The notes under the pieces: model-generated
Database searches by the model: none
Told to the model about the DNA's origin: nothing
Seen by the model: the letters and a program-made list of their open reading frames with translations, nothing else
Made by a program: the position numbers and the translations under genes
Part shown: one piece after another, positions 1-64,000 of the stretch
How the letters are laid out: each line of letters opens with the position of its first letter
Position numbering within the stretch: the first letter of the stretch is position 1
Source: a virus
Virus record (IMG/VR): IMGVR_UViG_3300045988_121635
Length of the DNA: 64,000 bases
Direction: 5' to 3' (one strand)

Positions 1-30
1 TTATAATCCCCGTATTTTCGGACATACTTA

Positions 31-216
31 TTGTATTTTTTTTATTCTATGTGGTGGTTTTTATTAGTCGCTGACTTGTATTTTCTGTCTGTTGGTATTC
101 GTTCTATGTTGGAGTACGGACCGGATCAGTATAATATTGTAATGGTCTTTTGCTTTTCTTTATTGGCTTTGATTATAGGTTTAAATATCTATCTTGATAG
201 GAGAAGTAGACGGTAG
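31..216 (+). CDS. hypothetical small membrane protein (hydrophobic); window may begin inside its upstream region
   Basis: ORF track 61 aa, hydrophobic; no homology recognised. Confidence 0.25.
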   Translation: MYFFYSMWWFLLVADLYFLSVGIRSMLEYGPDQYNIVMVFCFSLLALIIGLNIYLDRRSRR

Positions 217-352
217 GGCGTGGGCTGAAGGCTCTCTATTCTCTCTATGGAATGATATTATCTCCAAACACCCCACACTTCATGCCAGAGTATAAGCTTG
301 TAGCGCTCTCCGTATGCCGGTAGTGAGGCGGTAGGGCGTGGGTTCTATGCGG
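211..352. repeat. GC-rich direct repeat motif CGGTAGGGCGTGGG x2 (211-224, 329-342) inside a ~400-bp non-coding GC-rich region
   Basis: read directly; GC-rich island in AT-rich genome. Confidence 0.7.
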
Positions 353-418
353 AAAGTCGGAGGATCAGCCGGGGTTGGAGAGGGGGAGGGCACTGTCTTC
401 CCGCAAAATTCAACAGAT

Positions 419-564
419 CAGCGTTTTAAAACAGCATTCTGTAGGTTCTTCAAACAAAATTAAGGATTGCAGTGCTTTAAAACAGCATAATGTAGGATTT
501 TCCAACAAAATTAAGACTTACAGCGTTTTTAAAACAGTATTCTGTAGGTAAGAGTTAAGGACTG
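419..564. repeat. three tandem copies of a 51-bp repeat (419-469, 470-520, 521-564 partial), core TTAAAACAGCAT(T/A)(C/A)TGTAGG
   Basis: aligned by eye; ~85% identity between copies; non-coding. Confidence 0.85.
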
Positions 565-620
565 CATTATGTGAATATTTTTTTTCAATCGGAATGTATA
601 ACAATTAAAACATAAACAAC

Positions 621-881
621 ATGAACGTATATGACTTTGCGCCTGACTTAGATTTGAGTAAGGAGGGAGAAGGTTTTATTTTTGGGGTGAAAGGAATAGA
701 AGACGGTGATGGTATAGTATATGCTAAGGTAGTTAGCTGTGTAGAAGTTAAGGATTACAGTTGTGAGGGGTGTATTTTTAATGATTGTTATAAGAATAAA
801 TGTTTATTATCGCGTAGTGTTAGTTGTGTAGATGGAGACTGGCTTTGTAGGTACGAACAGGCTGCCATAGAGGGGGAGTAG
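621..881 (+). CDS. hypothetical Cys-rich small protein; paralog of 2707..2955
   Basis: ORF 86 aa; shares F.P..DLS.KE.G..F ... C..CIF.N ... DW pattern with 2707..2955 product. Confidence 0.5.
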   Translation: MNVYDFAPDLDLSKEGEGFIFGVKGIEDGDGIVYAKVVSCVEVKDYSCEGCIFNDCYKNKCLLSRSVSCVDGDWLCRYEQAAIEGE

Positions 882-886
882 GCGGC

Positions 887-901
887 GCCTTGGGCTAAGG
901 C
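887..901 (+). terminator. GC-rich hairpin GCCTT-GGGCT-AAGGC downstream of 621..881, within AGGCGGCGCC motif shared with 8354-8363
   Basis: 5-bp stem seen directly; no U-tract. Confidence 0.3.
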
Positions 902-1356
902 CTGCGGTTGTAGGTGGAACGGAGGTCGGAGCAGAGCCAGGACAGTTTATTGTGGAACGTAAAAAGAAAAAAGATGGAAAGAACAATACATTATATTTGG
1001 ATAAATTGGGTATCTTCTACAGGTTCGAAAAGTAGTAGACTAATAAGCAACAGGTCTATGCCGGTATCAGATGCCAAAGAGATGATATTAAGAACGAGTG
1101 CTAAAGAATTGCTTAAACACAGACCGAGTTGGTTAAAGGACTGTGTTCGTATTAGTGTAAGCGCACAGGATATTACGACCGGAGAGATCCTGTATAGAAG
1201 AACTATAAACATAAAGAAGAAGGAGGAAATAATATGAAAAAGGCATTTAAGATATTTTCTATTATGTTTGTCATAGAAATAGTGCTGATAGCTATTTTAG
1301 ATGCTATGGCGTAAGTGAGAAAAATTTCTTCATTAATTTTCTTATGCTTTAGACAG

Positions 1357-1386
1357 AATGCTCCCGTCTGCGAAGATCGGAGCATT
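1357..1386 (+). terminator. long hairpin with GNRA tetraloop (AATGCTCC-CG-TCT-GCGA-AGA-TC-GGAGCATT); loop motif GTCTGCGAAGAT shared with 7003-7030
   Basis: 8-bp outer stem + inner TCT/AGA stem + GCGA loop read directly. Confidence 0.5.
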
Positions 1387-1393
1387 TGCTTTA

Positions 1394-1438
1394 TGGGATT
1401 CATGGTGCGGTAGGCTGGTTCGATTCCGGCGATCTCAC
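1394..1438 (+). tRNA. tRNA-like element: canonical T-arm (GCTGG-TTCGATT-CCGGC) plus 7-bp acceptor-like stem (TGGGATT/GATCTCA); full cloverleaf not recoverable by eye; no encoded CCA
   Basis: GGTTCGATTCC T-loop motif; pairing checked manually; only 45 nt so could be a tRNA fragment/mini-helix or a longer tRNA I could not fold. Confidence 0.3.
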
Positions 1439-1461
1439 ACAACATTAAAATAGGGAAGAAC

Positions 1462-1866
1462 ATGTTAAAAGAAGAATTTGAAGAACTGATTAAAAGGGAG
1501 GTAAACGAAAATCAGTATAAAAACATAGAAACGGCATACGAGGCTTTGCCGGAGTATATGGATAAGATGTATTTAGCAAGTGCTATTTCAAATGATATTG
1601 GGAAAGCTATTAATGTCTTATCGTTTTTAGGATCGTATATAAGCGAGTTAATGGGTTCGATAATAATCGAAAGGCAAAAGGTGGAATCATGTGCCTATGA
1701 TTTAATAAATAAATCGCATGAGGAGGATGACTTGAAAGCAAGAGAGATTGCCGTGCGATTAATAGGAGAGAGGGAAACAGTGGCATACACAGTAAAAGAA
1801 GGGCTGCCATTGTGGGAACAAGATAAAAAGTTTATAATAGAATTAATGAAGGAGGAAAGAAAATGA
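1462..1866 (+). CDS. hypothetical protein
   Basis: ORF 134 aa; ATGA overlap with next gene. Confidence 0.55.
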   Translation: MLKEEFEELIKREVNENQYKNIETAYEALPEYMDKMYLASAISNDIGKAINVLSFLGSYISELMGSIIIERQKVESCAYDLINKSHEEDDLKAREIAVRLIGERETVAYTVKEGLPLWEQDKKFIIELMKEERK

Positions 1867-2204
1867 AAGATGGTATTACATTACATCCAGAACACGGATT
1901 GAATCCGTCTATAGAAGTCTGCATGATATGTGGCGAAGAGATGGGGATTGCTTTATTAGGGAATAACATCAAAGGGCAGGCGCCGCATCATATATGCACG
2001 GGAGAAATATGTGACAATTGCAAAAAGATAATAGATGACGGAGGTTGTTTTATTATCGAAGTCGAGGATGGATCAGATCAAAAGAATCCGTATCGTACAG
2101 GGAGATATTGCGCGATAAAGAAAGAAGCAGCAAAGAAAATACTTGGACAGGAACATAGTGTTGTGTACATGGAAAAGTCTGCATACAGTCAAATAATACC
2201 ATAA
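1863..2204 (+). CDS. hypothetical Cys-rich (Zn-binding?) protein
   Basis: ORF 113 aa; CxxC...CxxC pairs; ATGA overlap. Confidence 0.5.
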   Translation: MKDGITLHPEHGLNPSIEVCMICGEEMGIALLGNNIKGQAPHHICTGEICDNCKKIIDDGGCFIIEVEDGSDQKNPYRTGRYCAIKKEAAKKILGQEHSVVYMEKSAYSQIIP

Positions 2205-2218
2205 AAATAAAGAAGGAT

Positions 2219-2533
2219 ATGTTTACAAAAGAAGAGCGATTATTCATATGGAAAAAGGTATATGAGATGATTGATAGGTTAGAGGATGGGGAATACATAT
2301 GTGTTGCGTTAAGAAATGTAGTGTTTATGTATCTCAAAACACATAAAAATATATATGAGTTTCGTTCAGACGAAATGGTGAGAATATATTTCCCGGAATT
2401 GGAGGAGAAGATAAGTATGGCCACAGAACCAGAGGAAACAAGAACGTTTTATGGGTGGTTTGGTTGTCTTAGTCCAGAAACGAAGGAGGTGAGGCTGAAT
2501 ATTGTGAAAGATATTATAAAAGAATTAGAATAG
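2219..2533 (+). CDS. hypothetical protein
   Basis: ORF 104 aa. Confidence 0.45.
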   Translation: MFTKEERLFIWKKVYEMIDRLEDGEYICVALRNVVFMYLKTHKNIYEFRSDEMVRIYFPELEEKISMATEPEETRTFYGWFGCLSPETKEVRLNIVKDIIKELE

Positions 2534-2579
2534 TATTTTTGTTAATCTATTTTATTCATCAAATTAAGTTTTGGGTTTT

Positions 2580-2609
2580 GGCATGTCGGTTCGTGAGGAT
2601 AGACATGCC
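2580..2609 (+). terminator. hairpin GGCATGTC-(GGTTC-GTGA-GGATA)-GACATGCC with GNRA (GTGA) loop
   Basis: 8-bp stem read directly; followed by U-rich TATTTCTGTAT. Confidence 0.45.
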
Positions 2610-2625
2610 TATTTCTGTATCATAG

Positions 2626-2686
2626 AGGGATGACGCGGCGTGCCGGTGCGTATGTGCCGGTCCTGGTTCGATTCTGGGCATCTCAC
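2626..2686 (+). tRNA. tRNA-like element: T-arm (CCTGG-TTCGATT-CTGGG) + acceptor-like stem (AGGGATG/CATCTCA); D-arm not evident
   Basis: same T-loop and ATCTCACA 3' motif as 1394-1438; 6/7 acceptor pairs; internal CCGG...CCGG stem with 10-nt loop (non-canonical). Confidence 0.3.
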
Positions 2687-2706
2687 AAACAATAAAACAT
2701 AATTAT

Positions 2707-2955
2707 ATGGAAGTAATAACATTCGGTCCGAACATGGATTTGTCTTCTAAAGAAGCAGGGGATGTATTTAGATTAAAATTGTATGGCATAGAGTATGATG
2801 TCAAAGTAGTTGGTGACGACGAAGATCCTCTTATGTTCTGCAAAGATTGTATATTTTTTAACAACTCCGAACGGTGTTCACTCTCAGAATCGCAAGACTG
2901 GTGCTTAAAAAAGCAAGTTGTTTACTGTAAAATAAGACATGATGGGGGAATTTAA
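2707..2955 (+). CDS. hypothetical Cys-rich small protein; paralog of 621..881
   Basis: ORF 82 aa; shared motifs with 621..881. Confidence 0.5.
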   Translation: MEVITFGPNMDLSSKEAGDVFRLKLYGIEYDVKVVGDDEDPLMFCKDCIFFNNSERCSLSESQDWCLKKQVVYCKIRHDGGI

Positions 2956-3130
2956 TGCGAAAGACGCCAATTTCTTATGGCGTCAAATTGGTAGGATTGA
3001 TGGGGTGATAGAAACTCTGAACCGTACCGAAGGAGAGATGCCGGAAATTATAGCCGGAGTACTAAAAAGAATAAGAGACGATATAGATAAGTTTGTAGAT
3101 AATAAAACGAAAGATTATGAGAATATATAA
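2939..3130 (+). CDS. hypothetical protein
   Basis: ORF 63 aa. Confidence 0.35.
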   Translation: MMGEFNAKDANFLWRQIGRIDGVIETLNRTEGEMPEIIAGVLKRIRDDIDKFVDNKTKDYENI

Positions 3131-3347
3131 AAATGATATTATAAAGGCGTCAGCGATAAGCACCGGCGCAGACAGAGGTGTGTTACTGTGTTCAATAACA
3201 GATTCGGGATTCACGTCTATAGCGGGCGTAATATCGGCTGTTAAGGATAAGTTACCAGGCAAAGATCATAAGAAGATGATTTTTGAAATACGGAATGATG
3301 GAAGAAACGAATATGGCAGATATAATAATTGTGGAGGAAAAATATGA
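3117..3347 (+). CDS. hypothetical protein
   Basis: ORF 76 aa. Confidence 0.35.
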   Translation: MRIYKNDIIKASAISTGADRGVLLCSITDSGFTSIAGVISAVKDKLPGKDHKKMIFEIRNDGRNEYGRYNNCGGKI

Positions 3348-3556
3348 AATACAGAGGTCTGTTGCTCCCTATGATATTAGCTGCAATGTGCGGAGATGAT
3401 GCCTTTGTGCTAAATACTAAAAGGGGAAAAGGAATGCAATCTACATATAGAAGAGAAAAGATTGTCAGAACAGAAAAAGAATTTGATATTAATGGCACTA
3501 AAGTAATGGCATACTCAAGAAAGGATGCCATTAAAAGATTAAAACATAAGAAGTAG
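3329..3556 (+). CDS. hypothetical protein
   Basis: ORF 75 aa. Confidence 0.35.
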   Translation: MWRKNMKYRGLLLPMILAAMCGDDAFVLNTKRGKGMQSTYRREKIVRTEKEFDINGTKVMAYSRKDAIKRLKHKK

Positions 3557-3603
3557 AAAACGGATTTTTATGTTAATGTTAGTTTTTTCATTTTTATTGA
3601 AAG

Positions 3604-3641
3604 GAGCGCCGGCCTGTGAAGGTATGCGCTCTTTGTATTTA
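3604..3641 (+). terminator. intrinsic terminator: GAGCGC-(CGGCC-TGTGA-AGGTAT)-GCGCTC hairpin with GNRA-like GTGA loop + TTTGTATTTAT
   Basis: 6-bp GC stem + U-rich tail read directly. Confidence 0.55.
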
Positions 3642-3651
3642 TATAATGCTT

Positions 3652-3770
3652 GACATACTCCCATCGCTAAAGCAAACGGGATTCTTGGATACAAACGTAC
3701 GGAACCCCCGGTTTTACAATCGTTGGAATCACCCGCACTTTCCAACTCGGAAATGCCCTTCCGAGGTCGC
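3652..3770 (-). mobile_element. orphan copy of IS200/IS605-family right end / TnpB-omegaRNA scaffold (no tnpB); ~85-90% identical to 12182-12300 and retains a decayed TnpB C-terminal coding remnant (RKGISELES...)
   Basis: TTGACATACTCCCATCGCTAAAGCAAA(C/T)GGGATTCTTGGATACAAACG... aligned by eye with the 3' end of the tnpB element at 12182; translation of minus strand gives RKGISELESAGDSND vs TnpB RKGISELESKSNSSDSN. Confidence 0.75.
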
Positions 3771-3856
3771 AAGACAGGGCAAATATAATGTTTAATTATC
3801 ATCTGACACATAAATGGGATCAGTATTACCATTAAATAACATAAAACAATAATAAT

Positions 3857-4111
3857 ATGACAGATAATAACATAGACGTGAATATCGTACCTGTAAAGAA
3901 TGGCGCGAAACGTGTTGTGGTATCATATTACCATTATTCACGCAAGGACAAAAATCACATGAGTTCCCAAACGGATTACGTGTGGGAAACAAAGAATGAA
4001 GAAATGTTTAAATACTTTGAGGCCAGGAGGACAAAAGTATTTTATAGTCAGATTCGTGCCATGTGTAGATTCTATGGCAAGAAAAATGTACGTAAATACA
4101 AAAAGCTATGA
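3857..4111 (+). CDS. hypothetical protein
   Basis: ORF 84 aa; ATGA overlap with next. Confidence 0.45.
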   Translation: MTDNNIDVNIVPVKNGAKRVVVSYYHYSRKDKNHMSSQTDYVWETKNEEMFKYFEARRTKVFYSQIRAMCRFYGKKNVRKYKKL

Positions 4112-4917
4112 TATTAAAAACAACAACCAACGAATTTTGTTTCATTAACGTAAGTTTTTATGAAACAATAGCAGACCCGCGTCATTTCTTTTCACAGGAA
4201 TATGATGAGATGCCGGAATATGAAGAAGAATCGGATTTTGATTTTGATTCTTATTGCAATAAGTTTGTTCCTTTTGTACAGGAATGGGCGAATGAGGTGG
4301 GTGAACGCCTTTATGAATATGGCGTGAATAACATAAAGGTAATATCGGTAGGACATCCAAAAGAGTACAATTATGATACTGATTGGATGGATGTAAGGAT
4401 AGAGTTTTGTGATGAATGGAGGCAAAAGATGTTATCTAACATTGGTAAGATTGTTAATGATGATAAATGCAAGAAGTATGCGGAGGCTAATTATCGGTCG
4501 GTACCAGGATACATCTTTTTAGGGCCTGAAGATTTAAAGGAATTTGAAAAGAAAATAATAGAAAGAAAGTCGGATTCTGGATATGATGTAACAATATTAT
4601 TAAACATGTATCTAACTTTGGCTTTTGTAAAAGAATTTGGATTTAAAGCCGGAGAAGCATGGAGTGAAATAACAGAATATGCTTACGGATGTTTGTCGTA
4701 TTCTGATTTTGCAACAACAGAGATGCTTATACCAGAAGGTTCGGAGCATTTATTCAAAGACATTTACACGGCAAAGGCCGACGAATTATATCATCATGTC
4801 CTGGATAAATTCGGATGGGCGTGGCGTGATCCGAAATATAAGTCAGAAACAGAATTATGCGCAATGTTAAAATGGGCAAAAGAAAAAGGCTTGACCATTG
4901 AAGAGTTAAGTATTTAA
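4108..4917 (+). CDS. hypothetical protein (269 aa, acidic N-terminus)
   Basis: long ORF, coupled start. Confidence 0.6.
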   Translation: MILKTTTNEFCFINVSFYETIADPRHFFSQEYDEMPEYEEESDFDFDSYCNKFVPFVQEWANEVGERLYEYGVNNIKVISVGHPKEYNYDTDWMDVRIEFCDEWRQKMLSNIGKIVNDDKCKKYAEANYRSVPGYIFLGPEDLKEFEKKIIERKSDSGYDVTILLNMYLTLAFVKEFGFKAGEAWSEITEYAYGCLSYSDFATTEMLIPEGSEHLFKDIYTAKADELYHHVLDKFGWAWRDPKYKSETELCAMLKWAKEKGLTIEELSI

Positions 4918-4944
4918 TTGTTAAACATAAGGCAGTAGTGGTGC

Positions 4945-5229
4945 GTGAGTATAGGTGCTGCCGTTAAAATATTTTATAAGATGAAAAAAGAAGAGATTCA
5001 AACTATTTTATACACAATCAAAGAAGGAGACAGTATTAAGATCAAAGTACAAGACAAAAGTGAAGAGATAAGACTGCGGGATCATGTAAGAAGAGTACAG
5101 AAATACGGATACAGGTTTTGTTTGTCTCATTTACATGATGGAATTTTCTATCTGGAGAAGTTGAAAGAAGGGGACAAGGATAAATACTATAGAGTAATAA
5201 ACAGAGGAAATGGAAAGACCGGAGTATAA
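4945..5229 (+). CDS. hypothetical protein
   Basis: ORF 94 aa. Confidence 0.4.
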   Translation: MSIGAAVKIFYKMKKEEIQTILYTIKEGDSIKIKVQDKSEEIRLRDHVRRVQKYGYRFCLSHLHDGIFYLEKLKEGDKDKYYRVINRGNGKTGV

Positions 5230-5503
5230 TAAGCTACGCAAAATGGTTAAGACTACTCCAGGTCTGATAGTGGACGAGGTGCAAAACATGATGCGTGTAT
5301 CGCTATACGATAATGGGGAACTTAAGAAGGTGGTAGTAGTAATGAAATGCGATTCTTTTTTACAGTCAAAAAGTAACATAGAAAAGATAATGTTATTATC
5401 ATCTTCTATAGAAGATAGAAAAAACAAAGAAAAAAATAAAACAAAATCAGAAAATGAACAGAATAACAAAAATAAGAGAAGAAATAGGAGGAAAACAGGT
5501 TGA
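5210..5503 (+). CDS. hypothetical protein with K/N-rich C-terminus
   Basis: ORF 97 aa. Confidence 0.35.
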   Translation: MERPEYNKLRKMVKTTPGLIVDEVQNMMRVSLYDNGELKKVVVVMKCDSFLQSKSNIEKIMLLSSSIEDRKNKEKNKTKSENEQNNKNKRRNRRKTG

Positions 5504-5837
5504 TTTGACCTTTTACGGGCGCTTTTGCAGCCTTATCGAAGGTGATAGGAAGATAATACTAAGGGCGATAAAAAACGGTCGTAAAAAAGGCGTAATCGGA
5601 GCTATTCAGTCTGGGAGACATGATAGAATTTGGACCACATGGTCTATTGCTTTTGATGATCTGAAGGTAGGGGATACGGTAGAGTTCAGTACATCTGGAA
5701 AATACAATCCCGGATTTCATGCTACGGAAAAGTATGTAGGGTGTGTAGAATGGATAAAAGGATCGGAATGTGCGATAAAAACAGGTAAGGGGATGGCAGT
5801 AGTATTAATTAAACACATAGAAAGGGTAGTAAAATAA
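5454..5837 (+). CDS. hypothetical protein
   Basis: ORF 127 aa. Confidence 0.45.
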   Translation: MNRITKIREEIGGKQVDLTFYGRFCSLIEGDRKIILRAIKNGRKKGVIGAIQSGRHDRIWTTWSIAFDDLKVGDTVEFSTSGKYNPGFHATEKYVGCVEWIKGSECAIKTGKGMAVVLIKHIERVVK

Positions 5838-6118
5838 TGGATTTAAGGATGTTTATAGACCTATTTCAGGAGATTGAGGTAGAAAACTTGTTTAAAGCGT
5901 TAGATTTATGTATGGAATATGTAAGATTAGATTTACATGTGTTTAATGTAGGAGCTCATGTAACGTGTTCATACAGCAATGATCTTGAATCTCTTTCACA
6001 GGCAGAAGGTTGTAATGTGAATATGATAATAGAGGTACCCTACTTATTCGAAGCATTCATGGAATATGCTTCACCGGAAATGAAGTTGTATTATGAAAAA
6101 CTAACAGAGATAGTATAA
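5837..6118 (+). CDS. hypothetical protein
   Basis: ORF 93 aa. Confidence 0.45.
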   Translation: MDLRMFIDLFQEIEVENLFKALDLCMEYVRLDLHVFNVGAHVTCSYSNDLESLSQAEGCNVNMIIEVPYLFEAFMEYASPEMKLYYEKLTEIV

Positions 6119-6119
6119 T

Positions 6120-6593
6120 ATGAAAGAAGAAGTAGAACGGATAAAGAAGTTGGTAGGCATAGATCATAACAGATGGGAGCAACCTTGTACATGTGATAAA
6201 TGTAAAAACATGTGTAAAGTTCCTTGTATTGGTACGCCAAAAGACATAGAGGCTATCATAGATGCCGGATACGCTGACAGGTTAAAAGAAACAATGTGGA
6301 TGGTAGGGTATCTTGCAGTGAAAGAAAAACCAATAGCGATGATCCAGCCAACAGAGAAAGACGGGTGGTGCGCATTCCGCCAGCCGGGCGGTCTCTGCGA
6401 GCTGCATGACCTCGGACTAAAGCCGACTGAAGGAGTTCTGGCTTCTTGTAAGGTGGTTGAAGAAGACGATATTCCGACATACGAAACATCCGTACTTAGA
6501 GCAGTAGCTCACGAGTGGGTTAAGGTGGAGAACTTTGGAAATGTAATGAAGGTCGTTTTTAAATTTTTGCATGAAAATGAACGTAGAAAATAA
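6120..6593 (+). CDS. hypothetical Cys-rich protein (CTCDKCKNMCKVPC)
   Basis: ORF 157 aa. Confidence 0.5.
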   Translation: MKEEVERIKKLVGIDHNRWEQPCTCDKCKNMCKVPCIGTPKDIEAIIDAGYADRLKETMWMVGYLAVKEKPIAMIQPTEKDGWCAFRQPGGLCELHDLGLKPTEGVLASCKVVEEDDIPTYETSVLRAVAHEWVKVENFGNVMKVVFKFLHENERRK

Positions 6594-6981
6594 ATTAAAT
6601 AAAGTGGTTAAGATCCTAAAAGAAAAAGGATTCGTAGTATATAGAAAGGGCGGGAAGGAGCCAGGTGTATTTTATGCCAAAGAAGGTGACAGCCGGATAG
6701 GATTCGTTTATCCAAACAACGGATATATATACGACAGGATAAAAATGTGGTCTTTTTCAAGGGTGTATAAACCACATAAGAAAACCGGATCTTCGTGTTT
6801 AATGTGTGTCAGCGACGAATTTACTATAGAAAATGCGATTAAGAGCATAGAAGATAGACTGTGGGTAAATTATATAAAAGACGGTAACAGAAAACGACCA
6901 GAAGAATATAAAAATATAAGAGAATTTGTTGGTAGCTTCACTAAATTCTACAGCTCTGTAGAATTAGTTGAAGTAAAATAG
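6571..6981 (+). CDS. hypothetical protein
   Basis: ORF 136 aa. Confidence 0.5.
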   Translation: MKMNVENKLNKVVKILKEKGFVVYRKGGKEPGVFYAKEGDSRIGFVYPNNGYIYDRIKMWSFSRVYKPHKKTGSSCLMCVSDEFTIENAIKSIEDRLWVNYIKDGNRKRPEEYKNIREFVGSFTKFYSSVELVEVK

Positions 6982-7002
6982 TTTTCCATGTAAGTTAGTT
7001 AC

Positions 7003-7038
7003 CGGCACTGGTCTGCGAAGATAGGTGCCGTTTTTTTT
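7003..7038 (+). terminator. intrinsic terminator: CGGCAC-(TGGTCT-GCGA-AGATAG)-GTGCCG + T8
   Basis: GC stem, GNRA loop, 8-T run read directly; same loop motif as 1357-1386. Confidence 0.75.
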
Positions 7039-7059
7039 ATTCAAGAAAGGAGGACAAAG

Positions 7060-7311
7060 ATGGAGAAAAGAGGCAAGAAGATGCCTTACGAGGTAGTCAT
7101 ACAGGAAAGAAAAAGAGTGGATTTGTACGGTAACGTAGTGTATTATATCCATTGGTTTGATAAATATGGGTACAATATCACAAACGAATGGAAATTCTGG
7201 AGCAAGGGTCCGAAAAAGAAATACGATAGAGTTAATCGTTATCTAACGGATAGTTGGTTGAAGGAATACTGTGGGAATAACGATTTAAAGATAAGGAGAA
7301 TAAAGGAATGA
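7060..7311 (+). CDS. hypothetical basic protein
   Basis: ORF 83 aa; ATGA overlap. Confidence 0.45.
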   Translation: MEKRGKKMPYEVVIQERKRVDLYGNVVYYIHWFDKYGYNITNEWKFWSKGPKKKYDRVNRYLTDSWLKEYCGNNDLKIRRIKE

Positions 7312-7823
7312 AAAAGATAAAAGTAGACAAAGTGATATTATACTATATGGATCGGGTAGACCCTGACGGGAACCCATACCGGTTCTATGTGTATAAAGGA
7401 ATGGCATCTGAAATAGAATACTTTTGCACGGAAGAGGCAGGTAATATGACTATACCAATCGGAGAAGGAGAGTATGTCAAGATTGTACCAAAAGAAATAG
7501 AGAAAATACCGGTAAGGGGATATAGGAAGCTTACTGGAATATGGAATCGTGAAACATGTAACGGAAAGGGATGGTATAGGCTTTTTAATTATTTCAAATA
7601 CAAGCCGACCCTATGTTATTTTAAAAAAGCTGGACATGATGTAAATGGGAATACAAGATACGAAATATCATTATTTAACAACATTATAAATGTGACAAGG
7701 TATTTCAATCTGTGGAGAATGAAGCCAGGAAAGTATGCTATGGTAACAAACGAGTGTGGCGCCTTGGATGTTATAAAAGAAAAATTTGACAACATAAATA
7801 TAGTGGAATATGGATCTGAATGA
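7308..7823 (+). CDS. hypothetical protein
   Basis: ORF 171 aa. Confidence 0.5.
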   Translation: MKKIKVDKVILYYMDRVDPDGNPYRFYVYKGMASEIEYFCTEEAGNMTIPIGEGEYVKIVPKEIEKIPVRGYRKLTGIWNRETCNGKGWYRLFNYFKYKPTLCYFKKAGHDVNGNTRYEISLFNNIINVTRYFNLWRMKPGKYAMVTNECGALDVIKEKFDNINIVEYGSE

Positions 7824-8178
7824 ATTGTACAAAGAAATAGAAAAAGCGGAGGTTGATCTGAATGCAAAAAGATTAAAGTACATCAAAGAAGCATTAGCAG
7901 AAAACAATGGAATTATAAAGCTAAAATTTAAAGAGTTTAAAGAATTTAAAGAAACTAATGATGTATTTGACTTTGACGATCAGTTTCCGGTGATAATAGA
8001 AATTGATGGGATTCCTATGTATTTAACGGAAGTGTATGTCAAAAAAAACGATTTTCGTATAGTTCTGCTGGATTATGATGATATGACTTTAGGTGATTAT
8101 GATAATACAGGGGAAAATGAACAGGTTGCTTATTTTATTAACTATTGCTTAAATCAAGACAAAGATGGGAAAGAGTAG
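7810..8178 (+). CDS. hypothetical protein
   Basis: ORF 122 aa. Confidence 0.45.
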   Translation: MDLNELYKEIEKAEVDLNAKRLKYIKEALAENNGIIKLKFKEFKEFKETNDVFDFDDQFPVIIEIDGIPMYLTEVYVKKNDFRIVLLDYDDMTLGDYDNTGENEQVAYFINYCLNQDKDGKE

Positions 8179-8353
8179 AAAAGATTATGAGAAGTATCTT
8201 AACTCAATATCTCCAGATAGAGACGATGAGAGATGGATCATTGGAGGAAAGAACAGGTATTGCGGTAGAGAGAATTATGGCACTATGATCAAAAGGTATG
8301 ATCCTATTGGTTTTAATGTAGGATACAGGGAGTGGGTAGAACAGCCAGAGTAA
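8165..8353 (+). CDS. hypothetical protein
   Basis: ORF 62 aa. Confidence 0.35.
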   Translation: MGKSRKDYEKYLNSISPDRDDERWIIGGKNRYCGRENYGTMIKRYDPIGFNVGYREWVEQPE

Positions 8354-8375
8354 GGCGGCGCCTGCCCTGCCATGA

Positions 8376-8404
8376 GGTCGGCCTGGCTGTCTGTGGCCAG
8401 GACC
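8376..8404 (+). terminator. GC-rich hairpin GGT-(CGG)-CCTGGC-TGTCTGTG-GCCAGG-ACC after 8165..8353; preceded by AGGCGGCGCC motif also at 883-892
   Basis: palindrome read directly; no U-tract. Confidence 0.4.
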
Positions 8405-8446
8405 GTACATTAGTCAGATAGTGAACGACGAAAACAATACAAATGT

Positions 8447-8926
8447 TTGTTGATTATGAGAGTAGAAGATTTAACGAAGTTTGAAGGAGAATGTCCTAAC
8501 ATAGTCGTATTTGGTACATATATGGATATTAGGGTTCCATTAACGAAGAAATGGAAGAAAATTATTAACGAGAGAGGAGATAAGCCAAACACGTATCATA
8601 ACTGTTTGATTAGTTGTATCTCAGAGCAGATCGCGTTGTCCGGATTCAACATGAAAAGCATCGGGAACCTCTTAATAAAGGGAATCGTTTTTAATCAAAA
8701 CGATTACTATAAGTATAACGACGTAGGAGGATTCCCGGCAACTATCAACGATTTGGGGTATTGGGATAAAAACAGGGTAGAGCTAAATGAAGATTTTCAC
8801 ACTGTTAGGCTGTTTAATACAGTAAGTGTATATGGATTGATGTTTGGACCCATAAAACAAAATAATTTCATTACGCTGGAAAACGATATAATGCAGATTA
8901 ATGTTGGCAGCATAACTTACATCTAA
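8447..8926 (+). CDS. hypothetical protein
   Basis: ORF 159 aa. Confidence 0.5.
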   Translation: MLIMRVEDLTKFEGECPNIVVFGTYMDIRVPLTKKWKKIINERGDKPNTYHNCLISCISEQIALSGFNMKSIGNLLIKGIVFNQNDYYKYNDVGGFPATINDLGYWDKNRVELNEDFHTVRLFNTVSVYGLMFGPIKQNNFITLENDIMQINVGSITYI

Positions 8927-8937
8927 AGAGATAAATC

Positions 8938-9693
8938 ATGAAGCTATTATACTTAGTGGAGTCGGGAGAATCGAAGTTTCTTGTCTTCGACGAAATGCCT
9001 GATAAAATTAGCACAAAGTACGGAGATGATACCATTATTGGAAGGATAGGAGGTATATTCTATGATTTCTTTGCAAAGAGAAATGAGAGAAGAGAAGCTT
9101 TCGGAGGTAGAAAGTTCGATATCGTACTTGACAACGGAGAGATAGAGAAGTGTGAAGGGCAATGGTGGGATGCGGTGACAGACAGAGCAAGAGAAGAATT
9201 GGAAAAAGAGGGAAATCCATTTTCCAAAATGATGTTGATCGGTGTTTCTTCAGTAGATAGATTATCGGATTGTTATGTGTATTATGGGTTATGGGCATCC
9301 GAAAGTAAGATTGAAGAAATGATAGCTGACTACAAAGGTCATATATATGAGTATTACGAATTTAAGGAAGAGGTTATTAATAAGATAAATGAGACCCGTA
9401 GAAAATCATATATTCAATCTTGGAAAGAACAGATAATACGGTCTGGGATGAGGCAGAAAAGAAAAGACGTATTTGAATCACCGGATGGATTGTATATTGA
9501 GATGGTATATGAGAACAAAGCGTTTGTGCCATATAGACCTATAAAAGAAACCCAGGATTTACCTATAGATGCAAAGTACATACCGCTTCTTACAAGGATA
9601 TTTGGAAAGAACATACTTGCGGAGATAGGAGGGGATAAGATATTTATAACTACTGGGAAATATGCTGTGAATTTTTGGTGCTGGAAAAAGTAA
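8938..9693 (+). CDS. hypothetical protein
   Basis: ORF 251 aa. Confidence 0.55.
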   Translation: MKLLYLVESGESKFLVFDEMPDKISTKYGDDTIIGRIGGIFYDFFAKRNERREAFGGRKFDIVLDNGEIEKCEGQWWDAVTDRAREELEKEGNPFSKMMLIGVSSVDRLSDCYVYYGLWASESKIEEMIADYKGHIYEYYEFKEEVINKINETRRKSYIQSWKEQIIRSGMRQKRKDVFESPDGLYIEMVYENKAFVPYRPIKETQDLPIDAKYIPLLTRIFGKNILAEIGGDKIFITTGKYAVNFWCWKK

Positions 9694-9727
9694 GCATAAT
9701 GTAAAAAGAAGATTAAAATAATAGCTT

Positions 9728-10042
9728 ATGACATTTCGAGAATTTATGCAGGAGAACGGCTATGACCTGATAACTACCTTTTGGGAAGATTTCAGCATAG
9801 CCGACAAGTATGGTGTAGCAGGTGTCAAAGATACCTACAAACGTGCATTCAGTGAATGGGAAGATGATTATAAGTTTTTCACGGAATTAACGCTCGTATT
9901 GAATCATAAAATCTGGCAGCATTATGAAAGCAATCGTGAACTGGCCGCATTGTATGACCGGTTGTGGCGGGAAGCTGACGAGTATGCCATGAACAACTTT
10001 AAGGGAGAGGAACTTGATTATTATTATAAAATAACAGATTAA
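9728..10042 (+). CDS. hypothetical protein
   Basis: ORF 104 aa. Confidence 0.45.
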   Translation: MTFREFMQENGYDLITTFWEDFSIADKYGVAGVKDTYKRAFSEWEDDYKFFTELTLVLNHKIWQHYESNRELAALYDRLWREADEYAMNNFKGEELDYYYKITD

Positions 10043-10046
10043 TATT

Positions 10047-10331
10047 ATGACAGCAGCAGAAAAATTGCGTATGGAAATAGCGCAAGAAGCACCATTCAGT
10101 AAAGACGAATTTATTAGTAAAATCTCTCGTCTAATTAAGGCGTATGGATATGCAAGTTTTATTTGCGACAAGCATATTCGAGAAACTAATATATCATCTA
10201 ATGGTAACACAATTCGTATGGCACATGAACAGGTAGCAATTGATTTTGCTCGTTCTGAGGGTTTCTCGGTATCATATAAACATAACAGTTATGGTGTTAG
10301 ATATATATTATTCACTTTGTGTAAAATATAA
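10047..10331 (+). CDS. hypothetical protein
   Basis: ORF 94 aa. Confidence 0.45.
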   Translation: MTAAEKLRMEIAQEAPFSKDEFISKISRLIKAYGYASFICDKHIRETNISSNGNTIRMAHEQVAIDFARSEGFSVSYKHNSYGVRYILFTLCKI

Positions 10332-10335
10332 AGAC

Positions 10336-11136
10336 ATGGAAGACGGACTTATTACAACAAAAGAAGTAGGGAATTATCGTATAAAAATATACTATGATAC
10401 TGACAGTGCATGTCCTTGTGAAAGTTGGGATATGGCAGCATGTTTCTTATGGGAATGTATCTATTTACATCGACTGCAAGATGTGTGCGATTGGAGAGAA
10501 GTGTTTGGTAAATACGGAGATAGTCGGCACTCACTTATAGATGCACTACATAAACTTATTAGTGAATATGTTAAATGGAAAGACTTGCTGAATTATTTTA
10601 AGAAAGGCAAGATTGACGGTTATCGACTGAGATATGATAACCATGATAAAATGTGGTATTATAAAGAAATTTTTAGCATTTCTCCATCAGATCTTTACAC
10701 GTATGATTATACGTATGAATTTATAGAAGACTTAGGATGTGAAGAATTGATTCAGATTCTTTCAGACTTAGGCAAGGATATATTTGTCAAAGAATGGTCC
10801 ACAACAGGATACAGTCAAGAGGATTATGTTAAAGGTATAGCTTTCTGTACAAAGGAGAGGTACACAAAAATGGTTAGTAATAATACTTCCGATTGGAAAA
10901 CCCAAATTGACAAATTGATTGATGATGAAGTGAAATCCATAGGTATGTGGATGTGGGGAGATGTAAAGGGGTACGTGCTTGAAAAGAAAGTGAAATTTGT
11001 CAAGAAATACGAAGATGAATCCAGGGAGGATGAAGAGGGAGAAGAATGGGAAGAGGTTGATTCCTGTTGGGGTTATTATATGGAAACAGACGAATTGATA
11101 GAAGAAATAATGAAAGAACATAACCTGAAAGAATAA
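10336..11136 (+). CDS. hypothetical protein with acidic C-terminus (start taken at internal ATG 10336; ORF track extends to 10240)
   Basis: ORF; first ATG not overlapping upstream gene. Confidence 0.5.
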   Translation: MEDGLITTKEVGNYRIKIYYDTDSACPCESWDMAACFLWECIYLHRLQDVCDWREVFGKYGDSRHSLIDALHKLISEYVKWKDLLNYFKKGKIDGYRLRYDNHDKMWYYKEIFSISPSDLYTYDYTYEFIEDLGCEELIQILSDLGKDIFVKEWSTTGYSQEDYVKGIAFCTKERYTKMVSNNTSDWKTQIDKLIDDEVKSIGMWMWGDVKGYVLEKKVKFVKKYEDESREDEEGEEWEEVDSCWGYYMETDELIEEIMKEHNLKE

Positions 11137-11157
11137 GGAGATGGGGAGATCACGAGG

Positions 11158-11346
11158 GTGTATTATCAAAAAGAACACCAAAGAATTACAAATAATACTG
11201 ATTCAGGTCAATGGCTGATAGTGACGGACGCCATAGGAGACAGGTGGGTAAAGTGCGAAGAGCTCCGGTTCAGGGGAGACGCAAGCTGCATCACATGGCG
11301 TAAGGCTACAGTAGATGAAATTATTCAACATTTTAAAAGAAGATAA
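11158..11346 (+). CDS. hypothetical protein
   Basis: ORF 62 aa. Confidence 0.3.
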   Translation: MYYQKEHQRITNNTDSGQWLIVTDAIGDRWVKCEELRFRGDASCITWRKATVDEIIQHFKRR

Positions 11347-11348
11347 TT

Positions 11349-11762
11349 ATGGGATATATATGTACAAGATGTGGTGGAACAAAGGTTGCTTGTGAAGCCA
11401 TAGTAAATCCGAATACCAGAGAAATAATAGATTATTTTGATGAATCTTTCGCGCATGCTATTTGCGGGGATTGTGAAAACGAGGTAATAATATCTAACGT
11501 TGAAGAAGTCAAACATGAAATTGATTTAAGATTTCATGAATTTGTAGAAAGAACAGGTAAGGAGCCTGAATACGTAGAATGTCAGATTGTATGGAAGGAG
11601 ACAGGAGACGATAAAAGAGCGACAATCAAACTATCGCTGAGTATCAACGATGATGATAATGATGATGTTTTTTATTATTGTAATGGGATAGAATCATTTA
11701 AGCAACTTGCTGAATACGGGATGGGAGAATTTATCGTAACATTTTGTTGGAGTTTCTTTTAA
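11349..11762 (+). CDS. hypothetical Zn-ribbon protein (CxxC...CxxC)
   Basis: ORF 137 aa. Confidence 0.45.
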   Translation: MGYICTRCGGTKVACEAIVNPNTREIIDYFDESFAHAICGDCENEVIISNVEEVKHEIDLRFHEFVERTGKEPEYVECQIVWKETGDDKRATIKLSLSINDDDNDDVFYYCNGIESFKQLAEYGMGEFIVTFCWSFF

Positions 11763-12202
11763 GAAATACATTCAGTTATCATTTTTTAATAACATATCTT
11801 ATGAAAACACAAGAAGAATATGCCCATGAAATTGACGAAATCGTTCGCCGGGATGTAGAGAGCTGCCAGAGTGACTGGTTTATAATCGACAAGGAGATAT
11901 TTATGCAGCCAGAGAATAAGAACAAGGCATTTATTTTGGGAACAAGAAAGACCGGGTGCGATATGATCGTACTTGGAGGTACTAATTGCAGTGGATCCAA
12001 TATGGATTGGCTTTTCGGTTGCCTTGGCAATGAAAACTTCTATGTATGCCAGCCAGTATCTTTCTATAAATCACAACAAGAAATCCAGAAAGTAAATCCG
12101 CTTTATGCTTTCAAGGTGGCCACTGCTTATTTTAGAGAACAAGGGAAGGTTCCGGTATTTGAAGATAATAACTGTAGATTATTGACATACTCCCATCGCT
12201 AA
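11744..12202 (+). CDS. hypothetical protein whose last 7 codons (LLTYSHR*) are supplied by the IS right end, so its 3' end is altered by the tnpB insertion
   Basis: stop codon TAA lies inside TTGACATACTCCCATCGCTAA IS terminus. Confidence 0.45.
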   Translation: MLEFLLRNTFSYHFLITYLMKTQEEYAHEIDEIVRRDVESCQSDWFIIDKEIFMQPENKNKAFILGTRKTGCDMIVLGGTNCSGSNMDWLFGCLGNENFYVCQPVSFYKSQQEIQKVNPLYAFKVATAYFREQGKVPVFEDNNCRLLTYSHR

Positions 12203-12380
12203 AGCAAATGGGATTCTTGGATACAAACGCAAGAAACCCCGATGTTGCTATCGCTGGAATTACTCTTGCTCTCCAATTCGGAAATGCCCTTCCGAAGTAT
12301 ATTACGGGCTGCAAGAATATCACGGTCGTTAATTGCGCCGCACGCTGGGCACACCCACGTGCGGTCGCGTAACGACAGTC
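12182..12380 (-). ncRNA. predicted omegaRNA (reRNA) scaffold overlapping tnpB 3' end and IS right end; guide would continue into flank below 12182 (minus strand reads ...GGGAGUAUGUCAA|UAAUCUACAGUU...)
   Basis: established TnpB architecture; terminal hairpin TCCCAT-C-GC-TAAA-GC-AA-ATGGGA at 12190-12212 seen; extent inferred. Confidence 0.5.
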
Positions 12381-13374
12381 CTTTATTAATGCAGCCACAT
12401 TCACAAGTTTTGGAAGAAGGATACCATTTGTCAATCTTGTGTATCGTTACTCCATATTTTGAAGCAACATACGTAAGTTTATCAATAAAAGAAGAATGAC
12501 TGAGATCGGAAACTTTCTTTCCCCACAAACGTTTCATTCCTTCAATGCTTAGATCTTCAATGAAAATATAATCATATTGTTTGCATAACTGATGAGCTAA
12601 TTTCCATTGAAAATCTGATCGAAGATCGTTTATTTTACGATACGTTTGTTGAAGTTCAAACAGTTTCCTTCTTCTATTATTGGATCCTTTCTTTGCATTA
12701 GAAAGCCGTTTGTTTAGTTTTCTAATCTTGTTTTGATATTGTTTGAAGAATAGAGGAGAATCAATTTTGCTACCATCGCTTTTAGTTAAATAAGTTTTTA
12801 GTCCAAAATCCAATCCTATAGATGCACCATCATGTGTCTTTCTATAAGAGCTTATAGGATTATGATCTGTAACTACAATCAAACTAAAACGTGAACAGGT
12901 TTCTCTAACTATTCTAATTTGTTTAACATTACCTTCGTAGCCTCTACTGTATGAGAATCTAAATCGTTTGTTTCCTTTGTTAATTGTTAGACAATTCCCA
13001 TTTAGGGTAAACCCACCTTGTTTGAAAACAAAAGAGTTGAATTTCTCCGGTGATTTAAACTTAGGAGGTCGTTTAGCTAACTTCTTAAAGAAACGATTAT
13101 AAGATTCATCAAGACGTTCAAGTATTTCTTGTGTTGTTTGAGAATGAAGAAGATTTCTTTTAATTCTTTTGGCAAAATACTTCTTCATTTTGCCAACTGA
13201 GATATATTTCCCAAACAGTTTGTGATACCTACGTTGTAGAGCTAACGCATGATTCCATACAAAACAACATTCACGAAGCATCTTGTCAAGATACTTCGTT
13301 TTCCTGGAATGGTATATGTTGTATTTGTATGAAATCATTTTTTTTATCTGTAATTTTGATTCAAAATTAATCAA
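12199..13374 (-). CDS. tnpB: TnpB (OrfB) RNA-guided endonuclease of IS200/IS605 family: RuvC-like motifs (IGLDFG, IFIEDLS, NDRDILAARNI) and CxxC...CPACG zinc finger
   Basis: 391-aa ORF; motif order D...E...Zn-finger...D typical of TnpB/Cas12 ancestors. Confidence 0.9.
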   Translation of the reverse strand: MINFESKLQIKKMISYKYNIYHSRKTKYLDKMLRECCFVWNHALALQRRYHKLFGKYISVGKMKKYFAKRIKRNLLHSQTTQEILERLDESYNRFFKKLAKRPPKFKSPEKFNSFVFKQGGFTLNGNCLTINKGNKRFRFSYSRGYEGNVKQIRIVRETCSRFSLIVVTDHNPISSYRKTHDGASIGLDFGLKTYLTKSDGSKIDSPLFFKQYQNKIRKLNKRLSNAKKGSNNRRRKLFELQQTYRKINDLRSDFQWKLAHQLCKQYDYIFIEDLSIEGMKRLWGKKVSDLSHSSFIDKLTYVASKYGVTIHKIDKWYPSSKTCECGCINKGLSLRDRTWVCPACGAINDRDILAARNILRKGISELESKSNSSDSNIGVSCVCIQESHLL

Positions 13375-13432
13375 ACCAATTCATCTACCTACTAAAGTAT
13401 GGTGGTTTTGTTGGTTAAATAATCATAAAACT

Positions 13433-13840
13433 ATGAGCATAAAAGTAATAAGATACAGGTTGCCCTCTTATTGGGCTTGTCCGTTAATCAATGATGATTA
13501 CACTGGATTAACGGATGAAGAATGTGAGGAAATCCATAAAATACAAGATATGGAAAGATTGAATTTTGAAACATTGTTTCGTATCGTAAGATGGGATTAC
13601 AACCGTTGCTTTAAGGATGAATCATTGGACAAGGATTTGTTCGTAGAAAAATACGGACGGGTAATGGGTGAACATTATTATAACAAGTTTGTCCATGAAT
13701 TTGACGGAAATATTCTGAAGATGGTTGGTTACTTCAGAGGTTCCGAAAAAGAGGGGCAAGTCTTCTGCGATATGATAACCGAACGTATTGAAAAATACGA
13801 AAAGAGAATGTCATATGATAAAGGTAAGTTAAACAATTAA
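13433..13840 (+). CDS. hypothetical protein (start at ATG 13433; ORF track start 13283 lies inside tnpB)
   Basis: ORF; MSIKVIRYRL... Confidence 0.5.
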   Translation: MSIKVIRYRLPSYWACPLINDDYTGLTDEECEEIHKIQDMERLNFETLFRIVRWDYNRCFKDESLDKDLFVEKYGRVMGEHYYNKFVHEFDGNILKMVGYFRGSEKEGQVFCDMITERIEKYEKRMSYDKGKLNN

Positions 13841-13852
13841 AAAGATATTTAT

Positions 13853-14914
13853 ATGAACAATTCAATGGTCGCTCACTTGTGGGCTCATGAACAAGAAGAA
13901 TCAGCATCAGGGAGCAATTTCTTCTTTGAAGGTACAAGTATTTATTCTTATGGGCATCACTTTGAAGTCGGGAGAATAGTAAAAAACAAACAAGGGAAGA
14001 AAGCATACCTGATAAATGAAGATTATTATTCTGCTACCACGAGCAAACATCAATGCTATGTTCGTAATGCGATACCAACTTGGGCAATGGTTTTCAGTGT
14101 AGGGGATAATATATCGGATACTGGTAATATGAGGTTTGTTGCCAGCAAACTGGAATCAATTAAGAAGTCTATTGAAAAATACAAAAGAGCTAAAACAGAA
14201 TTATCTTATACAGATATTTGGGGCGCTTTTGGGAATATGATGGATTACATTCAGTTCTTTAACATGGGGACTGCTAAGAGTATCCTTAAAAAGAGTGCTA
14301 ATGATTGGCTTGGAACCAATCATGAATTATCCAAGAGCGGAGATAGTATCAAGCGTAAGCACGTACATGAATTAAAACGCATCTTTCAAATTTTATTAGA
14401 TCATCAAGGATTAAAAGTGTTAGGGACCGTAAATGTGATTGTTGATGAAGTTTGCGGGGAAGGTACATGGATTAAGTATTCAGAAAGATCTGAAAGATGG
14501 AGAAAGGGTGAGGAAGAAAGAGAAAGAATAAAATTAGAGAGATTAAGAAAGGAAGAAGAAGCCCGTTACAAGGATTTTGATGAAAAACTGGAAGAGTGGA
14601 AGTCAGGAGAAATCAATTTCTTGAATACACCTTTCTATATTCCTGGTGAAAAACCTAACGCCTGGATTCGTATAAAAGGAAATATTATTGAGACAAGTAA
14701 ACAGATAAAGATTGGAATAGCAGAAGCCAGAAAACTGTGGCGGGCTGTGTCGGCAATGCACCGGGGCGCCGAGTTTCGGCACGGTCTGGTGGAGGACATC
14801 ACCGGTCACCAGTGGAGTCTAAATCGGTACGAAAACGATTTGCTAACCGCTGGATGTCATAGGATAGCATATAACGAAATGGAGAGAATAGCAAAACAAC
14901 TGGGATGGGTGTAA
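13853..14914 (+). CDS. hypothetical protein with charged coiled-coil segment (EERERIKLERLRKEEEARYKD)
   Basis: ORF 353 aa. Confidence 0.6.
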   Translation: MNNSMVAHLWAHEQEESASGSNFFFEGTSIYSYGHHFEVGRIVKNKQGKKAYLINEDYYSATTSKHQCYVRNAIPTWAMVFSVGDNISDTGNMRFVASKLESIKKSIEKYKRAKTELSYTDIWGAFGNMMDYIQFFNMGTAKSILKKSANDWLGTNHELSKSGDSIKRKHVHELKRIFQILLDHQGLKVLGTVNVIVDEVCGEGTWIKYSERSERWRKGEEERERIKLERLRKEEEARYKDFDEKLEEWKSGEINFLNTPFYIPGEKPNAWIRIKGNIIETSKQIKIGIAEARKLWRAVSAMHRGAEFRHGLVEDITGHQWSLNRYENDLLTAGCHRIAYNEMERIAKQLGWV

Positions 14915-15699
14915 GTAGTCCATCTTATTTTATTAATCACATAATTAAAAACAAGAAAAATATGAAAAATCTAATTATTGTTCCGTTTGATTTAAATACG
15001 GCGAGAAAAATTAAAAGCGAAGAAATAGAAGGTTCGGTATTAATTGATAATATTGAGATAGAATTTGTATATGAGTCGAAAGACCGCGCCGGTCCTTATA
15101 ATTTACTTTTTGTAAGAAAAGATGGATATGGAATAAGTGCTATATATGCCAACACGGAAGGTTGTACTATTGGCGGCACCACTCTGGAATTGAAAGTAGA
15201 GGCTGGGGCGTATTTCAAGAAAGGAGATGTATTAACAAGCACTAATGGATATCAATTCATATATGATGGAATTATTACCAAAGGGATAATGGGATGTATA
15301 TGCGGAATGGCAACATTTGGAGATATTGGGTTTGATTACAAATTATGGACTCATGTGTATGACGAAGATAAAAAACGGCATGTAAGAAAGGCTATAGAAG
15401 AAGAGAAGAAATTTTTAGCAGAAAAGATTATAAAAGTCGAAGACAGTAGAAAAATAGATATAATAAAACGATATTTAAGTGAATATGAGTATCTATTAGA
15501 TGAGATGCCGAAACGTGACTTCAAACCATTTGAACGAGTGCTGGTAAGAAGAACTAACCAAGAGAGGTGGAAATTGCATCTATTTTCCAGAGAATCAGTA
15601 GGAGATAATAAATACGAATGCTTAGGAGGGGTAGGATTTAGTCAGTGTATCCCATACGAAGGGAACGAACATCTTTTAGGAACCAATAAAAACAAATAA
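14905..15699 (+). CDS. hypothetical protein; N-terminal domain paralogous to 15704..16054 N-terminus, C-terminal ~60 aa paralogous to 16150..16434 C-terminus (FKPFxxVLVR...EGNEHLLGTNKN)
   Basis: alignment by eye of translated ORFs. Confidence 0.6.
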   Translation: MGVSSPSYFINHIIKNKKNMKNLIIVPFDLNTARKIKSEEIEGSVLIDNIEIEFVYESKDRAGPYNLLFVRKDGYGISAIYANTEGCTIGGTTLELKVEAGAYFKKGDVLTSTNGYQFIYDGIITKGIMGCICGMATFGDIGFDYKLWTHVYDEDKKRHVRKAIEEEKKFLAEKIIKVEDSRKIDIIKRYLSEYEYLLDEMPKRDFKPFERVLVRRTNQERWKLHLFSRESVGDNKYECLGGVGFSQCIPYEGNEHLLGTNKNK

Positions 15700-15703
15700 G
15701 ATT

Positions 15704-16054
15704 ATGGAATATAAAATGGTAACAATCCCGTTTGATTTAGAAACGGCGAAAAAAATAAACATAGGGGAAATAGCAGGTCGTATTGTGACAGAGAAAGGAC
15801 AAAATAGAGCAGAAATCGTATATGAAGACAATTCGTCAAGTTGTCCGTTATTGGTTGTAATTCATTCGATTTCTGTATCGGCAGACTGGTTTTCTGCTAC
15901 AGGAAAAGCACTTAGCAGCGCAAATCGACTCCTTCTTGAAGTTCCAGAATATATTACATTTAAAGATGGAGAGGTGTTAAGTAATAAAGATGGTAGCTAT
16001 ATCTTTATTTTAAATACACATGGGAAATATTTAACGTCTTTTATGCCTCTTTAA
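15704..16054 (+). CDS. hypothetical protein, paralog of N-terminal domain of 14905..15699 (IVPFDLNTARKI / VTIPFDLETAKKI)
   Basis: by-eye alignment. Confidence 0.5.
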   Translation: MEYKMVTIPFDLETAKKINIGEIAGRIVTEKGQNRAEIVYEDNSSSCPLLVVIHSISVSADWFSATGKALSSANRLLLEVPEYITFKDGEVLSNKDGSYIFILNTHGKYLTSFMPL

Positions 16055-16149
16055 ATCAAAAAGGTATTCTTAAAATAGAAGATGGTTTATCTGCTTGGGA
16101 AAATCAGATAGAAAAATACAGATTTGCCACTGAGTCCGAAAGACAAAAG

Positions 16150-16434
16150 TTGGTTGACGCATTAAAGGCAAGCAAAGAACCTGAAGCTAAAGAGTATCTG
16201 AAACGCTTCTTCGGGATTGAAGAAAAACCGAAATATGAGTTTAAGCCGTTTGATAAAGTGCTGGTAAGAAAAGAAGGAAATAAAAAATGGAATATCAGTT
16301 TGTTTGCAAGGGAAATTGTGGACGATTATAATGGATTGCCTTATAAGTACGAATGTTCCAATGGAACATTATGGGATTATTGTATTCATTTTGAGGGTAA
16401 CGAACATCTTTTAGGAACTAATAAAAATGGATAA
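16150..16434 (+). CDS. hypothetical protein, paralog of C-terminal domain of 14905..15699
   Basis: shared FKPFDKVLVRK...HFEGNEHLLGTNKNG. Confidence 0.5.
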   Translation: MVDALKASKEPEAKEYLKRFFGIEEKPKYEFKPFDKVLVRKEGNKKWNISLFAREIVDDYNGLPYKYECSNGTLWDYCIHFEGNEHLLGTNKNG

Positions 16435-16439
16435 CAAAT

Positions 16440-16715
16440 ATGAAAACAATAACATACGAAGGGGTGCAGCATGGAGACTGGGTGAGATGTGTCTTATGTG
16501 GGGCGCAAATGCTTCTTCCATGTGGGGCAGATAAATGCCCGGAATGTGGAGAAAATGGCACTTTAAGATGGGTCGACGAAGAGAGGCAGGAAATAGACGC
16601 TAAGGGTCTGGATTGCTTAGGTTATGTAAGAGAGTTGAGGGTAGATGATTATTTATCTCCAACAACATTAGAAGAGATCGCGGAAGAAATAAAGAAAAAA
16701 GTAAATAGAGGATAA
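16440..16715 (+). CDS. hypothetical Zn-ribbon protein (CVLCG...CPECG)
   Basis: ORF 91 aa. Confidence 0.45.
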   Translation: MKTITYEGVQHGDWVRCVLCGAQMLLPCGADKCPECGENGTLRWVDEERQEIDAKGLDCLGYVRELRVDDYLSPTTLEEIAEEIKKKVNRG

Positions 16716-16768
16716 CTCTAATGAGAAAATTATTAAAAGTAAAATTTATTCAAAAATGTGCATGCGGG

Positions 16769-16798
16769 GCGGTCACTATCAGATTTGATAATGACCGC
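16769..16798 (+). terminator. hairpin GCGGTCA-CTATCA-GATTT-GATAAT-TGACCGC after 16440..16715
   Basis: 7-bp GC stem plus extension read directly; weak U tract. Confidence 0.4.
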
Positions 16799-16840
16799 TG
16801 AATTAAGTAACATAGCTAAGAATTGTAAAATATAGAAAAT

Positions 16841-17095
16841 ATGTATGAGAATATTTTAAGCAACATGTTAGGATGTCAGACATATTGTATATCAGACAGT
16901 CCTTCGAATAGATACTGTCTTATTGGACCTATTGAGTGCAATGAGAAGTTAATAGAAGTGTTTAAGAAGGGGATAATGGTAAAACTCAAATACGTGGAAA
17001 AACGAGTCCTGGATACATTTACGGACAACGGAACCAACCTGAGCAATTACACTCACTGTATTATTGTGAAGCGGAATTTTTATCTCGCTTGGTAA
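16841..17095 (+). CDS. hypothetical protein
   Basis: ORF 84 aa. Confidence 0.4.
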   Translation: MYENILSNMLGCQTYCISDSPSNRYCLIGPIECNEKLIEVFKKGIMVKLKYVEKRVLDTFTDNGTNLSNYTHCIIVKRNFYLAW

Positions 17096-17113
17096 CGGCA
17101 AAACATAAACAAT

Positions 17114-17776
17114 ATGAATAATTTTGTAATAGATACTCCAGATAATTTCTGGCAAATAAGATGGCTTGACAAGTATATGGAAGGCCACAAAGGATTCATA
17201 GCTGGTGGATGTTTTAAGAATATTCTTTCCGGAGAAAAAGTAAAAGACATTGATATTTTCTTTGAAAGCGAAAGCAATTTTCAGGAAGCTATTGATTTGT
17301 TCAATGATGAAAAACATCAGAAAGAAGGATGGAAATTTAAGTACAGAAATGAGAAGGTATGTGCGTTCCAGAAAGAGGGAGAAAAGGTATGGATAGAGTT
17401 CATAGAGTCAGAGTTTGGAAAGCCAGAAGAGATTCTTAGGAGCTTCGATTTTACTGTGGCAAAAATGGCCTACTACAAGGAGCCCAAATACGAAGAAAAA
17501 GAAGATGATTATTTTCCATTCTCATCTGCAAGTATAGTAGCATACGAATATAAGCTACTCTATCATGAGAAATTCTTCGAACATCTTCATATGAAGAGGC
17601 TGGTAATTGACGAAAATATTCCTTTTCCGGTAAGCACATGGGAGCGCTCATATCGGTATAAAGGATATGGTTACAATATGTGCCGGGAGACAAAGAAAAA
17701 ACTTCTACAGGCTCTTAAAGGTGTAAATGTAGAGGAGGAAGATGTATCTTTGTACACTACTGGAGGATGGGATTAA
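17114..17776 (+). CDS. putative nucleotidyltransferase of Pol-beta superfamily; motif GGCFKNILSGEKVKDIDIFF resembles the poly(A) polymerase/CCA-adding enzyme head motif GGxVRDxLLGxxxKDxDxxT
   Basis: motif recognised by eye; 220 aa is short for a full CCA enzyme. Confidence 0.45.
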   Translation: MNNFVIDTPDNFWQIRWLDKYMEGHKGFIAGGCFKNILSGEKVKDIDIFFESESNFQEAIDLFNDEKHQKEGWKFKYRNEKVCAFQKEGEKVWIEFIESEFGKPEEILRSFDFTVAKMAYYKEPKYEEKEDDYFPFSSASIVAYEYKLLYHEKFFEHLHMKRLVIDENIPFPVSTWERSYRYKGYGYNMCRETKKKLLQALKGVNVEEEDVSLYTTGGWD

Positions 17777-17794
17777 CTTATAAAACATAGATAT

Positions 17795-18457
17795 ATGAAT
17801 ACATCATTTGAGAAATCTAAAAACAGTACAGATGAATGGTACACACCTAAAGAAATTATAGACGCTTTAGGGGAATTTGATTTAGATCCATGTGCGCCTA
17901 TGCGTCCGTTATGGAGGACAGCCAGGGTTATGTATAACAAAGAGCAAGATGGATTAAAACAAAAATGGGAAGGAAGGGTATGGTTAAACCCACCTTATTC
18001 AAGACCGACTATAGAGCATTTTATTACTCGTATGGTAGAGCACAATAATGGAATAGCTCTTCTTTTTAATCGTCTTGACAATAAAATGTTTCAGAATGTT
18101 GTATTTCCGAAAGCAAAAGGTATATTGTTCATGAAAGGAAGGATAAAATTCCACAGAGAAGATGGAACAATAGGTGAAAGTCCAGGATGTGGGTCTATTC
18201 TGGTTGCATTCGGTGAAGAGAATGCGGAAACATTAAGATCTTCTAATATTGAAGGAAGATATATACAGGTCAATCAAGAACCGTGTAACACCCATGTAGA
18301 TTGGGAACAACGTAGATACGAGATGGCAAAAACCATGCTTCCGATCACATCCGTATCAGGACGTGGACCTCACGGTGAATTAATATTGGAAGCGTGTGAT
18401 AAGGCGGCTGAATTAGCTGTAATATATGCGGATGCTTTAATTAAAGAACTGAAATGA
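17795..18457 (+). CDS. phage Dam-family DNA N6-adenine methyltransferase (EWYTPKEIIDAL...DPCA...NPPYS)
   Basis: DPCA and NPPY motifs typical of phage T1/N15-type Dam MTases. Confidence 0.75.
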   Translation: MNTSFEKSKNSTDEWYTPKEIIDALGEFDLDPCAPMRPLWRTARVMYNKEQDGLKQKWEGRVWLNPPYSRPTIEHFITRMVEHNNGIALLFNRLDNKMFQNVVFPKAKGILFMKGRIKFHREDGTIGESPGCGSILVAFGEENAETLRSSNIEGRYIQVNQEPCNTHVDWEQRRYEMAKTMLPITSVSGRGPHGELILEACDKAAELAVIYADALIKELK

Positions 18458-18611
18458 AATCAACAGTATATGCTCATCTTGAGAATGATTATAGATTTTA
18501 TAGACTTCCTCTATTTAGAGCTACGGCTGTAAAATACGGATGGAATAATCCTATAGGGGAAGATAGCGGGAGAGAGAAAAAATATAATTCACAGTATTAA
18601 GTAGATATATT

Positions 18612-19451
18612 ATGAGCACAAGTAAAGAATACAAGGCAGTAAGAAATTGCATACTAAATGAACTTCACCTTACCAAAGAAGATATAATCAAAAACATAGA
18701 ACCATTATTGGAAAAGCTTGTAAAAAGGTGCATGCATAATACATACGGAGGAAACAATCAGATAGAAAATTGGATCAGATGTATGGTAAATGACGAACTT
18801 AAACAAAAAGAAGGCTATGGATTTGTAAGGAAAATATGTGGGGAGGTTATAAAAGATCATGTGTTGAATGAGTTGAACATAATTGTAAGACCCAAAAATG
18901 AAAAATGCGTATGTAAAAATAGAGTACCATCAAGAAAAGATGGTTTGTATCTAATCTACGGAAACGGACACGCTGAGCCGTTTACTGGAGAGAATTTCAA
19001 AAAGAATGTGCGTTATATCGGATTAAAACACAAAGACGTATCGTTTGCTATCTCACTGGCGGAGAATGATAGTGTACGGTTGCTTGACGATGATAGCCGT
19101 GAAAAATCCGGAAGTGAGACATATTACGAACGTAAATGTGATGCGCTGTTTGACATTGACGGACGCGGCAATACGGAACGCCTTGTGGCCAGAAATCCAA
19201 AGTTGAAAAATTTGCTGAAAGATGGCGAGTATATACCATCTCTTGGTCAATTAAATTTAATGGCCCATTATATGGACGAACTAAACGAAGCATTCGCTTA
19301 TGTTTCGGCATCTCCCCTCTCCTCGACGTGGTATAGGTCCAGTACCGAGAGCAGCCCGAGCGTCGCGTGGTACGTGGACTTCTCCATTGGTAGCGCGTAC
19401 TACAGTGACAAGTACAACAGTAGCAGGGTTCGGGCGGTAATTGATTTTTAA
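18612..19451 (+). CDS. hypothetical protein; 3' ~150 nt unusually GC-rich (Ser/Tyr/Trp-rich tail)
   Basis: ORF 279 aa. Confidence 0.5.
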   Translation: MSTSKEYKAVRNCILNELHLTKEDIIKNIEPLLEKLVKRCMHNTYGGNNQIENWIRCMVNDELKQKEGYGFVRKICGEVIKDHVLNELNIIVRPKNEKCVCKNRVPSRKDGLYLIYGNGHAEPFTGENFKKNVRYIGLKHKDVSFAISLAENDSVRLLDDDSREKSGSETYYERKCDALFDIDGRGNTERLVARNPKLKNLLKDGEYIPSLGQLNLMAHYMDELNEAFAYVSASPLSSTWYRSSTESSPSVAWYVDFSIGSAYYSDKYNSSRVRAVIDF

Positions 19452-19462
19452 AAAGGATTACA

Positions 19463-20260
19463 ATGATAACATCGGTAAAAATAAAAGACAACACAAAAAC
19501 TCCTTTTGAATATGCTTCTGACATAGAAGCATTTGAAAATGGCAGAGAATTTATTTTCAAGCCAGGAGTGAACGTAATTATAGGTAAAAACGGTAGTGGA
19601 AAATCAACCTTGCTTAACATCATATCAATGTATGCGTTATGTGAGAAATCCATGTGCTCTGAAATACCGATCGAGGCACTGGATTTTCCACCTATATTTG
19701 ATGATGATGACAAGGTTCTTGATGGGATTGACATATCATCCGATTATGCAGGGAAAGTATTCCGTTTATTGCCATCGGCGGAGATGAATCGAGATAGTGT
19801 ATTAAAAAACATCAGCAACTTAGATTTGTATGTGAATAATATTCGAAGATCTTATGGAGAGAAAGTGGTGTTATCATTGGAATCACTTTTCAATTTAATG
19901 TTCGGTCAAAAGGATTATACATTTCCAATACAAGATCTTGTAGAATACAAGAAAAAATCAAATGCGTTTTGGATTAAAAGAATTGATAACCTGTTGAAGT
20001 ATTATGAAAGAAACCGCATAACATTAACAAAAAGCAGTTTTGAATACACGGTTCTCATGGATGAGCCAGATAGGAATCTTGACATTGACAACATAATGCA
20101 AATTTATAATGTATTGTCATTCCATAAACCACAAACACAAATTATAGCCATAGTACACAATCCGGCATTGATTTACAAGTTAAGCAAATTAGATTGTGTG
20201 AATTTCATAGAGATGACAGAAGGATATCTTAGTAAAACTTGTATATTTATGTCCAATTAA
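19463..20260 (+). CDS. P-loop ATPase (Walker A GKNGSGKST, Walker B/D-loop LMDEPDRNLD), ABC/AAA_21-like
   Basis: motifs read directly; family assignment tentative. Confidence 0.6.
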   Translation: MITSVKIKDNTKTPFEYASDIEAFENGREFIFKPGVNVIIGKNGSGKSTLLNIISMYALCEKSMCSEIPIEALDFPPIFDDDDKVLDGIDISSDYAGKVFRLLPSAEMNRDSVLKNISNLDLYVNNIRRSYGEKVVLSLESLFNLMFGQKDYTFPIQDLVEYKKKSNAFWIKRIDNLLKYYERNRITLTKSSFEYTVLMDEPDRNLDIDNIMQIYNVLSFHKPQTQIIAIVHNPALIYKLSKLDCVNFIEMTEGYLSKTCIFMSN

Positions 20261-20289
20261 ATATTTTCAACAATGAGCTATTTGTATTA

Positions 20290-20655
20290 ATGGGGAGAAG
20301 AATCCCAAAGCAGGCCATAACAGGCTTCAAATTTCAAAATGAAACAGATAACATTCGCCCTTTTCTGTCAATCAGGATAAGGGGAAAGGACGAAATTATA
20401 CCTTTCAAAGATAAAAAGGAGATACAGTCTGTAAAAGCGCATCTATGTTCTGTCTTCTCCGGATTTGTAAAAATAGGCGACTGGTATCTCAAGATGTCGG
20501 AAGTTAAGGAATATAAGCCGGTGACTGCCGAAGACATGAACCCCTACATCTTGTTTAAGACATCTAAGTTCGGAAACATAAAAGTTCGTTTCCCGAAAGA
20601 TGAAGATATGGATGCCGAATTATTGGTGTTAGATCAACTTTTTGATGTAGAATGA
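20290..20655 (+). CDS. hypothetical protein (start at ATG 20290)
   Basis: ORF. Confidence 0.45.
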   Translation: MGRRIPKQAITGFKFQNETDNIRPFLSIRIRGKDEIIPFKDKKEIQSVKAHLCSVFSGFVKIGDWYLKMSEVKEYKPVTAEDMNPYILFKTSKFGNIKVRFPKDEDMDAELLVLDQLFDVE

Positions 20656-20679
20656 ATTATTGATCATATTTTAGAAATC

Positions 20680-20931
20680 ATGACCTGGAAAGAATTGAAA
20701 GACAAAATATCCCTTATGACAGAAGAAGAGCAACAGCAAGAAGTTGCAGTATGGGGAGAAAATATGAATCTAATGAAAGATTGTTCCTTGGAGAAAACAG
20801 ACGAGGATATGTACTACAACTCTGAATGGGATTATACTTGTGAAGAGAGTGAATTGGAACCGGAAGACAAGAATGACCCTGATGTACATAAGGTATATGA
20901 AGCAGGAATGCATTATATTTATTCAAATTGA
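20680..20931 (+). CDS. hypothetical acidic protein
   Basis: ORF 83 aa. Confidence 0.4.
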   Translation: MTWKELKDKISLMTEEEQQQEVAVWGENMNLMKDCSLEKTDEDMYYNSEWDYTCEESELEPEDKNDPDVHKVYEAGMHYIYSN

Positions 20932-20949
20932 TTTTAAAAAGATCTGATT

Positions 20950-21735
20950 ATGGCAGTATTAACAACACTAAATATAACGGAAAAGAATGATAACAACAGT
21001 TTATCTGTAACTGTTAAAGTGAATATCACCCAAAAAGGAGTGCTTACCACTACTTTATCAAAAGAAGATGTGGATAAGATTCGTTCTTATGGGATCAAAT
21101 TACCTACAAACAGATTAGGTAACGAAGGATATTTCAATAGCACATCATTTTCTGATCTAGTGAGTCAAATCAGGAAAGTTCTGAAGAGATGTTTGAGTTA
21201 TAAAATAGTAGAAGAAGTGCCTGTTATTAAGTATCAACTGGAAACGAATTGCCTGTTTTCATATGACAAAAACGGAAATATTGTCCCTAACCCCTCTAAG
21301 GAATGGACAGGAGGCGATGAAAATGGAGAATGGAGGGATGGAACTTCCCGTTTAGATGCCTTAAACGCCCAACCTTTCGGTTTTAGTGTTTATGCAAAAC
21401 CATTTCTAAAAAGAGTAATTGAATATGGAAATGGAGAGACAAAAGTAGAATACAGCAGGTTAAATACAGAAAAAGGAACCTATGCGCACTGGCTGAATTG
21501 TGTAACGAGCATATCATACAATAGACATAAACAGGTAATGGAAGTGGAGTGTAACGAATGTACCTCGAAATTATTCGTTGATATGATCAAGTCCATTTGT
21601 AATATAAGCGAACAAGTTAAGAGTTTTATCAATCCAGAACAAATAAAAGCAATTGCGGAGTCAAATGAAGAAACAGAGTCGTTTATCAGAAAAAAGTTTG
21701 ACATGCCTATACCGGACGAATCAAAAGAGCCGTAA
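20950..21735 (+). CDS. hypothetical protein
   Basis: ORF 261 aa. Confidence 0.55.
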   Translation: MAVLTTLNITEKNDNNSLSVTVKVNITQKGVLTTTLSKEDVDKIRSYGIKLPTNRLGNEGYFNSTSFSDLVSQIRKVLKRCLSYKIVEEVPVIKYQLETNCLFSYDKNGNIVPNPSKEWTGGDENGEWRDGTSRLDALNAQPFGFSVYAKPFLKRVIEYGNGETKVEYSRLNTEKGTYAHWLNCVTSISYNRHKQVMEVECNECTSKLFVDMIKSICNISEQVKSFINPEQIKAIAESNEETESFIRKKFDMPIPDESKEP

Positions 21736-21787
21736 TTAAGCTAAATTAAATCATTTTGAATCTTTTTTATTATCAAAAGACATATCT

Positions 21788-22063
21788 TTGTCCAAAAAAA
21801 CAAACAGAATGGAAGAAAAAGAGATAAAAGAAGCTATGATTGAAGCCCTGACGCACTTAGAGGGGTGTAAGTATTTCGTAGCCACGATAGTAAATGAAGA
21901 GGAAAGAAGATTTGATATGAGCCTAAGAATGTCACAGCATCAATTGGCGTTAATTATAAAAGGTATCTTATCCAACAATGAGATGATGATGATGGACGTT
22001 TTGCAGTGGTGTTCTGAAAGACTTAAAAATAGTATAAAGAAAGGAAAGAAATCAACTAATTAA
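21788..22063 (+). CDS. hypothetical protein
   Basis: ORF 91 aa. Confidence 0.4.
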   Translation: MSKKTNRMEEKEIKEAMIEALTHLEGCKYFVATIVNEEERRFDMSLRMSQHQLALIIKGILSNNEMMMMDVLQWCSERLKNSIKKGKKSTN

Positions 22064-22074
22064 ATATTAATACA

Positions 22075-22545
22075 ATGAATCGCTGGTTTGAAATTACGGT
22101 AAAAGCCGAGATTGATAATATCGAGAACGGCAAAAAAAAGAAAGTAACTGAAAAGTATTTGGTAGATGCCTTGTCTTACACAGAGGCAGAATCAAGATCG
22201 TTGGAGATCTTCAAGGATTTGTACAAATCTTTCGAGGTTGTAAAAATTAATCCTATTAAAGTGTCGGAAATCTTCTTCAACGGAGAAGCTGAGTACTGGT
22301 ATAAGTGTAAGGTGAATTACATTACACTGGATGAAAAGAAAGGTAAAGAAAAGAAAACTCCATGCTATATGTATATCCAGGCCGGCAATCCTAAGGATGC
22401 CGAAGCTGTGTTGACTAAAGGTATGCAGGGTACGTTAGGAGACTGGAATTGCGAGTCTATTGTGGAAACGAAAATCATTGAAGTGTTTAAATACGATCTG
22501 CAAAAAGGCGTAGAAAAATTGGGAGAAAAGAAAACTGATGAGTGA
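22075..22545 (+). CDS. hypothetical protein
   Basis: ORF 156 aa. Confidence 0.5.
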   Translation: MNRWFEITVKAEIDNIENGKKKKVTEKYLVDALSYTEAESRSLEIFKDLYKSFEVVKINPIKVSEIFFNGEAEYWYKCKVNYITLDEKKGKEKKTPCYMYIQAGNPKDAEAVLTKGMQGTLGDWNCESIVETKIIEVFKYDLQKGVEKLGEKKTDE

Positions 22546-22789
22546 TGTTGTTTCCCGTGTAGCACTTGCGACAGCAATTGTATTATTGGTAGTGGCAGGT
22601 GCTACTTTACTGATAGTGATTAAGACAGAAGAAGTGCCAAGATGGTTAATGAACTTACCATATACGCTGTCTTTAACGGCGTTATCTTTTTCAAGTATAT
22701 CGCTTATATCTAAATACATATCGCTTGTATCGAAATATAAAAAGTGGAAAAGAAATTGTACGTCTGCGAAAAATGCGGACGAAAAGTAA
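22538..22789 (+). CDS. hypothetical membrane protein (two hydrophobic helices)
   Basis: ORF 83 aa, hydrophobic. Confidence 0.4.
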   Translation: MSDVVSRVALATAIVLLVVAGATLLIVIKTEEVPRWLMNLPYTLSLTALSFSSISLISKYISLVSKYKKWKRNCTSAKNADEK

Positions 22790-23259
22790 TGATAAGAAGT
22801 CATGGCTTATGCCAGGCTTGCAGGAGCAAAGAGTTGACTCCGAAGAAAAAAGACAGAATTACATCCATTAAAAACAGCAGCAAGAAGAAAAAGTTAGAGA
22901 ACCCGGATTTATCCGGGTTTTTTCGTCTTATGTTGGAGGAGTTGAGTACTATTCGAATGTCTATGACCGGTAAGGCTATTCATTTTCCTACAGTATGTAA
23001 CGTATGTCACATACTTCCGAAAAGGATATATAAGTCGGTTGCTACTTGCAGGGATAATATAGTTTTCCTTCATGAATCGGAGCATACGGTATTCGACATG
23101 TATCTTGACCGGATGGAATTTGATAAACTTGAAACAGAATTTCCTTTTGTGTGGAAGTATGCGGTAAAGAAGGTACTGGATATGGAAAGCAGGGGAATGA
23201 TTAAAGAAAGAGGTAGATTAATTATTGAAATAATTGACAGATATGAGAAAACTTTATAA
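22744..23259 (+). CDS. hypothetical Zn-ribbon protein (CEKCG...CQAC)
   Basis: ORF 171 aa. Confidence 0.45.
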   Translation: MEKKLYVCEKCGRKVMIRSHGLCQACRSKELTPKKKDRITSIKNSSKKKKLENPDLSGFFRLMLEELSTIRMSMTGKAIHFPTVCNVCHILPKRIYKSVATCRDNIVFLHESEHTVFDMYLDRMEFDKLETEFPFVWKYAVKKVLDMESRGMIKERGRLIIEIIDRYEKTL

Positions 23260-23419
23260 AATAAGAATAGAAGCTGACGATGAAACTATCTTTTATGCTC
23301 ACATACGAAGAGAGAGTTATGGCAAGGATATAGCTATCGCAGTGAAAGATAGAGATAAAGATGAAGTGGAAACAGTGTTACATTGTATTAAAGAAGAATT
23401 GATTAGAGGAAGATCATGA
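23234..23419 (+). CDS. hypothetical protein
   Basis: ORF 61 aa; ATGA overlap. Confidence 0.35.
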   Translation: MTDMRKLYKIRIEADDETIFYAHIRRESYGKDIAIAVKDRDKDEVETVLHCIKEELIRGRS

Positions 23420-24732
23420 AAGAGAAAATAAAAATATTGACAGATTTAGGGTTTGCGCCTATGGTAGAAGGAGAAGGAAATACGTTGTTTAGAATGAACG
23501 ATGTTGTGATGTCGGTGTCAGATCCTAACCAAACACCAGAGCAGTTGAAGAAGGAGGTTATGTCTTTAATAAAGAACAGAGACATAGCGGAAAGAGGTGG
23601 ACAGGTTCCAGTAGTTGAAGAGCCGGCGCCTGAGCCAGAGCAGGCCCAGAAGGAGGAACCGGAAGCTCCGGCGGAGGAAGCCGCTCCTAACCCTGGAGAA
23701 GAGGATTCGAATCCGTTTACAGAAAATCAGGAAACGTTAGAGCCGTTTTATATCTGTGATGAGTTAAAGAAGATCGAGACTCCCAAATTCGTAAGATTGA
23801 CATTAGACGGTAATCGTTTTTATGTAAGAAAGATGGACGATGGGACAGCCAAGATATATGCTTCGGTAACAACCATGATCAGAGACGGATTCGTAGATGA
23901 CAAGACGGCTCTTCAAGAATGGAGACAGGAGATGAGGATGATTGGTCGCAATCCGGAAGAAGTATCAGAATATGATGCAGATAAAGGAACGATCATGCAC
24001 TACCTATACGGATTGTACTTGACGGGTAGAGATATGGTCTTAAATCGAAGTTTTATAGTTAAGACAGTGCAAGAAGGCAAGCTTAAAATATCAAAAAAGA
24101 ATCTTGACAAATTCTTTGGTAGCATAGATGATCTTGACGATATGATTGTCAGAGTTATGAAGTTTGCTAAATTTTGTTCAGAGTATAAGGTTAAGCCGAT
24201 GATGATTGAAAGAATATTGTCATTAGAAGATTATTTGGTAGCTACGCCGATAGATGCGATGGTTAAAATGACATTCAAATACAAAGAAGAAGGTTATTTT
24301 GGAGCCGTGTATCAAAGGGCTACGGGGCAGTTCAAAAAAGGAGATCCGAAGAAGGAAGTGAGAGAAGTGGAGAAAGAAGAGATTGTTATCTTAGATTTTA
24401 AATCAGGTGACATACGAAATGAACATGCTTTTCAATTGGAGGCTGAAAGGAGAATGGTTAAAAACTGGTACGGAATTGATGCACGTATTATGAATTTTTC
24501 TCCAAAAAGCACGAACAGTAAAGGTTATACGCTAAAGGAATGGTCTGATAAAAATGCTGCTATGGAGAAGGCAGACTGTGTATTCCAACAAGGGATGTTG
24601 AATCATATCAGAAAAGATAAGAGGTTTAAAGTGAGAAAAGGAGTGCTGAATATCAATAAGCCGTACAATGAAGAGGATCATATTGTCGTATATGATATTG
24701 CTGAGGAAATGTCTAAAAGATTCGTAATATGA
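23416..24732 (+). CDS. hypothetical protein with Pro/Glu/Ala-rich linker and a possible PD-(D/E)xK-like nuclease core (EIVILDFKSGD)
   Basis: ORF 438 aa; nuclease assignment weak. Confidence 0.5.
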   Translation: MKEKIKILTDLGFAPMVEGEGNTLFRMNDVVMSVSDPNQTPEQLKKEVMSLIKNRDIAERGGQVPVVEEPAPEPEQAQKEEPEAPAEEAAPNPGEEDSNPFTENQETLEPFYICDELKKIETPKFVRLTLDGNRFYVRKMDDGTAKIYASVTTMIRDGFVDDKTALQEWRQEMRMIGRNPEEVSEYDADKGTIMHYLYGLYLTGRDMVLNRSFIVKTVQEGKLKISKKNLDKFFGSIDDLDDMIVRVMKFAKFCSEYKVKPMMIERILSLEDYLVATPIDAMVKMTFKYKEEGYFGAVYQRATGQFKKGDPKKEVREVEKEEIVILDFKSGDIRNEHAFQLEAERRMVKNWYGIDARIMNFSPKSTNSKGYTLKEWSDKNAAMEKADCVFQQGMLNHIRKDKRFKVRKGVLNINKPYNEEDHIVVYDIAEEMSKRFVI

Positions 24733-24962
24733 GTGATATTGTTATTCCTAAAGGAGATTATGTGGAAATCGTAAAACCGATATGTATCAATCCTTTTGGT
24801 GATTATTTTATTAACATCAAAAGGGGTTCAAGATTAAGATTATCGAAAGATTTGAAAATAGGGGATAAGTATGCAATATGCATACTCACATCTTACGAGA
24901 AATATGGCAAGACTGTTAATGTGACAATGCCTATACTGGTTAGAAACACAAGAAGAGTATGA
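24729..24962 (+). CDS. hypothetical protein
   Basis: ORF 77 aa, ATGA overlaps both sides. Confidence 0.45.
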   Translation: MSDIVIPKGDYVEIVKPICINPFGDYFINIKRGSRLRLSKDLKIGDKYAICILTSYEKYGKTVNVTMPILVRNTRRV

Positions 24963-25309
24963 AAAGAAAAATTAGAAGAACCGGGGAGATAATAGACGTA
25001 ATCACCTTCAGTGGTTCAACTATAAGAAGCGACTATGACCAAATACAATTCTATGACAGCAACGGAAGTGTGATAAATGAGAGTTTAAATTATTATCTCG
25101 ATACCCTTCCTGTGGATGATAAAAACAAAGACGTAGATTGGGAACAACGTAGATTCGATCTTGTTAAGGCTTATTCTATTGAGTTCATTAAAATGCAAGA
25201 TAGAAAAGGAGAAATAGATTGCGGAGTATATATACCAGATGTGGTGTCATGGTCTATAACTATAGCAGATAGAATCATAGAGGCGATGAGAGGAGTTAAA
25301 AATGCTTGA
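24959..25309 (+). CDS. hypothetical protein
   Basis: ORF 116 aa. Confidence 0.45.
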   Translation: MKRKIRRTGEIIDVITFSGSTIRSDYDQIQFYDSNGSVINESLNYYLDTLPVDDKNKDVDWEQRRFDLVKAYSIEFIKMQDRKGEIDCGVYIPDVVSWSITIADRIIEAMRGVKNA

Positions 25310-26315
25310 TTTTAGAAAATACGAAAACGTACCTCGGTTTCAACTTGACCGCAGGCCGGGCAGGAGCCGACTGAAGCTAACCTGCCCAGCTTGCGGGAAA
25401 AGCCGGTGTCTCACCCCTTATATTGATGTGGCAACAGGCCAGGTTGTCGGCAACGAGTTCGGAAGATGCGATCATGAACGGACTTGCGGTTACGATAAAC
25501 GACCTACTGGTAAGGATGTAGGTGACAAAGATCTTTGGATCTCGGGAAACAAGTGCATAAGAGCTTATCGTCCTCCTGTAAATCCTGACGTTGTAAATTA
25601 CATACCTTTTAGCGAGTTTGAGAGGACTGTGGTTCCAGACGATAGAAACACCGTATTTAGATTTTTATCGTCTCTATGGGGAAAAGAAAGGGTATCTGAT
25701 GTGTTCAGAAGGTATCATGTCGGAACAATGGACTTATGGGGATGGAAAGGGTGTTGTATATTCTGGCAGATAGACAAAGATTTTGTATGTAGAACCGGCA
25801 AGATCATGGACTTTTATATAAAGACCGACAGCCAGGGGAATGAGATTGATGTAAAAAGAGTGAAAGAAAAAGACGGTGACAATGAGCGGCCTCATGTTAT
25901 GTTTTATCACTCGTTGCATGCAAGAGACTTCTTGTTTAGACAATGCCTGTTCGGAGAACATCTTCTAAGCCAATATCCGGATAAGGTGGTTAATTTGGTG
26001 GAATCAGAAAAGACGGCTATTATATGCGCTGTGAATAAACCGGATGAGTTATTTGTAGCTACCGGTGGGTTGCAGAATCTAAGACCGGAAGTGATAGATG
26101 TTTTAAAAGATAGAAAGACCGTAGCTTTTCCGGACAAAGGACAAGCATTTGAGACATGGAGTAAAAAGATAGATGGGATGATGATGAAGTCAAGGATAAA
26201 AGTATCGGACTATCTTCAAAATGTTGAAAATGTAGGAGACGGAGATGATGTGGCAGATTTGATAATCAATAACAAGGTAAAAGAAAAATATCATGAGCCT
26301 GGATGTTTATATTAA
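25302..26315 (+). CDS. putative DNA primase-like protein: N-terminal Zn finger (CPACG...CDHERTCGY) + TOPRIM-like region (VESEKTAII...FPDKG)
   Basis: motifs by eye; sits upstream of DnaB-like helicase. Confidence 0.45.
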   Translation: MLDFRKYENVPRFQLDRRPGRSRLKLTCPACGKSRCLTPYIDVATGQVVGNEFGRCDHERTCGYDKRPTGKDVGDKDLWISGNKCIRAYRPPVNPDVVNYIPFSEFERTVVPDDRNTVFRFLSSLWGKERVSDVFRRYHVGTMDLWGWKGCCIFWQIDKDFVCRTGKIMDFYIKTDSQGNEIDVKRVKEKDGDNERPHVMFYHSLHARDFLFRQCLFGEHLLSQYPDKVVNLVESEKTAIICAVNKPDELFVATGGLQNLRPEVIDVLKDRKTVAFPDKGQAFETWSKKIDGMMMKSRIKVSDYLQNVENVGDGDDVADLIINNKVKEKYHEPGCLY

Positions 26316-26643
26316 GAACAAGAAGAAAGAAGATCGTGAATGGGTTGCGAACATCACCCACAACATGAACAAGATGGCACAAAGAATATTCGTATCAGAA
26401 AATAAAGAAACGCTGTACGATTATGTTTGGAGACCAGAAGAATTGGGTAGGGAAATAGATACCGATGAGATGAAGAATGTACTTACAAAAGGCATATGTA
26501 TTATGATCTCTAAGAGAAAAAGTCTTTTGAGATACGAGCCGGAAAACGGATGGGGGTCTTATGATTCATTTCTTAAGTTTCTTATCGAATATAAAGAGGC
26601 GTGTGAAGATCATCCGGGTTATATAATTGAAGCAAGTAGATAA
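26293..26643 (+). CDS. hypothetical protein
   Basis: ORF 116 aa. Confidence 0.45.
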   Translation: MSLDVYIKNKKKEDREWVANITHNMNKMAQRIFVSENKETLYDYVWRPEELGREIDTDEMKNVLTKGICIMISKRKSLLRYEPENGWGSYDSFLKFLIEYKEACEDHPGYIIEASR

Positions 26644-26902
26644 TATGGAAAATTACAAAAACACTTTAAACGAGGTAGTGGTGATTGAATCGTCGCCAGA
26701 AACGTATTTTGTTTACGCTATTCGTAATGCTATTCGTATCTCTAAATGTGCGTATCCGACAGCCAAGAAAGTAATTTTCAAAAGAGAGGACGTAGAGGTA
26801 GAGATCTCAGAAATGGAAACTGAAAGCAGTTTGTATGAAAAGTTTAAAGAAAAACAAAAGAATAGGGTATGGAACTTAATGAGCGCCAACAACGGGTTTT
26901 AA
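26627..26902 (+). CDS. hypothetical protein
   Basis: ORF 91 aa. Confidence 0.4.
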   Translation: MKQVDNMENYKNTLNEVVVIESSPETYFVYAIRNAIRISKCAYPTAKKVIFKREDVEVEISEMETESSLYEKFKEKQKNRVWNLMSANNGF

Positions 26903-27435
26903 GAGGCGAAATTTGTCCTTATTGCGGAAGAGAAACTGAGCTGGTAAATGCCGATAAAATATATAGCAGAAAAGGCTTAGGGATGGTTATGATGTGCAAA
27001 CCATGCAACGCTTATGTCGGTGTTCATGAATCAGGGCCGAATAAGGGAAAAGCTAAAGGCCGGCTTGCGGGGCCATCACTGAGGTCTCTTAAGATAAGAG
27101 TCCATGCCGAACTTGACAGATTATGGTCTACGCCGGAGGAACGGGAAAGGATGTATAAAGATTTATCTGAATTTCTATCTATACCGGAAGAGTACACACA
27201 TATAGGTATGTTTGGCGAGAAGACGATGGGAAAAGTCTTTCAATTCTGTCATGTAAACAAAGAGCGATCAGGTTCGAGAATAGAATGGCATAAACCTGGA
27301 GATAAGTGCCCTAATAAAAACAATCAAATAGTGTCAGGAAGTAGCGCATGTAGAGGATGTCCTGAGTATCTCCATGATGAGAAAGATGGGTATGTCTGGT
27401 GTGATCCTGATATGAGCTACGGCAGGTTGAAATAG
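26869..27435 (+). CDS. hypothetical Zn-finger protein (CPYCG...CKPC...CRGC)
   Basis: ORF 188 aa. Confidence 0.5.
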   Translation: MELNERQQRVLRGEICPYCGRETELVNADKIYSRKGLGMVMMCKPCNAYVGVHESGPNKGKAKGRLAGPSLRSLKIRVHAELDRLWSTPEERERMYKDLSEFLSIPEEYTHIGMFGEKTMGKVFQFCHVNKERSGSRIEWHKPGDKCPNKNNQIVSGSSACRGCPEYLHDEKDGYVWCDPDMSYGRLK

Positions 27436-27487
27436 GGCGCGAATTGCCTATCTTTGTGCTATTATTAATCAAAAAAAATATAAGCAC

Positions 27488-27766
27488 ATGGGCAGATCAA
27501 CAGAGTACTACAGGACTCATCCAGAAGCCAGGAAGAAAAAGGCTAAAAAGGACAAGGAGATAAATGCCAGACCGGAACAGAAAGCCAAACGCCGGGAGCT
27601 TGGTCGTAAAAACTACGAAACGGACAAGAAGAAGGGCAAGGGCTGGAGGAAAGGCAAGGATTGTTCTCATACCAAGAACGGTCTTAGGTATAAATCAGTA
27701 AAAGCTAATAGGGGATCCAAGTCGGATACGAAAGGTGACAAAAATGCAAGAGGAGATAGCAAATAG
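27488..27766 (+). CDS. highly basic Lys/Arg-rich small protein (possible DNA-binding)
   Basis: ORF 92 aa; composition. Confidence 0.4.
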   Translation: MGRSTEYYRTHPEARKKKAKKDKEINARPEQKAKRRELGRKNYETDKKKGKGWRKGKDCSHTKNGLRYKSVKANRGSKSDTKGDKNARGDSK

Positions 27767-28862
27767 GATAGATATAAGAAGGATATTCAAGACCTCTAAA
27801 CAGGTTATGGAAGAGGCGTATGAGAATATCTTGAAATACAGGCGGGGAGAGCTTATCCCCGCTAAAACCGGATACGATTATATTGATGAGGCTTTGCTTG
27901 GAGGTATTTTTCCTCAGCACGCTATTGCCATAGGAGCCCGGCCATCTGTAGGTAAATCGTATGTGGCCCAAAAGATATTGGAAAATGTGATGAATCCGAT
28001 GATCAACCCGCAAGCAGAAGATTATTTTCTTGTTAATTGCGAGTTCGAAATGAATCCTCAAGATCTTCTTCTTCGTAGAATGAGCCAGGATATGAAAAAG
28101 CGAGCTCCTGAAATATTAAGAAGGCAAGATTCTAATACAGTAGAAGAGATGAGGATGTTTGAAATCCTTCAAGGTGAAATCAGGAATAATATAATATACA
28201 TCGATGCTCCGTGTACGGTAAAAGAGTTTGAGGCGGCTGTGTATCATATAGCTACCAAACACAAAGACAAACGTCTTATAATATTTAAAGTCGATCATAT
28301 TGCTTTGATAAAAAGAATGGGGTTAGATCCTAAGTCGGCTATAGATGATTTGGTGGCGGTTATGAACGAAGCTAAATTAGTATATAAAAACATATTTTTC
28401 CTCATCATATCCCAATTCAACAGAGAGATAGAAGGAAGGATAAAAAGCCCACAAGAGCAACCTCCGCGTCTTTCTGATTTTTACCAATCTGATACGCTGG
28501 GTCAGTTATGTACGTTAATGATAGGTTTGCACAATCCTCGTAGGTACGGGCTGGATAAGTATATGATATTTGGGAAAGATTGGTATCAGACTCTTGATAG
28601 GTTTAAAACTGAAAACAAAACATCATTCAGGACAGCCGGACTTGTGTTTCATCATATACTGAAGGTAAGGCAAGTTAGTATGGAAGAGCTTACTAATACA
28701 ATCCACCCAGAGATACTGCCGGGACATGGATGGATGTACGGGGAGGGCGGGACGAAGTTCGTGAACCCCAACCAGCCGCCGACGCCGCCTAAGCTCTATA
28801 CTGTGGAAGACGTTACGGACAATCAGGAACAAGAGACAAAAGAAGAACAGTCATTGTATTAA
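27735..28862 (+). CDS. DnaB-family replicative helicase-like protein (RecA-like C-terminal domain; GYDYIDEALLGG...GARPSVGKS Walker A)
   Basis: DnaB signature upstream of Walker A. Confidence 0.7.
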   Translation: MTKMQEEIANRIDIRRIFKTSKQVMEEAYENILKYRRGELIPAKTGYDYIDEALLGGIFPQHAIAIGARPSVGKSYVAQKILENVMNPMINPQAEDYFLVNCEFEMNPQDLLLRRMSQDMKKRAPEILRRQDSNTVEEMRMFEILQGEIRNNIIYIDAPCTVKEFEAAVYHIATKHKDKRLIIFKVDHIALIKRMGLDPKSAIDDLVAVMNEAKLVYKNIFFLIISQFNREIEGRIKSPQEQPPRLSDFYQSDTLGQLCTLMIGLHNPRRYGLDKYMIFGKDWYQTLDRFKTENKTSFRTAGLVFHHILKVRQVSMEELTNTIHPEILPGHGWMYGEGGTKFVNPNQPPTPPKLYTVEDVTDNQEQETKEEQSLY

Positions 28863-28876
28863 AAAAAATAAGAACC

Positions 28877-29479
28877 ATGAGACTAACAGTAGAAGAAAAC
28901 GAATACCTGATAAGTAAGTTCCTTTTGGTTCTTACTGAGTTTGCAGGGGATGAAAGAGAGATGTTTTTAATCAACTCCATACATGATAAGGCGGTGGCGG
29001 ATATGAATTATCGTCTTCCGTCTTTAATAAGCAGAGAACGTAAAAGACGAGTTATTGAGCTCCTTAAAGAAGGAACCAGAATAATCAAGGACTTTTCTGG
29101 CTATGCTGGTGATATGGGTATGATTAACGAATACGATCGTCTAAAGAAAGAAATAGGAACCGTCCAAGACCAGCTTGGTGACGTAGAAGGTCAACTTCGG
29201 GCAGCAGGAGAAGTTATTAAAAAAGAACTTGATATGATTGCTGACCGAATCAAAGAAGATCTTCTTGATCGAGAACTGGCTAAAAGTAATGCCGAGGCTG
29301 AAAGAAAAGCCAAAGTAGATCCGAGATACGAAGTAGCTTTAGGTGATTACAAGGAGATGCTGGAAGTGATTTTTACAACCAGAAACAAGTATTCTACGGT
29401 AGATTCTGTACATGACGATCTTCGACAGTCGGTATCTACCGGTAGAAATTCGATTATTAAAGAAGGGTACAACAGTTAA
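28877..29479 (+). CDS. hypothetical coiled-coil protein
   Basis: ORF 200 aa. Confidence 0.5.
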   Translation: MRLTVEENEYLISKFLLVLTEFAGDEREMFLINSIHDKAVADMNYRLPSLISRERKRRVIELLKEGTRIIKDFSGYAGDMGMINEYDRLKKEIGTVQDQLGDVEGQLRAAGEVIKKELDMIADRIKEDLLDRELAKSNAEAERKAKVDPRYEVALGDYKEMLEVIFTTRNKYSTVDSVHDDLRQSVSTGRNSIIKEGYNS

Positions 29480-29494
29480 AAACAAGGAGGGAAT

Positions 29495-29692
29495 ATGGAA
29501 AAGAAGGAATTTAAAGTAGGAGAAGTGTTTACTGCCGGACTTGTAAGATTAAAATGTGTGGAAGGTGATACATGCGATAGGTGTATATTTGAAAAATACA
29601 ATTATTGTTCATGTACAGACATGATTATTGGTCCATGTGAACATATTGATAGACAAGATAACAAGAATGTTATTTTCATTAAAGCTGATTAG
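29495..29692 (+). CDS. hypothetical Cys-rich small protein
   Basis: ORF 65 aa. Confidence 0.35.
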   Translation: MEKKEFKVGEVFTAGLVRLKCVEGDTCDRCIFEKYNYCSCTDMIIGPCEHIDRQDNKNVIFIKAD

Positions 29693-29694
29693 GT

Positions 29695-30408
29695 ATGTAC
29701 ATCAATTTCAGACAACTTGCAGCATCAGACATGACTCCTAATGATCTTGCTAATCTTCTTGCCATAAGACAGAAGGATACGGTTATGATCGAAGCCATGC
29801 CGGAAGAAGATGCTGGGAGGTATATAGAGCTTGGCCTGGTTGAGAAATTAAAATCAGGCGTGATGAGATTGACCAACAAAGGAACGTCTTTTGTGAATTA
29901 TATAGAGACACCGGAGATGACAGACGAGGTTCTGGAAACGTTGAAGATTATGATAGGAATGTACGAATCATATTCAAAAGACATAGGTGTCAGCAGAAAA
30001 GAAGCGGAATCCAGATTGTGTTGGTTTATGGGTAACACCTCATTCAAGAAAGAGGTCATACTTCAGGTAACGGAATCTTATATAGCAGAGTCAGGAGATT
30101 ATACAATGAGCTTATGCAACTTCATATGGAAACCGCCTTCTCAGGCTTTTTCAGTTCATATGAACCTTAAAAATTCAAAGCTCTTTGACTTAATAGCTGA
30201 AAAATTTAAGATCGCTACCGAGCCTTATTTGGAGTCTAAGAAGAATAAGGAAATGGATTGGTTGTTTGCCGTATCTAAATTGCCTACGCCGCCAGCTAAA
30301 GGCAATCCGGATTATTTGTTTACCGGAAGTTCTGAAACAGACAAAGAGCGATTGAAAAACATAAAAACGTATTTATTTAACAAAATTAGAAAGCAATGGA
30401 AAAAGTAA
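29695..30408 (+). CDS. hypothetical protein
   Basis: ORF 237 aa. Confidence 0.55.
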   Translation: MYINFRQLAASDMTPNDLANLLAIRQKDTVMIEAMPEEDAGRYIELGLVEKLKSGVMRLTNKGTSFVNYIETPEMTDEVLETLKIMIGMYESYSKDIGVSRKEAESRLCWFMGNTSFKKEVILQVTESYIAESGDYTMSLCNFIWKPPSQAFSVHMNLKNSKLFDLIAEKFKIATEPYLESKKNKEMDWLFAVSKLPTPPAKGNPDYLFTGSSETDKERLKNIKTYLFNKIRKQWKK

Positions 30409-30647
30409 GAATCAGAAAGATAATAGAGGATATAATTATTACTCAGTTTCTTAATTCGGAAATAGATATAGTTCATGAAGAAGATGTGACGTTTAAAGAA
30501 CTTGGATTAGATTCTGTTGATCAAATTGAACTGGAAGTGATGGTGGAACAAAAATTCAATATTGTTATTATTGATTATGATATGGAGACCATCAAAGATA
30601 TGACTGATCTTGTTTACAAAATAATAACAGAAGGGTATGGGAAGTGA
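30396..30647 (+). CDS. acyl carrier protein-like (PP-binding): LGLDSVDQIELEVMVEQKF matches ACP phosphopantetheine-attachment motif LGxDSLDxVEL
   Basis: aligns along full length with E. coli AcpP pattern incl. conserved Ser. Confidence 0.75.
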   Translation: MEKVRIRKIIEDIIITQFLNSEIDIVHEEDVTFKELGLDSVDQIELEVMVEQKFNIVIIDYDMETIKDMTDLVYKIITEGYGK

Positions 30648-31125
30648 TATAATTTTATGCATGGCTTTAATAGCATCATTTGCTTTTGTTATACAGTTTT
30701 TGTTGTCGATATTAGGATCTGATCTGGATACGGATATTGACAATGCTTCTGATTTAAGCATGTCTTTATCAGACATCATATCATTTAAGGGTATAACACA
30801 TTTTATTCTTGGATATAGCTGGACTACCTACTTTTCGGGTTCTCATTTAGTAGGGGTTGTGATAGGGTCGTTTTTCTTTATCGTTTTGTTTTACGTATAT
30901 AAGTTACTTCTTAAGTTAAAGCAAGAAATGGTGTACGAATGTCCGGAAGATTTAAACGGAAGAGAAGTGGAGATAGTATTTAGATCAGGGAAGAATCATT
31001 ATATGGTAAATATTTCGAAAAATGGAAGACAAGAGCAAATGAGAGTAAGATGCTTGTCTGGAAAAACCTACAAAAACGGCGACAAGGCGAATATAAAATA
31101 TGAAGAAGGAGAATTAAGTATCTAA
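30637..31125 (+). CDS. NfeD-like (YqiJ/YuaF-type) membrane protein: N-terminal TM helices + C-terminal OB-fold-like beta domain; start overlaps ACP stop
   Basis: architecture and position immediately upstream of flotillin gene. Confidence 0.65.
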   Translation: MGSDIILCMALIASFAFVIQFLLSILGSDLDTDIDNASDLSMSLSDIISFKGITHFILGYSWTTYFSGSHLVGVVIGSFFFIVLFYVYKLLLKLKQEMVYECPEDLNGREVEIVFRSGKNHYMVNISKNGRQEQMRVRCLSGKTYKNGDKANIKYEEGELSI

Positions 31126-31157
31126 TTTTTTTTATCAACAATTAAATTTTAAAAGTT

Positions 31158-32858
31158 ATGACAACAATCATGTACGTGTCAGCTATCTTAGCTGTAGTGA
31201 TTATTTTGACAATCATCGGAGTCTTATCAAGGTATCGTAGATGTAAGCCTAATCAGGTCTTGGTCGTTTATGGTAAGACAGGTGGGGAAAAGAAATCGGC
31301 GAAATTATATCATGGTGGAGCGGCATTTGTCTTGCCTATTATTCAAAGCTATGATGTTTTGTCAATGGAGCCTATGCAAATAGATTGCAAGCTTACCGGT
31401 GCTTTGTCATCTCAGAATATTAGAGTAGATGTACCTACGACCATTACAGTAGCTATCAGTACAAATCCCGAAATCATGCAAAATGCGGCAGAAAGACTTT
31501 TGGGGATGGATACCGAATCTACTGAAAATCTTATTACGGACATCGTTTACGGTCAGATGCGTTTGATTATTGCTGAAATGACAATCGAAAAACTTAATTC
31601 TGACAGGGATGAGTTTTTGGATAAGGCAAGAAAGAACATTGATAACGAGCTTAATAAGTTAGGTCTTTACCTCCTGAACATCAACATCAGTGACATCAGA
31701 GACGAAGCCGGTTATATTATGAACCTTGGTAAGGAGGCTGAAAGTAGGGCTCTGAACGAAGCACAGGCTAATATCGAAGAGCAGGAGAAGCTGGGTGCTA
31801 TTAAGATTGCTGTACAGCAGAAGGAGAAAGAAACGGCTGTGGCTAATACCAAAAAAGAACAAGAGATTCAAATTGCTTGTACTGAAAAAGAAAAGGAAAC
31901 GATAGTAGCTGAAACGAAGAAAGAAAAAGAAATAGCCTTGGCTTTAACCGATAAAGAGAAACAGATCGGTGTAGCTCAAGCAGATAGAGACAGGGCTGCG
32001 GTTATCGCAAAAACTTTAACCGACAAGGAATCGGCGATCGTAAGATCTAAGGCAGAACTTGAAGTAAATAAAGCCGAGGCTGAAAGGATGGAAGAAGTCG
32101 GAAAGAATAAGGCTGAAGCTGACAAGGAAGCGGCTATAGCAATACAAGACTCTGAAGCTCAGATTAAGAAGGCTGAGGCTGAGAAAAATGCGTCTATAGG
32201 ATACAACAATGCCCAGAAGGAGGTTGCTGTGTCAGTATCAGAACTACAGATCATCAAAGCTCAATCAGAAAAGAAGGCCGGAGAAGAAAAAGTTAAATCG
32301 GAAGCGGCTGTAAAAACAGCAAAAGAGCTTGCCGACAAAGAAGTGGAAGAAGCTAAGGCTAAGAAAGTTCAGGCTGCGCTTAAGGCTGAAAAGATTGTGC
32401 CGGCTGAAACCCAGAAGGAAGAGGCTATCTTGCAAGCTGATGCCGAGGCCGAGAAGATCAAACGCCGGGCTGAGGCTGAGGCATCAGCACATTTGGCAAA
32501 AGCTGAGGCAGAGGCAAAAGCTATTCAGATGAAACTGGAGGCAGAAGCCGAAGGTAAGAAAAAGTCGTTAATGGCAGAAGCCGACGGATTTAAGGCTATG
32601 GTGGAAGCAGCAGAATCCAATCCTCAGATCGCCATCCAGTACAAGATGGTTAATCAGTGGAAAGAAATTGCTGGAGAACAGGTTAAAGCATTTGAGCACA
32701 TTAACCTCGGAAATATCACGGTATTTGACGGCGGTCAGAACAGCACCGGTAATTTCCTTAATAATGTTGTCAAGACCGTCGCTCCGGCATTGGGAGTCAT
32801 TGATCAGCTTCCGATTGCAGATACTTTAAAGAAGTTAAAAGGAGATGACAAAAAATAA
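31158..32858 (+). CDS. flotillin-like SPFH/Band-7 protein (FloT/YqiK-type): N-terminal TM, SPFH domain, long Ala/Glu/Lys-rich coiled-coil
   Basis: 566 aa; SPFH-like region QVLVVYGKTGG...; EA-repeat coiled coil. Confidence 0.8.
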   Translation: MTTIMYVSAILAVVIILTIIGVLSRYRRCKPNQVLVVYGKTGGEKKSAKLYHGGAAFVLPIIQSYDVLSMEPMQIDCKLTGALSSQNIRVDVPTTITVAISTNPEIMQNAAERLLGMDTESTENLITDIVYGQMRLIIAEMTIEKLNSDRDEFLDKARKNIDNELNKLGLYLLNINISDIRDEAGYIMNLGKEAESRALNEAQANIEEQEKLGAIKIAVQQKEKETAVANTKKEQEIQIACTEKEKETIVAETKKEKEIALALTDKEKQIGVAQADRDRAAVIAKTLTDKESAIVRSKAELEVNKAEAERMEEVGKNKAEADKEAAIAIQDSEAQIKKAEAEKNASIGYNNAQKEVAVSVSELQIIKAQSEKKAGEEKVKSEAAVKTAKELADKEVEEAKAKKVQAALKAEKIVPAETQKEEAILQADAEAEKIKRRAEAEASAHLAKAEAEAKAIQMKLEAEAEGKKKSLMAEADGFKAMVEAAESNPQIAIQYKMVNQWKEIAGEQVKAFEHINLGNITVFDGGQNSTGNFLNNVVKTVAPALGVIDQLPIADTLKKLKGDDKK

Positions 32859-32865
32859 ATACAAT

Positions 32866-32887
32866 GGCCCAAGGTTACACTTGGGCC
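32866..32887 (+). terminator. hairpin GGCCCAAG-GTTACA-CTTGGGCC immediately after flotillin stop
   Basis: 8-bp perfect stem read directly. Confidence 0.5.
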
Positions 32888-33021
32888 TAATTGAAGAAGC
32901 AAAAGCAGCATTCATAGATTTCATGCCGGCAGGGACAGTGATTTTAAGTGCTTTACTAATTACGATATTTTTAACATGGATTTTGGACAAGATTTAGAAC
33001 CAGAAGAACTGACCAAGCATT

Positions 33022-33381
33022 ATGATCAGTGTTATGGAATTGATTTTGAAACAGAAGAAGAGGAGGATGAAGAGTATGACTGACGAGGAATTTGTATTGG
33101 ATAATAAGAAAAAGGTTGTTGTAAGAAAAAGAATATCTTATTTAAACAAAGGAGATAAAGTATGGATTGTGTCTTCCGACGGGTATCTGCTGCACACGGA
33201 CGTAGTTAGAGCCGAACGCGGACGGTCTTATGTGGATATAGACGGGATTCTGTATTGGAAGCGAGGATTAGATGGTAAGCATCGTAATCGTAATAACTAC
33301 ATGCAGTTTGCCATGACACCAGAAGACGGTAAGAAGTATGTCGTATATTACCCGGAAGGATTTAAAGACAATGACTTATGA
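33022..33381 (+). CDS. hypothetical protein
   Basis: ORF 119 aa; ATGA overlap. Confidence 0.45.
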   Translation: MISVMELILKQKKRRMKSMTDEEFVLDNKKKVVVRKRISYLNKGDKVWIVSSDGYLLHTDVVRAERGRSYVDIDGILYWKRGLDGKHRNRNNYMQFAMTPEDGKKYVVYYPEGFKDNDL

Positions 33382-34397
33382 TGGTCCCGGAAACACATTT
33401 GCTATATAAGGAGTTTAATGGTGTGAAACGTCTTGCCATATCTTATTCCCAGATAGATACGTTTCTTACTTGTCCAATGAAATGGTATAAGACTTACGTA
33501 GAGGGTAAAAGGTCTACAGAAAAACAAGAAGCTACATCTTATGGTACGGTTATCCATAAAACACTGGAATACTTCTTTAAGAACGGAAGACAGCCTTCTG
33601 GTAAAGACCTTGGAGAAGCGATAAGTTACTATTCCTATCAAGAAGACATACCTTGGCAATCACCAGAAAATATGATGATAGCCATGAAACAATCTGGGGA
33701 GCTTCTTGCTTGGATTGTGGATCTGTTCAAAAAAGACGGCAATAGGTTTATGATAGCTGATAGTGATCTTAATCCCTGTGAGAAACTTATCAGACACGGT
33801 GCTATAGTTGGAGTAGAAGAAGATTTTGTGCTGCCGTATCGTCTTCCTAAGCCTGTTGATATAAATGGTGACGTTCATACACATGTGTACATAGTAGGAT
33901 CAGTAGACCTTCATCTGGCTATAAAAAGCAAGAACGTAGTTCACCATTATGTCATAGATTGGAAATCAGGGAATAAGGTTTTTGATTCTAAGAAGTTGGA
34001 AACGAATTTACAGCATCCTATATATTCATTTTACATCTATAGAAAATATGGTGGGGTTCTGCCGGATATGAACATCTATTTCTTTACCAGGACCAGACAA
34101 TACCAAAAGGTTAAAGTTGATGAGGAACGTAAAACAAAATCTATAGAAATGCTAAATGACACTTTATCCAAAATGTATGATTTTGAAGATAATAGTGTAA
34201 AAACATTTCAAGCGTACATCCAGGGAGCAGAAGGAGCCAGGTATAGCAAGCGGCGCGCCACCCTAAGTCAGCCTGTTCCGCAAAACAAGCTGCCCTGCCC
34301 GTCAGCACTGTGTTATTATTGTGACTTTGGATTACATAACAAAAACGAATGCCCTTTCTCTTCGGATTGGGATCCGTCTAAAAAGATAAAACGATGA
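33378..34397 (+). CDS. Cas4/RecB-like PD-(D/E)xK exonuclease with C-terminal 4-Cys cluster (SYSQIDTFLTCPMKWYKTYV...VIDWKSG...CPSALCYYCDFGLHNKNECP)
   Basis: classic N-terminal motif, D-x-K core and Cys cluster. Confidence 0.8.
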   Translation: MMVPETHLLYKEFNGVKRLAISYSQIDTFLTCPMKWYKTYVEGKRSTEKQEATSYGTVIHKTLEYFFKNGRQPSGKDLGEAISYYSYQEDIPWQSPENMMIAMKQSGELLAWIVDLFKKDGNRFMIADSDLNPCEKLIRHGAIVGVEEDFVLPYRLPKPVDINGDVHTHVYIVGSVDLHLAIKSKNVVHHYVIDWKSGNKVFDSKKLETNLQHPIYSFYIYRKYGGVLPDMNIYFFTRTRQYQKVKVDEERKTKSIEMLNDTLSKMYDFEDNSVKTFQAYIQGAEGARYSKRRATLSQPVPQNKLPCPSALCYYCDFGLHNKNECPFSSDWDPSKKIKR

Positions 34398-34536
34398 AAT
34401 ATGAGGATGTTCAAAAGTTAAGAACAAAATACCGGCAAGATCCGGAAGTTATAAACTTGACATACATGAGAGACGTTGCTGTACGATGCGGGAATTTCAA
34501 GAAAGCGTTTGAGCTTCAGGAGAAGCTGGAGGATAT

Positions 34537-34893
34537 ATGGTTCAACTATTTAAAAGGAGTGTAATGAAAGAAGATCTAATATGTGGAGTAGCGATCCTTT
34601 TGTATTTAGTTTTATTATACTTACTCACGACAGCTTTCATAAAAACAGGTAGAGCAATAGATCGTTATAAGATGAAGAAGAAAACTGACAAAATAAAAGT
34701 CGGTCAAAGATACGAACATAAGAGCTACTTTGAGGATCCATTTGAAAGAGGCAAGCATGTGATTAAGATATTAGACATAAAAGAAGGGTACGCTCTATAT
34801 GAGTACGAAGAAAAACTATATATACGTTCTTCTGTGAGTCTTGAAGATATTGTTAAAAGATATGTTTTAATTACTGATGTTAAACACAAGTAA
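34537..34893 (+). CDS. hypothetical protein with N-terminal TM helix
   Basis: ORF 118 aa. Confidence 0.45.
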   Translation: MVQLFKRSVMKEDLICGVAILLYLVLLYLLTTAFIKTGRAIDRYKMKKKTDKIKVGQRYEHKSYFEDPFERGKHVIKILDIKEGYALYEYEEKLYIRSSVSLEDIVKRYVLITDVKHK

Positions 34894-34896
34894 GTC

Positions 34897-35274
34897 ATGA
34901 AAAAAGAAGTTACAATCAAGGAAGATATGGCTGCGTTTTATAAAAATGCAGGAAAGGAACTATGGATTTATAACGGACTTTTCAGAAACAAGGTATTGTC
35001 TATAAAAAAAGATAAAGCCATTATCATGTGTGAAACCAATGCTGAATATGCTGTACTGATAGAAGATAATCAGTTTATTACCGTAGCAAAAAACATGGAT
35101 TATGATTACTGCTGCGCATTCACATTAGGTAATGCCGAGGCTTATGGAGATCGTATGGGCATATCGTGCAGTGTATGCTTGCTTGAAGATAACGAAGATA
35201 AAGCAAGGGAGATGTTGAAAGAGGCGATAATAGAACTTTCAAAAAATAATATAATAGATTGTGATGGGCTTTGA
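34897..35274 (+). CDS. hypothetical protein
   Basis: ORF 125 aa. Confidence 0.45.
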   Translation: MKKEVTIKEDMAAFYKNAGKELWIYNGLFRNKVLSIKKDKAIIMCETNAEYAVLIEDNQFITVAKNMDYDYCCAFTLGNAEAYGDRMGISCSVCLLEDNEDKAREMLKEAIIELSKNNIIDCDGL

Positions 35275-36685
35275 ACTTAGACCTTACCAAAAAGAGGCAG
35301 TAGATGCCGGGCTTAAGTTTCTTACAGGAAGATCTAAGAAGCCTGGCATAATCGTAGCCCCATGCGGATGTGGAAAGAGCCTTCTGATATCCAAGATAGC
35401 ACATGAAATAAATAGACCGACATTAGTATTACAGCCCTCAAAAGAGATTCTGGAGCAGAATTATGCGAAGGCCGTATCATTCGGTTCTGAACCTACTATA
35501 TATTCTGCTTCATGTGGTATAAAGGAGCTGTCGGCTATGACTTATGCAACATTAAAGAGCATAAAGAAAGATGTAGCGAGGTTGAAGGATATAGGGATAG
35601 ATACCTTATTGATAGACGAATGTCATTCAGGATATTCTCCTGAAGAAGGTTCTGAATTTATGGAGTTTATGAACGGGTTTCCAGAGGCGAAGGTGCTGGG
35701 CTTCACCGCCACTCCCTGCCGCCTCCGAACCTACAGTTCCATGCTGGAAGGAAACTACAGCAAGCTCAATATGTTGACGAAAGACGAGCATAACTTCTTC
35801 AAGAAAATAGTTCATGTGACTCAAATACAAGAACTAACTTCTCAAGGGTTTTGGTGTCCACTTAAGTACGAACGATGGTCTTTTGATGAATCGGCTCTGA
35901 TGTTAAACAGTACCGGAGCTGAATACACCAACGAATCTATTAAAGAAAGTATTGTACGAAACGGCTTAAACAACTCTATCTACAAGCGCCTTCTTCAACT
36001 TATGAACGAGCGTAAAGCCATTTTGGTTTGCATGGATTCTATCGAATCATGTAATAGAATATCAGAGTTCATGAATGCCAGGATGGGAGCCATAACCGGT
36101 GTCGTAACATCGCTAACAACCAAAAAGAAAAGAGAACAAATTATATCCGATTTCAAAGAAGGTAAGTTGAAGGTGGTTTTTAATTATTCAACGCTTGCTA
36201 CCGGATTTGATTTTCCTGAACTTGATTGTGTGATATTTGGTCGCCCAACTTTCTCATATTCAACTTATTACCAAATATTAGGCCGCGCCGTACGCATCCA
36301 TCCTGACAAGAAAGAGGCGCTGATAGTTGATTGCTGCGACAACATGAGACGCTTTGGTCGGATAGAAGACCTGACAATCGAACAATTCCCTTCTAAGGGC
36401 TGGTGTATGTTTGCCGGCGATCAACTTCTGTCCAATATAAGGATGGGTGATATTATTACCAAAGACGAGATCCTTCGCCGGGCAGCCTCGCTTAAATCTG
36501 TGAATGGAGATGGTAGGAGAGAAGACGATCTTGACAGTATAATAATGTGGTTTGGAAAATATGAAGGAATTAGATTCAAGGACATACCGGTGTCTTATTT
36601 TAGGTTCTTGGCTGAGAATATGGCAGTAAAACCAGGAGATAGAAAAGAAAAGATTATCGAATATTATAATAGGATAAAGGCATGA
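35261..36685 (+). CDS. superfamily-2 DEAD/DEAH-box helicase (PYQ Q-motif, GCGKS Walker A, DECH Walker B, TATP motif III)
   Basis: helicase motifs I, II, III in order. Confidence 0.8.
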   Translation: MMGFELRPYQKEAVDAGLKFLTGRSKKPGIIVAPCGCGKSLLISKIAHEINRPTLVLQPSKEILEQNYAKAVSFGSEPTIYSASCGIKELSAMTYATLKSIKKDVARLKDIGIDTLLIDECHSGYSPEEGSEFMEFMNGFPEAKVLGFTATPCRLRTYSSMLEGNYSKLNMLTKDEHNFFKKIVHVTQIQELTSQGFWCPLKYERWSFDESALMLNSTGAEYTNESIKESIVRNGLNNSIYKRLLQLMNERKAILVCMDSIESCNRISEFMNARMGAITGVVTSLTTKKKREQIISDFKEGKLKVVFNYSTLATGFDFPELDCVIFGRPTFSYSTYYQILGRAVRIHPDKKEALIVDCCDNMRRFGRIEDLTIEQFPSKGWCMFAGDQLLSNIRMGDIITKDEILRRAASLKSVNGDGRREDDLDSIIMWFGKYEGIRFKDIPVSYFRFLAENMAVKPGDRKEKIIEYYNRIKA

Positions 36686-37038
36686 ACAACAAGAGAAGAA
36701 AAAAAATATTGGATGTTATTAACAACGTAAATAAGTATAAAACGGATTTTGAATACATCAAATCAAAGTTGTCGGAGTTGAAGTGCAACATAAATTCAGC
36801 CAAAGATGATGTTGATATGATTTTAGACGAAGAGACTGAGGCGAGAGATAATATACCGGAATCGTTACAAGACTCAGAAAGATATTGGGAGTCAGATCAG
36901 GCTGTAACTGATATGGAGGAGGTGGTTGATGACATGGAAAGTATTATAAATGATATAGATGATGTGATTTCGACCATAGATGGGAGCATTAAAACCATAA
37001 ATGGTTCTATTAAAGTAAATTTGGAAGGAATAATATAA
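36682..37038 (+). CDS. hypothetical acidic protein
   Basis: ORF 118 aa. Confidence 0.45.
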   Translation: MNNKRRKKILDVINNVNKYKTDFEYIKSKLSELKCNINSAKDDVDMILDEETEARDNIPESLQDSERYWESDQAVTDMEEVVDDMESIINDIDDVISTIDGSIKTINGSIKVNLEGII

Positions 37039-37326
37039 ATGGAAACAAATCAATTAAGGGAAATACTTAAATTGTATGGTCTTCAACATGATGTTGTTAT
37101 CAACAAAAGTTCAAGAAGGTATTCTATTATCTTAGACAATAACATAATAGGAACCAATCACGACAAAGAGAGGGTGGTTGTGTTCCGTCCTATACCGGAA
37201 GGAAAAAACACATTCTGCATGGAGCGAGATAGGTTCTACACGGAGTTTGAAGAAGCTTTTGATGATGATAAAGCCATAGAAGCCGTAAGACAATATTTTG
37301 AAAACAACAAAAACAGAAAGTCATGA
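37039..37326 (+). CDS. hypothetical protein
   Basis: ORF 95 aa. Confidence 0.45.
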   Translation: METNQLREILKLYGLQHDVVINKSSRRYSIILDNNIIGTNHDKERVVVFRPIPEGKNTFCMERDRFYTEFEEAFDDDKAIEAVRQYFENNKNRKS

Positions 37327-37661
37327 ACGAAAATGAAGTATTTAGATTAAAGGGCAGTATAGCCATATCCAACCTATCACGTGAGGACAAGGATATGATA
37401 AATAGCATCCTTGATGATATCAATAAAAAGGATGAAGATGAAAAAGGGTATGTCTATACCGTGAGAGTAAAACTAAACAATGGAAAGGTTGTATATGCTA
37501 CTTTATTTTTCAAAGACAAGAAAGGTCCCACATTTGAAGACTTAAAGAAGGAGCTTGATGATATGGGAGTTAAAAGTGATAATTATAGCAATAACGGCAT
37601 AATTATCATTAACCGCATTGTCATGAGCGGAGAAGAATTTGACCGCTTTACAGGAGAATGA
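37323..37661 (+). CDS. hypothetical protein
   Basis: ORF 112 aa. Confidence 0.45.
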   Translation: MNENEVFRLKGSIAISNLSREDKDMINSILDDINKKDEDEKGYVYTVRVKLNNGKVVYATLFFKDKKGPTFEDLKKELDDMGVKSDNYSNNGIIIINRIVMSGEEFDRFTGE

Positions 37662-37705
37662 TGGATTATATTATTATATCAAGCGATTAAAACAACGATA
37701 AAACA

Positions 37706-38263
37706 ATGGAAAAGATGGACAATAATACTAAAAACATCCTTTATCCAAAAGGATCTATTTTTCGCATGTTGGAAAGTGATGTAATCAGTTCCGAATTAGA
37801 AATAGCCAGAGGAGCTATAGTGGAGGCAGTATCAGACATAGAGGTAGATGATGAATATGCTGAGGTTTGTTGCAATGGAGAGACGTTTATCATAGGAACG
37901 GACATTATGGGTATTATTCCTGTCAAAGTATCCAGAGAAAACAAATCGGTGAAAAATGACATCATTGACGATAAACTACGATGGGATTTGCTTCCGATGG
38001 AAGAAATTGAGGACATTGTAAAAGTCTATCATGCTGGAGCCAAGAAATATGGGCCTAATAATTGGCAGAATCTTGACAACGGCTTTGAACGGTATCGCGC
38101 GGCAATGTTTAGACACCTGATAGAATACATGAAAGGAGAAAGAGTGGATTCTGATACAGGATGTTTTCATCTTGCACAATGTGCATGGAATTGTATAGCT
38201 ATGCTGTGGTATGATAAGCACGGGAAAGGATTAATACCATTAAATAAGGAGGAAAAGAAATGA
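37706..38263 (+). CDS. hypothetical protein
   Basis: ORF 185 aa. Confidence 0.5.
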   Translation: MEKMDNNTKNILYPKGSIFRMLESDVISSELEIARGAIVEAVSDIEVDDEYAEVCCNGETFIIGTDIMGIIPVKVSRENKSVKNDIIDDKLRWDLLPMEEIEDIVKVYHAGAKKYGPNNWQNLDNGFERYRAAMFRHLIEYMKGERVDSDTGCFHLAQCAWNCIAMLWYDKHGKGLIPLNKEEKK

Positions 38264-38568
38264 CAATAGAACAACTAAATTATTTATTAAGAAAAGAGCT
38301 TTATGCTATAAAAAAACATAAAGACAATATTGATAGAATCAAAAAAGAATACTTTGATTCCAATTATGGGTTAAAAGAAGGAGATAAGATCCGTATTTTA
38401 CACGAAACAGGAGATGAAATGATGGGCTTCTTGAAAAAAGTTGAAGTATGTGAAGACGGAGATCTGTACTTGACAATCCAAAAACAAAACGAAAAAGGTG
38501 ATAGAGGCAGAGGAAAATGGAATATGTATCTATCATCAAAATTAATTAAAATTGAAAAATGTGTATAA
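38260..38568 (+). CDS. hypothetical protein
   Basis: ORF 102 aa. Confidence 0.45.
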   Translation: MTIEQLNYLLRKELYAIKKHKDNIDRIKKEYFDSNYGLKEGDKIRILHETGDEMMGFLKKVEVCEDGDLYLTIQKQNEKGDRGRGKWNMYLSSKLIKIEKCV

Positions 38569-39751
38569 TGCCATGAGAGTGTTAAGTTTATTTGACGGAA
38601 TGTCATGTGGTCAAATAGCGTTAAAAGAAGTAGGGATCACACCTGAAGTATATTATGCATCAGAAATAGATAAGTTTGCTATTAAACAAACGCAATTAAA
38701 TTTCCCTAATACGATACAAGTAGGAGATGTAAGGGATTTGAATGTAGAAGATCTTGGACACATAGATCTTATTTTAGCCGGCAGCCCATGTACAGATATG
38801 TCCTTTTCTGGAAAAAGAAAAGGGTTGTCTACCGTAGAAGGAATAGAAATCAAATCACTTGATGAGTATCTTGAATTAAAAAAACAAGGATTTGAATTTG
38901 CCGGTCAGTCTTACTTATTCTGGGAGTTTATTCGTATTTTGAATGATGTAAGAAAAACTAATCCTGATGTGTTGTTTCTTCTTGAGAACGTTAAGATGGG
39001 AAAGAAATGGGAGCCGGTATTCGATGATGCTATAGGGTGTAAAGGCAATCATATTAATTCAGCACTTGTTTCCGCTCAAACCAGGAAACGTATTTATTGG
39101 ACTAATATTCAAGGCGGCATTATCCCTCAGCCTAAAGACGAGGGTTTGACCATAAGTGATATAGAGGAATATGAAGTAGATGAAAAATATTACTTATCTG
39201 AAAAAGTTTTAAACAATTTAGCTTTTCACTTGAAAAGAAATCACGACAAGGGGAATTATTATGGAGCTAATATTAAAACAAAAGATGAAAAATCCAATAC
39301 TGTTACCGTAAAGGGTAAATACACGTACGATCTTATTTGTGTAGCAATGAGAGGTAGGAATCCAGAAAAACCTACATGTAGAGAATCTGGTCTTAAAACA
39401 GTTCAGATGATTGAATTTAAAAACGATGGAAAATCCAATTGTCTCACAACAGTTCAGAAAGATAATCTTATTTTCCAAATACCAAGAGGATTTAACAAAG
39501 GTGGATTTCATGAAGATAAGACTCCAACATTATCTTGTAATTCATATGATAGAAACAATTTTATCATACAGAGAACATTACATGGCGATTTCAGAATAAG
39601 AAGATTAACCCCTACAGAGTGCTCCAGGTTACAGACTGTACCAGATTGGTATAAATGGGAATGCAGCGAAACCCAACAGTACAAGATGTTGGGAAACGGG
39701 TGGACTATTAAAGTTATTGAACATATACTTAAAAGAATAAAAGAATCATGA
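38552..39751 (+). CDS. DNA (cytosine-5)-methyltransferase (motif I LFDGMSCG, motif IV GSPCTDMS, motif VI ENV, C-terminal QTVPDWY...GNGWT)
   Basis: ordered C5-MTase motifs. Confidence 0.85.
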   Translation: MKNVYNAMRVLSLFDGMSCGQIALKEVGITPEVYYASEIDKFAIKQTQLNFPNTIQVGDVRDLNVEDLGHIDLILAGSPCTDMSFSGKRKGLSTVEGIEIKSLDEYLELKKQGFEFAGQSYLFWEFIRILNDVRKTNPDVLFLLENVKMGKKWEPVFDDAIGCKGNHINSALVSAQTRKRIYWTNIQGGIIPQPKDEGLTISDIEEYEVDEKYYLSEKVLNNLAFHLKRNHDKGNYYGANIKTKDEKSNTVTVKGKYTYDLICVAMRGRNPEKPTCRESGLKTVQMIEFKNDGKSNCLTTVQKDNLIFQIPRGFNKGGFHEDKTPTLSCNSYDRNNFIIQRTLHGDFRIRRLTPTECSRLQTVPDWYKWECSETQQYKMLGNGWTIKVIEHILKRIKES

Positions 39752-40290
39752 TTAGAGCAAGATTTTACATTAAAAAATCCGACTGCGACAACGACTACCG
39801 TCCAGTCAAATGGCCTATAAAATATCCATATTGGTGTAGTGCAGAATCCGATAATTCATTTGTATTGGTGGCGTATGCTGAAGATGAAGACAGCATAAAA
39901 GAACTGTGGCCGGAGGCGTATGATATTAATGTCTTAGAGAAAGATACCGAAATTAAATTCACATTAAGATTTCCTAAGCCTAAATGGTATGAATTGCAAG
40001 AAGAGAGATTAGAAGAGTATGATAAATTATATGGTAAATTCGTATGGGTTACGGACATGTGTCTAAAAGATGGGAAAATAAGAAAGGTAAAAGCCAGAAT
40101 AGAAGATTGTGGTGGTCTTTTATTAGCCGACACTCCTGGTCGTTACACCCCTTATCAGATAGGGGATTGTGCTTTTGAAAGCAAGGAAGAGGCTTTAAAA
40201 CATGCAGAGGAGCAGAGAACGGATTTAATTAAGTCTCTTAAGTTACAAATACACGAACTTGAAAATCTAAAATTTGAATGCGATGATTAA
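39748..40290 (+). CDS. hypothetical protein
   Basis: ORF 180 aa. Confidence 0.5.
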   Translation: MIRARFYIKKSDCDNDYRPVKWPIKYPYWCSAESDNSFVLVAYAEDEDSIKELWPEAYDINVLEKDTEIKFTLRFPKPKWYELQEERLEEYDKLYGKFVWVTDMCLKDGKIRKVKARIEDCGGLLLADTPGRYTPYQIGDCAFESKEEALKHAEEQRTDLIKSLKLQIHELENLKFECDD

Positions 40291-40996
40291 CTATGCAGCA
40301 AAAGCCAGAAAAGCTTATTTGATAAACAATTTCGATAAGATTCTTAACAGTCTCAACACGCTTCATTCTACGGTTGAGACCATGACGTTGTTCGTAAACG
40401 ACCAGGCTTATAATTACATTCTTAAGCTAAAGGAAGTAATTAAAACCAGTCCTATGTATAAGCACAATATCAAGCGTCTTTTAAATGATATGGACAAAGA
40501 GATAAAGAGGTACAATGCTTCTATCTACTACATAAATAAAGAGCGTAGTGAGGTTATAGCTGATATAACACAAGCGATGGAAGATTGCCTCATGCCATAC
40601 ATAGACAACCTGGCCGGCGCTATAAGGGCAGCCGTGTGGTCGAGGGGCGCGTCCGAGGAGCGGACGGAAGCGGCGGTACTGTCCCTAATCGTATCCTCCT
40701 TGGCCATGACATCAGGCAGACTTATTTCAGGTGGATATCAGATCATGAAAGAAATGGGTGGTGGCTGGGGTGGTAATCCATTTACGTTTATGAGCATTGA
40801 TAAGATAAGACACTTATCTACATCATTATCTGATGCTATTACCGGTGGAGAAATAGCTCTTGAAGAAAAAGAAGCCAATGACATAACTAAGGCAATGGAT
40901 GTTTTTATTGAGAAAATATCCGATTCAGATATTGTTGATAAGGTGATCAGCATACTCGAAGAGGCAGAATCTAAAAACAAGGAGGAGAGATCGTGA
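40274..40996 (+). CDS. hypothetical protein (Gly-rich internal segment)
   Basis: ORF 240 aa. Confidence 0.5.
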   Translation: MNAMINYAAKARKAYLINNFDKILNSLNTLHSTVETMTLFVNDQAYNYILKLKEVIKTSPMYKHNIKRLLNDMDKEIKRYNASIYYINKERSEVIADITQAMEDCLMPYIDNLAGAIRAAVWSRGASEERTEAAVLSLIVSSLAMTSGRLISGGYQIMKEMGGGWGGNPFTFMSIDKIRHLSTSLSDAITGGEIALEEKEANDITKAMDVFIEKISDSDIVDKVISILEEAESKNKEERS

Positions 40997-41184
40997 ATTA
41001 TTTAGATGGGTATGTAGAAGAGATTCTTTCCGAGCCGTACTATGATGATTACGGTTCTGGTATTTTTAGGTGGTGGGTGAAAGTGTCTTACATTTGCGAA
41101 GGCATAGGAGCTGTCACTACCTTAATGTTTGATACGAGAGAAGAAGCGGAAGCTGTAAAACCAGGTTACAAATTTTTATGTTGA
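40993..41184 (+). CDS. hypothetical protein
   Basis: ORF 63 aa. Confidence 0.35.
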   Translation: MNYLDGYVEEILSEPYYDDYGSGIFRWWVKVSYICEGIGAVTTLMFDTREEAEAVKPGYKFLC

Positions 41185-41191
41185 AAATAAT

Positions 41192-41425
41192 ATGAAGTAT
41201 TTTATTTTATTGATGACATTAGTATTATCATCATGTTCAAATAATCATCAGGTTAATGACGGATGGGTTATATATGATCTACGTCCTTTACAGGGTGGAC
41301 GTGTGATGTATTATGCTGAAGACGAAAGAATTTCAATATTTAAACATAATAGAATCATAAAATTCGTTGGATACCAAGGAGAATACAATATCGGAGATTC
41401 TATTAAAATCGTAAAAGTGAAATAA
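41192..41425 (+). CDS. putative small lipoprotein (signal peptide + lipobox LSSC)
   Basis: MKYFILLMTLVLSSCSNN. Confidence 0.45.
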   Translation: MKYFILLMTLVLSSCSNNHQVNDGWVIYDLRPLQGGRVMYYAEDERISIFKHNRIIKFVGYQGEYNIGDSIKIVKVK

Positions 41426-41426
41426 T

Positions 41427-41915
41427 ATGAAAAATAATTTAAAACTCGTATGTCCAAAATGTGGCACCCCTCACCAGCCTCATTCTCCGCACACGATGGA
41501 TGCAGATGGATTTGAAAGGAGTGAGATAAGAACTGTCATGGAAGACAGGGGATGGTGCTACGAATGCTCTTTTTGGCAAAACTTGTACGACAAGCACAAA
41601 GACGATCCTGGATGGGTTAGGATAGACGGTGTAAGCTGGGTGCTTAAGCCTATGGTGGAAAACGTACCGAGCGGATGGAACAGCCTTGGATGTGGTGGAA
41701 GAAAAATGTATATCAATATCGAAGGGAAAGGCGTTGTTACATCAAATAACTGCTGGTGTCAAGGTGATGTTTCGGACGCATTCAAGGATCTGATGCCTGA
41801 TAATGCTACTTGGGCTACGAAGGAGGAATTTGACAAAGCTCCTGTAGTAGGACATATCATAGAAGGTATTGGTTTAGTTTTCACAGATAGGGAAGGTCAT
41901 GAAGTTAATGCTTAG
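41427..41915 (+). CDS. hypothetical Cys/His-rich protein
   Basis: ORF 162 aa. Confidence 0.5.
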   Translation: MKNNLKLVCPKCGTPHQPHSPHTMDADGFERSEIRTVMEDRGWCYECSFWQNLYDKHKDDPGWVRIDGVSWVLKPMVENVPSGWNSLGCGGRKMYINIEGKGVVTSNNCWCQGDVSDAFKDLMPDNATWATKEEFDKAPVVGHIIEGIGLVFTDREGHEVNA

Positions 41916-41962
41916 AAACTTATTTCATGTTCTGCTTATATAAGAAAAGATGGTAACTACAA

Positions 41963-42001
41963 CAATCCCCAACCATACAATAGGCGTACGGTTGGGGATT
42001 G
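41963..42001. terminator. bidirectional terminator at convergence of + and - gene blocks: CAATCCCCAACC-(15 nt)-GGTTGGGGATTG, 12-bp stem
   Basis: perfect 12-bp inverted repeat between convergent genes. Confidence 0.7.
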
Positions 42002-42004
42002 TTG

Positions 42005-42685
42005 TCATATCGTAAAATTAAGTGTTTTTTCTAATATCAGATATTCAGTATGAACTTTACTTCCGCCATCATCTATCAAGTCCAAATTAATATAAGCTGT
42101 ATATGATACATGATGATCACCAGGAGCAAGACGTTTCATTTCTGATAAGAACATAGAATTTAAACCTTGGCCAGACCATGATTCTGGATATGGCAAAGGT
42201 GTAAAGTCGGCGTCTGTACATCTTACAACCCAAGTAAGATTAGGATCTGCCCTAACTATTCTATCATGAGGTCCATCAATTACAAGATCTGGCATCTCAT
42301 ATTGGTAACTATCATAATTAAGGACAATAGGATCACCAAAGTTTACACCGTATATAGCAGCAGGTGGAGTAAAGCTTGTTATTAAAAAGGTTCTATTAAT
42401 CCTATTGGTTGTTCTTAGCGTAAACTCATCAGGTGCTATCACACTTACTCTAAATCCATAATAAGGAGAGGTTGTTAAAGCAATAGCAAGAACCACCGAA
42501 TCCTGTTCAAGCAATTCCTCTGTCGTATCAACCTGACTATCGATCTCTCGCCTATCTTCCATTGGAACACCGCCTTGGACACTTATGGAATCCAGCCGTT
42601 CTTTTTTAGACAGAAAGATAAATTGCCCGCCCTGTGGAATGGTGCCTACTTTCTTTCCTTCTACGATTACCCCCCCCCTATACAA
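42005..42685 (-). CDS. hypothetical protein, possibly tail fiber/receptor-binding by position; as sequenced starts with TTG followed by G9 tract
   Basis: ORF 226 aa; in-frame ATG only at codon ~41; ATG at 42705 in +1 frame. Confidence 0.45.
   Translation of the reverse strand: MYRGGVIVEGKKVGTIPQGGQFIFLSKKERLDSISVQGGVPMEDRREIDSQVDTTEELLEQDSVVLAIALTTSPYYGFRVSVIAPDEFTLRTTNRINRTFLITSFTPPAAIYGVNFGDPIVLNYDSYQYEMPDLVIDGPHDRIVRADPNLTWVVRCTDADFTPLPYPESWSGQGLNSMFLSEMKRLAPGDHHVSYTAYINLDLIDDGGSKVHTEYLILEKTLNFTI
42670..42678. repeat. C9/G9 homopolymeric tract at 5' end of 42005..42685 gene
   Basis: nine consecutive C on + strand; unique in the window. Confidence 0.95.
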
Positions 42686-42745
42686 TCGCTAACTATCTTA
42701 TACTCATATAGTTTAGCATTATTTTCAAATCTTCTTCTCATAATT

Positions 42746-43363
42746 TCATAAAATTAATTCGGTAAAGGGGCGGACATAACGTGGATTACTCCTTGTACTT
42801 GTATCCAAATGATCTCCTTGGATGTTTATATCATAATACCACGAATAGGTAAATTGTGTAGATTGAGTGGATGTCCACATTTTATTACTCATTATCGTAC
42901 CTCCTACCATTAAAAGACATTCGTTTATTTCATTAGCATACAATGATATCAAAAAAAACTCTCCGGCGCCACCTACATATCCATTTTGACCATTTTTAAA
43001 TAAATAGCTATTAGCTTTATTAAAAGCGTAATCTGTATTACTGGTATCATATTCAAGATACGCATTCTGATTTTCACGCCCCCAATAATCCTTTTTAATA
43101 GTTCCAATATGAGAACTATCTTGTGCAAATATATTGTCTATTTCTCCATCCTTACCCCAACGAAATGTGCCAATATATTCGGTGGCTATAACAAAACACA
43201 CTTTATCTACAAGAGCTATTCCATTGCATAGATCATTGGAATATCCTTTATTAGACCAATTTTCTTTTGTATATAATCCTCCATCTACATGTTGGATGTA
43301 TATGCCTTTATTGATTATAAGCGAGGGATTTACCCCCATCCCTATTTGAAATCTTCGTCTCAT
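42746..43363 (-). CDS. hypothetical protein, possibly fiber/receptor-binding by position (start chosen at ATG 43363; ORF open to 43504)
   Basis: ORF. Confidence 0.45.
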   Translation of the reverse strand: MRRRFQIGMGVNPSLIINKGIYIQHVDGGLYTKENWSNKGYSNDLCNGIALVDKVCFVIATEYIGTFRWGKDGEIDNIFAQDSSHIGTIKKDYWGRENQNAYLEYDTSNTDYAFNKANSYLFKNGQNGYVGGAGEFFLISLYANEINECLLMVGGTIMSNKMWTSTQSTQFTYSWYYDINIQGDHLDTSTRSNPRYVRPFTELIL

Positions 43364-43575
43364 GATTTTTGTTTGCAAGATAGCAATAATTGACAACATA
43401 AAAGAAACCGGTTCCCTATCATCTCTGACTGAGAACCGGTAAGAAAACAATTTCAGAAAAAATAAACCTACATAACCTTTCAAGTAAGAACAAAAAACGT
43501 ACAATCTACTCTTTGACGATGCTAATATAGCATATTGGAATCATACAAAAACAATGCAAGTCTGATATTTTTCGT

Positions 43576-46500
43576 CTATTTGTAGCTTGTATCCTCATCA
43601 CCTTCCGAATCAGGAGTGGCGCCGATGAAGAACATCATTGACTTGTTGTTCGTCTGCTGCCACCAATTATAAGCGCGCGCTACGTCTTCCGGCGTCTTGA
43701 TATTATACCATTGTTTGATAAACGTCTGTTTGGCGAGTTGCCTAAATAACTTAAACTCTCCTTTGTATGTGCCGGATGTTACTTTATCAAGTGAATAATT
43801 CCTAAGATCGGTAAGATCCTTCAGTTTCCGCCCCATAACAAACGGATCGTTAATGATATCTACCACGTTAAGCTCCATAATAAACGGCATCTGTGAAGCT
43901 ATTTCGTTTATGGTTCTGAATCCGACATAGGATCCGAATTGAGTAAGCCAACTTTCTTCGTTTTCATCATCATCACGCCATCCGGCAAGAAGCATAGATA
44001 CGGCCTGCATGATAAGGAACGTGCCGGCATAGACACTGAGACGTTTGAGATTGGTTTTTTCTACCTCATTCATATTGTCTTTATTTTCATTCCAGGCATC
44101 TATGATGTTTTTCATACCAGACTCGGAAGCCAGGCTAAATGTTTTGGCTATCATATTCTTTAACGTAATTGACAACCCTTCCTCTTCTTGCATTGTCTGG
44201 AAATTGAAGCCACGTCTTTTCCACAGACGTTGAGCCGCCAGCACCAACCATCCTCGGTGGGCGGTCATGAACCTGGCTATCCAGTTGCGCGATGCAGCAG
44301 TTCGGTTTTCTTCATTCAAAGATCCGTTACATATCTGCGACAAGCTACGGACTTGATTCCTGGTTATAGCCATCTGGGTTTCAACTTCCTCAACAGTAAC
44401 ACCTGATCCGGGCTTTACAACCACCTTCCCATCCACGACGTCTACCATACTCCATAAAGTACGATCTTTTAATGCGTTCCATTCTCTTTTTATGGTACTC
44501 TGTTCTTTATTGCGTTCTTTTTCCATCTTGAAATCTTGGAGCGTGTAGAACCGGCCTTTGTAATAACGAACATTGTCCATAGTAGCAATCATAACCTGCG
44601 GATCAAGAGGGTAGTTCAGGATTTCCATAAAAGCATACATAGGCGAACGCATTAAGGTCCTGGCCGCTCTATTGTATCCGGCACCATACATACGATTTCG
44701 GATATTGAATATCCCCATTCTCTCACCTATGACATATAATTTACTTTTCCTATCTATGTCTCCGGTTTCTGCTATACAAGATGGAGCAAGGCGTGAAAAT
44801 TCAGCCGATGCGTATTTAAGGGAGTCTTTGCTTATATACTGTCCTACGGCAGATTCCATGATGAGGTTGATATGACCTGTTAAGGCGCCGGTAGCTGCCA
44901 CAAACGGAGACAGTGCCAAGTTCATGACCGACATAAATCTTTCAACAGCCATCATAATTCTTGTAAGGTCTACCGTATATCCTCCGATGTTCACCGTAAG
45001 TCTTTTGGTGTTCATCCTAATGCCATAATAATGATCGTTGAAGAAGTCTCTGAACATCTGATATGCTTGGGTTGCTTCAGCCTTCTTACCGCCTTCAAAT
45101 TGCTTGTTCAGTAACATCTGTTCCAGTCCTTGAGCGAGCTCTATAGACTTCTGCTTTTCGTTGTATAACGATGACTGCATCATAAGCATCGAATAAGAGT
45201 AGCCAAAATCGTGAGATACATCATCTTGGTTCTCCAACTCATATATGTAGTATTTAGGTATAGACCTAAGTCTGTCTTCCGGGTCATACACTTCTCCTTG
45301 CCTGGTCTTACCATATAGAGAATCGTCTACTCTGTCCAGGCACAGATCTGATACAAAATTACGAACCGTATTTTTGAAGTTAATACCCAATCCTTCTATA
45401 CGTTCTATGTCTTGTTTTGATATCTGTGGAATAGCATACAGGTTCGGGCTCTGCTCTTTGTATAGATCAAGGGATTGTCTTTTTATTTCCTTGAGTTTTT
45501 GAATCATATTCCACTGCTCTACATTTTTAGTAGCAACCTCATTACCGTCAACATCATACTTGATGCCAAAGTCATTGAAATACGATTCATCACGATACAG
45601 GCTTTTCTTAGGCATTCGATGACCATACCCATGATCTTTTACATAATCAGGATTACGGCCGCTATTTTCGGCTTCAGATTCAGCCACCCATGCCCTTGCA
45701 GGATCGAAAGAAAGGTACGATATATCCATGCCATAATCTTGGGTGGATGTACCGTTTTGTACGTCCTTAACCATCTGCGCCACATCTATCTCACCTCGAC
45801 CGATTTTGTCGATCATAGCCGCATATCCAGTAGGCGCCATGCGTTTATAGTACGAAAAGACCTGGCTCCTGGCAAATTCATTAACAATAGCATTGGCCTC
45901 TTCTATGCCCGCTTTTATGTCAGCTTCTATACCCTCTTCTCTTGTATTATTTAAAAACAAGCTGGCCATCTTAGCATTAACAGCATTCCTAAAATCTCTA
46001 CCGTCTAATTCTTTGCTTATACCAAGCTTTTCTGACAGGTAGTTGGTTTCAGATACGGTAAACAGATATCGGTTATCAGCAGCCTTAAACAGCTTATCCC
46101 TTAAAGCCTGAATCCTTTTTGCTTTCTTCGCCGTAGTATGACGTTGTACGAACTTCCATTCCACTTCCTTGGAGTCAGCAAGAGCATTTAAATAAGACTG
46201 ATTTACTTCGTTTTCAGCCTTATTGCTTTTAGTAAGGTACTTATCAATATCTTCAAGACCCACCATCTTAGCATAATCTATCAAAATAGCGTAATCGGCT
46301 TCAATAGCTTCAGATGCGGCCCTAAAAGCATCTCTTTCGGATGAGGTAAATGTTGCTTCGTTAATTTCTCCGATATCAGCCACATCGCGATTGTTTCCGA
46401 TTATTTCCTTGATAATAGCCTTATTTTTTTCTATATCTTTCACAATAGAATCCACGTCAGTCGCATCTCTATCGCTTGTCGTAGAACTAATGATATCATG

Positions 46501-49500
46501 CGCCATTTTGAGATACGAAGCCTTGTTATTTGATTCGGTGCGCGCTGACTGTTCCGATTCTATATCATTCCAAAACCGATCGTTGAATGACAGGTGACCA
46601 CCCAACATAAGCGTTCTCAATGCAGCTTCCCCTCCTGATTCGCTCTGAATCGCTCTCAATTTTTGCAAAAACGATTCTGATACGGCATTAGTAACATTAT
46701 TTGATTCCTTTCTCCAAACTTCATTTATAGCTTGTATTTCTTTGGCCATCTTAAGTTGGTCGCCGGTTTTTTCCACTCTCCTGGTTCCTACATATATGTA
46801 TTCTGAAGCTGCTTCTTTACGTTGTTTACGAAGCAGTCCTTCTTCTTCGTAATTGCTGCTTTTAAAATAGGCAACTTCATCAAAATTACCACCGCTATCA
46901 ATAAAAGGCTGCCTCAGTATCCGTTTTTGCCTGGATAGAGCATTAAGGTATTCTTTGGTTGTTTGAGAAACTGGATGCCCTAATTCTTCTTCAGCCTTTT
47001 TGTATATGGATTCCATTCTTGTGGCATAACTTTCACTAAATTCCAGTTCCGAATTTTCAGCATCCCACTTTTCCATCTGTTCCGTATAGATCTTTTCCTG
47101 CTCGATGGTAAAAATATCGGTATTAACCCTATCAGACGATGGTTTGAATTTAGCGTTTTCAGTAACCGTATTTCCATCCTTGTCAACTACTTCTCTTTTA
47201 AATACGTAATTACGGTTATTGTCAACCACATCACCAATTTCTTCTTCTGATATCTCTATGTTCATGGCAGTCGCAAACGCTCGCATCTGCGCCAGCTTCT
47301 TATTACGATCGTATTTAGCCATATCAAGAGCACTACGAAGGTAATTAGAAGTTTTGCCGTCTACTTTCTGAAGCAGTTTTTCAAATTCAGATTTGTTAAA
47401 ACCATGCTTTTTCGCATATGCCAGGAAATCGGATATGGCGGGCTGGGCATTCACCATCGCATTGTAATTGTCTTTGGCAATCATAGCTCCAAGAGCGTTA
47501 TTGAACGGACTGGAAGAATGCTCTAATATACCAAACCACCTACTTATCCAAGAAACATCGTGTTGAACCTTGTCGAAAAATTCTTTTACTCTCTTTACCT
47601 TATCTGCCGGCACATGAAGTTCGTTCATTAACTTATCAAGCAACGTACTTTCATCAAGGTCTTGTACTGATTTAATATCAGACTGAATACCATTGATGTC
47701 GGCAATGACGGTGTTGATCCTATTTGTATAATCCTGCTTTTCACGTTCATCAAATTCGGTACTTCTGTTACGGATATATCCTCGAAGATCGTTCATGATC
47801 GGAAGAACCTGATTGTTGATAATATCTACGTTCTTTCGATCATTGGTGTTGAAGTGAAGCTTGCCGTCTTTGGTATCACCATGAAGGATGGTGTTCACCA
47901 CATTGCTTAAGTATCTGACCTGAGCTTCGGCTGTGGAGATCATGCTGTTCATGGCAGCCGCCATCTCATTCTTGTCTATTTCGGTCTCTACCTTATTTAT
48001 CTTATCTTCTATGGTCTTAAGCTGCGCAAGGGTCATAGACGTAGTTACAGCCCTATCAGAGCTTATCTGACGTAAGTCTCTTAATGTTTTTCTTAGTGAT
48101 CTGATCTTAGACTCAAGAAACTTGTTCTTGTTCATAGAAGAAAGGGAGTATAATGTAAAGTCATTATCCTTTAACAGAGAGGTGTCAAATCCTTTATCTA
48201 TGTCAGTAATGGCAAGATCACGAATGTTTTTAATAACGTTATTCAAATCTTGTCTTTGGGTTGATAAAGCTGATTTAAGCCAGCTTACGATTCCAGAGAA
48301 AAGCTGCCGGACGCGCCCCAGGAAGGAGGTGGGCTCTACCGGCGCCTGTGCTGTGCCGGCCTGCATCTCCCTGGCGAGGATCTTTCCAAGAATTTCTCTC
48401 CTAACAGCATTATCAAGCTCAGCTCCTTCATACGCTTTACCGTATGTATTATAATACTGACCTGCATACTGGTTCCACTCTTCCGTACCTTCTACATCTT
48501 GCAGAACAGCCTCAACAGCATTCTGATCTCTGTATGCCTCTACAAGAAAGTGGGCTGTTTCTTCTACTAAATCAGATAAAGTAGCATCTTCACCAACTGC
48601 TATTACGTTATTAGCAATATCCGCCAATGCCTTAGCAGAAGGTTCGTGCCCGTATTTGGTTTGGTACTTCTCTATATAGTCGGTCATACCTATGACACTA
48701 ACGCCAAGCGTTTTCAGTATCTCGACAATAGAATTTCGTTGGTCACGTTCCTGCCTGCTATAATCTGATACGATCTTAGCTTTAGTATCAGCATAAAGAT
48801 CGTTATCTTCTAATATGAATGAAACTACAAGCGCATCAAAATGATCGTACTTGGCGTCCAATTCATTGTATCTTCCTGACTTAAGATCGTTCTTTATCTG
48901 TTCCCTACTAATCCTTTCCGTTCCTCCGGTGGCGAGTCTCATAGTTACCTTACTGTTATCCAACGAGCTTATGGTTATCATACCTTGGTCGTTCATGGAA
49001 ACATCGGAACCAAAATGATTACGGAGCTCGGTGTATGATAAGGCTGAATTGAAAAGTCTAATTTGTCCTGTATGACCTTCTCCTGTAAGATAATAGCTTC
49101 TTGTTTCAGGATCGAATATCTTAGATCCGGACAAAAGACCTTTCTTTATAAGGTAGTTAATTATACCACCTTTTGTTGATAAAGAAGTAGAAGCAGAAGC
49201 GGTCATGACCGGTATAAAAGATTTGGGATTATTAAGAACATACTTTCCAGCTTTGTAAGTAATGTCTGCCACGCCATCCACGGTAGATTCTTGAACGGTG
49301 CCTGATAAGAACCCTATTCTGATATCATTCCCGCCAGAGCGAAGAGCTTCTCCGTAATCTTCAAATAATTGACTACGATCGTTCATGAAAAACAAACGAG
49401 GCTCTCCAGTCTGATACGTTACACCCACAGGATTAGAATCTGTTTCTGGTAGCTCTTCTGGGCTAAATATCTTAAGACCGTCTTTTATAACCATATAATT

Positions 49501-50022
49501 AACACCCTTATCCTGTACCACAGATACGGGAGTGAAGTCCGAAAATATAGCATCTTGTAAATACTGCCCGGCGTCTATTCCTGGTTCTTCCGGTACGGAA
49601 ATACTTGATGGGATCATAGCATCCACCAACATAATATTATCACCCAGATCTTGGCTATAGAATCCGAAGCCTGATTCTTGAATCCCATAAGTTGCATCTG
49701 ATTTTGATACAAGAACAGGATTACTCATCTTAGAAGCCTTATCCAGCACCCTTTCTCTATAGGCTTCTGGGATAAGATCGATGTTGGATTTTACCTTATT
49801 ATAAGCCTGTTTGTTGATAGGCACTCTCTTTCTCCAGTCGCCAAAAGCCTTTAAGAACTTGTTGGAAAATACGGTTTTAAAAACAGTAGTAGCCCGCTCC
49901 CTGTTCTCCATAAGAGGAACAGATGCTATTTTATCAAACAACATAGACCTGTCCCCTGATCTGGTAGAGACAGAAACAACTTTCTTTTTATTATCTCTTT
50001 TAATAATACACGTTGATACCAT
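43576..50022 (-). CDS. giant 2148-aa protein of unknown function, largely alpha-helical/coiled-coil with hydrophobic segments near C-terminus; candidate virion/ejection-associated protein
   Basis: single uninterrupted 6.4-kb ORF; no enzymatic motif recognised by eye. Confidence 0.7.
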   Translation of the reverse strand: MVSTCIIKRDNKKKVVSVSTRSGDRSMLFDKIASVPLMENRERATTVFKTVFSNKFLKAFGDWRKRVPINKQAYNKVKSNIDLIPEAYRERVLDKASKMSNPVLVSKSDATYGIQESGFGFYSQDLGDNIMLVDAMIPSSISVPEEPGIDAGQYLQDAIFSDFTPVSVVQDKGVNYMVIKDGLKIFSPEELPETDSNPVGVTYQTGEPRLFFMNDRSQLFEDYGEALRSGGNDIRIGFLSGTVQESTVDGVADITYKAGKYVLNNPKSFIPVMTASASTSLSTKGGIINYLIKKGLLSGSKIFDPETRSYYLTGEGHTGQIRLFNSALSYTELRNHFGSDVSMNDQGMITISSLDNSKVTMRLATGGTERISREQIKNDLKSGRYNELDAKYDHFDALVVSFILEDNDLYADTKAKIVSDYSRQERDQRNSIVEILKTLGVSVIGMTDYIEKYQTKYGHEPSAKALADIANNVIAVGEDATLSDLVEETAHFLVEAYRDQNAVEAVLQDVEGTEEWNQYAGQYYNTYGKAYEGAELDNAVRREILGKILAREMQAGTAQAPVEPTSFLGRVRQLFSGIVSWLKSALSTQRQDLNNVIKNIRDLAITDIDKGFDTSLLKDNDFTLYSLSSMNKNKFLESKIRSLRKTLRDLRQISSDRAVTTSMTLAQLKTIEDKINKVETEIDKNEMAAAMNSMISTAEAQVRYLSNVVNTILHGDTKDGKLHFNTNDRKNVDIINNQVLPIMNDLRGYIRNRSTEFDEREKQDYTNRINTVIADINGIQSDIKSVQDLDESTLLDKLMNELHVPADKVKRVKEFFDKVQHDVSWISRWFGILEHSSSPFNNALGAMIAKDNYNAMVNAQPAISDFLAYAKKHGFNKSEFEKLLQKVDGKTSNYLRSALDMAKYDRNKKLAQMRAFATAMNIEISEEEIGDVVDNNRNYVFKREVVDKDGNTVTENAKFKPSSDRVNTDIFTIEQEKIYTEQMEKWDAENSELEFSESYATRMESIYKKAEEELGHPVSQTTKEYLNALSRQKRILRQPFIDSGGNFDEVAYFKSSNYEEEGLLRKQRKEAASEYIYVGTRRVEKTGDQLKMAKEIQAINEVWRKESNNVTNAVSESFLQKLRAIQSESGGEAALRTLMLGGHLSFNDRFWNDIESEQSARTESNNKASYLKMAHDIISSTTSDRDATDVDSIVKDIEKNKAIIKEIIGNNRDVADIGEINEATFTSSERDAFRAASEAIEADYAILIDYAKMVGLEDIDKYLTKSNKAENEVNQSYLNALADSKEVEWKFVQRHTTAKKAKRIQALRDKLFKAADNRYLFTVSETNYLSEKLGISKELDGRDFRNAVNAKMASLFLNNTREEGIEADIKAGIEEANAIVNEFARSQVFSYYKRMAPTGYAAMIDKIGRGEIDVAQMVKDVQNGTSTQDYGMDISYLSFDPARAWVAESEAENSGRNPDYVKDHGYGHRMPKKSLYRDESYFNDFGIKYDVDGNEVATKNVEQWNMIQKLKEIKRQSLDLYKEQSPNLYAIPQISKQDIERIEGLGINFKNTVRNFVSDLCLDRVDDSLYGKTRQGEVYDPEDRLRSIPKYYIYELENQDDVSHDFGYSYSMLMMQSSLYNEKQKSIELAQGLEQMLLNKQFEGGKKAEATQAYQMFRDFFNDHYYGIRMNTKRLTVNIGGYTVDLTRIMMAVERFMSVMNLALSPFVAATGALTGHINLIMESAVGQYISKDSLKYASAEFSRLAPSCIAETGDIDRKSKLYVIGERMGIFNIRNRMYGAGYNRAARTLMRSPMYAFMEILNYPLDPQVMIATMDNVRYYKGRFYTLQDFKMEKERNKEQSTIKREWNALKDRTLWSMVDVVDGKVVVKPGSGVTVEEVETQMAITRNQVRSLSQICNGSLNEENRTAASRNWIARFMTAHRGWLVLAAQRLWKRRGFNFQTMQEEEGLSITLKNMIAKTFSLASESGMKNIIDAWNENKDNMNEVEKTNLKRLSVYAGTFLIMQAVSMLLAGWRDDDENEESWLTQFGSYVGFRTINEIASQMPFIMELNVVDIINDPFVMGRKLKDLTDLRNYSLDKVTSGTYKGEFKLFRQLAKQTFIKQWYNIKTPEDVARAYNWWQQTNNKSMMFFIGATPDSEGDEDTSYK

Positions 50023-50164
50023 GATAAAACATTTTTGTTATGAGACAAAGGTAGTTAAAAATCAAGCATATCATAAAAAATAAAGCCATCTAACTTCTCA
50101 GTCTGATGGCTTAAAAATGATATGAAAAAAAATTATAATCTGACGAAAAATCGTCAAGTTCAGC

Positions 50165-50557
50165 TTATATGTAATGCATGTACCCATCTCGGTGTATAAA
50201 CCTTCCCGATTCAAAGCGCTCAATATCTTCAGGGCAAATAGGGCCCGAATCCTCTCTCCTGGCTTCAAACCAAAGCCCCGGCTTACGAAGTCGGCAAGTT
50301 ATGATATAATTGAAGCAATTGTGCGTAAAATGGAAAACAGATCCTACAGGGAAATACCTATCAGCTTGAAATACGATTCTTTTTCGTTTAGTATCAAACG
50401 TGATATCCCCTACTATCTTAGCCACGTAATAGCTTCTGCCATTTAACGTTTCATCTGTCTGCGGTATCCAATAATAACCTCTTGCCATGCCACAAATATA
50501 TAAAAAAAGTCGGACAAGACACATGCCCGACTTTATATTACTTTGATTCATTTTCAA
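50165..50557 (-). CDS. hypothetical protein
   Basis: ORF 130 aa. Confidence 0.45.
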   Translation of the reverse strand: MKMNQSNIKSGMCLVRLFLYICGMARGYYWIPQTDETLNGRSYYVAKIVGDITFDTKRKRIVFQADRYFPVGSVFHFTHNCFNYIITCRLRKPGLWFEARREDSGPICPEDIERFESGRFIHRDGYMHYI

Positions 50558-50697
50558 ACCGCTTTATAAGAGAAGCAATATCATCACCACAAATAAACAT
50601 CATTCGACGTTCTTCTTTTGGTTTATGAGACACTGGAATGGTTTTGTTTATCTTAATCTGATTCGCCAGACCTCTACCTAAACGAATATCAACTTTT

Positions 50698-51015
50698 TTA
50701 CCTTTCATGAATTATTTGTTTAAACAGATCAATTCCATCTATTATAATATGACCGCTTTGCATACGACCATTATTAGGATTGTAAAGAAAGTTGAAACCA
50801 CTTTCTTTTTCCTGTCTTTCAAAAAAACTGATATCCTTTCCTCTACGGGCTCTTTCAAAAGCTTTCTTGAACAACTTGCCTCTAAAGGTCTTGACGAGGT
50901 TCTTGGTAGCGTTATTGCCGGCTCTTACCATTGCTTTCCTTGCCTGGTCCTCCGAGACAAAACTGCTTCGGAAAATATACGATGTTGCTGCTTGTATATC
51001 TTGCTTGGTGATCAT
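50698..51015 (-). CDS. hypothetical protein
   Basis: ORF 105 aa. Confidence 0.4.
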   Translation of the reverse strand: MITKQDIQAATSYIFRSSFVSEDQARKAMVRAGNNATKNLVKTFRGKLFKKAFERARRGKDISFFERQEKESGFNFLYNPNNGRMQSGHIIIDGIDLFKQIIHER

Positions 51016-51362
51016 ATGACAAACATTTCTTTCAAGATACTGATATTTATTGCGTATATCATTTTCATTTCATCTTTATCATATACGTCAAAAAAGGATT
51101 TACTTAAGTCCTTTGAATCTTCGCTCAATTGAATTATGCAATTACCAGTATAAACCTTAAGCTTGTAATTATCGGAATATATATCATGCATGGTTTCAAA
51201 TGTCTCAATTAAATTTTCAACAAGTGCTCTGTTAAATGAAAAAGATTCTTTACCATCACCTTTAAATGTGATATGATCTAAATCCCTGTTGTCAAATTCA
51301 TACTTTAATTGATTGCCGTCCATCATATCATAAAATATTGACTTTCTGATTATAAATCCCAT
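51012..51362 (-). CDS. hypothetical protein
   Basis: ORF 116 aa. Confidence 0.45.
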   Translation of the reverse strand: MGFIIRKSIFYDMMDGNQLKYEFDNRDLDHITFKGDGKESFSFNRALVENLIETFETMHDIYSDNYKLKVYTGNCIIQLSEDSKDLSKSFFDVYDKDEMKMIYAINISILKEMFVI

Positions 51363-51379
51363 ATTGTTTTATTTTTTAG

Positions 51380-51685
51380 TTAATACAAATCTTCTGAATA
51401 CAACTGTTCTCTAATGGCATTTCTATCTACCACCATCTCCTGATTATTGTTTCTAACAAGTTCAGACGCTTCCTCTCTTGTTAAAAACCGATTCTTGCTT
51501 GTCAAAAATCCTTGAACACTGCGGTTTTTATGAGCTATTCCGTATGCCGCAAGTTGCGATATTATGGAACAGTGTCTCAATCCACAAAATACGGTTCCAG
51601 ATGGTATATTTACTGGACCGTGAGGCTTGTTCTTGTGATCTTGAACCCATATAGCTGCACATACAACAATTTCCTTATCACACAT
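51380..51685 (-). CDS. hypothetical Cys-containing protein
   Basis: ORF 101 aa. Confidence 0.45.
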   Translation of the reverse strand: MCDKEIVVCAAIWVQDHKNKPHGPVNIPSGTVFCGLRHCSIISQLAAYGIAHKNRSVQGFLTSKNRFLTREEASELVRNNNQEMVVDRNAIREQLYSEDLY

Positions 51686-51688
51686 AAA

Positions 51689-51964
51689 TCAATAATTTAA
51701 AATACCGTTTTTACCAATATGCTTCTTTTCTTCTTCAGTAGGCCATTCTTTCTTGAACTTACCGTGCCACGTTCCAGGAACTACCACCACTTCGCCTCCC
51801 TTACTATATTCAATAGCGGCACATTCAGAACAAAGAGGCTTGCCTTCATATCCCTTTAGCGACTTATCGTAAATACGATTCTTACAAGGTCTTATAAGAG
51901 CCCAGTAATATGATGTGGCTGTATTATCTATACAGCCACATTTTGAACATACAAACAAACTCAT
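51689..51964 (-). CDS. hypothetical Zn-ribbon protein (CSKCG...CSEC)
   Basis: ORF 91 aa. Confidence 0.45.
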   Translation of the reverse strand: MSLFVCSKCGCIDNTATSYYWALIRPCKNRIYDKSLKGYEGKPLCSECAAIEYSKGGEVVVVPGTWHGKFKKEWPTEEEKKHIGKNGILNY

Positions 51965-52824
51965 CCCGCAATCTCCCAGTCATTAGACATAATATCATGT
52001 TCGGTTGGATTCCAATTTGATGCTACTTTTTGACCTGTATCTACCATCAATATATTTACGTCAAATATACAGATATACTTTTTACCCCAATCGATTCTTT
52101 TTATCTTACTACCTAATTTAAGCCGTTCTAAAGCCTGTTCGAATGTCATGCCACGACGAGGCAGTTTGAGATACTTTTTAAGTCTGTCGGCAGCTTCATT
52201 TGGTGTATGGCCATCGTATTCGAAAGCGGTCTCTCTTTCAGGAACATCAAACAAATCCCAGTATTTGCTTTCATAGTGATTAGATACCTGACCGGTAGGT
52301 AGGATCGCCATCACAATAAACCAATCATCAGAACCGAAGCATTTTTCTCCGTCGCTGTGTCTCCTTGATTTGCAAACTTCAACCTGTCCGCTTCTGGCTA
52401 ATAGATTAAAGAAGGCAGCGTTATACAACATGCGATACCGATACAATTCATTGAAAGTGTGGTATCCGTCAGAGACTTCTCCCACGTCTACAGGCTTCTT
52501 GTTTTGAATACTACCCAAAATCTTCTCTACATAGAGCTGTATTTTATACAGACCCATTTCGGTGTGGCCGTATTTGTTCAAGATCTTATTGACATCGTAT
52601 TGTATATTAAAATCTTTTTCAAATTCTACTTCAGGATGATTAGGATAGAAGTAATCTACTGATGCTTCTAACACTGACTTTACGTGTTCTATTATCCTCG
52701 CAACATCATCATGTTTAAAAAAATGCTTAAATCTTTCAACGAATTTAATATCTTCGTTGATTGCTGATTCGAACTCTTCTTTTGTCATCACTCTAATTAC
52801 ATCTTTAAAATCCTTTAATTCCAT
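51961..52824 (-). CDS. hypothetical protein
   Basis: ORF 287 aa. Confidence 0.55.
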   Translation of the reverse strand: MELKDFKDVIRVMTKEEFESAINEDIKFVERFKHFFKHDDVARIIEHVKSVLEASVDYFYPNHPEVEFEKDFNIQYDVNKILNKYGHTEMGLYKIQLYVEKILGSIQNKKPVDVGEVSDGYHTFNELYRYRMLYNAAFFNLLARSGQVEVCKSRRHSDGEKCFGSDDWFIVMAILPTGQVSNHYESKYWDLFDVPERETAFEYDGHTPNEAADRLKKYLKLPRRGMTFEQALERLKLGSKIKRIDWGKKYICIFDVNILMVDTGQKVASNWNPTEHDIMSNDWEIAG

Positions 52825-52847
52825 GATTTATTTTAAATTAGTTGTTA

Positions 52848-53480
52848 TTATACTTTCTTTATCTTACAATACAAACCCCACAAAAACTCAGCGGAGAAAC
52901 TATCCCATACATTATTCTTCTGCCAAAGTTCTACTTTGTTAACAAACCAAGACCATATGGGACCCTCATATGAAGAATCAGATGATGATCCCAATCCGAT
53001 TTTCTCCATTTCATTCGCCACATCAGAATAAGGATCTAAATCGACTCCCCTAATCATGTTAATAATATCATCCTTGTCTAACGCAAATTGAAACTGTTCC
53101 TTATTAGGCGGATCTTGATTCAATTTACCAGTAGCAAACCATTCTCCATCATGATACAATTCGGCAAGTTTCTTTACATTATTTTTAAGAAAAGAATACT
53201 CTTGTATGACTTCCATAAAATCAGCTTCGTTAGCTTTACCCTCTATGAAGATAACGGTTTTGCTTCCAGGTCTATGATCGTCTAAGCTTGCCGGGATTCC
53301 CAATATCGTCCATCCTTTAAACTCAGCTATCTTAAAACGCATGACGTCAAACACCTTATAGAAATCATCACAATCTACAGATTCTATTACCTTAATATCC
53401 TCTTCTGTGAATCTACCTCGTATTGGAATAACGTGATGACCGGGGCAGCCATCGGTTCCGAAATATGCGATTCTAACCAT
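52848..53480 (-). CDS. hypothetical protein
   Basis: ORF 210 aa. Confidence 0.5.
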   Translation of the reverse strand: MVRIAYFGTDGCPGHHVIPIRGRFTEEDIKVIESVDCDDFYKVFDVMRFKIAEFKGWTILGIPASLDDHRPGSKTVIFIEGKANEADFMEVIQEYSFLKNNVKKLAELYHDGEWFATGKLNQDPPNKEQFQFALDKDDIINMIRGVDLDPYSDVANEMEKIGLGSSSDSSYEGPIWSWFVNKVELWQKNNVWDSFSAEFLWGLYCKIKKV

Positions 53481-53481
53481 A

Positions 53482-53685
53482 TTATATATAATATTTTAGT
53501 TGTTCTGAAATCCTATATTTACTTATATCATCGCACAGGTTACACCCTCCCGTACATCCACAAACCGAACAATACGAATCTCTTTCTGCCTTCGATCTGG
53601 ATTGAAAATATCTTACGGCCTTAATCCAGGTAGGAGAAACTATCTTACCAGAGAAAGAAGGTATGTTAAAAAGTAGTGTTTTCAT
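53482..53685 (-). CDS. hypothetical Cys-rich small protein
   Basis: ORF 67 aa. Confidence 0.35.
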   Translation of the reverse strand: MKTLLFNIPSFSGKIVSPTWIKAVRYFQSRSKAERDSYCSVCGCTGGCNLCDDISKYRISEQLKYYI

Positions 53686-53900
53686 GATTTCGTTGAAACA
53701 TTCATATAATACGGTACATCCACCACATCTCTTCTACGGATGCGCTTATCAAAATAGGAAGCCATATAAGTATTTTTACCTTCGTGATCAGGTCTGGGAT
53801 CGAAACATTCAAAAACGAATCTTGTTACACCTTCCAAATGACCAAGCATGAAAACAAATTCGCCACCGTATCTTTTATTAGCTAATTCTTCTACAGTCAT
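53682..53900 (-). CDS. hypothetical protein
   Basis: ORF 72 aa. Confidence 0.35.
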   Translation of the reverse strand: MTVEELANKRYGGEFVFMLGHLEGVTRFVFECFDPRPDHEGKNTYMASYFDKRIRRRDVVDVPYYMNVSTKS

Positions 53901-54160
53901 AACCTATCCCCTCCCAATCCTGAATTGATGCTAACGTACTTGACACGAACTTCATTTCCACGTCCAAGCTGACCCCAGCCGGGCGATGGCGTTCCCTTAG
54001 CCGGAGCAGGGGCAGCCCTAAGCCGAGACCAGTCCTGCTTTTGCCTCATGGCTTCAGCCTCTTTGTAATACCGGTTACACAGTTCTTGATCTTCGTAACC
54101 AACGTAATCTTCCTTATTTTCCATAAAAAAATACTTTTTCAACAAAAGTACGACATTCAT
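53897..54160 (-). CDS. hypothetical protein
   Basis: ORF 87 aa. Confidence 0.4.
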   Translation of the reverse strand: MNVVLLLKKYFFMENKEDYVGYEDQELCNRYYKEAEAMRQKQDWSRLRAAPAPAKGTPSPGWGQLGRGNEVRVKYVSINSGLGGDRL

Positions 54161-54187
54161 AAATTAATTAGATTTAAAATAAAACAA

Positions 54188-54230
54188 TATGAATTAAAAT
54201 AAAAACCCGATACGTTAAAATCGCATCGGG
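54188..54230 (-). terminator. minus-strand intrinsic terminator: hairpin CCCGAT-(13 nt)-ATCGGG at 54206-54230 followed on minus strand by U-run (A-run 54188-54205 on + strand)
   Basis: stem and A/T tract read directly. Confidence 0.55.
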
Positions 54231-54574
54231 CCTGGTATTGGGAAAAATAGGTTCAGATCTTGGGTAAAGATTCGAGCCAATTTTTAACATCTTTATATTT
54301 AGGGTCTTTGTCTATTCTATCTTTCAGTTCATGCAATGCTGAGTCCATAACCGTATTCGGTACGCCAATCAACTCTCCTATTAAATACAATGGGGTTTTA
54401 TTCGATTTAGATTCGTGTGCTATATTCATGTCAAAAAAAAGTTATGTGAAACAAACCGGCCACGGGTATTCTATTGCCCGCCGACCGGTATAATATTTTT
54501 ATTCCTTTTTTTTCCAAACGGGAAAAACGGGAATGCGGGAATCATATTTTTTTTACTATGGCTCCCGCACCACC

Positions 54575-54612
54575 GGAAGGACCTGGGTCTGGATCTCAGG
54601 TCAGATCCTTCC
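54575..54612. terminator. long hairpin GGAAGGACCTG...CAGATCCTTCC overlapping stop of 54596..54889; followed on + strand by TTTATTTTTT
   Basis: 10/11-bp stem read directly. Confidence 0.45.
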
Positions 54613-54889
54613 AGTTTATTTTTTCGCCGAGGTAATCTTGCACGGCAAGCCATCTTATAAAGGCTACTCCTTCGGGAGCATCCGGATCATCCAAATACAT
54701 TAACGTAGCTTTCACCAACTCGTTCTCACATTTGAAGACCTTCGGAAAACCATCCGAATAGTACATTGCAAAGACATATTGGACATCGCCCCATGTCGCT
54801 TTATCCGGCTTCTTCGCTCCGCACTTTTCAAAAATATCTTTTATTTCCGGCTGCTTCCAGATCCTCTTGGATCCATCGACGTTGACCAT
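54596..54889 (-). CDS. hypothetical protein
   Basis: ORF 97 aa. Confidence 0.45.
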   Translation of the reverse strand: MVNVDGSKRIWKQPEIKDIFEKCGAKKPDKATWGDVQYVFAMYYSDGFPKVFKCENELVKATLMYLDDPDAPEGVAFIRWLAVQDYLGEKINWKDLT

Positions 54890-54982
54890 CTTCTTTACCG
54901 CCTCATCAGCGAGAGCATTAGAAAAATGGTAGCCGTAAGTATCTACATATTTCTGATAAGCTGGATCCTCTGCGTCTGCTCC

Positions 54983-55351
54983 TCAATAAGAACGACCTCT
55001 GCCACGTCCGCGACCTCTACGCATCTGAGGTCCGTCACCGTAGTATCTGTCGTCTCCATAGTAATCGGTCGGGTAGGATTCGTAACCCATCCTCCGGTAT
55101 TCCCGGTCCTCCATTTCATGACGACGTTCGCGCTCTTCAAGCCTTCTTTCCCTTTCTTCCAGCTCGTTTTCGCGTTCTTCCATTTCCTTCATCTTCTCAT
55201 GCATACCGTAATGGTCGTAAATACCACCACCGTACCCCATGTACGTCCCATCAGAACGCCGGCTTCTGCCTCTGCCTCCACCTCGTCTGTCTTCTATCTC
55301 GTCATATCCAGGATATTCTCTGTGTCCTGAATTTAAATCATATACTATCAT
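54983..55351 (-). CDS. low-complexity Arg/Gly/Glu/Tyr-rich protein (RGRGRGRGR C-terminus, ER-repeat coiled segment); probably disordered nucleic-acid-binding
   Basis: composition; ORF 122 aa. Confidence 0.45.
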   Translation of the reverse strand: MIVYDLNSGHREYPGYDEIEDRRGGGRGRSRRSDGTYMGYGGGIYDHYGMHEKMKEMEERENELEERERRLEERERRHEMEDREYRRMGYESYPTDYYGDDRYYGDGPQMRRGRGRGRGRSY

Positions 55352-55358
55352 ATTATAC

Positions 55359-55853
55359 TTATTTCAAACGTTCTACAATTAACTTCTTTAAATCTTCGAA
55401 TGAATCAGTAAGGTCATTCACCTTATTTTCTATACCAGCTATTTTACGATCCTGCTCTCTCGTTTGTTTGAATGCCGGATTGATGTCTTCTAATATAGAT
55501 TCACAAGCCTCTATCTTGGCACGATGGGCATCTACGCTGTTTATTATGTCTTGACTGGTGTTTTTTATAGCATTCAGTTCGTTCATAATCGGATCTATGC
55601 TGGTAGATAATGTTATGCCCATAGCCTTAGCCACATTCTGGGATTCCGGGACCGTATAGGTCTTGGTTTCGCCAGTGAGCTCTACCGTCAGATCCACCAC
55701 GCGGGTCTGCATCGCCTGATACTGACCTGGCTGAGGAGGAAGATACCTGGGTTCGGATACGGCTACTACCTTTCCCAATTCGTATTTAGGTACTGTATTA
55801 GTATCAAGGGTATGTACCTGAAACCCTTTCTTCAAATCTGAAAACATGATCAA
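55359..55853 (-). CDS. hypothetical protein
   Basis: ORF 164 aa. Confidence 0.5.
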   Translation of the reverse strand: MIMFSDLKKGFQVHTLDTNTVPKYELGKVVAVSEPRYLPPQPGQYQAMQTRVVDLTVELTGETKTYTVPESQNVAKAMGITLSTSIDPIMNELNAIKNTSQDIINSVDAHRAKIEACESILEDINPAFKQTREQDRKIAGIENKVNDLTDSFEDLKKLIVERLK

Positions 55854-55903
55854 AATATTAGTTAGGTGAAAATAGGGTGATGATCTTCATCACCCTACTG
55901 AAA

Positions 55904-56317
55904 TCATTTACCTGCTTTAACTTCAGACGCCTGGGCTGTTGTTGTCGGAACACAACAATCCATTAATCTTAACACGCCACGAACTTTATTGAAGTACAGA
56001 AGGCGTTCTGTGCCATTTACCATAGCAGCACCCGTGACAGCTACGTTAATAGGGTTCACGACATTCACTCCCGTAACCGGGCAACAGGTGTCGGCTCCTA
56101 CTGTTGAAACTGTGCTGTTTGCCGGGACCGCAATCTGTACCGGTAGAGCACTTCCGGCTGTGGGGACTACTTGCCTTATCTTAAGAAGGATAAGACCCTC
56201 ACACGGAAGGGCGATCCAAGCCCGTGGGTTAATACCGAAGACTGTATTTGTCGTACTGACAATAACATTCTTCGTAACCATCTCATACAACGATCCTATT
56301 TTAGAAACACAAGCCAT
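55904..56317 (-). CDS. hypothetical Val/Thr-rich protein
   Basis: ORF 137 aa. Confidence 0.45.
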   Translation of the reverse strand: MACVSKIGSLYEMVTKNVIVSTTNTVFGINPRAWIALPCEGLILLKIRQVVPTAGSALPVQIAVPANSTVSTVGADTCCPVTGVNVVNPINVAVTGAAMVNGTERLLYFNKVRGVLRLMDCCVPTTTAQASEVKAGK

Positions 56318-56340
56318 ATTAGCCTCCTCTCTTAATAAAA

Positions 56341-57348
56341 TCAGACAGCAGCGTTGTTATTGTAACATCCGTTGTTACATCCACATCCGTTATTGCAGCA
56401 ACCTCCTCCGAATACCTGTCCCCAAGTATAAGCCTGGTAAGGAGAACAAGAGGGGTAGGCCGGGACGGCCGTCGGGCGTAATTGACCAACGATATTCTGG
56501 GTTTGTTGCTGAGATAATGCCGAAGCTGTCAAAGCCGCTTTTTCTTCACGAAGTTGAGCAATAGTGTTCTGCATCTCCCTCATTTCCAACTGACAGAATT
56601 TGTCGTTGATCATAACGGTTTGGGCGTCAAGTTTCGCAGACAAGATATTGAATTGGCTTGTAGCTTGCTCACGATTGTTAGCCAGACCTTGGTTGAGACC
56701 GTTCTGCAAGATATTGGTTTGTTCCAACGTGCGAAGCTGGTTATCAAAACCTTGCTGAGTAATCATTCCCTGAGTCTGGCAAGTGCTTTGATTGATCAAC
56801 GAACTCAGATTGCAGCAGCAAGAGCTGATTTGATTTCCTATTTCACAACCTTGTTGTTGAACTGCGTTGATAACAGCCTGAGAAGTCATACCTACCTGAC
56901 CAGCTACTTTATCAATAGCACCCTGTACGTTGCAGATAGCGTTCTGAAGTTGAGTAGTAGAACAGTTCAAAGCAGAAGCAATCTGATCTATGGCGCTACG
57001 ATTACCTTGAATTGCCTGCATCAAAAGTTCACGACCGTAATCGTTATTCAACTGAGCCGGCAAACCATTGGCACAACAATCACCGCCATTTCCAAAACCG
57101 TTACCGAAGCCGCGTCCACCCCACAGCCAGAACAAAACAATTATCCAGAGCCACCAACCGTTAGCCCCACCGAAACCGTCCTGGTTGTTACGACCGTTCA
57201 TCAAAGCCGCCACCAGATTCGGATCCATTTTATTACCACCTATCAAATTAGCAAACATGCCGGGAATCATTGAAAGAAGACCGTTAGTGGCTGCACCACC
57301 ACCGTTAGCCCCGGCTCCATCTAAAAGGACGATTTTATCACCACCCAT
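56341..57348 (-). CDS. unusual Gly/Asn/Gln/Cys-rich protein with one TM helix (GWWLWIIVLFWLWGG), Q/N-rich coiled-coil and C-terminal Cys/Gly/Asn repeats (GGGCCNNGCGCNNGC); start at ATG 57348
   Basis: composition read from translation. Confidence 0.5.
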   Translation of the reverse strand: MGGDKIVLLDGAGANGGGAATNGLLSMIPGMFANLIGGNKMDPNLVAALMNGRNNQDGFGGANGWWLWIIVLFWLWGGRGFGNGFGNGGDCCANGLPAQLNNDYGRELLMQAIQGNRSAIDQIASALNCSTTQLQNAICNVQGAIDKVAGQVGMTSQAVINAVQQQGCEIGNQISSCCCNLSSLINQSTCQTQGMITQQGFDNQLRTLEQTNILQNGLNQGLANNREQATSQFNILSAKLDAQTVMINDKFCQLEMREMQNTIAQLREEKAALTASALSQQQTQNIVGQLRPTAVPAYPSCSPYQAYTWGQVFGGGCCNNGCGCNNGCYNNNAAV

Positions 57349-57525
57349 AATTTTATAGTATTTAATTGTTAAACATACGTGCATGAAGCACGTAACAAAG
57401 TTCATGATTGTAAGGTGGAATATAGGTGTGTTTATTTCTTATAGAAGAGAAATATTTTCAGCAAAAACAGAAACAAAAAAAAGGTAGTGTTTTTTATTCT
57501 TTCAAAACACCACCTGTAAATAAAC

Positions 57526-58410
57526 TTAAGCAAACTTGCCATATTTTAGAAACACATTTTTGAGTTTTCCTTTTATACCATTTAAGGTCACTTCATATCC
57601 GGAGCCTGTCATGTATATGGTTTGTTGATTGATTCTATCACCAGAATACTTGTCTATGAAATAAGACCTATACACTCCATACCCTTTAACTACAACATTA
57701 CTATATAGCTCCCATTTGCCAAGACCGTTCCTAAACATGAATTTAGCTTCTTCAAGGAATGAGCGAAGATTCTTTTCAGCAATAATAACACCATTTTGCT
57801 CTAACTTCTTTGCAATATCACGAATCAGCCACATATTGTTATGGTCTACTTTCCTAAAAGACTCGGCAAATTCTACATCGGGCTTGTGTTCTTCTATTGT
57901 TTTCAAAGCTTGTTGCTTCTCTGCCTCTGCCTGCGACTTTTCGGCTATAGCTCTCTGAGCAGCTTCATACTGATCAGCCCAGGCTCTTGCTGCATCTGCC
58001 GGATTAGAAAAGTCAGGGACCAAAATTCCCTTTCCACCGGAACTTGTTTTATATTCTCCTGTTTTACGAATAGAAGGAAGAACCTCAGATGTTACCCATT
58101 TCTTAAATCTCTTAGCAGACTCTAATTTTGAAGATAATATAAGAGAATATAAACCAGATTCATTAATTATTCTTATACTATCTATATATCTGGTTTTCAA
58201 TATAGATCGTTTTACGCCCCATTGATTATCAGATACTTGCAAAAGCATAGAATCATCATCATCTACATGTCTTTTTACCGCATCTTTAGCATTTATATAT
58301 CCAAGAGATTTAGCCACATCTGACGCCACAAACCAAACATCTCCTTTTGGATCTACAATAATTCTAAGCTCTCCAAAATCCGAACTTTCAAAAACAGAAA
58401 CTTTATCCAT
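57526..58410 (-). CDS. Bro-N domain antirepressor-like protein (FESSDFGELRIIVDPKGDVWFVASDVAKSLGY)
   Basis: Bro-N N-terminal signature. Confidence 0.7.
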   Translation of the reverse strand: MDKVSVFESSDFGELRIIVDPKGDVWFVASDVAKSLGYINAKDAVKRHVDDDDSMLLQVSDNQWGVKRSILKTRYIDSIRIINESGLYSLILSSKLESAKRFKKWVTSEVLPSIRKTGEYKTSSGGKGILVPDFSNPADAARAWADQYEAAQRAIAEKSQAEAEKQQALKTIEEHKPDVEFAESFRKVDHNNMWLIRDIAKKLEQNGVIIAEKNLRSFLEEAKFMFRNGLGKWELYSNVVVKGYGVYRSYFIDKYSGDRINQQTIYMTGSGYEVTLNGIKGKLKNVFLKYGKFA

Positions 58411-59119
58411 GATAAAAAAAATAGGCCCAAAAGAGAATGTCAGATCCCACTATGACAAACCCTAATGAGCCAAAAATATCTTTCAACATCAAACAACCAG
58501 AGGTGGGATCTCGTTGTTCATTGTTTCTGGAGCAAAGATAGGAACAGGATTTTAAATAGCAAATATTTTAATACTTTTTAAATCAAACCAGGGCCCGCAT
58601 CACTGCGAACCCTGATCTACACTAATCTAAACTAATACCATGAAAAACTTAAATCTAAAAACTAAAGAACACACAAATATATGAAAATGTATGCCTTTCA
58701 CAAAGAATCTGTATCCTGTTCTTTTGTATGATTCAAGACATGGGATATAGTTCTGATACTTAATCCGGTTTGATTTTGTATCAGATTATAAATATAGGAT
58801 TTTGAAACTACAGTTCTTAATTGACCTAAATCATTCATAATGTTTTTTATACATAAGATGAATGCTGTTATTACGTTTGATGGTACTGATTCTCATTTCC
58901 TACTGTTATTAGTTACGTCCGGTTCTTACTTTTTCCTATTTCTATAATCCCTTCCTGAAACTAATATTGCAAACTTAATAAAAATAATTCATAAACAATG
59001 AAAATCTAACTTTTCTTGTATGTTATTGATATACGTGCATATATGAGAAAAGTGAGACTTTCACAAGCCTCACTTCCCAAATTATAACTATGAAAAAACT
59101 ATATATATGTACACAAAAA

Positions 59120-61378
59120 TTACCTACATTCCAATTTATTAAGATCATCCAATTCAGGCTTGCTTACGGTCATGTCTTGCGTCAAGCCAGATCTGTTTTG
59201 GTATGGAGCGTAATCGGTTTCTACCGTCTTAGCCTTCTGAGTAGAATCGTATTTCACCTCTGATTCGGTTCCTGTCAGATTTTGGTAGATAGAGCCGGAA
59301 CTACTCTCGCTTACTTTAGACCATATCTTATTACCTACTCTTATAAAATTATCATAAATACCTTCGGCTGTTATAACACCATCTTGCTCTACGATATTAG
59401 GGCCCGATTTTTCTTTTAACAAATACGGGTGCCTGGTGTAAAAATAGTGTTCAAAATCATTCCCGGCATACGAAGGGTCATACTTCTCCAAATAAAACAA
59501 TTCTGATAAAGAAGGGTCGGTACTGGTCATGCTATAATCAAACAACATCAACCTGTCTTTTCCAGATAAAGATAATTCTATTGATTTCAAAATATCAGGA
59601 TCATCAGAAATAAGGCCCAAAGATGGACCAGGTTTGAAGTCAAGATACTTATAGGCATTATCATATAATTTTGTTTTATGGAGTTTGTTGTCAAGGTAAG
59701 ATTGGTATAAATCGAATAAGGATAATGGGTTTTCGCTATCTTGTTTTTTGTTCATGTATCGACTATACTCCCGATCCACATCCACGTAAGGAACGTCAAG
59801 TACCGCCGGGTGACCAAACGCCATCCTGGTCATTATCATGTCCTCCGTGTTCTGAGAATCCATGAACGATCTGACGTATTTTTTAATGGAATCCATGAGC
59901 GTATTATTATCTACGTTCCGTACTTTCTCTTTATCCAAAACGCCGTTCTTAAAACAAGATTCAGGATATATTTTAGTAGAAAAATGAGTTAGGTTGTGCT
60001 TGGCTAACACTGTTGATATTTGATACATCTCGTTAATATCATCTTTGCTGATCCTTTGATATAGATTATCTCCTACCTTAAGCAATGAATGTTTCTCAAA
60101 TGCCTCTACTGGGTCTATATCGGATTCAGAATAAACGATATTCAAATTATCCATATACTCCGGCAATAATTCAGAATAATAATCTGTGCTATCACCAAGA
60201 ACATCATCTATAGAAGATACCAGCGTTGGAGCATAATTTACATCATTATGCCTGGCCACATAAATATCAAGATCCAGCATCAAATTATCTATCTTATTCA
60301 AAGATTCTTCTGTGCCATCATAAGTTTCCGATGTCCCTATTATATCTATGCCAAACCACGTACAAGCCTCTTCTATATCCCATATCATGCTTCTTAAATC
60401 GGATTCGGTGTCGGCATTAGCCCTATGTAAATAAGCCGATATACGAGCTCTTAGGAACTCTATTTTGCCAGGATTGTAATAAGACAGATCTTGTAGCTTA
60501 GACAAGGATCTTCTCTTGCCTTCTACCACATCATCCCCTTCTATGTTTATTACCGGAATCTTATTCGTAGATGAGAACTCATCAAACATAGATTCGGCAA
60601 ATTCTTTATCAGAAACGAATTTCTCAACCAGTTCAGGATATGAATTTCTCAACGATTCAAAAGCAGATGAAAATTCAGAAAAGTTTTTTATGCCGGCTAC
60701 TGTTTTGCCCATAGCCCAATAAAGCTCAGAAGGATTATATGGTACTTTTTTACCAAATTGGTTAAACACTCCCTCCTTGTAAACAATAGGACCATACTGA
60801 TAGTCAACAGACATAAAATAATTATCCTTTTCCCTATCATGTTCGTTAATAGAAGAATCTATTAACTTTCTCATGGAAGTCGAAACCTCGTTTAAAACAG
60901 AAGGATCGGATAAAATACGACTTATTTCTGTTTCATCATACAAACCGGATCTCCTTAATTTCTGCTCATTCAGTATCAAACTGCCATCTACATAAAAATC
61001 GAAGAGAATAGCATTAGACAATGAAGACGCATTGAAAAAATAATGAGTAGACAAAAGGAAATCCCTTACATCCTTAACATCCTGAGCCGTTAAAGGATCA
61101 GCAAAATAAGTCTGACGCTTCATATACGACAGCACATCTTCTAAAAGAGGTTCGTCATTGGGATCGGTGTTAAACATCTCCCCTGGAGCCGGGTTATTCC
61201 AATGACCGTAATACGACAAAAAACCAGGAGTGTAAGCCTTAGCCCATACCTGAAGAGCCCGCTCGCTGTTTCCTAATACTTTTAAAGCACTTTCGTAAAG
61301 GACGGAAGGCTCCCCGTTAGGAGCCTTAACCCGTTTTATTTCATTTTCCTTTTTTTCTATCTGACATTTGACACCCAT
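59120..61378 (-). CDS. large hypothetical protein (752 aa from ATG 61378; ORF track starts at TTG 61399)
   Basis: long ORF; start region duplicated at 62033-62060. Confidence 0.65.
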   Translation of the reverse strand: MGVKCQIEKKENEIKRVKAPNGEPSVLYESALKVLGNSERALQVWAKAYTPGFLSYYGHWNNPAPGEMFNTDPNDEPLLEDVLSYMKRQTYFADPLTAQDVKDVRDFLLSTHYFFNASSLSNAILFDFYVDGSLILNEQKLRRSGLYDETEISRILSDPSVLNEVSTSMRKLIDSSINEHDREKDNYFMSVDYQYGPIVYKEGVFNQFGKKVPYNPSELYWAMGKTVAGIKNFSEFSSAFESLRNSYPELVEKFVSDKEFAESMFDEFSSTNKIPVINIEGDDVVEGKRRSLSKLQDLSYYNPGKIEFLRARISAYLHRANADTESDLRSMIWDIEEACTWFGIDIIGTSETYDGTEESLNKIDNLMLDLDIYVARHNDVNYAPTLVSSIDDVLGDSTDYYSELLPEYMDNLNIVYSESDIDPVEAFEKHSLLKVGDNLYQRISKDDINEMYQISTVLAKHNLTHFSTKIYPESCFKNGVLDKEKVRNVDNNTLMDSIKKYVRSFMDSQNTEDMIMTRMAFGHPAVLDVPYVDVDREYSRYMNKKQDSENPLSLFDLYQSYLDNKLHKTKLYDNAYKYLDFKPGPSLGLISDDPDILKSIELSLSGKDRLMLFDYSMTSTDPSLSELFYLEKYDPSYAGNDFEHYFYTRHPYLLKEKSGPNIVEQDGVITAEGIYDNFIRVGNKIWSKVSESSSGSIYQNLTGTESEVKYDSTQKAKTVETDYAPYQNRSGLTQDMTVSKPELDDLNKLECR

Positions 61379-61379
61379 A
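61352..61379. repeat. 28-bp exact direct repeat TTTTTCTATCTGACATTTGACACCCATA (second copy 62033-62060); on minus strand encodes ATG-GGT-GTC-AAA-TGT-CAG-ATA-GAA-AAA
   Basis: read directly. Confidence 0.9.
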
Positions 61380-61419
61380 GTGATAAATATTTTAGACAAA
61401 GATAGTATAAAAATAGAAA

Positions 61420-61999
61420 TTATGAAACTTCTATTTCATAATGCGAAGCCTCTGTCTCAACTATCAATCTTCCCTCTCCTTCGAACTCAACGCTATCATT
61501 TCCTGGACCAGTAACAAAAGGGAAATCAGATACGGATGTTACATAATCTCCAGAACCACCGGAGAAAGACTGACTTTTACTTTGTTTGTAATTGATAGTC
61601 AATTGTGTTTTACCTATCTGAAGAGTTCCAGATAAATTTTTAGTATAAGTAGTGGTAGTTGTAATATCCCCATTTTTATAACAATACATTATAAAGGTGG
61701 TAACCGGACTCTTTTTTATATTACTATCCGGACCTGCATGATAAGATTCATTCCCTCCAAATATGCTATAAATGTGACAATAAGGACCGACTCTTTTACT
61801 TGAAGTTTTAGCCTTATCCTCGACTCCTTTCAAAGATATAGTAACCTTACTCTTGTATTCAATATCCTTCCAATTACAGACTCCTTCACTTACGTTTCCA
61901 ACAAACCTGTCATCAACATAAACCTCTATATTCCCCCTGCTGATTGGTCTTCAACTGATACTGAACAAGACTTGAAACATCTTCGTATCTCCTTCTCAT
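61420..61999 (-). pseudogene. frameshifted paralog of 62085..62615 gene: ATG 61999 (MRRRYEDV...) runs 28 codons to a stop; downstream frame (opens 61950, TTG 61833, through 61420) joins if one G is removed from the G5 run (C5 at 61933-61937)
   Basis: manual translation of both frames; paralogy KR-PY-C...I-I-GP...D with 62085 gene. Confidence 0.45.
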
Positions 62000-62033
62000 A
62001 CTTAACACTCCTTATTTAACTCATTTATCGAAT
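61987..62033. repeat. 47-bp direct repeat (2 mismatches) of 62603-62649: C-terminal codons + RBS (AAGGAG) + ATG AGA AGG AGA start of downstream gene
   Basis: aligned by eye. Confidence 0.85.
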
Positions 62034-62084
62034 TTTTCTATCTGACATTTGACACCCATAATAATTAACTTTTTTCAAAATTAA

Positions 62085-62615
62085 CTATAAAATCGACTTA
62101 TACAATGACGGATCCCAAACTCCTTCTATATAAATCTCTGGAAAACTCAAACTGCCATCACGAAGAGTGGTAACCTTCAAACTGGGAATGTTAAAAACAG
62201 TGCTAACATCACTAAACTCACCATTCAACTTAATAGCATTTCCACTATTATCAGCTTCATAATAATAATAACAATAATTTTCATTAATGTTTGGATCATA
62301 TTCGTACCAATATGTTAGATCCTGTATATGATTTTCTATATTACCAATTTTATTTTCGCCTAATATAAAAATACCATTATTGCTATGATTATAAACCATA
62401 GAATCATAACCACCATAATTCCAATTACTATTAAACATTATGTAACTAACATCAGAATCATGATCTTTTAATACAGGTCCTATATGTATATGAATTTTAT
62501 TAAACTGACATACATAAGGTCTTTTCCTTCCAAGCCTTTTTATATCTTCATTGGATAACTTATTATAACATCCTCCCACGAAATTATCCGCAGCATTAAA
62601 AAATCTCCTTCTCAT
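62085..62615 (-). CDS. hypothetical protein (MRRRFFNAADN..., Tyr/Asn-rich), start at ATG 62615
   Basis: ORF; AAGGAG upstream. Confidence 0.55.
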   Translation of the reverse strand: MRRRFFNAADNFVGGCYNKLSNEDIKRLGRKRPYVCQFNKIHIHIGPVLKDHDSDVSYIMFNSNWNYGGYDSMVYNHSNNGIFILGENKIGNIENHIQDLTYWYEYDPNINENYCYYYYEADNSGNAIKLNGEFSDVSTVFNIPSLKVTTLRDGSLSFPEIYIEGVWDPSLYKSIL

Positions 62616-62617
62616 AC

Positions 62618-63988
62618 TCAACACTCCTTGTTTAACTCATTTATCGAATCCGAATTATCAGAACCTTCTACAAGATTCTTATTCCTATCTATCTCTTCCT
62701 GGCTCATGTTACTCATCATATTTTGTATTTTTCTACCAGATTGAGATAAAGAACGGATGAATGCACTGGAACTTATCTTAACTCCAAGATCCGGTTTTGC
62801 CCTAAACGCTTCACCGGTACTGATATTATACAAATCATACACACCTGAGTTCATATAGAATTTATATATCCAGTTTCCACCAGCTTTTTTGTACCCTAAT
62901 TTGGTTAGCTCGACTACACTCATACCAAATTTAATACCATTACGACCCATTATCTTCTCCGGTATAGGTTCTACCTTAGCCGGAACAGATGTATATGCTT
63001 CGTCACCACCATACAGGAAATAAGGGGTTGTCACCCTTGATATGTGAGTAAGCGGTTCTTCGGATATACGAGGCTCGTCTTTTGCGGCCTTAGATTCTTT
63101 CCTTGGATTGGATATTCTAATAAAAGGATCGTATGTCAAAAAGGTTAAGCCGTATTCTACTTTATAACCTGACACGCCGTCAAGATCCCTTATAGCCTTA
63201 GTCGTATGTGAGTGGTTGATGGTGTCTATCCCGTACCTTGATTCCATATCGGTCATAATACTATTAACCTCATCTCCCTCTACATAAACCTCTTCTCCTT
63301 CCGGGATAGAAGTTGTGCCGGCAGCCCTTCTAAGTAGCCATAAAGTAACTTCGGAAATATCAGAGAACTTATCTCCGTTCTTTCTATAGTTATCTACTTT
63401 TCCTTCTTGAGATCCAGGTAATTCGACATTTCCTTCAACTTCGACATTTGTTCTGGATTGTCCTTTGCCTTCTCCATCTCCCTTTTTATCGCCATCTTCC
63501 TCAGCGCGTACTGCACCGCCTTCTTCATTAGCCTGTGCTGTACCACCTCCTGTGCTTCCTTCTTTCTCATTATTTAAAATATTATCTGATTCTGACTCTA
63601 TAGATTCCACAACAACATCATACTCTGGAATGCCGCTAAGGAAATCTGCTACATTATTCAAAAACTCTATTTTTTCCTCGTTTGTCATATCAAGGCTTTC
63701 CACTGGCTCCCATATGGCAGGCAAGTTGTTTGTTTCTATTGCAGTAGAAACATCTTCTACAGTTTGGTTGTCCACCGTAGGCAAAACTTTAGAAACCAAA
63801 CTATTGATATCAGATTCCATTTTTTCTACTTCCTCTTTTGTGCCATATTCTTTTAGGGTATCCATGCCATTGACTCTAAGAGAATAATTCAAAGCCTTGC
63901 TCGGAACAAAATTAATATATTTCAAAAAGTTTTTCAACTCTGATATAATTTGTTCATCAGATCTTGGCCCAACATAATCAACCACCAC
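62618..63988 (-). CDS. hypothetical protein with acidic/Gly-rich middle region; start falls 12 bp before the window end, so the N-terminus may be incomplete
   Basis: ORF 456 aa. Confidence 0.55.
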   Translation of the reverse strand: MVVDYVGPRSDEQIISELKNFLKYINFVPSKALNYSLRVNGMDTLKEYGTKEEVEKMESDINSLVSKVLPTVDNQTVEDVSTAIETNNLPAIWEPVESLDMTNEEKIEFLNNVADFLSGIPEYDVVVESIESESDNILNNEKEGSTGGGTAQANEEGGAVRAEEDGDKKGDGEGKGQSRTNVEVEGNVELPGSQEGKVDNYRKNGDKFSDISEVTLWLLRRAAGTTSIPEGEEVYVEGDEVNSIMTDMESRYGIDTINHSHTTKAIRDLDGVSGYKVEYGLTFLTYDPFIRISNPRKESKAAKDEPRISEEPLTHISRVTTPYFLYGGDEAYTSVPAKVEPIPEKIMGRNGIKFGMSVVELTKLGYKKAGGNWIYKFYMNSGVYDLYNISTGEAFRAKPDLGVKISSSAFIRSLSQSGRKIQNMMSNMSQEEIDRNKNLVEGSDNSDSINELNKEC

Positions 63989-64000
63989 CTGATCTGTTTG

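Follow-up and report, generated by a model that had tools for sequence, protein, structure and literature searches.

TnpB, the ancestor of Cas12, is a compact genome-editing nuclease. For the TnpB proteins of the IS605 family a homing mechanism has been established (PMC10055086; PMC10690162). A natural role as homing nuclease has been shown in bacteria and on plasmids. Homing into co-infecting phages or plasmids has been proposed (PMC13565253), and spread between co-infecting phages is so far a proposal only. Within the IS1341 group, TnpB is the sole product and TnpA is needed in trans (PMC13565253). In IS608 of Helicobacter pylori, 19 nt separate the left cleavage site from the foot of the left hairpin, and the right hairpin is followed by 10 nt ending in TCAA (PMC3201880). 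TnpB genes in epsilon crAss-like phages are already on record: according to the crAssE-Sib paper (Viruses 2024; PMC11054128), some genomes of Epsilonunovirus have genes of the TnpB family. The passages considered here name the genes alone and give no account of their ends, target site, RNA, empty sites or any tnpA. These TnpB "transposases" belong to the same phage group as the one analysed here.

In this study we describe an insertion sequence in an epsilon crAss-like phage of the human gut, found in the window, by which we mean the whole 64-kb stretch of DNA that was analysed. The interval 12182..13424 is a non-autonomous, otherwise intact TnpB-only insertion sequence that probably arrived by "peel and paste" insertion, and for which we propose TnpB-omega-RNA homing. 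Elements of this kind are commonplace, and the preliminary description rightly recognised it as an insertion sequence. Epsilon crAss-like phages are an abundant group in the human gut, and insertion sequences add to gene-content variation in crAss-like phages. Additionally, related phages with and without the element provide a natural setting in which to test the spread of a nuclease by cutting of co-infecting, element-free phages. For such a test the ends are known exactly, TAM (TTAT), guide and scaffold are predicted, empty and occupied alleles are available by the dozen, and there is a tnpA-bearing cousin. The 379-aa TnpB with its short predicted TAM is also a candidate tool.

Ends and target site of the element

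The complete insertion sequence occupies 12182..13424 on the minus strand (1,243 bp) and is an intact member of the IS200/IS605 family, belonging to the IS1341 type, which has TnpB alone. Alignments by blastn to 80 other IMG/VR phage copies break off precisely at its positions 1 and 1243, and the empty site is found exactly in 46 related phage contigs, in which window positions 12172-12181 are fused straight to 13425-13435. The empty site equals the left flank plus the right flank with nothing duplicated, and there is thus no target-site duplication. Terminal inverted repeats are lacking and insertion occurs 3' of a specific short sequence, as in IS200/IS605 elements generally. These ends and empty sites, with the Pfam matches given below, bear out the earlier call of an intact IS1341-like, TnpB-only element, and the 46 exact empty sites supply the interruption signature that the preliminary description had proposed to look for in related phages. 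The left end, which it expected within 13375-13432, maps to 13424 by both the copy alignments and the empty sites.

Directly 5' of the left end stands TTAT (13425..13428, minus strand; ATAA on the plus strand), the predicted TAM and TnpA target. It is present without exception at 16 independent left-flank classes and, because the empty sites also have it, forms part of the target and not of the element; in a sister subfamily the target is TTAC in its place. Related loci in IMG/VR number 311, and copies of the element are found at no fewer than 30 different insertion sites. For example, some are simple insertions elsewhere whose empty sites lie in the same 64-kb window, at 61423|61424 (plus strand), 34776|34777 (minus strand) and 41410|41411 (minus strand). 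The insertions are polymorphic: the window site is occupied in 2-3 cases vs 46 empty ones, with two contigs sharing the same occupied junction. An IStron, in which a group I intron accompanies TnpB, was considered and rejected, as there is no Rfam intron match at E<=1 and the genes on either side run in the opposite sense to the element.

End hairpins and comparison with IS608

Read from the sequence, the left end (13385..13409, minus strand) comprises a guide tetranucleotide, AAAA, at 13406-13409 and a subterminal hairpin at 13385-13405, whose foot lies 19 nt from the cleavage site and whose stem has the form CCACC...GGT(A/G)G; the window copy carries one mismatch in this stem (GGTAG vs the consensus GGTGG). 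At the right end (12182..12216, minus strand) the tetranucleotide GAAT (12213-12216), which is also the right guide of IS608, precedes a hairpin at 12192-12212 (CCCAT...ATGGG, with five covarying pairs), which is followed by 10 nt to the cleavage site and ends in TCAA (12182-12185). Guide and target covary between the sister subfamilies, AAAA pairing with TTAT and AAAG with TTAC. The DNA fold energies of the single-end hairpins in the window copy are no better than those of shuffles, and the hairpins were therefore judged on comparative evidence. With that caveat on fold energy for the window copy, the ends have the imperfect subterminal hairpins, fixed cleavage distances and 4-nt guide 5' of each hairpin that characterise IS200/IS605 elements.

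The end geometry copies that of IS608. The window element and IS608 both lack inverted repeats and target duplication and insert 3' of a tetranucleotide, the 19-nt and 10-nt spacings and the TCAA end are the same, and in both a 4-nt guide 5' of the hairpin covaries with the target, the AAAG/TTAC pair of the sister copies being that of IS608 itself (PMC3201880). The window copy differs in its target (TTAT, with guide AAAA), in having no tnpA, and in its location, as it lies in a virulent-type crAss-like phage and IS608 in a bacterial chromosome.

Flanking genes and effect of the insertion

Upstream of the element is a phage gene at 11801..12202 (plus strand; 133 aa from ATG 11801) with no Pfam or PHROG match, whose last six codons and stop come from the right end of the insertion sequence. 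The downstream gene at 13433..13840 (plus strand; 135 aa) is intact, starts 8 nt from the left end, and has a weak match to DUF6926 that falls below the Pfam cut-off; the neighbouring genes encode small proteins without assigned function in Pfam or PHROG. In empty-site contigs the upstream protein ends in ...CRLIKL*, and with the insertion it ends in ...CRLLTYSHR*. LTYSHR plus stop thus replace IKL plus TGA, the insertion point being three codons before the native stop. The native TGA overlapped the ATG of the next gene in an ATGA stop/start overlap, and the insertion parts the two. The preliminary description correctly derived the stop codon and terminal codons from the element but counted seven codons where there are six (LTYSHR). 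Its view that the 3' end of the upstream gene was replaced or truncated was overstated: the insertion is clean and duplication-free, and because only the last three codons (IKL*) are swapped for LTYSHR*, there is no real truncation.

Comparison with crAssE-Sib could suggest a different history, in which insertion was accompanied by deletion and the element cost the phage a stretch of its genome, including the original end of the upstream gene and the gene after it. At the window insertion site crAssE-Sib, which is 81-94% identical to the window over syntenic stretches, has 323 bp that include a 101-aa gene and no insertion sequence, and right-end deletions do occur in the element family (5.2 kb in locus L003, for example). 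We give this history virtually no credence, and for the window copy it is refuted by the 46 uninterrupted empty-site contigs, in which 13425 follows 12181 without a gap and the sequences on either side match over at least 60 nt. Because of this junction, we conclude that nothing was deleted at the window site and that the ancestor already lacked the crAssE-Sib gene; the apparent "replacement" relative to crAssE-Sib is pre-existing gene-content variation.

The TnpB protein

The tnpB coding sequence lies at 12199..13338 on the minus strand and encodes 379 aa followed by a TAG stop (12199-12201), as delimited by Pfam and PDB matches, homologue length and conserved residues. The 391-aa open reading frame reported earlier does exist (12199..13374, minus strand, from TTG 13374), but all close homologues are 379 aa long and the start is accordingly placed at ATG 13338. 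The protein matches OrfB_IS605 (PF01385; 4e-18) and Cas12f1-like_TNB (PF07282; 2e-19) above the Pfam cut-offs, HTH_OrfB_IS605 weakly, and the PHROG family phrog_506, annotated as "transposase" (E 3e-91). ISDra2 TnpB structures (8bf8/8exa/8h1j) align with it over its full length (E 3e-29). The RuvC residues D177/E261/D340 and the zinc-finger cysteines C312/C314/C330/C333 are kept in all 98 full-length homologues, which confirms the full RuvC and zinc-finger motif set claimed for the protein at the outset, and the D/E/D triad and zinc finger are common to it and the TnpB of Deinococcus radiodurans ISDra2. Loss of catalytic residues, as in TldR-like proteins, had been named as an observation that would overturn the initial assignment. 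Since the RuvC and zinc-finger residues are intact, a TldR-like dead TnpB is ruled out, and the intact transposon ends and polymorphic insertion also led us to reject a domesticated one. Among 62 distinct copies differing by up to ~12% in DNA, dN/dS is 0.135, and tnpB is intact in 72 of 78 copies; TnpB is thus under strong purifying selection.

The omega-RNA-like scaffold and its predicted guide

The preliminary description had proposed folding 12182-12400 of the minus strand for an omega RNA, and a covarying five-helix structure is present there at 12182..12303 (minus strand; MFE z -4.5 for the region), defined by RNAalifold, covariation and a covariance model. This omega-RNA-like scaffold core makes up the last ~122 nt of the element and covers the last ~35 codons of tnpB together with the right end; the scaffold may extend 5' to about 12356. 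RNAalifold on the copies gives 52 pairs, 19 of them compensatory. Scored on a named structure, 97.6% of cells pair, and both sides have changed in 19/36 pairs, where shuffles give 6.6 and slid controls 0-3. The scaffold matches its covariance model with 145.5 bits, dS falls to 0.11-0.14 over the scaffold region of tnpB, and within the 64-kb window the model has two matches only, the element scaffold and a relic at 3650..3840. A scan of 11000-14500 against Rfam gave no match at E<=1. As in ISDra2, the guide RNA would be specified by the final part of tnpB together with the right end, and the flank would supply the guide itself; the systems differ in that the window scaffold matches no Rfam family and that the TAM of ISDra2 is TTGAT (as given in PMC13565253) vs TTAT predicted here.

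From the TnpB/omega-RNA architecture, the guide segment is predicted to be the right-end flank at 12162..12181 (minus strand), 5'-TAATCTACAGTTATTATCTT-3'. The same sequence stands directly after TTTAT in the 46 empty-site contigs, mostly with one mismatch at position 14, and this is the position at which the commonest empty allele differs from the predicted guide. The predicted TAM is TTAT (often TTTAT) and the predicted target TAATCTACAGTTAT.... Scans for sigma-70 promoters and terminators and for the Bacteroidetes TAnnTTTG motif returned promoter-like matches at chance level; those at 13362-13369 and 3780-3787 (both minus strand) are hints only.

The missing transposase and the relatives of the element

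The preliminary description saw no tnpA nearby, and none was found in the 64-kb window by tblastn with a related Y1 transposase or by a HUH/Y motif screen, nor in 1.0 Mb of related loci. The element therefore lacks the Y1 (HUH) TnpA of IS200/IS605, which is expected for the IS1341 subgroup, and like that group it encodes TnpB alone. Two features set it apart from the group. First, its lineage appears largely phage-confined, with 311 IMG/VR loci vs one distant bacterial match; this match, the single one in a scan of bacterial genomes, is 57% identical and comes from a MAG of Candidatus Cryptobacteroides, where its surroundings are phage-like and lack tnpA, and it says nothing about the TnpA donor. 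Second, phages of this kind also carry an autonomous cousin with tnpA and tnpB: a Y1_Tnp domain (PF01797, E 1e-39) adjoins a 75%-identical tnpB in 17 contigs of related phages, the longest 157 kb, and the tnpA of the cousin lies at 4227-4625 of locus L002. This cousin, the sole tnpA-bearing relative found, has the target TTAC and a different left end, and for these reasons may not mobilise the window copy.

The absence of tnpA from the window and neighbouring loci would also fit an immobile relic, a stranded copy inherited vertically whose reading frame is intact merely because the insertion is too young to have decayed. The left-stem mismatch and non-significant DNA fold energies agree with such a copy, as do a decayed sister copy at 3650-3840 (see below) and the outcome of a search of assembled IMG/VR and JGI metagenome contigs, which gave no junction of right end to left end such as a circle or a tandem would have. 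We nonetheless regard a relic as very unlikely. Neutral decay would not keep the catalytic residues invariant or hold the RNA helices by compensatory changes, and the low dN/dS across the diverged copies, most of them with intact tnpB, also speaks against it.

Proposed homing and the case for an exapted nuclease

We favour a mobile TnpB element with RNA-guided homing. The element would have inserted by single-strand "peel and paste" chemistry, with a Y1 (HUH) TnpA supplied in trans, landing 3' of TTAT in the overlap of two small phage genes. Its minus strand would provide TnpB as a RuvC nuclease with a zinc finger, and an omega RNA that overlaps the end of tnpB and the right end of the element, the 3' tail of which would run into the flank and carry a guide of about TAATCTACAGTTATTATC. 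The TnpB-omega-RNA complex would recognise TTAT plus the flank sequence, a combination present solely in element-free genomes, and would cut the empty site, the break then being repaired by recombination from an element-bearing genome. Within a phage, this would secure retention after excision; in co-infection, it would lead to copying into, or exclusion of, related empty-site phages. Transcription of the omega RNA, cleavage of TTAT-flanked targets by TnpB, a source of TnpA in trans and homing between phages are the inferred parts of this scheme. Against it stand the lack of tnpA, the left-stem mismatch, the chance-level promoter matches, the mismatch of the commonest empty allele to the guide and the absence of circle junctions. 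The free-standing homing endonucleases of T-even phages (SegF, SegB, Mob) offer a functional analogy, as their nuclease genes also lie between conserved phage genes and a co-infecting allele without the gene would likewise be cut and the gene copied in by repair. However, the window element would recognise its site by RNA guide and TAM and has transposon ends, and its TnpB is outside those protein families.

Copies at one site differ by 2-5%, matching the divergence of their flanks, as would be expected if they had long been inherited vertically, and nothing in this divergence points positively to homing in the recent past. For a site with 14 copies, the profile of diversity likewise shows no signal of recent homing or co-conversion. 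This persistence of same-site copies is one of several observations that could point to an exapted nuclease, in which TnpB is kept for the benefit of the phage, e.g. as an RNA-guided weapon against co-infecting relatives with the empty allele, or as a regulator. Purifying selection is strong despite the lack of tnpA, close relatives are essentially phage-restricted, and phage homing nucleases are known to kill competitors (cited in PMC13565253). We consider exaptation improbable, though less so than a relic: the element retains its two ends with their hairpins and still obeys the TTAT rule, the many sites and the scarcity of occupied alleles are the pattern of a mobile parasite and not of a fixed gene, and the guide is set by the insertion site rather than chosen. 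Exaptation and a mobile element are compatible readings, with no mutual exclusion between them.

Other copies and adjacent deletions

When the 64-kb window was searched for additional tnpB genes and omega RNAs, the only one to emerge was a decayed, 191-bp copy of the same family at 3650..3840 (minus strand), identified by blast identity, the covariance model and comparison with crAssE-Sib. It consists of a diverged left part of ~75 nt and the last ~116 nt of the omega-RNA/right end, is 85% identical to 12182-12298, and matches the covariance model with 121.9 bits. Relative to crAssE-Sib it is a clean insertion, with TTAT at 3841-3844, and its flank guide would be GCATTATATAAATACAAAG. It is found at the same site in 24 contigs, and a proliferating MITE was rejected as all 24 copies share that one site. 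A weak tblastn match at 36676-36981 falls within an acidic protein that is unrelated, and was discarded as a tnpB.

Finally, recurrent deletions in the element family abut the right end and stop at TTAT/TTAC, the largest (5.2 kb) being that in L003, the closest copy to the window element. In such an adjacent deletion, the right end would be joined to a downstream target site, with loss of the interval to the next TTAT or TTAC. Junctions predicted from a "second insertion" at two deletion endpoints were absent from IMG/VR, which weakly disfavours recombination between two copies. A broader reading, which we put forward tentatively as possible but doubtful, is that of a phage-adapted IS605 lineage that would now spread and be maintained mainly without transposase, by RNA-guided homing from one co-infecting epsilon crAss-like phage to another, and whose residual TnpA-type chemistry would sculpt phage genomes via adjacent deletions. 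We know of no description of such a deletion mode for this family; if true, it would remove accessory genes from phage genomes.

Boundaries of the element and its insertion site

The segment at 12182..13424 (-) has the anatomy of a TnpB-only IS605-family element. The preliminary description reported an intact tnpB element with no tnpA nearby, and this observation and its main interpretation are correct save for small amendments, as indicated by the catalytic residues, the ends and the empty sites. When the reverse complement of 12182..13424 was aligned by blastn with 80 IMG/VR loci whose TnpB proteins are 88-97% identical to that of the window, the alignments ended at element positions 1 and 1243, beyond which the sequence is locus-specific. 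Comparison with related phages, proposed earlier as a way to find the empty site and TAM, yielded the empty site and a predicted TAM: a 21-mer joining window positions 12172-12181 and 13425-13435 is present exactly in 46 IMG/VR contigs, which match the window over at least 60 nt on both flanks, and TTAT abuts the left end. These ends and empty sites therefore define a clean 1,243-bp insertion lacking a target duplication. A right junction identical to that of the window is present in only 2 IMG/VR contigs, with 93-96% identity to the window over the portion fetched.

Where the site is empty, the upstream gene terminates in ...CRLIKL*, with a TGA that shares bases with the start codon (ATG) of the gene behind it (ATGA); in the occupied allele of the window (11801..12202 (+)), the upstream gene terminates in ...CRLLTYSHR*, with six codons and the stop drawn from the element. 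Three native codons were thus swapped and the stop/start overlap was split, and nothing was deleted. The earlier claims that seven codons derive from the IS and that the gene was truncated or replaced are amended by the 46 empty-site contigs, which reveal no real truncation. A 323-bp segment of crAssE-Sib at the position of the element represents pre-existing variation, not a loss caused by the insertion. Other copies differ at the junction: the last five element bases (GTCAA) are duplicated at the right junction in one of L081 and L082, and a 12-bp deletion exactly at the junction distinguishes L010 from L011.

The window belongs to a human-gut epsilon crAss-like phage and is syntenic with crAssE-Sib (OR575929), with 81-94% identity across shared stretches. 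The crAssE-Sib paper already records two TnpB-family 'transposases' among some Epsilonunovirus genomes, and its passages on these genes do not describe the TnpB elements themselves (PMC11054128). Genes adjoining the element encode small proteins with no Pfam or functional PHROG assignment. Gene content around the IS differs strongly between the two phages: approximately 4.1 kb of small ORFs (7496-11575) is present only in the window, while crAssE-Sib alone carries two further genes, one of 101 aa and one of 897 nt (L001 4608-4930 and 5032-6073), the latter interrupting the counterpart of the 135-aa gene that is single in the window (13433-13840).

TnpB and the predicted omega RNA

The 391-aa ORF described previously (12199..13374 (-)) begins with TTG; because close homologues are all 379 aa in length, the true start is placed at the ATG at 13338 (MISYKYNIY...). 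The protein matches OrfB_IS605 (4e-18) and Cas12f1-like_TNB (2e-19) above the curated Pfam cut-offs, HTH_OrfB_IS605 weakly, and PHROG 506 'transposase' (3e-91). It aligns over its full length with the ISDra2 TnpB structures 8bf8, 8exa and 8h1j (E 3e-29), and its D177, E261 and D340 are the counterparts of the ISDra2 TnpB catalytic residues D191, E278 and D361. This triad and C312, C314, C330 and C333 are unchanged across 98 full-length homologues, and this invariance of the RuvC triad and four cysteines rules out a dead, TldR-like derivative. The 379-codon ORF is intact in 72 of 78 copies, with a dN/dS of 0.135. A single in-frame stop is present in three otherwise close copies, L003 (the closest, 97% aa identity), L025 and L036, and may reflect either decay or stop-codon reassignment, which is reported in some crAss-like phages.

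When the minus strand was folded, as suggested at the outset for the omega RNA, the tnpB 3' end together with the right end gave a far more stable fold than shuffled sequences did (z -4.5). RNAalifold predicted 52 pairs from 17 diverse copies, 19 of them with compensatory changes. A five-helix structure, named on a 16-sequence alignment, has 97.6% of its cells paired and both-side changes in 19/36 pairs, as compared with 6.6 in shuffles and 0-3 when partners were slid by 1-3 columns. Synonymous divergence of tnpB falls from a dS of 0.27-0.61 over the first 320 codons to 0.11-0.14 over the last 40-60, as would be expected if these codons also encode a functional RNA. No Rfam family matches the element RNA; a covariance model finds two matches in the whole window, at 12182-12303 (145.5 bits) and 3650-3772 (121.9 bits). 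A long-range pairing of GUAUGUC, the last bases before the guide, with a segment ~165 nt upstream is predicted and possible, its variation being one-sided. Matches to a Bacteroidetes-type -7 box, TAATTTTG at 13362-13369 (-), 24 nt 5' of the tnpB ATG, and TATATTTG at 3780-3787 (-), 5' of the RNA part of a relic copy, offer only a hint of promoters, as the window holds no excess of the motif (64 found vs 68 expected).

Target recognition and the source of transposase

In 16/16 independent left-flank classes, the tetranucleotide directly 5' of the left end is TTAT, and the position before it is preferentially T. Read along the top strand, the left end (13424) follows TTAT and comprises 19 nt ending in AAAA and then the hairpin CCACC-loop-GGT(G/A)G; the right end (12182) comprises GAAT, the hairpin CCCAT..ATGGG and 10 nt ending in TCAA. 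In IS608, the TTAC cleavage site precedes the left hairpin by 19 nt, TCAA follows the right hairpin by 10 nt, and the left guide AAAG base-pairs with TTAC (PMC3201880); the window element shares both spacings and the TCAA end. A sister TnpB-only subfamily (TnpB ~90% identical) has a different left end, located 3' of TTAC. Across subfamilies, AAAA accompanies TTAT and AAAG accompanies TTAC, a covariation that would be expected of insertions by a Y1 TnpA with the IS608 recognition code. Fold energies of the end hairpins in the single window copy are not significant, and its left stem departs from the family consensus at one position.

No tnpA was found in the 64-kb window (motif screen and tblastn) or in 1.0 Mb of related loci. 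MT839900 (L002) encodes a 132-aa Y1_Tnp protein (PF01797, E 1e-39; L002 4227-4625), divergent from a frameshifted tnpB, in DNA 75% identical to the window element. This tnpA+tnpB relative is present in 17 IMG/VR contigs (up to 157 kb) at several sites, always with TTAC 5'. The autonomous relatives (L002, L130-L145 and L152, the last with tnpA at 2501-2896) are 70-75% identical to the window IS in DNA and carry TTAC with the left guide AAAG, whereas the window subfamily carries TTAT with AAAA. Bacterial genomes are nearly devoid of close relatives of this TnpB, the only kind the search finds; the single match (57% identity) comes from a Candidatus Cryptobacteroides MAG, where its surroundings are phage-like.

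Proposed homing and the population of occupied sites

A homing mechanism for IS605-family TnpB has been published (PMC10055086; PMC10690162) and is the best-supported account of the window element, for which we infer expression, cleavage, a TnpA donor and homing. TnpB with its omega RNA would cut the TAM plus flank, a sequence existing only where the element is missing, and recombination with an element-bearing copy would then restore or spread the element. In a phage, the partner could be either a sister genome, following excision, or a co-infecting relative whose site is empty, the latter termed 'non-restorative homing' and proposed in theory only (2026 review, PMC13565253). The corresponding sequence, TTTAT followed by TAATCTACAGTTA(C/T)TATC, is found in 46 empty-site genomes.

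The 80 loci represent 36 distinct left/right flank combinations, and predicted empty junctions for several of these are present in other genomes, three of them in the window: 61423/61424 (region 61410-61437, +; occupied in L024/L026), 34776/34777 (region 34763-34790, -; occupied in L027) and 41410/41411 (region 41397-41424, -; occupied in L034/L035). At each, the sequence serving as guide in the occupied copies comes immediately after the predicted TAM, and the window is therefore a potential target of its relatives' TnpB-omega-RNA complexes. Mutual differences among fourteen copies at one site are 2-5%, a level like that of the flank beside the left end, which argues for long residence; no positive footprint of recent homing was found among them. 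The element is a well-defined addition to a known kind, TnpB genes having already been reported in this phage group, and offers a natural setting in which RNA-guided homing between phages can readily be tested.

Deletions beside the right end

Further value lies in the putative TAM-bounded deletions beside the right end, the one finding that might be new biology. Several left flanks recur in combination with differing right flanks. When 11 such right flanks were mapped onto element-free references, 8 began directly after TTAT/TTAC (background 1.4%, P ~2e-13) and 2 more followed CTAY, with deletions ranging from ~125 bp to 5.2 kb. L003, the closest relative of the window copy, has the largest deletion and lacks window 6978-12181. 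Deletions of this type were noted in L003, L028, L030, L039, L040, L052, L053, L009, L068 (against window 61720), L024, L043, L061 and others. They possibly arose by recombination of two insertions in the same orientation, yet exact searches at two deletion endpoints found none of the second insertions required. This result mildly favours the other possible route, an adjacent deletion in which TnpA-type chemistry would have joined the right end straight onto a target site further downstream.

The relic copy

A decayed 191-bp copy of the same IS family lies 3' of TTAT at 3650..3840 (-), as a clean insertion relative to crAssE-Sib, which lacks it. The final ~116 nt of the omega-RNA scaffold are preserved in it, helices intact, as is the TCAA end. 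All 24 IMG/VR contigs with the relic carry it at one and the same site, which identifies it as an old insertion and rules out a proliferating miniature element. In three of the 24 (L184, L185 and L189), its right part has been deleted together with adjoining phage DNA.

Follow-up and report, generated by a model that had tools for sequence, protein, structure and literature searches.

A stand-alone Gad2-type nucleotidyltransferase with a class II-like catalytic domain encoded in a phage genome

The window analyzed here, i.e. the whole 64,000-nucleotide stretch of IMG/VR virus record IMGVR_UViG_3300045988_121635, encodes a stand-alone, class II-like nucleotidyltransferase (NTase) of the Gad2 type in an ATG-to-TAA open reading frame (ORF) of 220 amino acids on the plus strand (17114..17776). 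In the protein, a Pol-beta/class II 'PolA-head' catalytic domain is joined to the first neck helices, and homology to the N-terminal NTase domain of Gad2, a phage-encoded inhibitor of the Gabija defence system, spans the entire sequence. A counter-defence role is probable; the reading in full, namely an active stand-alone NTase of the Gad2 family that is made early and serves as an accessory counter-defence enzyme, stands at roughly even odds.

The predicted product has a computed mass of 26.4 kDa and a pI of 5.25, and falls into PHROG 4400 (E 3e-65, residues 1–218). Purifying selection maintains the gene, with pN/pS of about 0.15 over 78 conspecific alleles. An earlier note on this DNA had recognized a PolA-head-like nucleotidyltransferase from the peptide GGCFKNILSGEKVKDIDIFF, i.e. 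residues 31–50 of the protein (17204..17263), and judged the product to be roughly half as long as a canonical CCA-adding enzyme. Both observations are borne out: the ORF and the motif are real, the structure model matches only class II enzymes in the PDB, and the 220 residues compare with 412 in Escherichia coli Cca and 465 in PcnB. Searches with the sequence itself were silent, with zero matches to PDB sequences at E<=10 (phmmer and profile search), no NCBIfam match and no PADLOC family match at E<=1.

The fold was examined in an AlphaFold model built from an 89-sequence alignment (pLDDT 93.0, pTM 0.88). The top 38 PDB matches found by Foldseek are all class II CCA-, CC- or A-adding enzymes or E. 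coli poly(A) polymerase (PAP); the best match is 4wc2_A (E 2.1e-7), TMq values reach 0.58 across 200–233 columns, and the E. coli PAP I structures 3aqk, 3aql and 3aqm are among the top matches (E 4.6e-6, TMq 0.51). An earlier model from an 18-sequence alignment, with a poor C-terminus (pLDDT 74.5), retrieved the same class II matches in the PDB. What is shared with the class II tRNA NTases and PAP I (4WC2 and 1VFG from A. aeolicus, 3H39 from T. maritima, 3AQM from E. coli) is the head fold with the first neck helices, and the model stops about 50 residues past the head domain. Class II body and tail domains measure and bind tRNA; the phage protein, about half the size of these enzymes, lacks both, and PF12627 (neck/RNA-binding) is detected in none of 89 diverse family members but in both the Cca and PcnB controls.

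Profile searches are in line with this assignment at a lower level of significance. Among Pfam families, PF01743, which the earlier note had proposed as a check, ranks first for the ORF (E 0.019, profile positions 2–69 of 126), but its 15.7 bits fall below the gathering cut-off of 23 bits; it also ranks first in 39 of the 89 diverse members (best E 1.8e-5), whereas the controls score 69.8 (Cca) and 141.9 bits (PcnB). Comparison with the single Cca and PcnB sequences by hhalign gave probabilities of only 4% and 22%, and these comparisons were used as motif alignments only. The fold is thus class II PolA-head-like and not that of an unrelated clade such as the aminoglycoside NTases: MNT/aminoglycoside-type signals are sporadic and sub-threshold (NTP_transf_5 in 6 of 89 members, best E 0.02; DUF2204 in 2 of 89), and the putative NTases 4ok0 and 4hx0 match the models only at E>=0.1. 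The Pol-beta superfamily also includes the CD-NTases; their structures match the model at E around 0.2 (0.16–0.5), with a probability of about 0.2 and TMq of about 0.2.

The active site is strictly conserved, as counted over the alignment of the 89 diverse members. Motif A, the NTP-binding turn with two metal-binding aspartates (G31-G32-x12-D45-x-D47, GGCFKNILSGEKVKDID; 17204..17254, plus strand), has G31, G32, D45 and D47 in all 89 sequences and K35 in 87, and aligns with the corresponding 17-residue stretches of Cca and PcnB; the pattern GG-x11-13-DxD is common to the NTase and the class II enzymes, and so is a 'DFT' resembling motif B, whose Asp never varies. This second segment, F111-D112-F113-T114 (17444..17455, plus strand), corresponds to motif B of the class II enzymes (RRDFTIN) but lacks both arginines: it aligns with PcnB '...EEDAQRRDFTINSLYY', D112 is present in 89 of 89 members and both F111 and F113 in 88, but the 'RRD' arginines of the class II enzymes are not conserved, position 110 being variable and position 111 Phe. 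Additionally, E95 (17396..17398, plus strand), within the strand 93–101, is a candidate third catalytic carboxylate; the position is acidic in all 89 members (E in 72, D in 17), and a catalytic role of this residue appears plausible. G31, G32, D45, D47, D112, R178 and Y182 never vary and position 95 never loses its acidic residue, both in the 89 diverse members and in the 78 conspecific alleles, so that the NTase is likely to be catalytically competent.

A further departure from the class II pattern lies in the neck-like helix P172-Y187 (PVSTWERSYRYKGYGY; 17627..17674, plus strand), which stands where class II enzymes have motif D and their first neck helix. The EDxxR of motif D is the amino-acid template that selects CTP and ATP in class II enzymes. 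It is present in both controls (GEDPLR in Cca, REDPVR in PcnB), but a conserved EDxxR is absent from the 89-member alignment in every register tried; P172 (85 of 89) and T175 (80 of 89) are conserved instead, together with R178 and Y182 (89 of 89 each) and G186 (88 of 89). A helix spanning 172–184 is seen in the model, positions 167–171 are variable, and a weak alignment places 'RYakyGy' of the NTase over 'ARYAHLGF' of Cca.

Gad2 (PF26128; PHROG 18122) is known from Bacillus phage SPbetaL7 and a Brevibacillus laterosporus prophage. Its knockout sensitizes SPbetaL7 to Gabija, and a co-expressed Gad2 homolog inhibits Gabija (bioRxiv 10.1101/2023.05.01.538930); it is among the few inhibitors thought to be enzymatic, and its mechanism was still open in February 2026 (PMC12904381). 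The relationship with the window protein is recovered in both directions. BLASTP against the experimentally verified Brevibacillus Gad2 gives E 2e-11 (ORF residues 26–202 versus 26–177), hhalign gives a probability of 97.1% (E 7e-11), and two Gad2 proteins score 85.3 and 76.3 bits against an HMM of the NTase family, with profile positions 17–195 of 205 covered. Verified Gad2 matches PHROG 4400, the group of the window ORF, at 5e-29, the ORF matches PHROG 18122 at 1.4e-9, and tblastn with Gad2 finds the NTase in 192 of 195 loci. The PF26128.2 'Gad2' annotation, which is precomputed on homologs and is not a score of the window ORF, is carried by all 119 annotated homologs, including 220-aa proteins that are 96–98% identical. 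The similarity extends to the IAGG...DxD(I/V)(Y/F)F motif, FDFT(V/I) (the FDFT of the NTase is present identically in verified Gad2), the F(F/L)xH...(R/K)xL segment and the (F/Y)PxxS...R...(K/R)Y...GY helix. Gad2 and the NTase are also alike in being accessory genes of phages and prophages, and both lack EDxxR.

The two forms differ, first of all, in size (220 aa compared with 394–400 aa for Gad2): the window protein lacks the C-terminal ~210 residues of Gad2, its end corresponding approximately to Gad2 residue 185–208, and the PHROGs are distinct (4400 versus 18122). Furthermore, position 95, invariably acidic in the short family, is Gln in the verified long Gad2 proteins, so that the chemistry may differ. 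A split Gad2, with the C-terminal half encoded elsewhere, was considered and ruled out by tblastn of the window with the C-terminal halves, which gave E 1.7 at best. Among the 195 loci, the C-terminal domain occurs in a single one (L195), inside a separate full-length Gad2 gene; there, a short-form copy lies 18 nt from the intact Gad2, with a DNA methyltransferase nearby. The putative Gad2 identity of the short form, a sequence-based label, derives from the N-terminal domain only, and the C-terminal domain of Gad2 may be what confers Gabija specificity.

The short NTase family comprises 2,344 cluster representatives at 50% identity and is essentially phage-borne, consisting of stand-alone proteins of about 200 aa (PHROG 4400): 143 phage records contain it, whereas a set of 185,579 species genomes has only 23 loci with it. 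The hosts of these phages include Bacteroides, Streptococcus, Bacillus, Listeria, Maribacter, Vibrio and Aeromonas, and the family is common in phages of 31–40 kb, where it resides within DNA-recombination modules. Members of PHROG 4400 include Listeria phage P35 gp53, S. thermophilus phage 9871 gp37 and STP1 gp34, Bacillus phage v_B-Bak10 A0A385IK13 and B. fragilis phage BF503P2_00041; these phage proteins are 40–55% identical to the window NTase over the full length, and the BFVD model of the Bak10 protein superimposes on it with TM 0.85. Nothing of substance sets the window protein apart from them except the in-frame ORF upstream of the gene in this phage species (see below). Structure matches of short-family members reach 2e-25, whereas the true viral tRNA nucleotidyltransferases match at about 1e-6. 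A first scan of IMG/VR returned conspecific loci only, and the rescan was led by a distant sequence.

At the locus itself, the NTase gene is preceded by an 84-aa ORF in the same frame (16841..17095, plus strand), present in 77 of 80 conspecific loci and without a Pfam or PHROG match. In a minority of strains the two are fused into 311-aa proteins (P0001–P0007). The codon at the junction (17093..17095, plus strand) is polymorphic between stop and sense: it is TAA in the window, TAA in 67, TGA in 12 and ACA in 1 of the 80 loci, and CAA (Gln) in L002. Stop-codon recoding as the source of the fusions was rejected, the fused strains having a genuine CAA codon; read-through of TAG or TGA barely extends long ORFs, and that of TAA, the commonest stop, does so trivially.

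Downstream of the NTase lies a Dam-type N6-adenine DNA methyltransferase (17795..18457, plus strand; PF05869, E 8.8e-15, 55 bits with a cut-off of 28; phrog_111, 1.1e-41; an orphan MTase in PADLOC). The adjacency pointed out in the earlier note is correct for the window but is not conserved, with Dam downstream of the NTase in only 31 of the 80 conspecific loci. This rules out a conserved NTase-Dam operon; Dam is a swappable cassette within a block of small ORFans and not a partner of the NTase. An SMC_N-type ATPase is encoded two genes downstream of the NTase and an exonuclease 5.6 kb downstream. ARAGORN detects no tRNA in the 64-kb window, and Rfam yields nothing at gathering thresholds and no tRNA-like match even at E<=1, so that the window holds no phage tRNA-maturation system.

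Of the functions that had been suggested for the protein, the anti-defence role fares best, given the Gad2 label on its homologs and the homology to the Gad2 NTase domain. Under this interpretation, D45 and D47, probably together with E95, would bind Mg2+, while the GG turn, K35 and D112 would hold the NTP, and the enzyme would move a nucleotide onto an acceptor hydroxyl, which, by analogy with all the structural relatives, would most likely be the 3'-OH at the end of a nucleic acid. The NTase would be produced early in infection, as an accessory enzyme, and would blunt host nuclease-type immunity, be it Gabija or another end-sensing or OLD-family system, enzymatically rather than by stoichiometric binding. 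For the short form, data on S. thermophilus phages cast indirect doubt on Gabija itself as the target and speak against a strong inhibition. STP1 and SW16, which carry the short form, are the only two of four phages that were modestly restricted by Gabija (PMC11514479), and, in a second study, Gabija gave protection from every S. thermophilus phage tested, Piorkowskivirus included (PMC12322248); the short-form gene is found in every sequenced Piorkowskivirus member examined.

The strongest competitor, with about one chance in four, is that the protein is an accessory template-independent NTase acting on phage DNA ends or on recombination or replication intermediates, for instance in 3'-end tailing or capping, with the effects on defence being secondary. 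Gene order in several lineages, among recombination and nucleotide-metabolism genes, is just as compatible with such a part in DNA metabolism. Two genera of streptococcal phages have the gene between an SSAP/exonuclease (or DUF1351) and SSB/RusA, and DUF1351 takes the place of the exonuclease/Gam gene next to SSAPs (PMC8093625). Counted over viral loci, the gene directly upstream encodes DUF1351 in 36 of 78 cases and, less often, DUF3799/PDDEXK (6), VRR_NUC/Hjc (5), ERF (4) or HNH (4). Downstream, SSB is the neighbour in 40 of 75 loci and a replisome organiser in 4, but these counts are pseudo-replicated, since a single one of 11 clusters (70% identity) accounts for the SSB adjacency; a family-wide synteny of NTase and SSB was accordingly rejected in favour of a lineage-specific observation within one clade. 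A dUTPase and a dCMP hydroxymethylase are nearby in a Bacteroides phage and a metagenome contig, an SMC_N ATPase and a DUF3799 exonuclease occur in one further locus (L010), and the ATPase and exonuclease downstream of the NTase in the window itself point the same way. Against this stand the ORFans that surround the gene in other lineages, the tendency of phages to keep anti-defence genes in early DNA-metabolism regions as well, and the accessory nature of the gene, found in about a quarter of S. thermophilus phage records (54 records against the 191 genomes given in PMC12322248). Moreover, the sole experimentally characterized homolog is an anti-defence protein.

A more speculative proposal, and a less probable one, joins the two lines: the short form could be the autonomous catalytic module of Gad2, a template-independent terminal transferase acting on DNA 3' ends that tails or caps the ends sensed by Gabija or by RecBCD-monitoring systems. 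The location of the gene beside SSAP, exonuclease and SSB genes would then be explained by the need of linear ends and recombination intermediates for tailing or capping.

It is unlikely that the protein is a minimal poly(A)/poly(N) polymerase that tails the 3' ends of host or phage RNAs and so changes their stability. The csAssE-Sib ortholog WOZ57379.1 is annotated as 'polyA polymerase' in GenBank, E. coli PAP I is among the top structure matches, and motifs A and B align with PcnB; but the name in GenBank was assigned automatically from fold or profile and does not stand for a tested function, PF01743 remains under its gathering score, the motif B arginines are not conserved, and the 220-aa protein lacks PF12627 as well as the body and C-terminal domains, such as PF12626. 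Somewhat less likely still is the minimal CCA-adding or tRNA-repair enzyme that the earlier note had suggested for 'CCA-less tRNA-like elements'; it would mend tRNA 3' ends after damage by anticodon or acceptor nucleases of the host, or mature phage tRNA-like transcripts. The closest solved structures are indeed A-adding and CCA-adding enzymes, one GenBank record calls a family member 'CCA tRNA nucleotidyltransferase', and cleavage of tRNA by the OLD nuclease, a relative of GajA (Govande 2025, as cited in PMC12904381), makes an RNA-end link to the biology of Gad2 conceivable. However, no tRNA or tRNA-like substrate accompanies the NTase in the window, the tRNA-measuring body and tail domains and a conserved EDxxR are missing, the true viral tRNA nucleotidyltransferases are just distant structural matches, and the family is at home in recombination modules of 31–40 kb phages, so that canonical CCA addition is already largely refuted. 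Least probable of all, and only a slim prospect, is a nucleotide-signal enzyme (CD-NTase-like, making a nucleotide that serves as decoy or inhibitor) or a decoy protein without catalytic activity: the NTase does belong to the Pol-beta superfamily, and a nucleotide product could in principle silence GajA, which is regulated by nucleotide levels (summarized in PMC11514479), but the second-messenger option of the earlier note finds no backing in the insignificant CD-NTase matches and the lack of a PADLOC match, and a dead decoy is at odds with the invariant catalytic residues and the pN/pS of 0.15.

For the window, the outcome is mostly clarifying, with no tRNA-maturation system and with the Dam neighbour being incidental. 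For the family, it calls for caution in annotation: neither 'poly(A) polymerase' nor 'CCA tRNA nucleotidyltransferase', the names used in two GenBank records, should be applied to the short form, and 'anti-Gabija' should not be attached automatically either. The catalytic domain of Gad2 is widespread as a stand-alone protein of about 200 aa with a strictly conserved active site, and the short form is a smaller and more tractable biochemical entry point than Gad2 itself. Should the short form turn out to be a terminal transferase acting on DNA 3' ends, this 26-kDa protein, abundant and easy to purify, would reveal the enzymatic route by which Gad2-type proteins defeat Gabija, and the C-terminal domain of the long Gad2 would be a mere targeting add-on.

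The ORF listing bears out both the 220-aa ORF at 17114..17776 (+ strand, ATG start; hereafter the NTase ORF) and the peptide quoted from it in the earlier note, GGCFKNILSGEKVKDIDIFF, which occupies residues 31-50 (17204..17263, +). The likeness of the predicted protein to the PolA head, proposed in the same note, is genuine rather than a chance GG...DxD string, because three independent lines of evidence agree: the ranking of PF01743, a confident structural model and what that model matches in the PDB. PF01743 ranks first among Pfam families for the NTase ORF, although its score (15.7 bits) stays below the 23-bit threshold, and ranks first likewise for 39 of the 89 diverse relatives that were aligned (best E 1.8e-5). 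The AlphaFold2 model (input, the 89-sequence alignment; mean pLDDT 93.0, pTM 0.88) comprises a class II-like head and the first neck helices. Its best 38 PDB matches are all class II CCA-/CC-/A-adding enzymes or E. coli poly(A) polymerase (best match 4wc2_A, E 2.1e-7; TM-scores up to 0.58 over 200-233 aligned columns), and an earlier, weaker model ranked the PDB matches identically.

Among the 1,132 homologs of the NTase ORF found in a collection of 5.8 billion proteins, the listed members have PF26128.2 as a precomputed Pfam domain, named 'Gad2' (Gabija anti-defence 2) in the contig look-up. The Pfam search with the NTase ORF gave no such match because the PF26128 model is missing from the set searched, in which the verified Gad2 proteins are likewise matchless. 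Gad2 was described as a 400-aa protein of Bacillus phage SPbetaL7 with a nucleotidyltransferase domain predicted by AlphaFold; deletion of its gene renders the phage fully sensitive to Gabija, and co-expression of a 394-aa homolog from Brevibacillus laterosporus abolishes Gabija defence (Yirmiya et al., bioRxiv 10.1101/2023.05.01.538930). According to a February 2026 review, the mechanism of Gad2 has not been elucidated (PMC12904381). Compared with the verified Gad2 sequences from the supplement of the bioRxiv report, the NTase ORF matches Brevibacillus Gad2 in BLASTP (E 2e-11; residues 26-202 on Gad2 26-177) and Gad2 in hhalign (probability 97.1%), and two Gad2 proteins reach 85.3 and 76.3 bits with an HMM built from the 89 short-family members (profile positions 17-195 of 205). 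The NTase ORF belongs to PHROG 4400, a family of unknown function (E 3e-65, residues 1-218), and also matches PHROG 18122 (E 1.4e-9), the family of verified Gad2 (E 1e-92), residues 18-208 of which in turn match PHROG 4400 (E 5e-29); of the 195 gathered loci, 192 have their NTase gene recovered by tblastn with Gad2 as query. All these matches stop at the N-terminal domain of Gad2, and its C-terminal ~210 residues find no counterpart in the NTase ORF or across the window (best E 1.7). Judged by sequence, the NTase ORF is thus homologous to the complete N-terminal catalytic domain of a verified anti-Gabija protein and to nothing beyond; it falls in the same Pfam family as Gad2 but lacks the Gad2 architecture. 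It is best classified as a stand-alone catalytic module of Gad2-type enzymes, in a family (PHROG 4400) that is already catalogued, large and uncharacterised. The short and full-length forms occur together in one of the 195 loci, in Robertmurraya siralis (NZ_SWLZ01000004.1, about 2998..6170), where 18 nt separate a frameshifted copy of the short form from the intact Gad2 gene downstream of it (3656..4855; 399 aa; E 2e-158 and 57% identity to B. subtilis Gad2); a 133-aa ORF and then a DNA methyltransferase gene (5352..6170) come next.

The short family is widespread in phages. When 1.84 billion cluster representatives were searched exhaustively with a profile, 2,344 matched at E<=1e-3, of which 619 reach 1e-10 and 185 reach 1e-30; the majority of the best 150 of the 2,344 are 190-225 aa long and stand alone. 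By tblastn, 143 GenBank phage records contain the gene (S. thermophilus 54, Bacillus 15, Aeromonas 13, Vibrio 12, Maribacter 8, Bacteroides 6 and Listeria 5, among others), nearly always labelled 'hypothetical protein', with two exceptions, 'polyA polymerase' or 'CCA tRNA nucleotidyltransferase'. Merely 23 loci are found across 185,579 bacterial and archaeal species (one genome each), chiefly in Streptococcus and Bacillaceae prophages, the nearest (78% identity) being on a Bacteroidaceae MAG contig. Fold comparison with BFVD gives a TM of 0.85 to a 220-aa Bacillus phage protein, E of 1e-10 to 1e-12 for longer phage proteins (347-485 aa), and only about 1e-6 for true viral tRNA nucleotidyltransferases. 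Among the 89 members, G31, G32, D45, D47, D112, F155, R178 and Y182 are invariant, and K35, K/R44, F111, F113, P172, T175 and G186 nearly so, and position 95 is acidic throughout; the acidic residue set and the GG turn are intact and strictly conserved. All these residues are retained in each of 78 alleles (64 distinct) from the same phage species, in which pN/pS is about 0.15. With purifying selection and all these residues retained, the gene is functional and its Pol-beta-type active site intact; it is neither a decaying fragment nor a dead decoy. Its distribution is that of a phage-borne accessory gene.

The locus itself is variable. The window is ~91-92% identical to the human-gut phage csAssE-Sib (151 kb, OR575929.1), and the NTase gene lies within a co-directional block of small genes, mostly ORFans, upstream of the replication genes and an exonuclease-like gene (23416..24732, phrog_298). 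The Dam methylase neighbour named in the earlier note is indeed present (17795..18457, +; N6-adenine methyltransferase, PF05869 E 8.8e-15, 55.2 bits against a cut-off of 28.1; phrog_111 1.1e-41). However, in 80 conspecific IMG/VR loci (95-99% identity), Dam follows the NTase gene in 31, an unrelated 145-aa gene in 41 and neither in 8, and a 48-aa ORF behind Dam (18454..18600) is the 3' remnant of the 145-aa gene; Dam is therefore a swappable cassette rather than a functional partner. Upstream and in frame lies an 84-aa ORF without Pfam or PHROG match (16841..17095, +). The codon that separates it from the NTase ORF (17093..17095) is TAA in 67 of the 80 loci, TGA in 12 and ACA in one, and CAA in another gathered locus, L002; this polymorphism, which includes sense codons, accounts for the 311-aa fusion proteins in the database and makes stop-codon recoding superfluous. 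Because some strains make a genuine fusion, the two products may be functionally linked. Further upstream, tandem paralogous genes (14905..15699 and 15704..16434) share a PFDL.TA.KI N-terminus and a EGNEHLLGTNKN C-terminus; the second, contiguous in csAssE-Sib (393 aa), is broken in the window into two ORFs of 116 and 94 aa. A deletion variant exists, given that a database protein (P0019) has the beginning of the 116-aa ORF fused straight to the NTase. Downstream, a 279-aa protein (18612..19451; phrog_4245) has a weak, sub-threshold match to the Lcl C-terminal domain PF07603 (E 1.2e-4), and its csAssE-Sib counterpart is annotated as DUF3988 domain-containing.

The NTase ORF product would be a Mg2+-dependent nucleotidyltransferase, resembling the class II template-independent enzymes in its predicted working, and its acceptor would most likely be a polynucleotide 3' end, because template-independent extension of nucleic-acid 3'-OH ends is common to all structural relatives. 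Of the possible roles, counter-defence seems the likeliest, at about an even chance, given that the sole characterised homolog has that role and that the locus is accessory and variable. Several observations speak against a plain 'anti-Gabija' label for the short form. The C-terminal domain of Gad2 is missing. Position 95 (window 17396..17398), is acidic in all 89 short-form members (E 72, D 17), but the three full-length Gad2 sequences that were compared have Gln there (IQLIH, LQMIH, IQTIH), a possible catalytic difference between the two forms. Further evidence, of an indirect kind, comes from S. thermophilus phages: STP1 and SW16, both carriers, were the only ones of four phages to be (modestly) restricted (Kelleher et al., PMC11514479), and in another study Gabija gave protection from all S. 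thermophilus phages tested, Piorkowskivirus among them (PMC12322248). Every sequenced Piorkowskivirus member seen in this analysis carries the gene.

The main rival reading, unlikely though appreciable, has the enzyme serve the DNA-end or recombination metabolism of the phage. In other phages, the short-form gene usually lies within DNA-metabolism regions: the order is RecT, exonuclease, NTase, SSB, HNH, RusA in S. thermophilus phage 9871 and SSAP, hypothetical, NTase, SSB, RusA in STP1, and dUTPase and dCMP hydroxymethylases are nearby in B. fragilis phage BF503P2 and a metagenomic contig. Elsewhere the gene sits among ORFans (Listeria P35, B. cereus pW4, Thomasclavelia TR-TP2). In a set of 80 viral loci of greater diversity, the gene next upstream, scored in 78, is DUF1351 in 36, PD-(D/E)XK in 6, VRR-NUC/Hjc in 5, ERF in 4 and HNH in 4; in Lactobacillales phages, DUF1351 occupies the exonuclease/Gam slot next to SSAP recombinases (PMC8093625). 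SSB is the downstream neighbour in 40 of 75 loci, but this adjacency is confined to a single clade (1 of 11 NTase clusters at 70% identity, 5 of 18 at 90%) and is thus lineage-specific synteny rather than a family rule. In locus L010, the order is SMC_N ATPase, unknown gene, DUF3799 exonuclease, NTase. This ATPase resembles the 265-aa ABC/SMC_N-type ATPase of the window (19463..20260; AAA_21, SMC_N and AAA_23 matches), which lacks a nuclease domain and has its best PADLOC matches among defence-system ATPase components (mad3, 2.5e-17, then AriA, GajA, PtuA and LmuB); the window protein could serve as an ATPase in recombination, act as a decoy or belong to a defence system carried by the phage. 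The February 2026 review describes Gabija as acting at the ends of phage genomes and as a monitor of RecBCD activity (PMC12904381). The counter-defence and DNA-end readings could converge if the enzyme modifies DNA ends sensed by such defences.

The product cannot be counted among the CCA-adding enzymes or poly(A) polymerases, as its profile score is sub-threshold and motif D and the neck, body and tail domains are lacking. The NTase ORF is roughly half the length of a canonical CCA enzyme, as previously remarked (220 aa versus 412 aa for E. coli Cca), leaving no room for body and tail domains. The controls Cca and PcnB (465 aa) score 69.8 and 141.9 bits with PF01743 and also match the neck domain PF12627 (PcnB, PF12626 as well), which none of the 89 short-family members matches. 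Motif A, GFIAGGCFKNILSGEKVKDIDIFF, aligns well to both controls, and motif B is partly retained: the family's FGxPEEILxxFDFT(I/V) aligns to FGSIEEDAQRRDFTIN of PcnB, making D112 the counterpart of the motif B Asp, but the two arginines that precede this Asp in class II enzymes are unconserved (position 110 is variable, 111 is Phe). Motif D, EDxxR, templates CTP and ATP in class II enzymes and reads GEDPLR in Cca and REDPVR in PcnB. The corresponding region of the family, D166-x5-P172-x-S-T175-(F/W)-x-R178-x-x-(R/K)-Y182 with variable positions 167-171, contains no conserved acidic-acidic-x-x-Arg in any alignment register. Without motif D, body and tail, tRNA measuring and C/C/A selection would be impossible. 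Nor are the supposed substrates found: ARAGORN detects neither tRNA nor tmRNA anywhere in the 64 kb, and Rfam gives no match at gathering thresholds and no tRNA-like match at E<=1, the three implausible hits to rli38 (41859..42004, +), the S15 leader (48748..48849, -) and the L20 leader (50496..50623, -) being most likely chance (E 0.05-0.1, far below gathering scores). The minimal CCA-adding or tRNA-repair enzyme serving CCA-less tRNA-like elements, the lead idea of the earlier note, can be set aside. The nucleotide-second-messenger option is not supported, as CD-NTases match the model only at E>=0.16, like Pol beta and other NTases, and a PADLOC search with the NTase ORF yields no match. Searches of NCBIfam and PDB sequences are likewise without a match.

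These results overturn no expectation. The labels 'polyA polymerase', 'CCA tRNA nucleotidyltransferase' and 'Gad2' each over-interpret the short-form genes. Abundant, strictly conserved and as yet unexplored at the bench, the short form could render the question of the Gad2 mechanism more tractable.

Follow-up and report, generated by a model that had tools for sequence, protein, structure and literature searches.

Does a run of nine guanines near the start of a phage gene act as a switch that turns the gene ON and OFF? The question is raised by a locus in a stretch of viral DNA of 64 kb, the whole of which is referred to here as the window, for which a sequence-only reading had proposed slipped-strand switching at the 5′ end of a putative fibre gene. 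The window comes, as its gene order and sequence show, from an epsilon crAss-like human-gut phage that is a close relative of crAssE-Sib (OR575929.1), a phage described in PMC11054128, where a diversity-generating retroelement is annotated. crAssE-Sib was the only GenBank phage match, with 97.6% DNA identity over 868 nt upstream of the gene, and the two share the order giant structural protein, 205-aa gene, cassette gene, hairpin and convergent methylase block. The syntenic gene of crAssE-Sib opens with the same ATG AGA AGA AGA TTT GAA AAT (MRRRFEN), after which the body of the gene differs. Homologues of the gene adjoin CrAss_Ring_2 genes, and the IMG/VR contigs are 78–158 kb long, both of which indicate a phage origin.

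Reading frames at the poly-G tract

The minus strand, which is the coding strand of the gene, carries exactly nine G at 42678..42670 (C9 on the plus strand at 42670–42678), as the sequence-only reading had reported. This is the sole G or C homopolymer of six or more bases within the window, the G+C content of which is 37.6%. When the window was shuffled with its dinucleotides preserved, 0.12 G9 runs were expected per window and at least one was present in 9/100 shuffles. A lone G9 in the window is, by itself, only mildly unlikely, and the run is significant because it is conserved in relatives, not because it is present once in this sequence. GGG makes up 13% of the Gly codons in the window, and more distant homologues spell the tract motif with mixed codons (GGT GGG GGT or GGT GGA TCT); the G tract reflects codon choice.

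The true start is the ATG at 42739..42741 (minus strand), 5 nt past the stop of the upstream gene, and it is this start, followed by MRRRFEN, that is shared with crAssE-Sib. The 63-nt leader is common to 91 loci with no indels, and shows synonymous Arg, Asn, Lys, Ser, Cys and Glu changes in the frame of this ATG. As sequenced, the leader frame (42667..42741, minus strand) comprises 24 codons, translated as MRRRFENNAKLYEYKIVSDCIGGG, and then a TAA (42669–42667). The gene body (42005..42670, minus strand) consists of 221 codons (VIVEGKKVG...NFTI) and a TGA at 42007–42005, in the frame that is reached with G10. A tenth G joins the leader to the body to give a 245-aa protein, in which the G run makes up Gly codons 22–24 and the first base of codon 25 (Val), and the peptide that spans the tract is ...IVSDCIGGGVIVEGK.... 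The products predicted for each length are the 245-aa protein (ON) for G10, and also for G7 and G13, a 24-aa peptide for G9 and a 44-aa peptide for G8. As in contingency loci, a G/C homopolymer of at least about seven bases lies in the 5′ coding region (G9, codons 22–24 of 245), and the gain or loss of one G toggles between the full-length and a truncated frame. The consensus assembly of the window carries the OFF allele (G9).

The sequence-only reading had read the frame TAT AAG ATA GTT AGC GAT TGT ATA GGG GGG GGG TAA correctly, with its stop right past the tract, and had rightly placed the long ORF (42685..42005; 226 aa from a TTG) in the frame gained by one extra G. It went astray at the start codon, which it took to be the ATG at 42705..42707 (minus strand): two bases were dropped from the actual sequence, TATATGAGTATAAGATAG, and this ATG opens another frame (ATG AGT ATA AGA TAG) that stops after four codons. 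That G10 restores the frame therefore holds, with a product of 245 aa from ATG 42741 in place of the proposed joining of the 42705 ATG to the 226-aa ORF. The TTG at 42683..42685 (minus strand) opens that 226-aa ORF mechanically and is used by gene callers in OFF alleles.

An AF2 model of the 245-aa protein (pLDDT 92; all-β and Ig-like) places leader residues 12–17 as β-strand 1 of the N-terminal domain, with GGG in the next loop. Residues S18, N19, C20, G22 and G23 are invariant in an alignment (A1) that includes homologues down to ~20% identity, and are nearly invariant (≥90%) in a larger alignment (A2). On this model the leader is predicted to be an integral part of the fold and not dispensable, and a TTG-started product would lack β-strand 1. 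Both the TTG at 42685 and an internal ATG were rejected as real starts, their products being without this strand and the invariant SNC-GG motif. A reassigned stop codon or a suppressor tRNA was likewise rejected, as no tRNA lies in the window, TAA is the stop concerned and, read in the standard code, the long ORFs next to the gene are open.

Tract length and selection among relatives

Among relatives, the tract is found at identical codons in 93 IMG/VR loci for which the gene start is complete, and in 29 ENA gut assemblies. Across these 122 related assemblies pure runs of G8, G9, G10, G11 and G12 all occur, alongside interrupted tracts, and because tract length differs the gene is in frame in some relatives and out of frame in others. 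The same gene (complete gene start, 80–100% aa identity) is represented by 76 IMG/VR loci, of which 17 have G8 as their longest run, 28 have G9, 23 have G10 and one has G11; the other 7/76 have short runs only (G5–G7), most of which are interrupted tracts. The tract is retained in a ~40%-identical family (G9 in nine loci, G10 in five, G11 in one and interrupted in two) and a 56%-identical homologue has G10. In the 29 independent ENA assemblies the runs extend from G6 to G12 (pure G8–G12), including contigs at 150–154x. Public data sets that carry the locus include ERZ824978 and ERZ826146 (both ~150x), SRR31800294 and ERR13984331. The commonest pure length is G9 (37/93 IMG/VR loci), and the 3′ context of the tract differs by subgroup (TAATCG, TGTTATG, TGTATG or ATTTATG).

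On a 73-tip tree with a length of 1.41 substitutions/site, at least 32 tract-length changes are needed, and random tips would need 37.5 ± 2.2; the length of the tract follows the phylogeny hardly at all. Loci with identical flanks agree on tract length in 5/5 pairs, which shows the length calls to be reproducible. Control runs of A6 and A7 (at 46772, 46430 and 42607), some within the body and some within the giant gene nearby, show no variation in 16–61 loci, and the 663-nt body contains no frameshifting indel, every length variant being a multiple of 3. The tract is therefore polymorphic in length among close relatives, within a gene the rest of which is free of frameshifts, as is seen in contingency loci. 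Indeed, a tract that is conserved yet variable in length in more than 120 assemblies argues for a hypermutable contingency locus and not for a one-off sequencing error.

The frame of the gene was compared between loci with long and with short or interrupted (‘locked’) tracts among the 93 IMG/VR loci. It was found to be in frame in 31 of the 84 with runs of ≥8 (37%), as against 8 of the 9 locked tracts (Fisher p = 0.0037). The body is intact in 77/78 related loci, whatever the state of the tract, and one nonsense mutation was observed where ~8 were expected under neutrality (P about 0.002). Products of 245 aa dominate the protein clusters, which have up to 2677 members, and gene callers find the 245-aa ORF in thousands of assemblies. 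The dN/dS of the gene is 0.5–0.95, compared with 0.05 for the neighbouring giant gene, the C-terminus of which served as the control (the upstream gene was unsuitable owing to indels). Over 66 loci the value is 0.95, and the variable sites are distributed 79/48/67 over the codon positions; in more divergent pairs it drops to ~0.4, a sign of long-term constraint on the protein. As in contingency loci, the ORF is kept by selection despite frequent OFF alleles, under a constraint that is weak (dN/dS 0.4–0.95). The pattern suggests that the ON frame is the selected one. The protein evolves fast, and does so in modules: C-terminal parts are swapped behind the conserved N-terminal domain in P0128, crAssE-Sib and L046/L056. 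The variable patches of the 245-aa protein lie at residues ~85–105, 145–150, 170–182 and 195–210. The protein would then have an anchor-like N-terminal domain that is conserved, together with Ig-like C-terminal domains that evolve fast and can be exchanged.

A probable slippage switch and its alternatives

The locus is probably a heritable and reversible slippage switch, that is, a contingency locus, with the window in the OFF state. Slipped-strand mispairing of the G run during DNA replication would lead to single-base changes in length; at G10 (or G7 or G13) the frame would be kept and the full protein made, whilst at G9 translation would end at the TAA right past the tract and at G8 it would end after 44 codons. 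Since the frame is set by tract length, the locus would act as a heritable, reversible ON/OFF switch. The slipped-strand mechanism put forward by the sequence-only reading is supported by the variable lengths in relatives, the intact bodies of OFF alleles and the in-frame locked alleles. The epsilon group has been reported to have no DNA polymerase of its own (PMC11054128), and slippage would therefore happen on the host replisome. Length changes are presumably frequent and reversible inside one phage population, and the switch would be maintained by fluctuating selection. OFF alleles may possibly leak protein at a low level, either because ribosomes slip by −1 on G GGG GGG GGG UAA or because the polymerase stutters in transcription; such leakage is unnecessary to explain the data. 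PCR, MDA or Illumina stutter at G9–G10 may also contribute to some of the consensus lengths.

The tract could instead be a mutational hot spot in a dispensable, near-neutral accessory gene, in which OFF alleles are tolerated losses of function that drift without selected switching. A proportion of 37% in frame among long tracts is near the neutral 1/3, and this, together with a dN/dS near 1 in close relatives and variable sites spread over all codon positions, is also compatible with a weakly selected, dispensable hot-spot gene. The upstream neighbour is often broken too. This gene (42746..43363, minus strand; 205 aa, MRRRFQIGMGV..., with the same type of MRRRF leader) is ON in the window and has a G5 run in codons 9–11 (43333..43337, minus strand), at which relatives with G4, G6 or G9 are out of frame and those with G5, G8 or G10 are in frame. 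It also contains a T8 run (42951..42958, minus strand; A8 on the plus strand), where T7 or T9 in relatives leads to truncation at 137 or 144 aa. The ON/OFF states of the two adjacent genes showed no significant correlation (p = 0.13), as drift would also allow. However, a neutral or deleterious run should be erased by synonymous interruption, and pure G9–G10 persists in families of 100%, 56% and 40% identity. OFF alleles show no secondary decay, with a deficit of nonsense mutations and no further frameshifts, stabilized alleles are nearly all in frame, and the fall in dN/dS between divergent pairs points to long-run constraint. The hot spot is thus regarded as unlikely, although less so than the two explanations that follow.

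If G9 were itself the functional genotype, the full protein would be made by programmed recoding, through a −1 frameshift at G GGG GGG GGG UAA or transcriptional slippage. This would agree with G9 being the commonest pure length and with the stop codon directly 3′ of the run in the G9 frame, and, as read from the sequence, a −1 slip would re-pair perfectly to give the exact G10 protein. Against it, the length is not fixed (G8–G12) and the 3′ context is varied where a fixed slippery site would be looked for, and because both vary between subgroups no single recoding configuration is conserved. The interrupted alleles are already in frame and need no recoding, and neither a stimulatory RNA structure (folding z = +0.93) nor an Rfam match at gathering score was found. 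Transcriptional slippage sites known so far are mostly A/T runs, which also speaks against a G run in this role, and recoding is considered very unlikely. Slightly less probable still is an artefact of sequencing or assembly, in which the true length would always be G10 and G8, G9 and G11, the window included, would be homopolymer miscalls. Homopolymers are error-prone, one contig (L072) terminates exactly inside the tract, and some of the source data sets are old viromes, possibly from platforms with a homopolymer bias. The sequence-only reading had itself allowed for such an error, which is an improbable source of the polymorphism: consensus lengths differ among SPAdes assemblies at 28–154x, with the same variation at ~150x, and identical flanks go with identical lengths. 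Moreover, the trivially sequenced G5 of the neighbouring gene varies whereas the A6/A7 controls never do, point-interrupted in-frame alleles exist, and long and truncated protein calls are both abundant across Logan and ENA assemblies. A slippage switch remains the favoured reading.

The protein, its precedents and its significance

The gene had been described as distal and adjacent to a fibre-like ORF; it is indeed the last of the minus-strand block, and the assignment of either the gene or its neighbour as a fibre is unsupported. Searches of the 245-aa protein by sequence or fold gave no match to a fibre, spike or receptor-binding protein, the best matches being to transglutaminase, FN3 and complement-type Ig-like domains; the fold is a generic Ig-like β-sandwich with no fibre-specific match. 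There was no match for the gene in Pfam (E up to 10) or PHROGs, nor for the protein in a tblastn search of GenBank phages. A scan of GTDB genomes found no relative and therefore gave no clue to the host. Residues 178–230 have remote matches to the repeats of giant surface proteins of Bacteroidota type (CarboxypepD_reg, Big, SprB, T9SS tail), a mere hint of an adhesin-like domain. We infer that it serves as an accessory, either on the virion surface or in host interaction. For the neighbouring proteins, the upstream 205-aa gene had a non-significant Lcl_C match (E = 1), the AF2 model of its product was unusable (pLDDT 32), and the giant protein had no sequence match in the PDB.

At its 3′ end the gene abuts a hairpin (41959..42005, minus strand) with a perfect 21-bp stem at the stop codon (−35.1 kcal/mol, z = −7.25), which sits between the convergent gene blocks and the arms of which are largely conserved in crAssE-Sib despite the different gene body. 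The hairpin is likely to be a bidirectional terminator and the 3′ boundary of an exchangeable cassette. A sub-threshold Rfam match of this hairpin to rli38 was taken as chance.

Simple-sequence-repeat contingency loci are well known in bacteria, as in the polyG/C tracts of Campylobacter jejuni, Neisseria and Haemophilus. The present locus resembles them in its 5′ coding G/C homopolymer, its ON and OFF frames, an ORF that stays intact when OFF and its point-interrupted ‘locked’ alleles; it differs in being carried by a virus and not by a cell, and in that switching is deduced from assemblies. In the Bacteroidales, the presumed host group, the phase variation known is mainly invertase-based and not repeat-based. 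The closest precedent is provided by the Fletchervirus phages of Campylobacter, for which hypermutable polyG tracts have been described in receptor-binding-protein genes (Sorensen et al., Cell Rep 2021;35:109214, as reported in PMC12823448 and PMC11959909). In both systems, as far as these reports describe the Campylobacter phages, a phage-encoded G homopolymer lies in a coding sequence, and its changes in length toggle (or, in the crAss-like phage, would toggle) a non-essential gene, probably for host interaction, so that subpopulations arise. If the crAss-like protein is such an accessory, switching would, by analogy with the Campylobacter phages, yield phage subpopulations with and without it. 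The two differ in that a Campylobacter myovirus is compared with an epsilon crAss-like podovirus-type gut phage, unrelated in lineage and host phylum, and that no homology could be detected between the crAss-like protein, the binding role of which is putative, and those receptor-binding proteins. In addition, the Fletchervirus phages are described in those reports with several tracts, whereas here a single G/C run of ≥6 is present in 64 kb and is known from assemblies, and slippage here would use the replisome of the host.

Other forms of programmed variation are more distant. Diversity-generating retroelements and the invertible fibre segments of Mu and P1 likewise bring about localized variation in genes of accessory function or host recognition that lie at one end of a virion module; however, the present locus would vary by ON/OFF replication slippage and not by mutagenic retrohoming or site-specific inversion, and neither a reverse transcriptase, a template repeat nor an invertase takes part at the G tract. 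Programmed −1 frameshift and slippage sites, such as those of the tail assembly chaperone G/GT and dnaX, also combine an early slippery homopolymer with two frames. Theirs is a fixed, conserved sequence that gives two functional products at a set ratio, whereas the tract described here is polymorphic in length and has in-frame alleles, and the short product amounts to a peptide of 24 aa.

Further variable or long G runs are found in the neighbour gene of the window, where the run is shorter, and in 6.7 kb of a distant crAss-like contig, which holds three of G9–G11; a G11 is also present elsewhere in crAssE-Sib, where it precedes an MRRRF gene by 18 nt. Three small accessory genes with an MRRRF leader lie in the window; crAssE-Sib has a further one, and elsewhere there are many cassette types. 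It is conceivable, and is offered here as a tentative idea that is more doubtful than not, that these belong to a wider crAss-like variation system, in which MRRRF-leader genes with independent 5′ homopolymer switches, and with leader and tract as the joint for cassette exchange, would give combinatorial states. The 5′ homopolymers would toggle genes independently (G5–G10 in the neighbour, G9–G11 at three gene starts of the distant contig and G11 in crAssE-Sib), and the conserved leader and G tract would serve as a homologous joint, as in the alternative cassette of crAssE-Sib, the leader-swap fusions L046/L056 and the P0128 chimera. Such a system, if real, would combine ON/OFF states with shuffled surface, Ig-like or lectin-like modules. 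Coexistence of crAss-like phages and Bacteroidales has so far been ascribed mainly to phase variation on the host side (capsules and surface proteins), and variation on the phage side to diversity-generating retroelements. The wider system would be the phage-side counterpart of Bacteroidales capsule phase variation, and would aid long-term coexistence of phage and host.

In the literature searched, repeat-based phase variation of phage genes has been demonstrated only for Campylobacter phages, and no mention was found of poly-G switches in crAss-like phages. The locus is abundant and conserved, and in public gut assemblies its protein clusters run to hundreds or thousands of members. If the switch is confirmed, the ‘hypothetical proteins’ of 226, 221 and 185 aa annotated at this locus would be OFF-state fragments of one 245-aa gene, which is a caution for annotators, and a fast-evolving accessory protein likely to be relevant to host interaction would have been identified. 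It would also mean that slippage serves as bet-hedging in a phage from the most abundant group in the human gut.

The G tract and its reading frames

A run of nine G residues on the minus strand (42678..42670), read directly from the sequence, is the only G/C homopolymer of at least six bases in the 64-kb window, whose G+C content is 37.6%; dinucleotide shuffles predict 0.12 such runs per window. From just before the gene to just past the tract, the minus strand is ...TTA TGA AATT ATG AGA AGA AGA TTT GAA AAT AAT GCT AAA CTA TAT GAG TAT AAG ATA GTT AGC GAT TGT ATA GGG GGG GGG TAA TCG TAG AAG G... The start codon of the tract gene, the last of the minus-strand block, is the ATG at 42741-42739 (minus strand), 5 bases past the upstream gene's own stop codon. 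It opens a frame that encodes MRRRFENNAKLYEYKIVSDCIGGG*, ending at the TAA directly past the tract. The sequence-only reading had described a frame that stops in this way, which the sequence confirms, but had placed its start at the ATG at 42707-42705; that was a mis-transcription, as this ATG reads ATG AGT ATA AGA TAG. It had also proposed that a tenth G would carry the ATG frame into a 226-aa open reading frame (ORF). One extra G does reach the long ORF (42685..42005, minus strand, under a mechanical TTG rule) and its body VIVEGKKVG...NFTI (221 codons from 42670, minus strand), but a G10 allele would encode 245 aa from ATG 42741. The observation is real, with its start codon corrected.

The sole GenBank phage with similar DNA is crAssE-Sib (OR575929.1, spelled ‘csAssE-Sib’ in the record; human gut, 151 kb), a described epsilon crAss-like phage (PMC11054128). 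Identity to the window is 97.6% across the upstream gene, and the similarity ends just inside the leader of the tract gene. The syntenic gene of crAssE-Sib opens with the identical ATG AGA AGA AGA TTT GAA AAT (MRRRFEN) and continues into an unrelated 150-aa protein, from which it follows that ATG 42741 is the true start and that what follows the leader is a cassette that can be exchanged. Across 91 loci the 63-nt leader is free of indels, and its changes include synonymous ones in the ATG frame. A perfect 21-bp-stem hairpin (41959-42005; -35 kcal/mol, z = -7.3) lies where the convergent gene blocks meet, at the stop codon of the tract gene; its arms are largely kept in crAssE-Sib. The hairpin's sub-threshold Rfam match to the Listeria sRNA rli38 (38.4 bits, with a gathering score of 49; E = 0.0034) was taken as a chance match to a strong hairpin.

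Tract length among related loci

A peptide-guided scan of IMG/VR recovered 78 loci of the same gene (80-100% amino-acid identity), 76 of them with a complete start. The G tract is found at the same place in all 78, and amongst the 76 its longest run is 9 in 28 loci, 10 in 23, 8 in 17, 11 in one and 5-7 in seven, the last being short, mostly interrupted tracts (interrupted examples are GGGGGTGGGG, GGGGGGAGGG, GGGGGAGGGG and GGGGGGGAGG). Matches from an exact-flank DNA scan differ in length by one or two bases, and runs of G6-G12 (pure runs G8-G12) were seen again in 29 independent human-gut assemblies from ENA, several of which have 28-154x coverage. The tract is also kept in the P0123-type protein family (~40% identical, 17 loci, other upstream context), as G9 in nine, G10 in five, G11 in one and interrupted in-frame alleles in the remaining two; a 56%-identical homologue has G10. 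More distant homologues write the Gly-Gly motif GGT GGG GGT or GGT GGA TCT, and GGG is only 13% of the Gly codons in the window, which argues that the homopolymer is a maintained codon choice and not a by-product of the protein sequence. One locus (L040, around 4925-4945) has a G10 allele yet is out of frame because the A4 run of its leader (GAA AAT) is A3, through either the loss of one base at a second site or a mistake in the assembly. A 100-kb viral contig (IMGVR_UViG_3300045988_109117, L072) ends inside the tract with G11 at its terminus (positions 1-11); this might be an assembler's response to reads that disagree on length or to a drop in coverage.

The sequence-only reading had kept a homopolymer sequencing error as its fallback. 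Tract length follows phylogeny hardly at all: a neighbour-joining tree of 73 tips requires at least 32 length changes, where random assignment of lengths to the tips requires 37.5 ± 2.2. Length calls are reproducible, since loci whose 3-kb flanks are identical, which form three clusters, also agree in tract length (5/5 pairs). Control runs in the same loci, namely A6 and A7 in the neighbouring giant gene and two A6 runs in the gene body, are invariant (16-61 loci), and the 663-nt body has no further frameshifting indel, every length variant being a multiple of three. In the upstream gene, the G5 run (43333-43337, minus strand) varies in relatives, which are out of frame with G4, G6 or G9 and in frame with G8 or G10; a run of five G poses no sequencing problem. 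The T8 run of this gene (42951-42958, minus strand) is T7 or T9 in relatives, cutting the protein at 137 or 144 aa. For these reasons miscalling appears unlikely to cause the polymorphism, and a sequencing artefact is a very improbable account of the locus. The upstream gene is broken in ~45% of related loci, and its state does not correlate with that of the G9 gene among them (p = 0.13).

Frame, selection and competing explanations

Among 84 loci with runs of at least eight G, 31 (37%) keep the frame, against 8 of 9 short or interrupted, stabilised (‘locked’) tracts (Fisher p = 0.0037). The body ORF is open in 77/78 loci whatever the state, the sole exception (L087) being due to a single TTA-to-TAA change; given that a single-base change creates a stop in 4.2% of cases, the ~200 substitution events should have included ~8 nonsense events under neutrality, where one was seen (P for one or fewer ~0.002). 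The family is abundant among 5.8 billion database proteins, where most predicted members start at the conserved ATG and are 245 aa long (cluster sizes reach 2677); from OFF alleles, gene finders predict products of 226/227, 221 or 185 aa. Residues Y12, Y14, S18, N19, C20, G22 and G23 are invariant in one alignment (A1) and at least 90% conserved in a larger one (A2), the alignments reaching down to ~20% identity. In the AlphaFold model (pLDDT 92, pTM 0.64) the N-terminal sandwich opens with a strand formed by residues 12-17, and GGG makes up the loop after it, so that a TTG-started product would be structurally incomplete.

At this comparative level, a kept tract of varying length, an intact body and in-frame locked alleles support the ON/OFF interpretation of the earlier reading. 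The locus is probably a slipped-strand contingency switch, present in the window as sequenced in its OFF (G9) state, where slipped-strand mispairing would alter the length of the G run and so toggle the gene. An ON fraction of ~1/3 and a high dN/dS would also suit a nearly neutral gene that carries a mutational hot spot, but this is unlikely because the tract is conserved among deeply diverged relatives, OFF alleles show no secondary decay and locked alleles are in frame. Programmed -1 frameshifting or transcriptional slippage from a fixed G9 template is more doubtful still, given that length and context vary, that in-frame alleles occur and that folding (z = +0.93) and an Rfam search found neither RNA structure nor a known element at the tract. 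It is plausible that OFF alleles of the proposed switch are somewhat leaky through -1 frameshifts or transcriptional slips.

The protein, its cassette and the phage lineage

The fibre label given to the protein by the sequence-only reading is unsupported: no Pfam or PHROG family matches it, and a BFVD search returned only its own family. The AlphaFold model is all-beta: a small sandwich at the N-terminus, then sandwiches built of long strands. A HMMER search of 1.8 billion representatives found the N-terminal ~60 residues in many otherwise different proteins, one of which (P0145) has them in two copies, and residues 178-230 resemble repeats of giant Bacteroidota-type surface proteins. Homologues in other crAss-like contigs adjoin CrAss_Ring_2 and BACON-domain genes. 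The protein evolves fast, with a dN/dS of 0.95 over 66 loci (~0.4 in more divergent pairs); where it was compared with the giant gene within the same loci, its value is 0.50 against 0.048 for the giant gene, which is under strong purifying selection. The anchor-like conserved N-terminal domain, exchangeable Ig-like C-terminal domains, fast evolution and position at the end of the virion block would fit a putative surface or host-interaction accessory protein.

The region of the MRRRF leader and the G tract appears to behave as a recombination joint (window 42720-42741, minus strand; L001 6849-7298; L046 and L056 around 4930-5000). In L046 and L056 the upstream gene's leader is fused to the tract gene's body and the upstream gene is deleted, and protein P0128 has an identical N-terminus (first 60 residues) and an unrelated C-terminus. 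Synonymous divergence is lower in the cassette (0.047) than in the adjacent giant gene (0.110), which suggests that the cassette spread recently. The leader pattern occurs three times in the window against 0.1 expected: the upstream gene (MRRRFQIGMGV..., 205 aa, 42746-43363, minus strand) shares it, its real start being ATG 43363 and not that of a rejected 252-aa TTG ORF, and a third gene (62085-62615, minus strand; ATGAGAAGGAGATTT; 176 aa; MRRRFFNAADNFVGGCYNK...) has no G tract and no family match.

Shared gene order with crAssE-Sib comprises the giant ‘structural protein’, the 205-aa gene, a small cassette gene, the hairpin and a convergent block with a C5-methylase. The giant protein (2148 aa; 43576-50022, minus strand) has PHROG 37651 (virion structural protein, E = 1e-76) as its sole match, and a PDB sequence search gave none; a virion RNA polymerase and a cargo protein are candidate identities. 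A C-5 cytosine DNA methylase (38552-39748, plus strand) and a Bro-N/ANT antirepressor-type protein (57529-58410, minus strand) agree with the crAssE-Sib annotation, and the 287-aa product of a candidate anti-defence gene (51964-52824, minus strand) combines a Thoeris anti-defence Tad2-like domain (E = 9.5e-11) with a WDGH domain (E = 1.6e-36). Phages of the epsilon group reportedly lack a DNA polymerase and possess a diversity-generating retroelement whose target is a receptor-binding protein; the same paper discusses a possible temperate-like lifestyle and makes no mention of homopolymers or frameshifts (PMC11054128).

Bacterial polyG/C contingency loci use the mechanism proposed here, and C. 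jejuni is likewise reported to have a modal length of nine (PMC3401435). The phage precedent that we could find is that of the Fletchervirus phages, whose mechanism is the same, in another phage lineage, host group and protein; a full-text literature search found no polyG or homopolymer switches in crAss-like phages. The Fletchervirus polyG tracts in receptor-binding-protein genes were reportedly described by Sorensen in 2021. A 2025 review calls the case exceptional (PMC11959909), and a 2025 Nature paper that names three kinds of phage host-range variation includes it among them (PMC12823448). Long G runs also occur at gene starts in other crAss-like genomes. A Logan contig (SRR33454295, L123) has G11, G10 and G9 within 6.7 kb (2894-2904, 6063-6072 and 6656-6664), one directly following an ATG (ATG GGG GGG GGG GTA ATA...), and crAssE-Sib (L156, 1257-1267) has G11 18 nt upstream of another MRRRF-leader gene, in a mini-ORF ATG-G11-AATAA. 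The proposed mechanism is a known one; what is new is the phage lineage, the host group and the protein, and polyG switches may be widespread in the crAss-like group.
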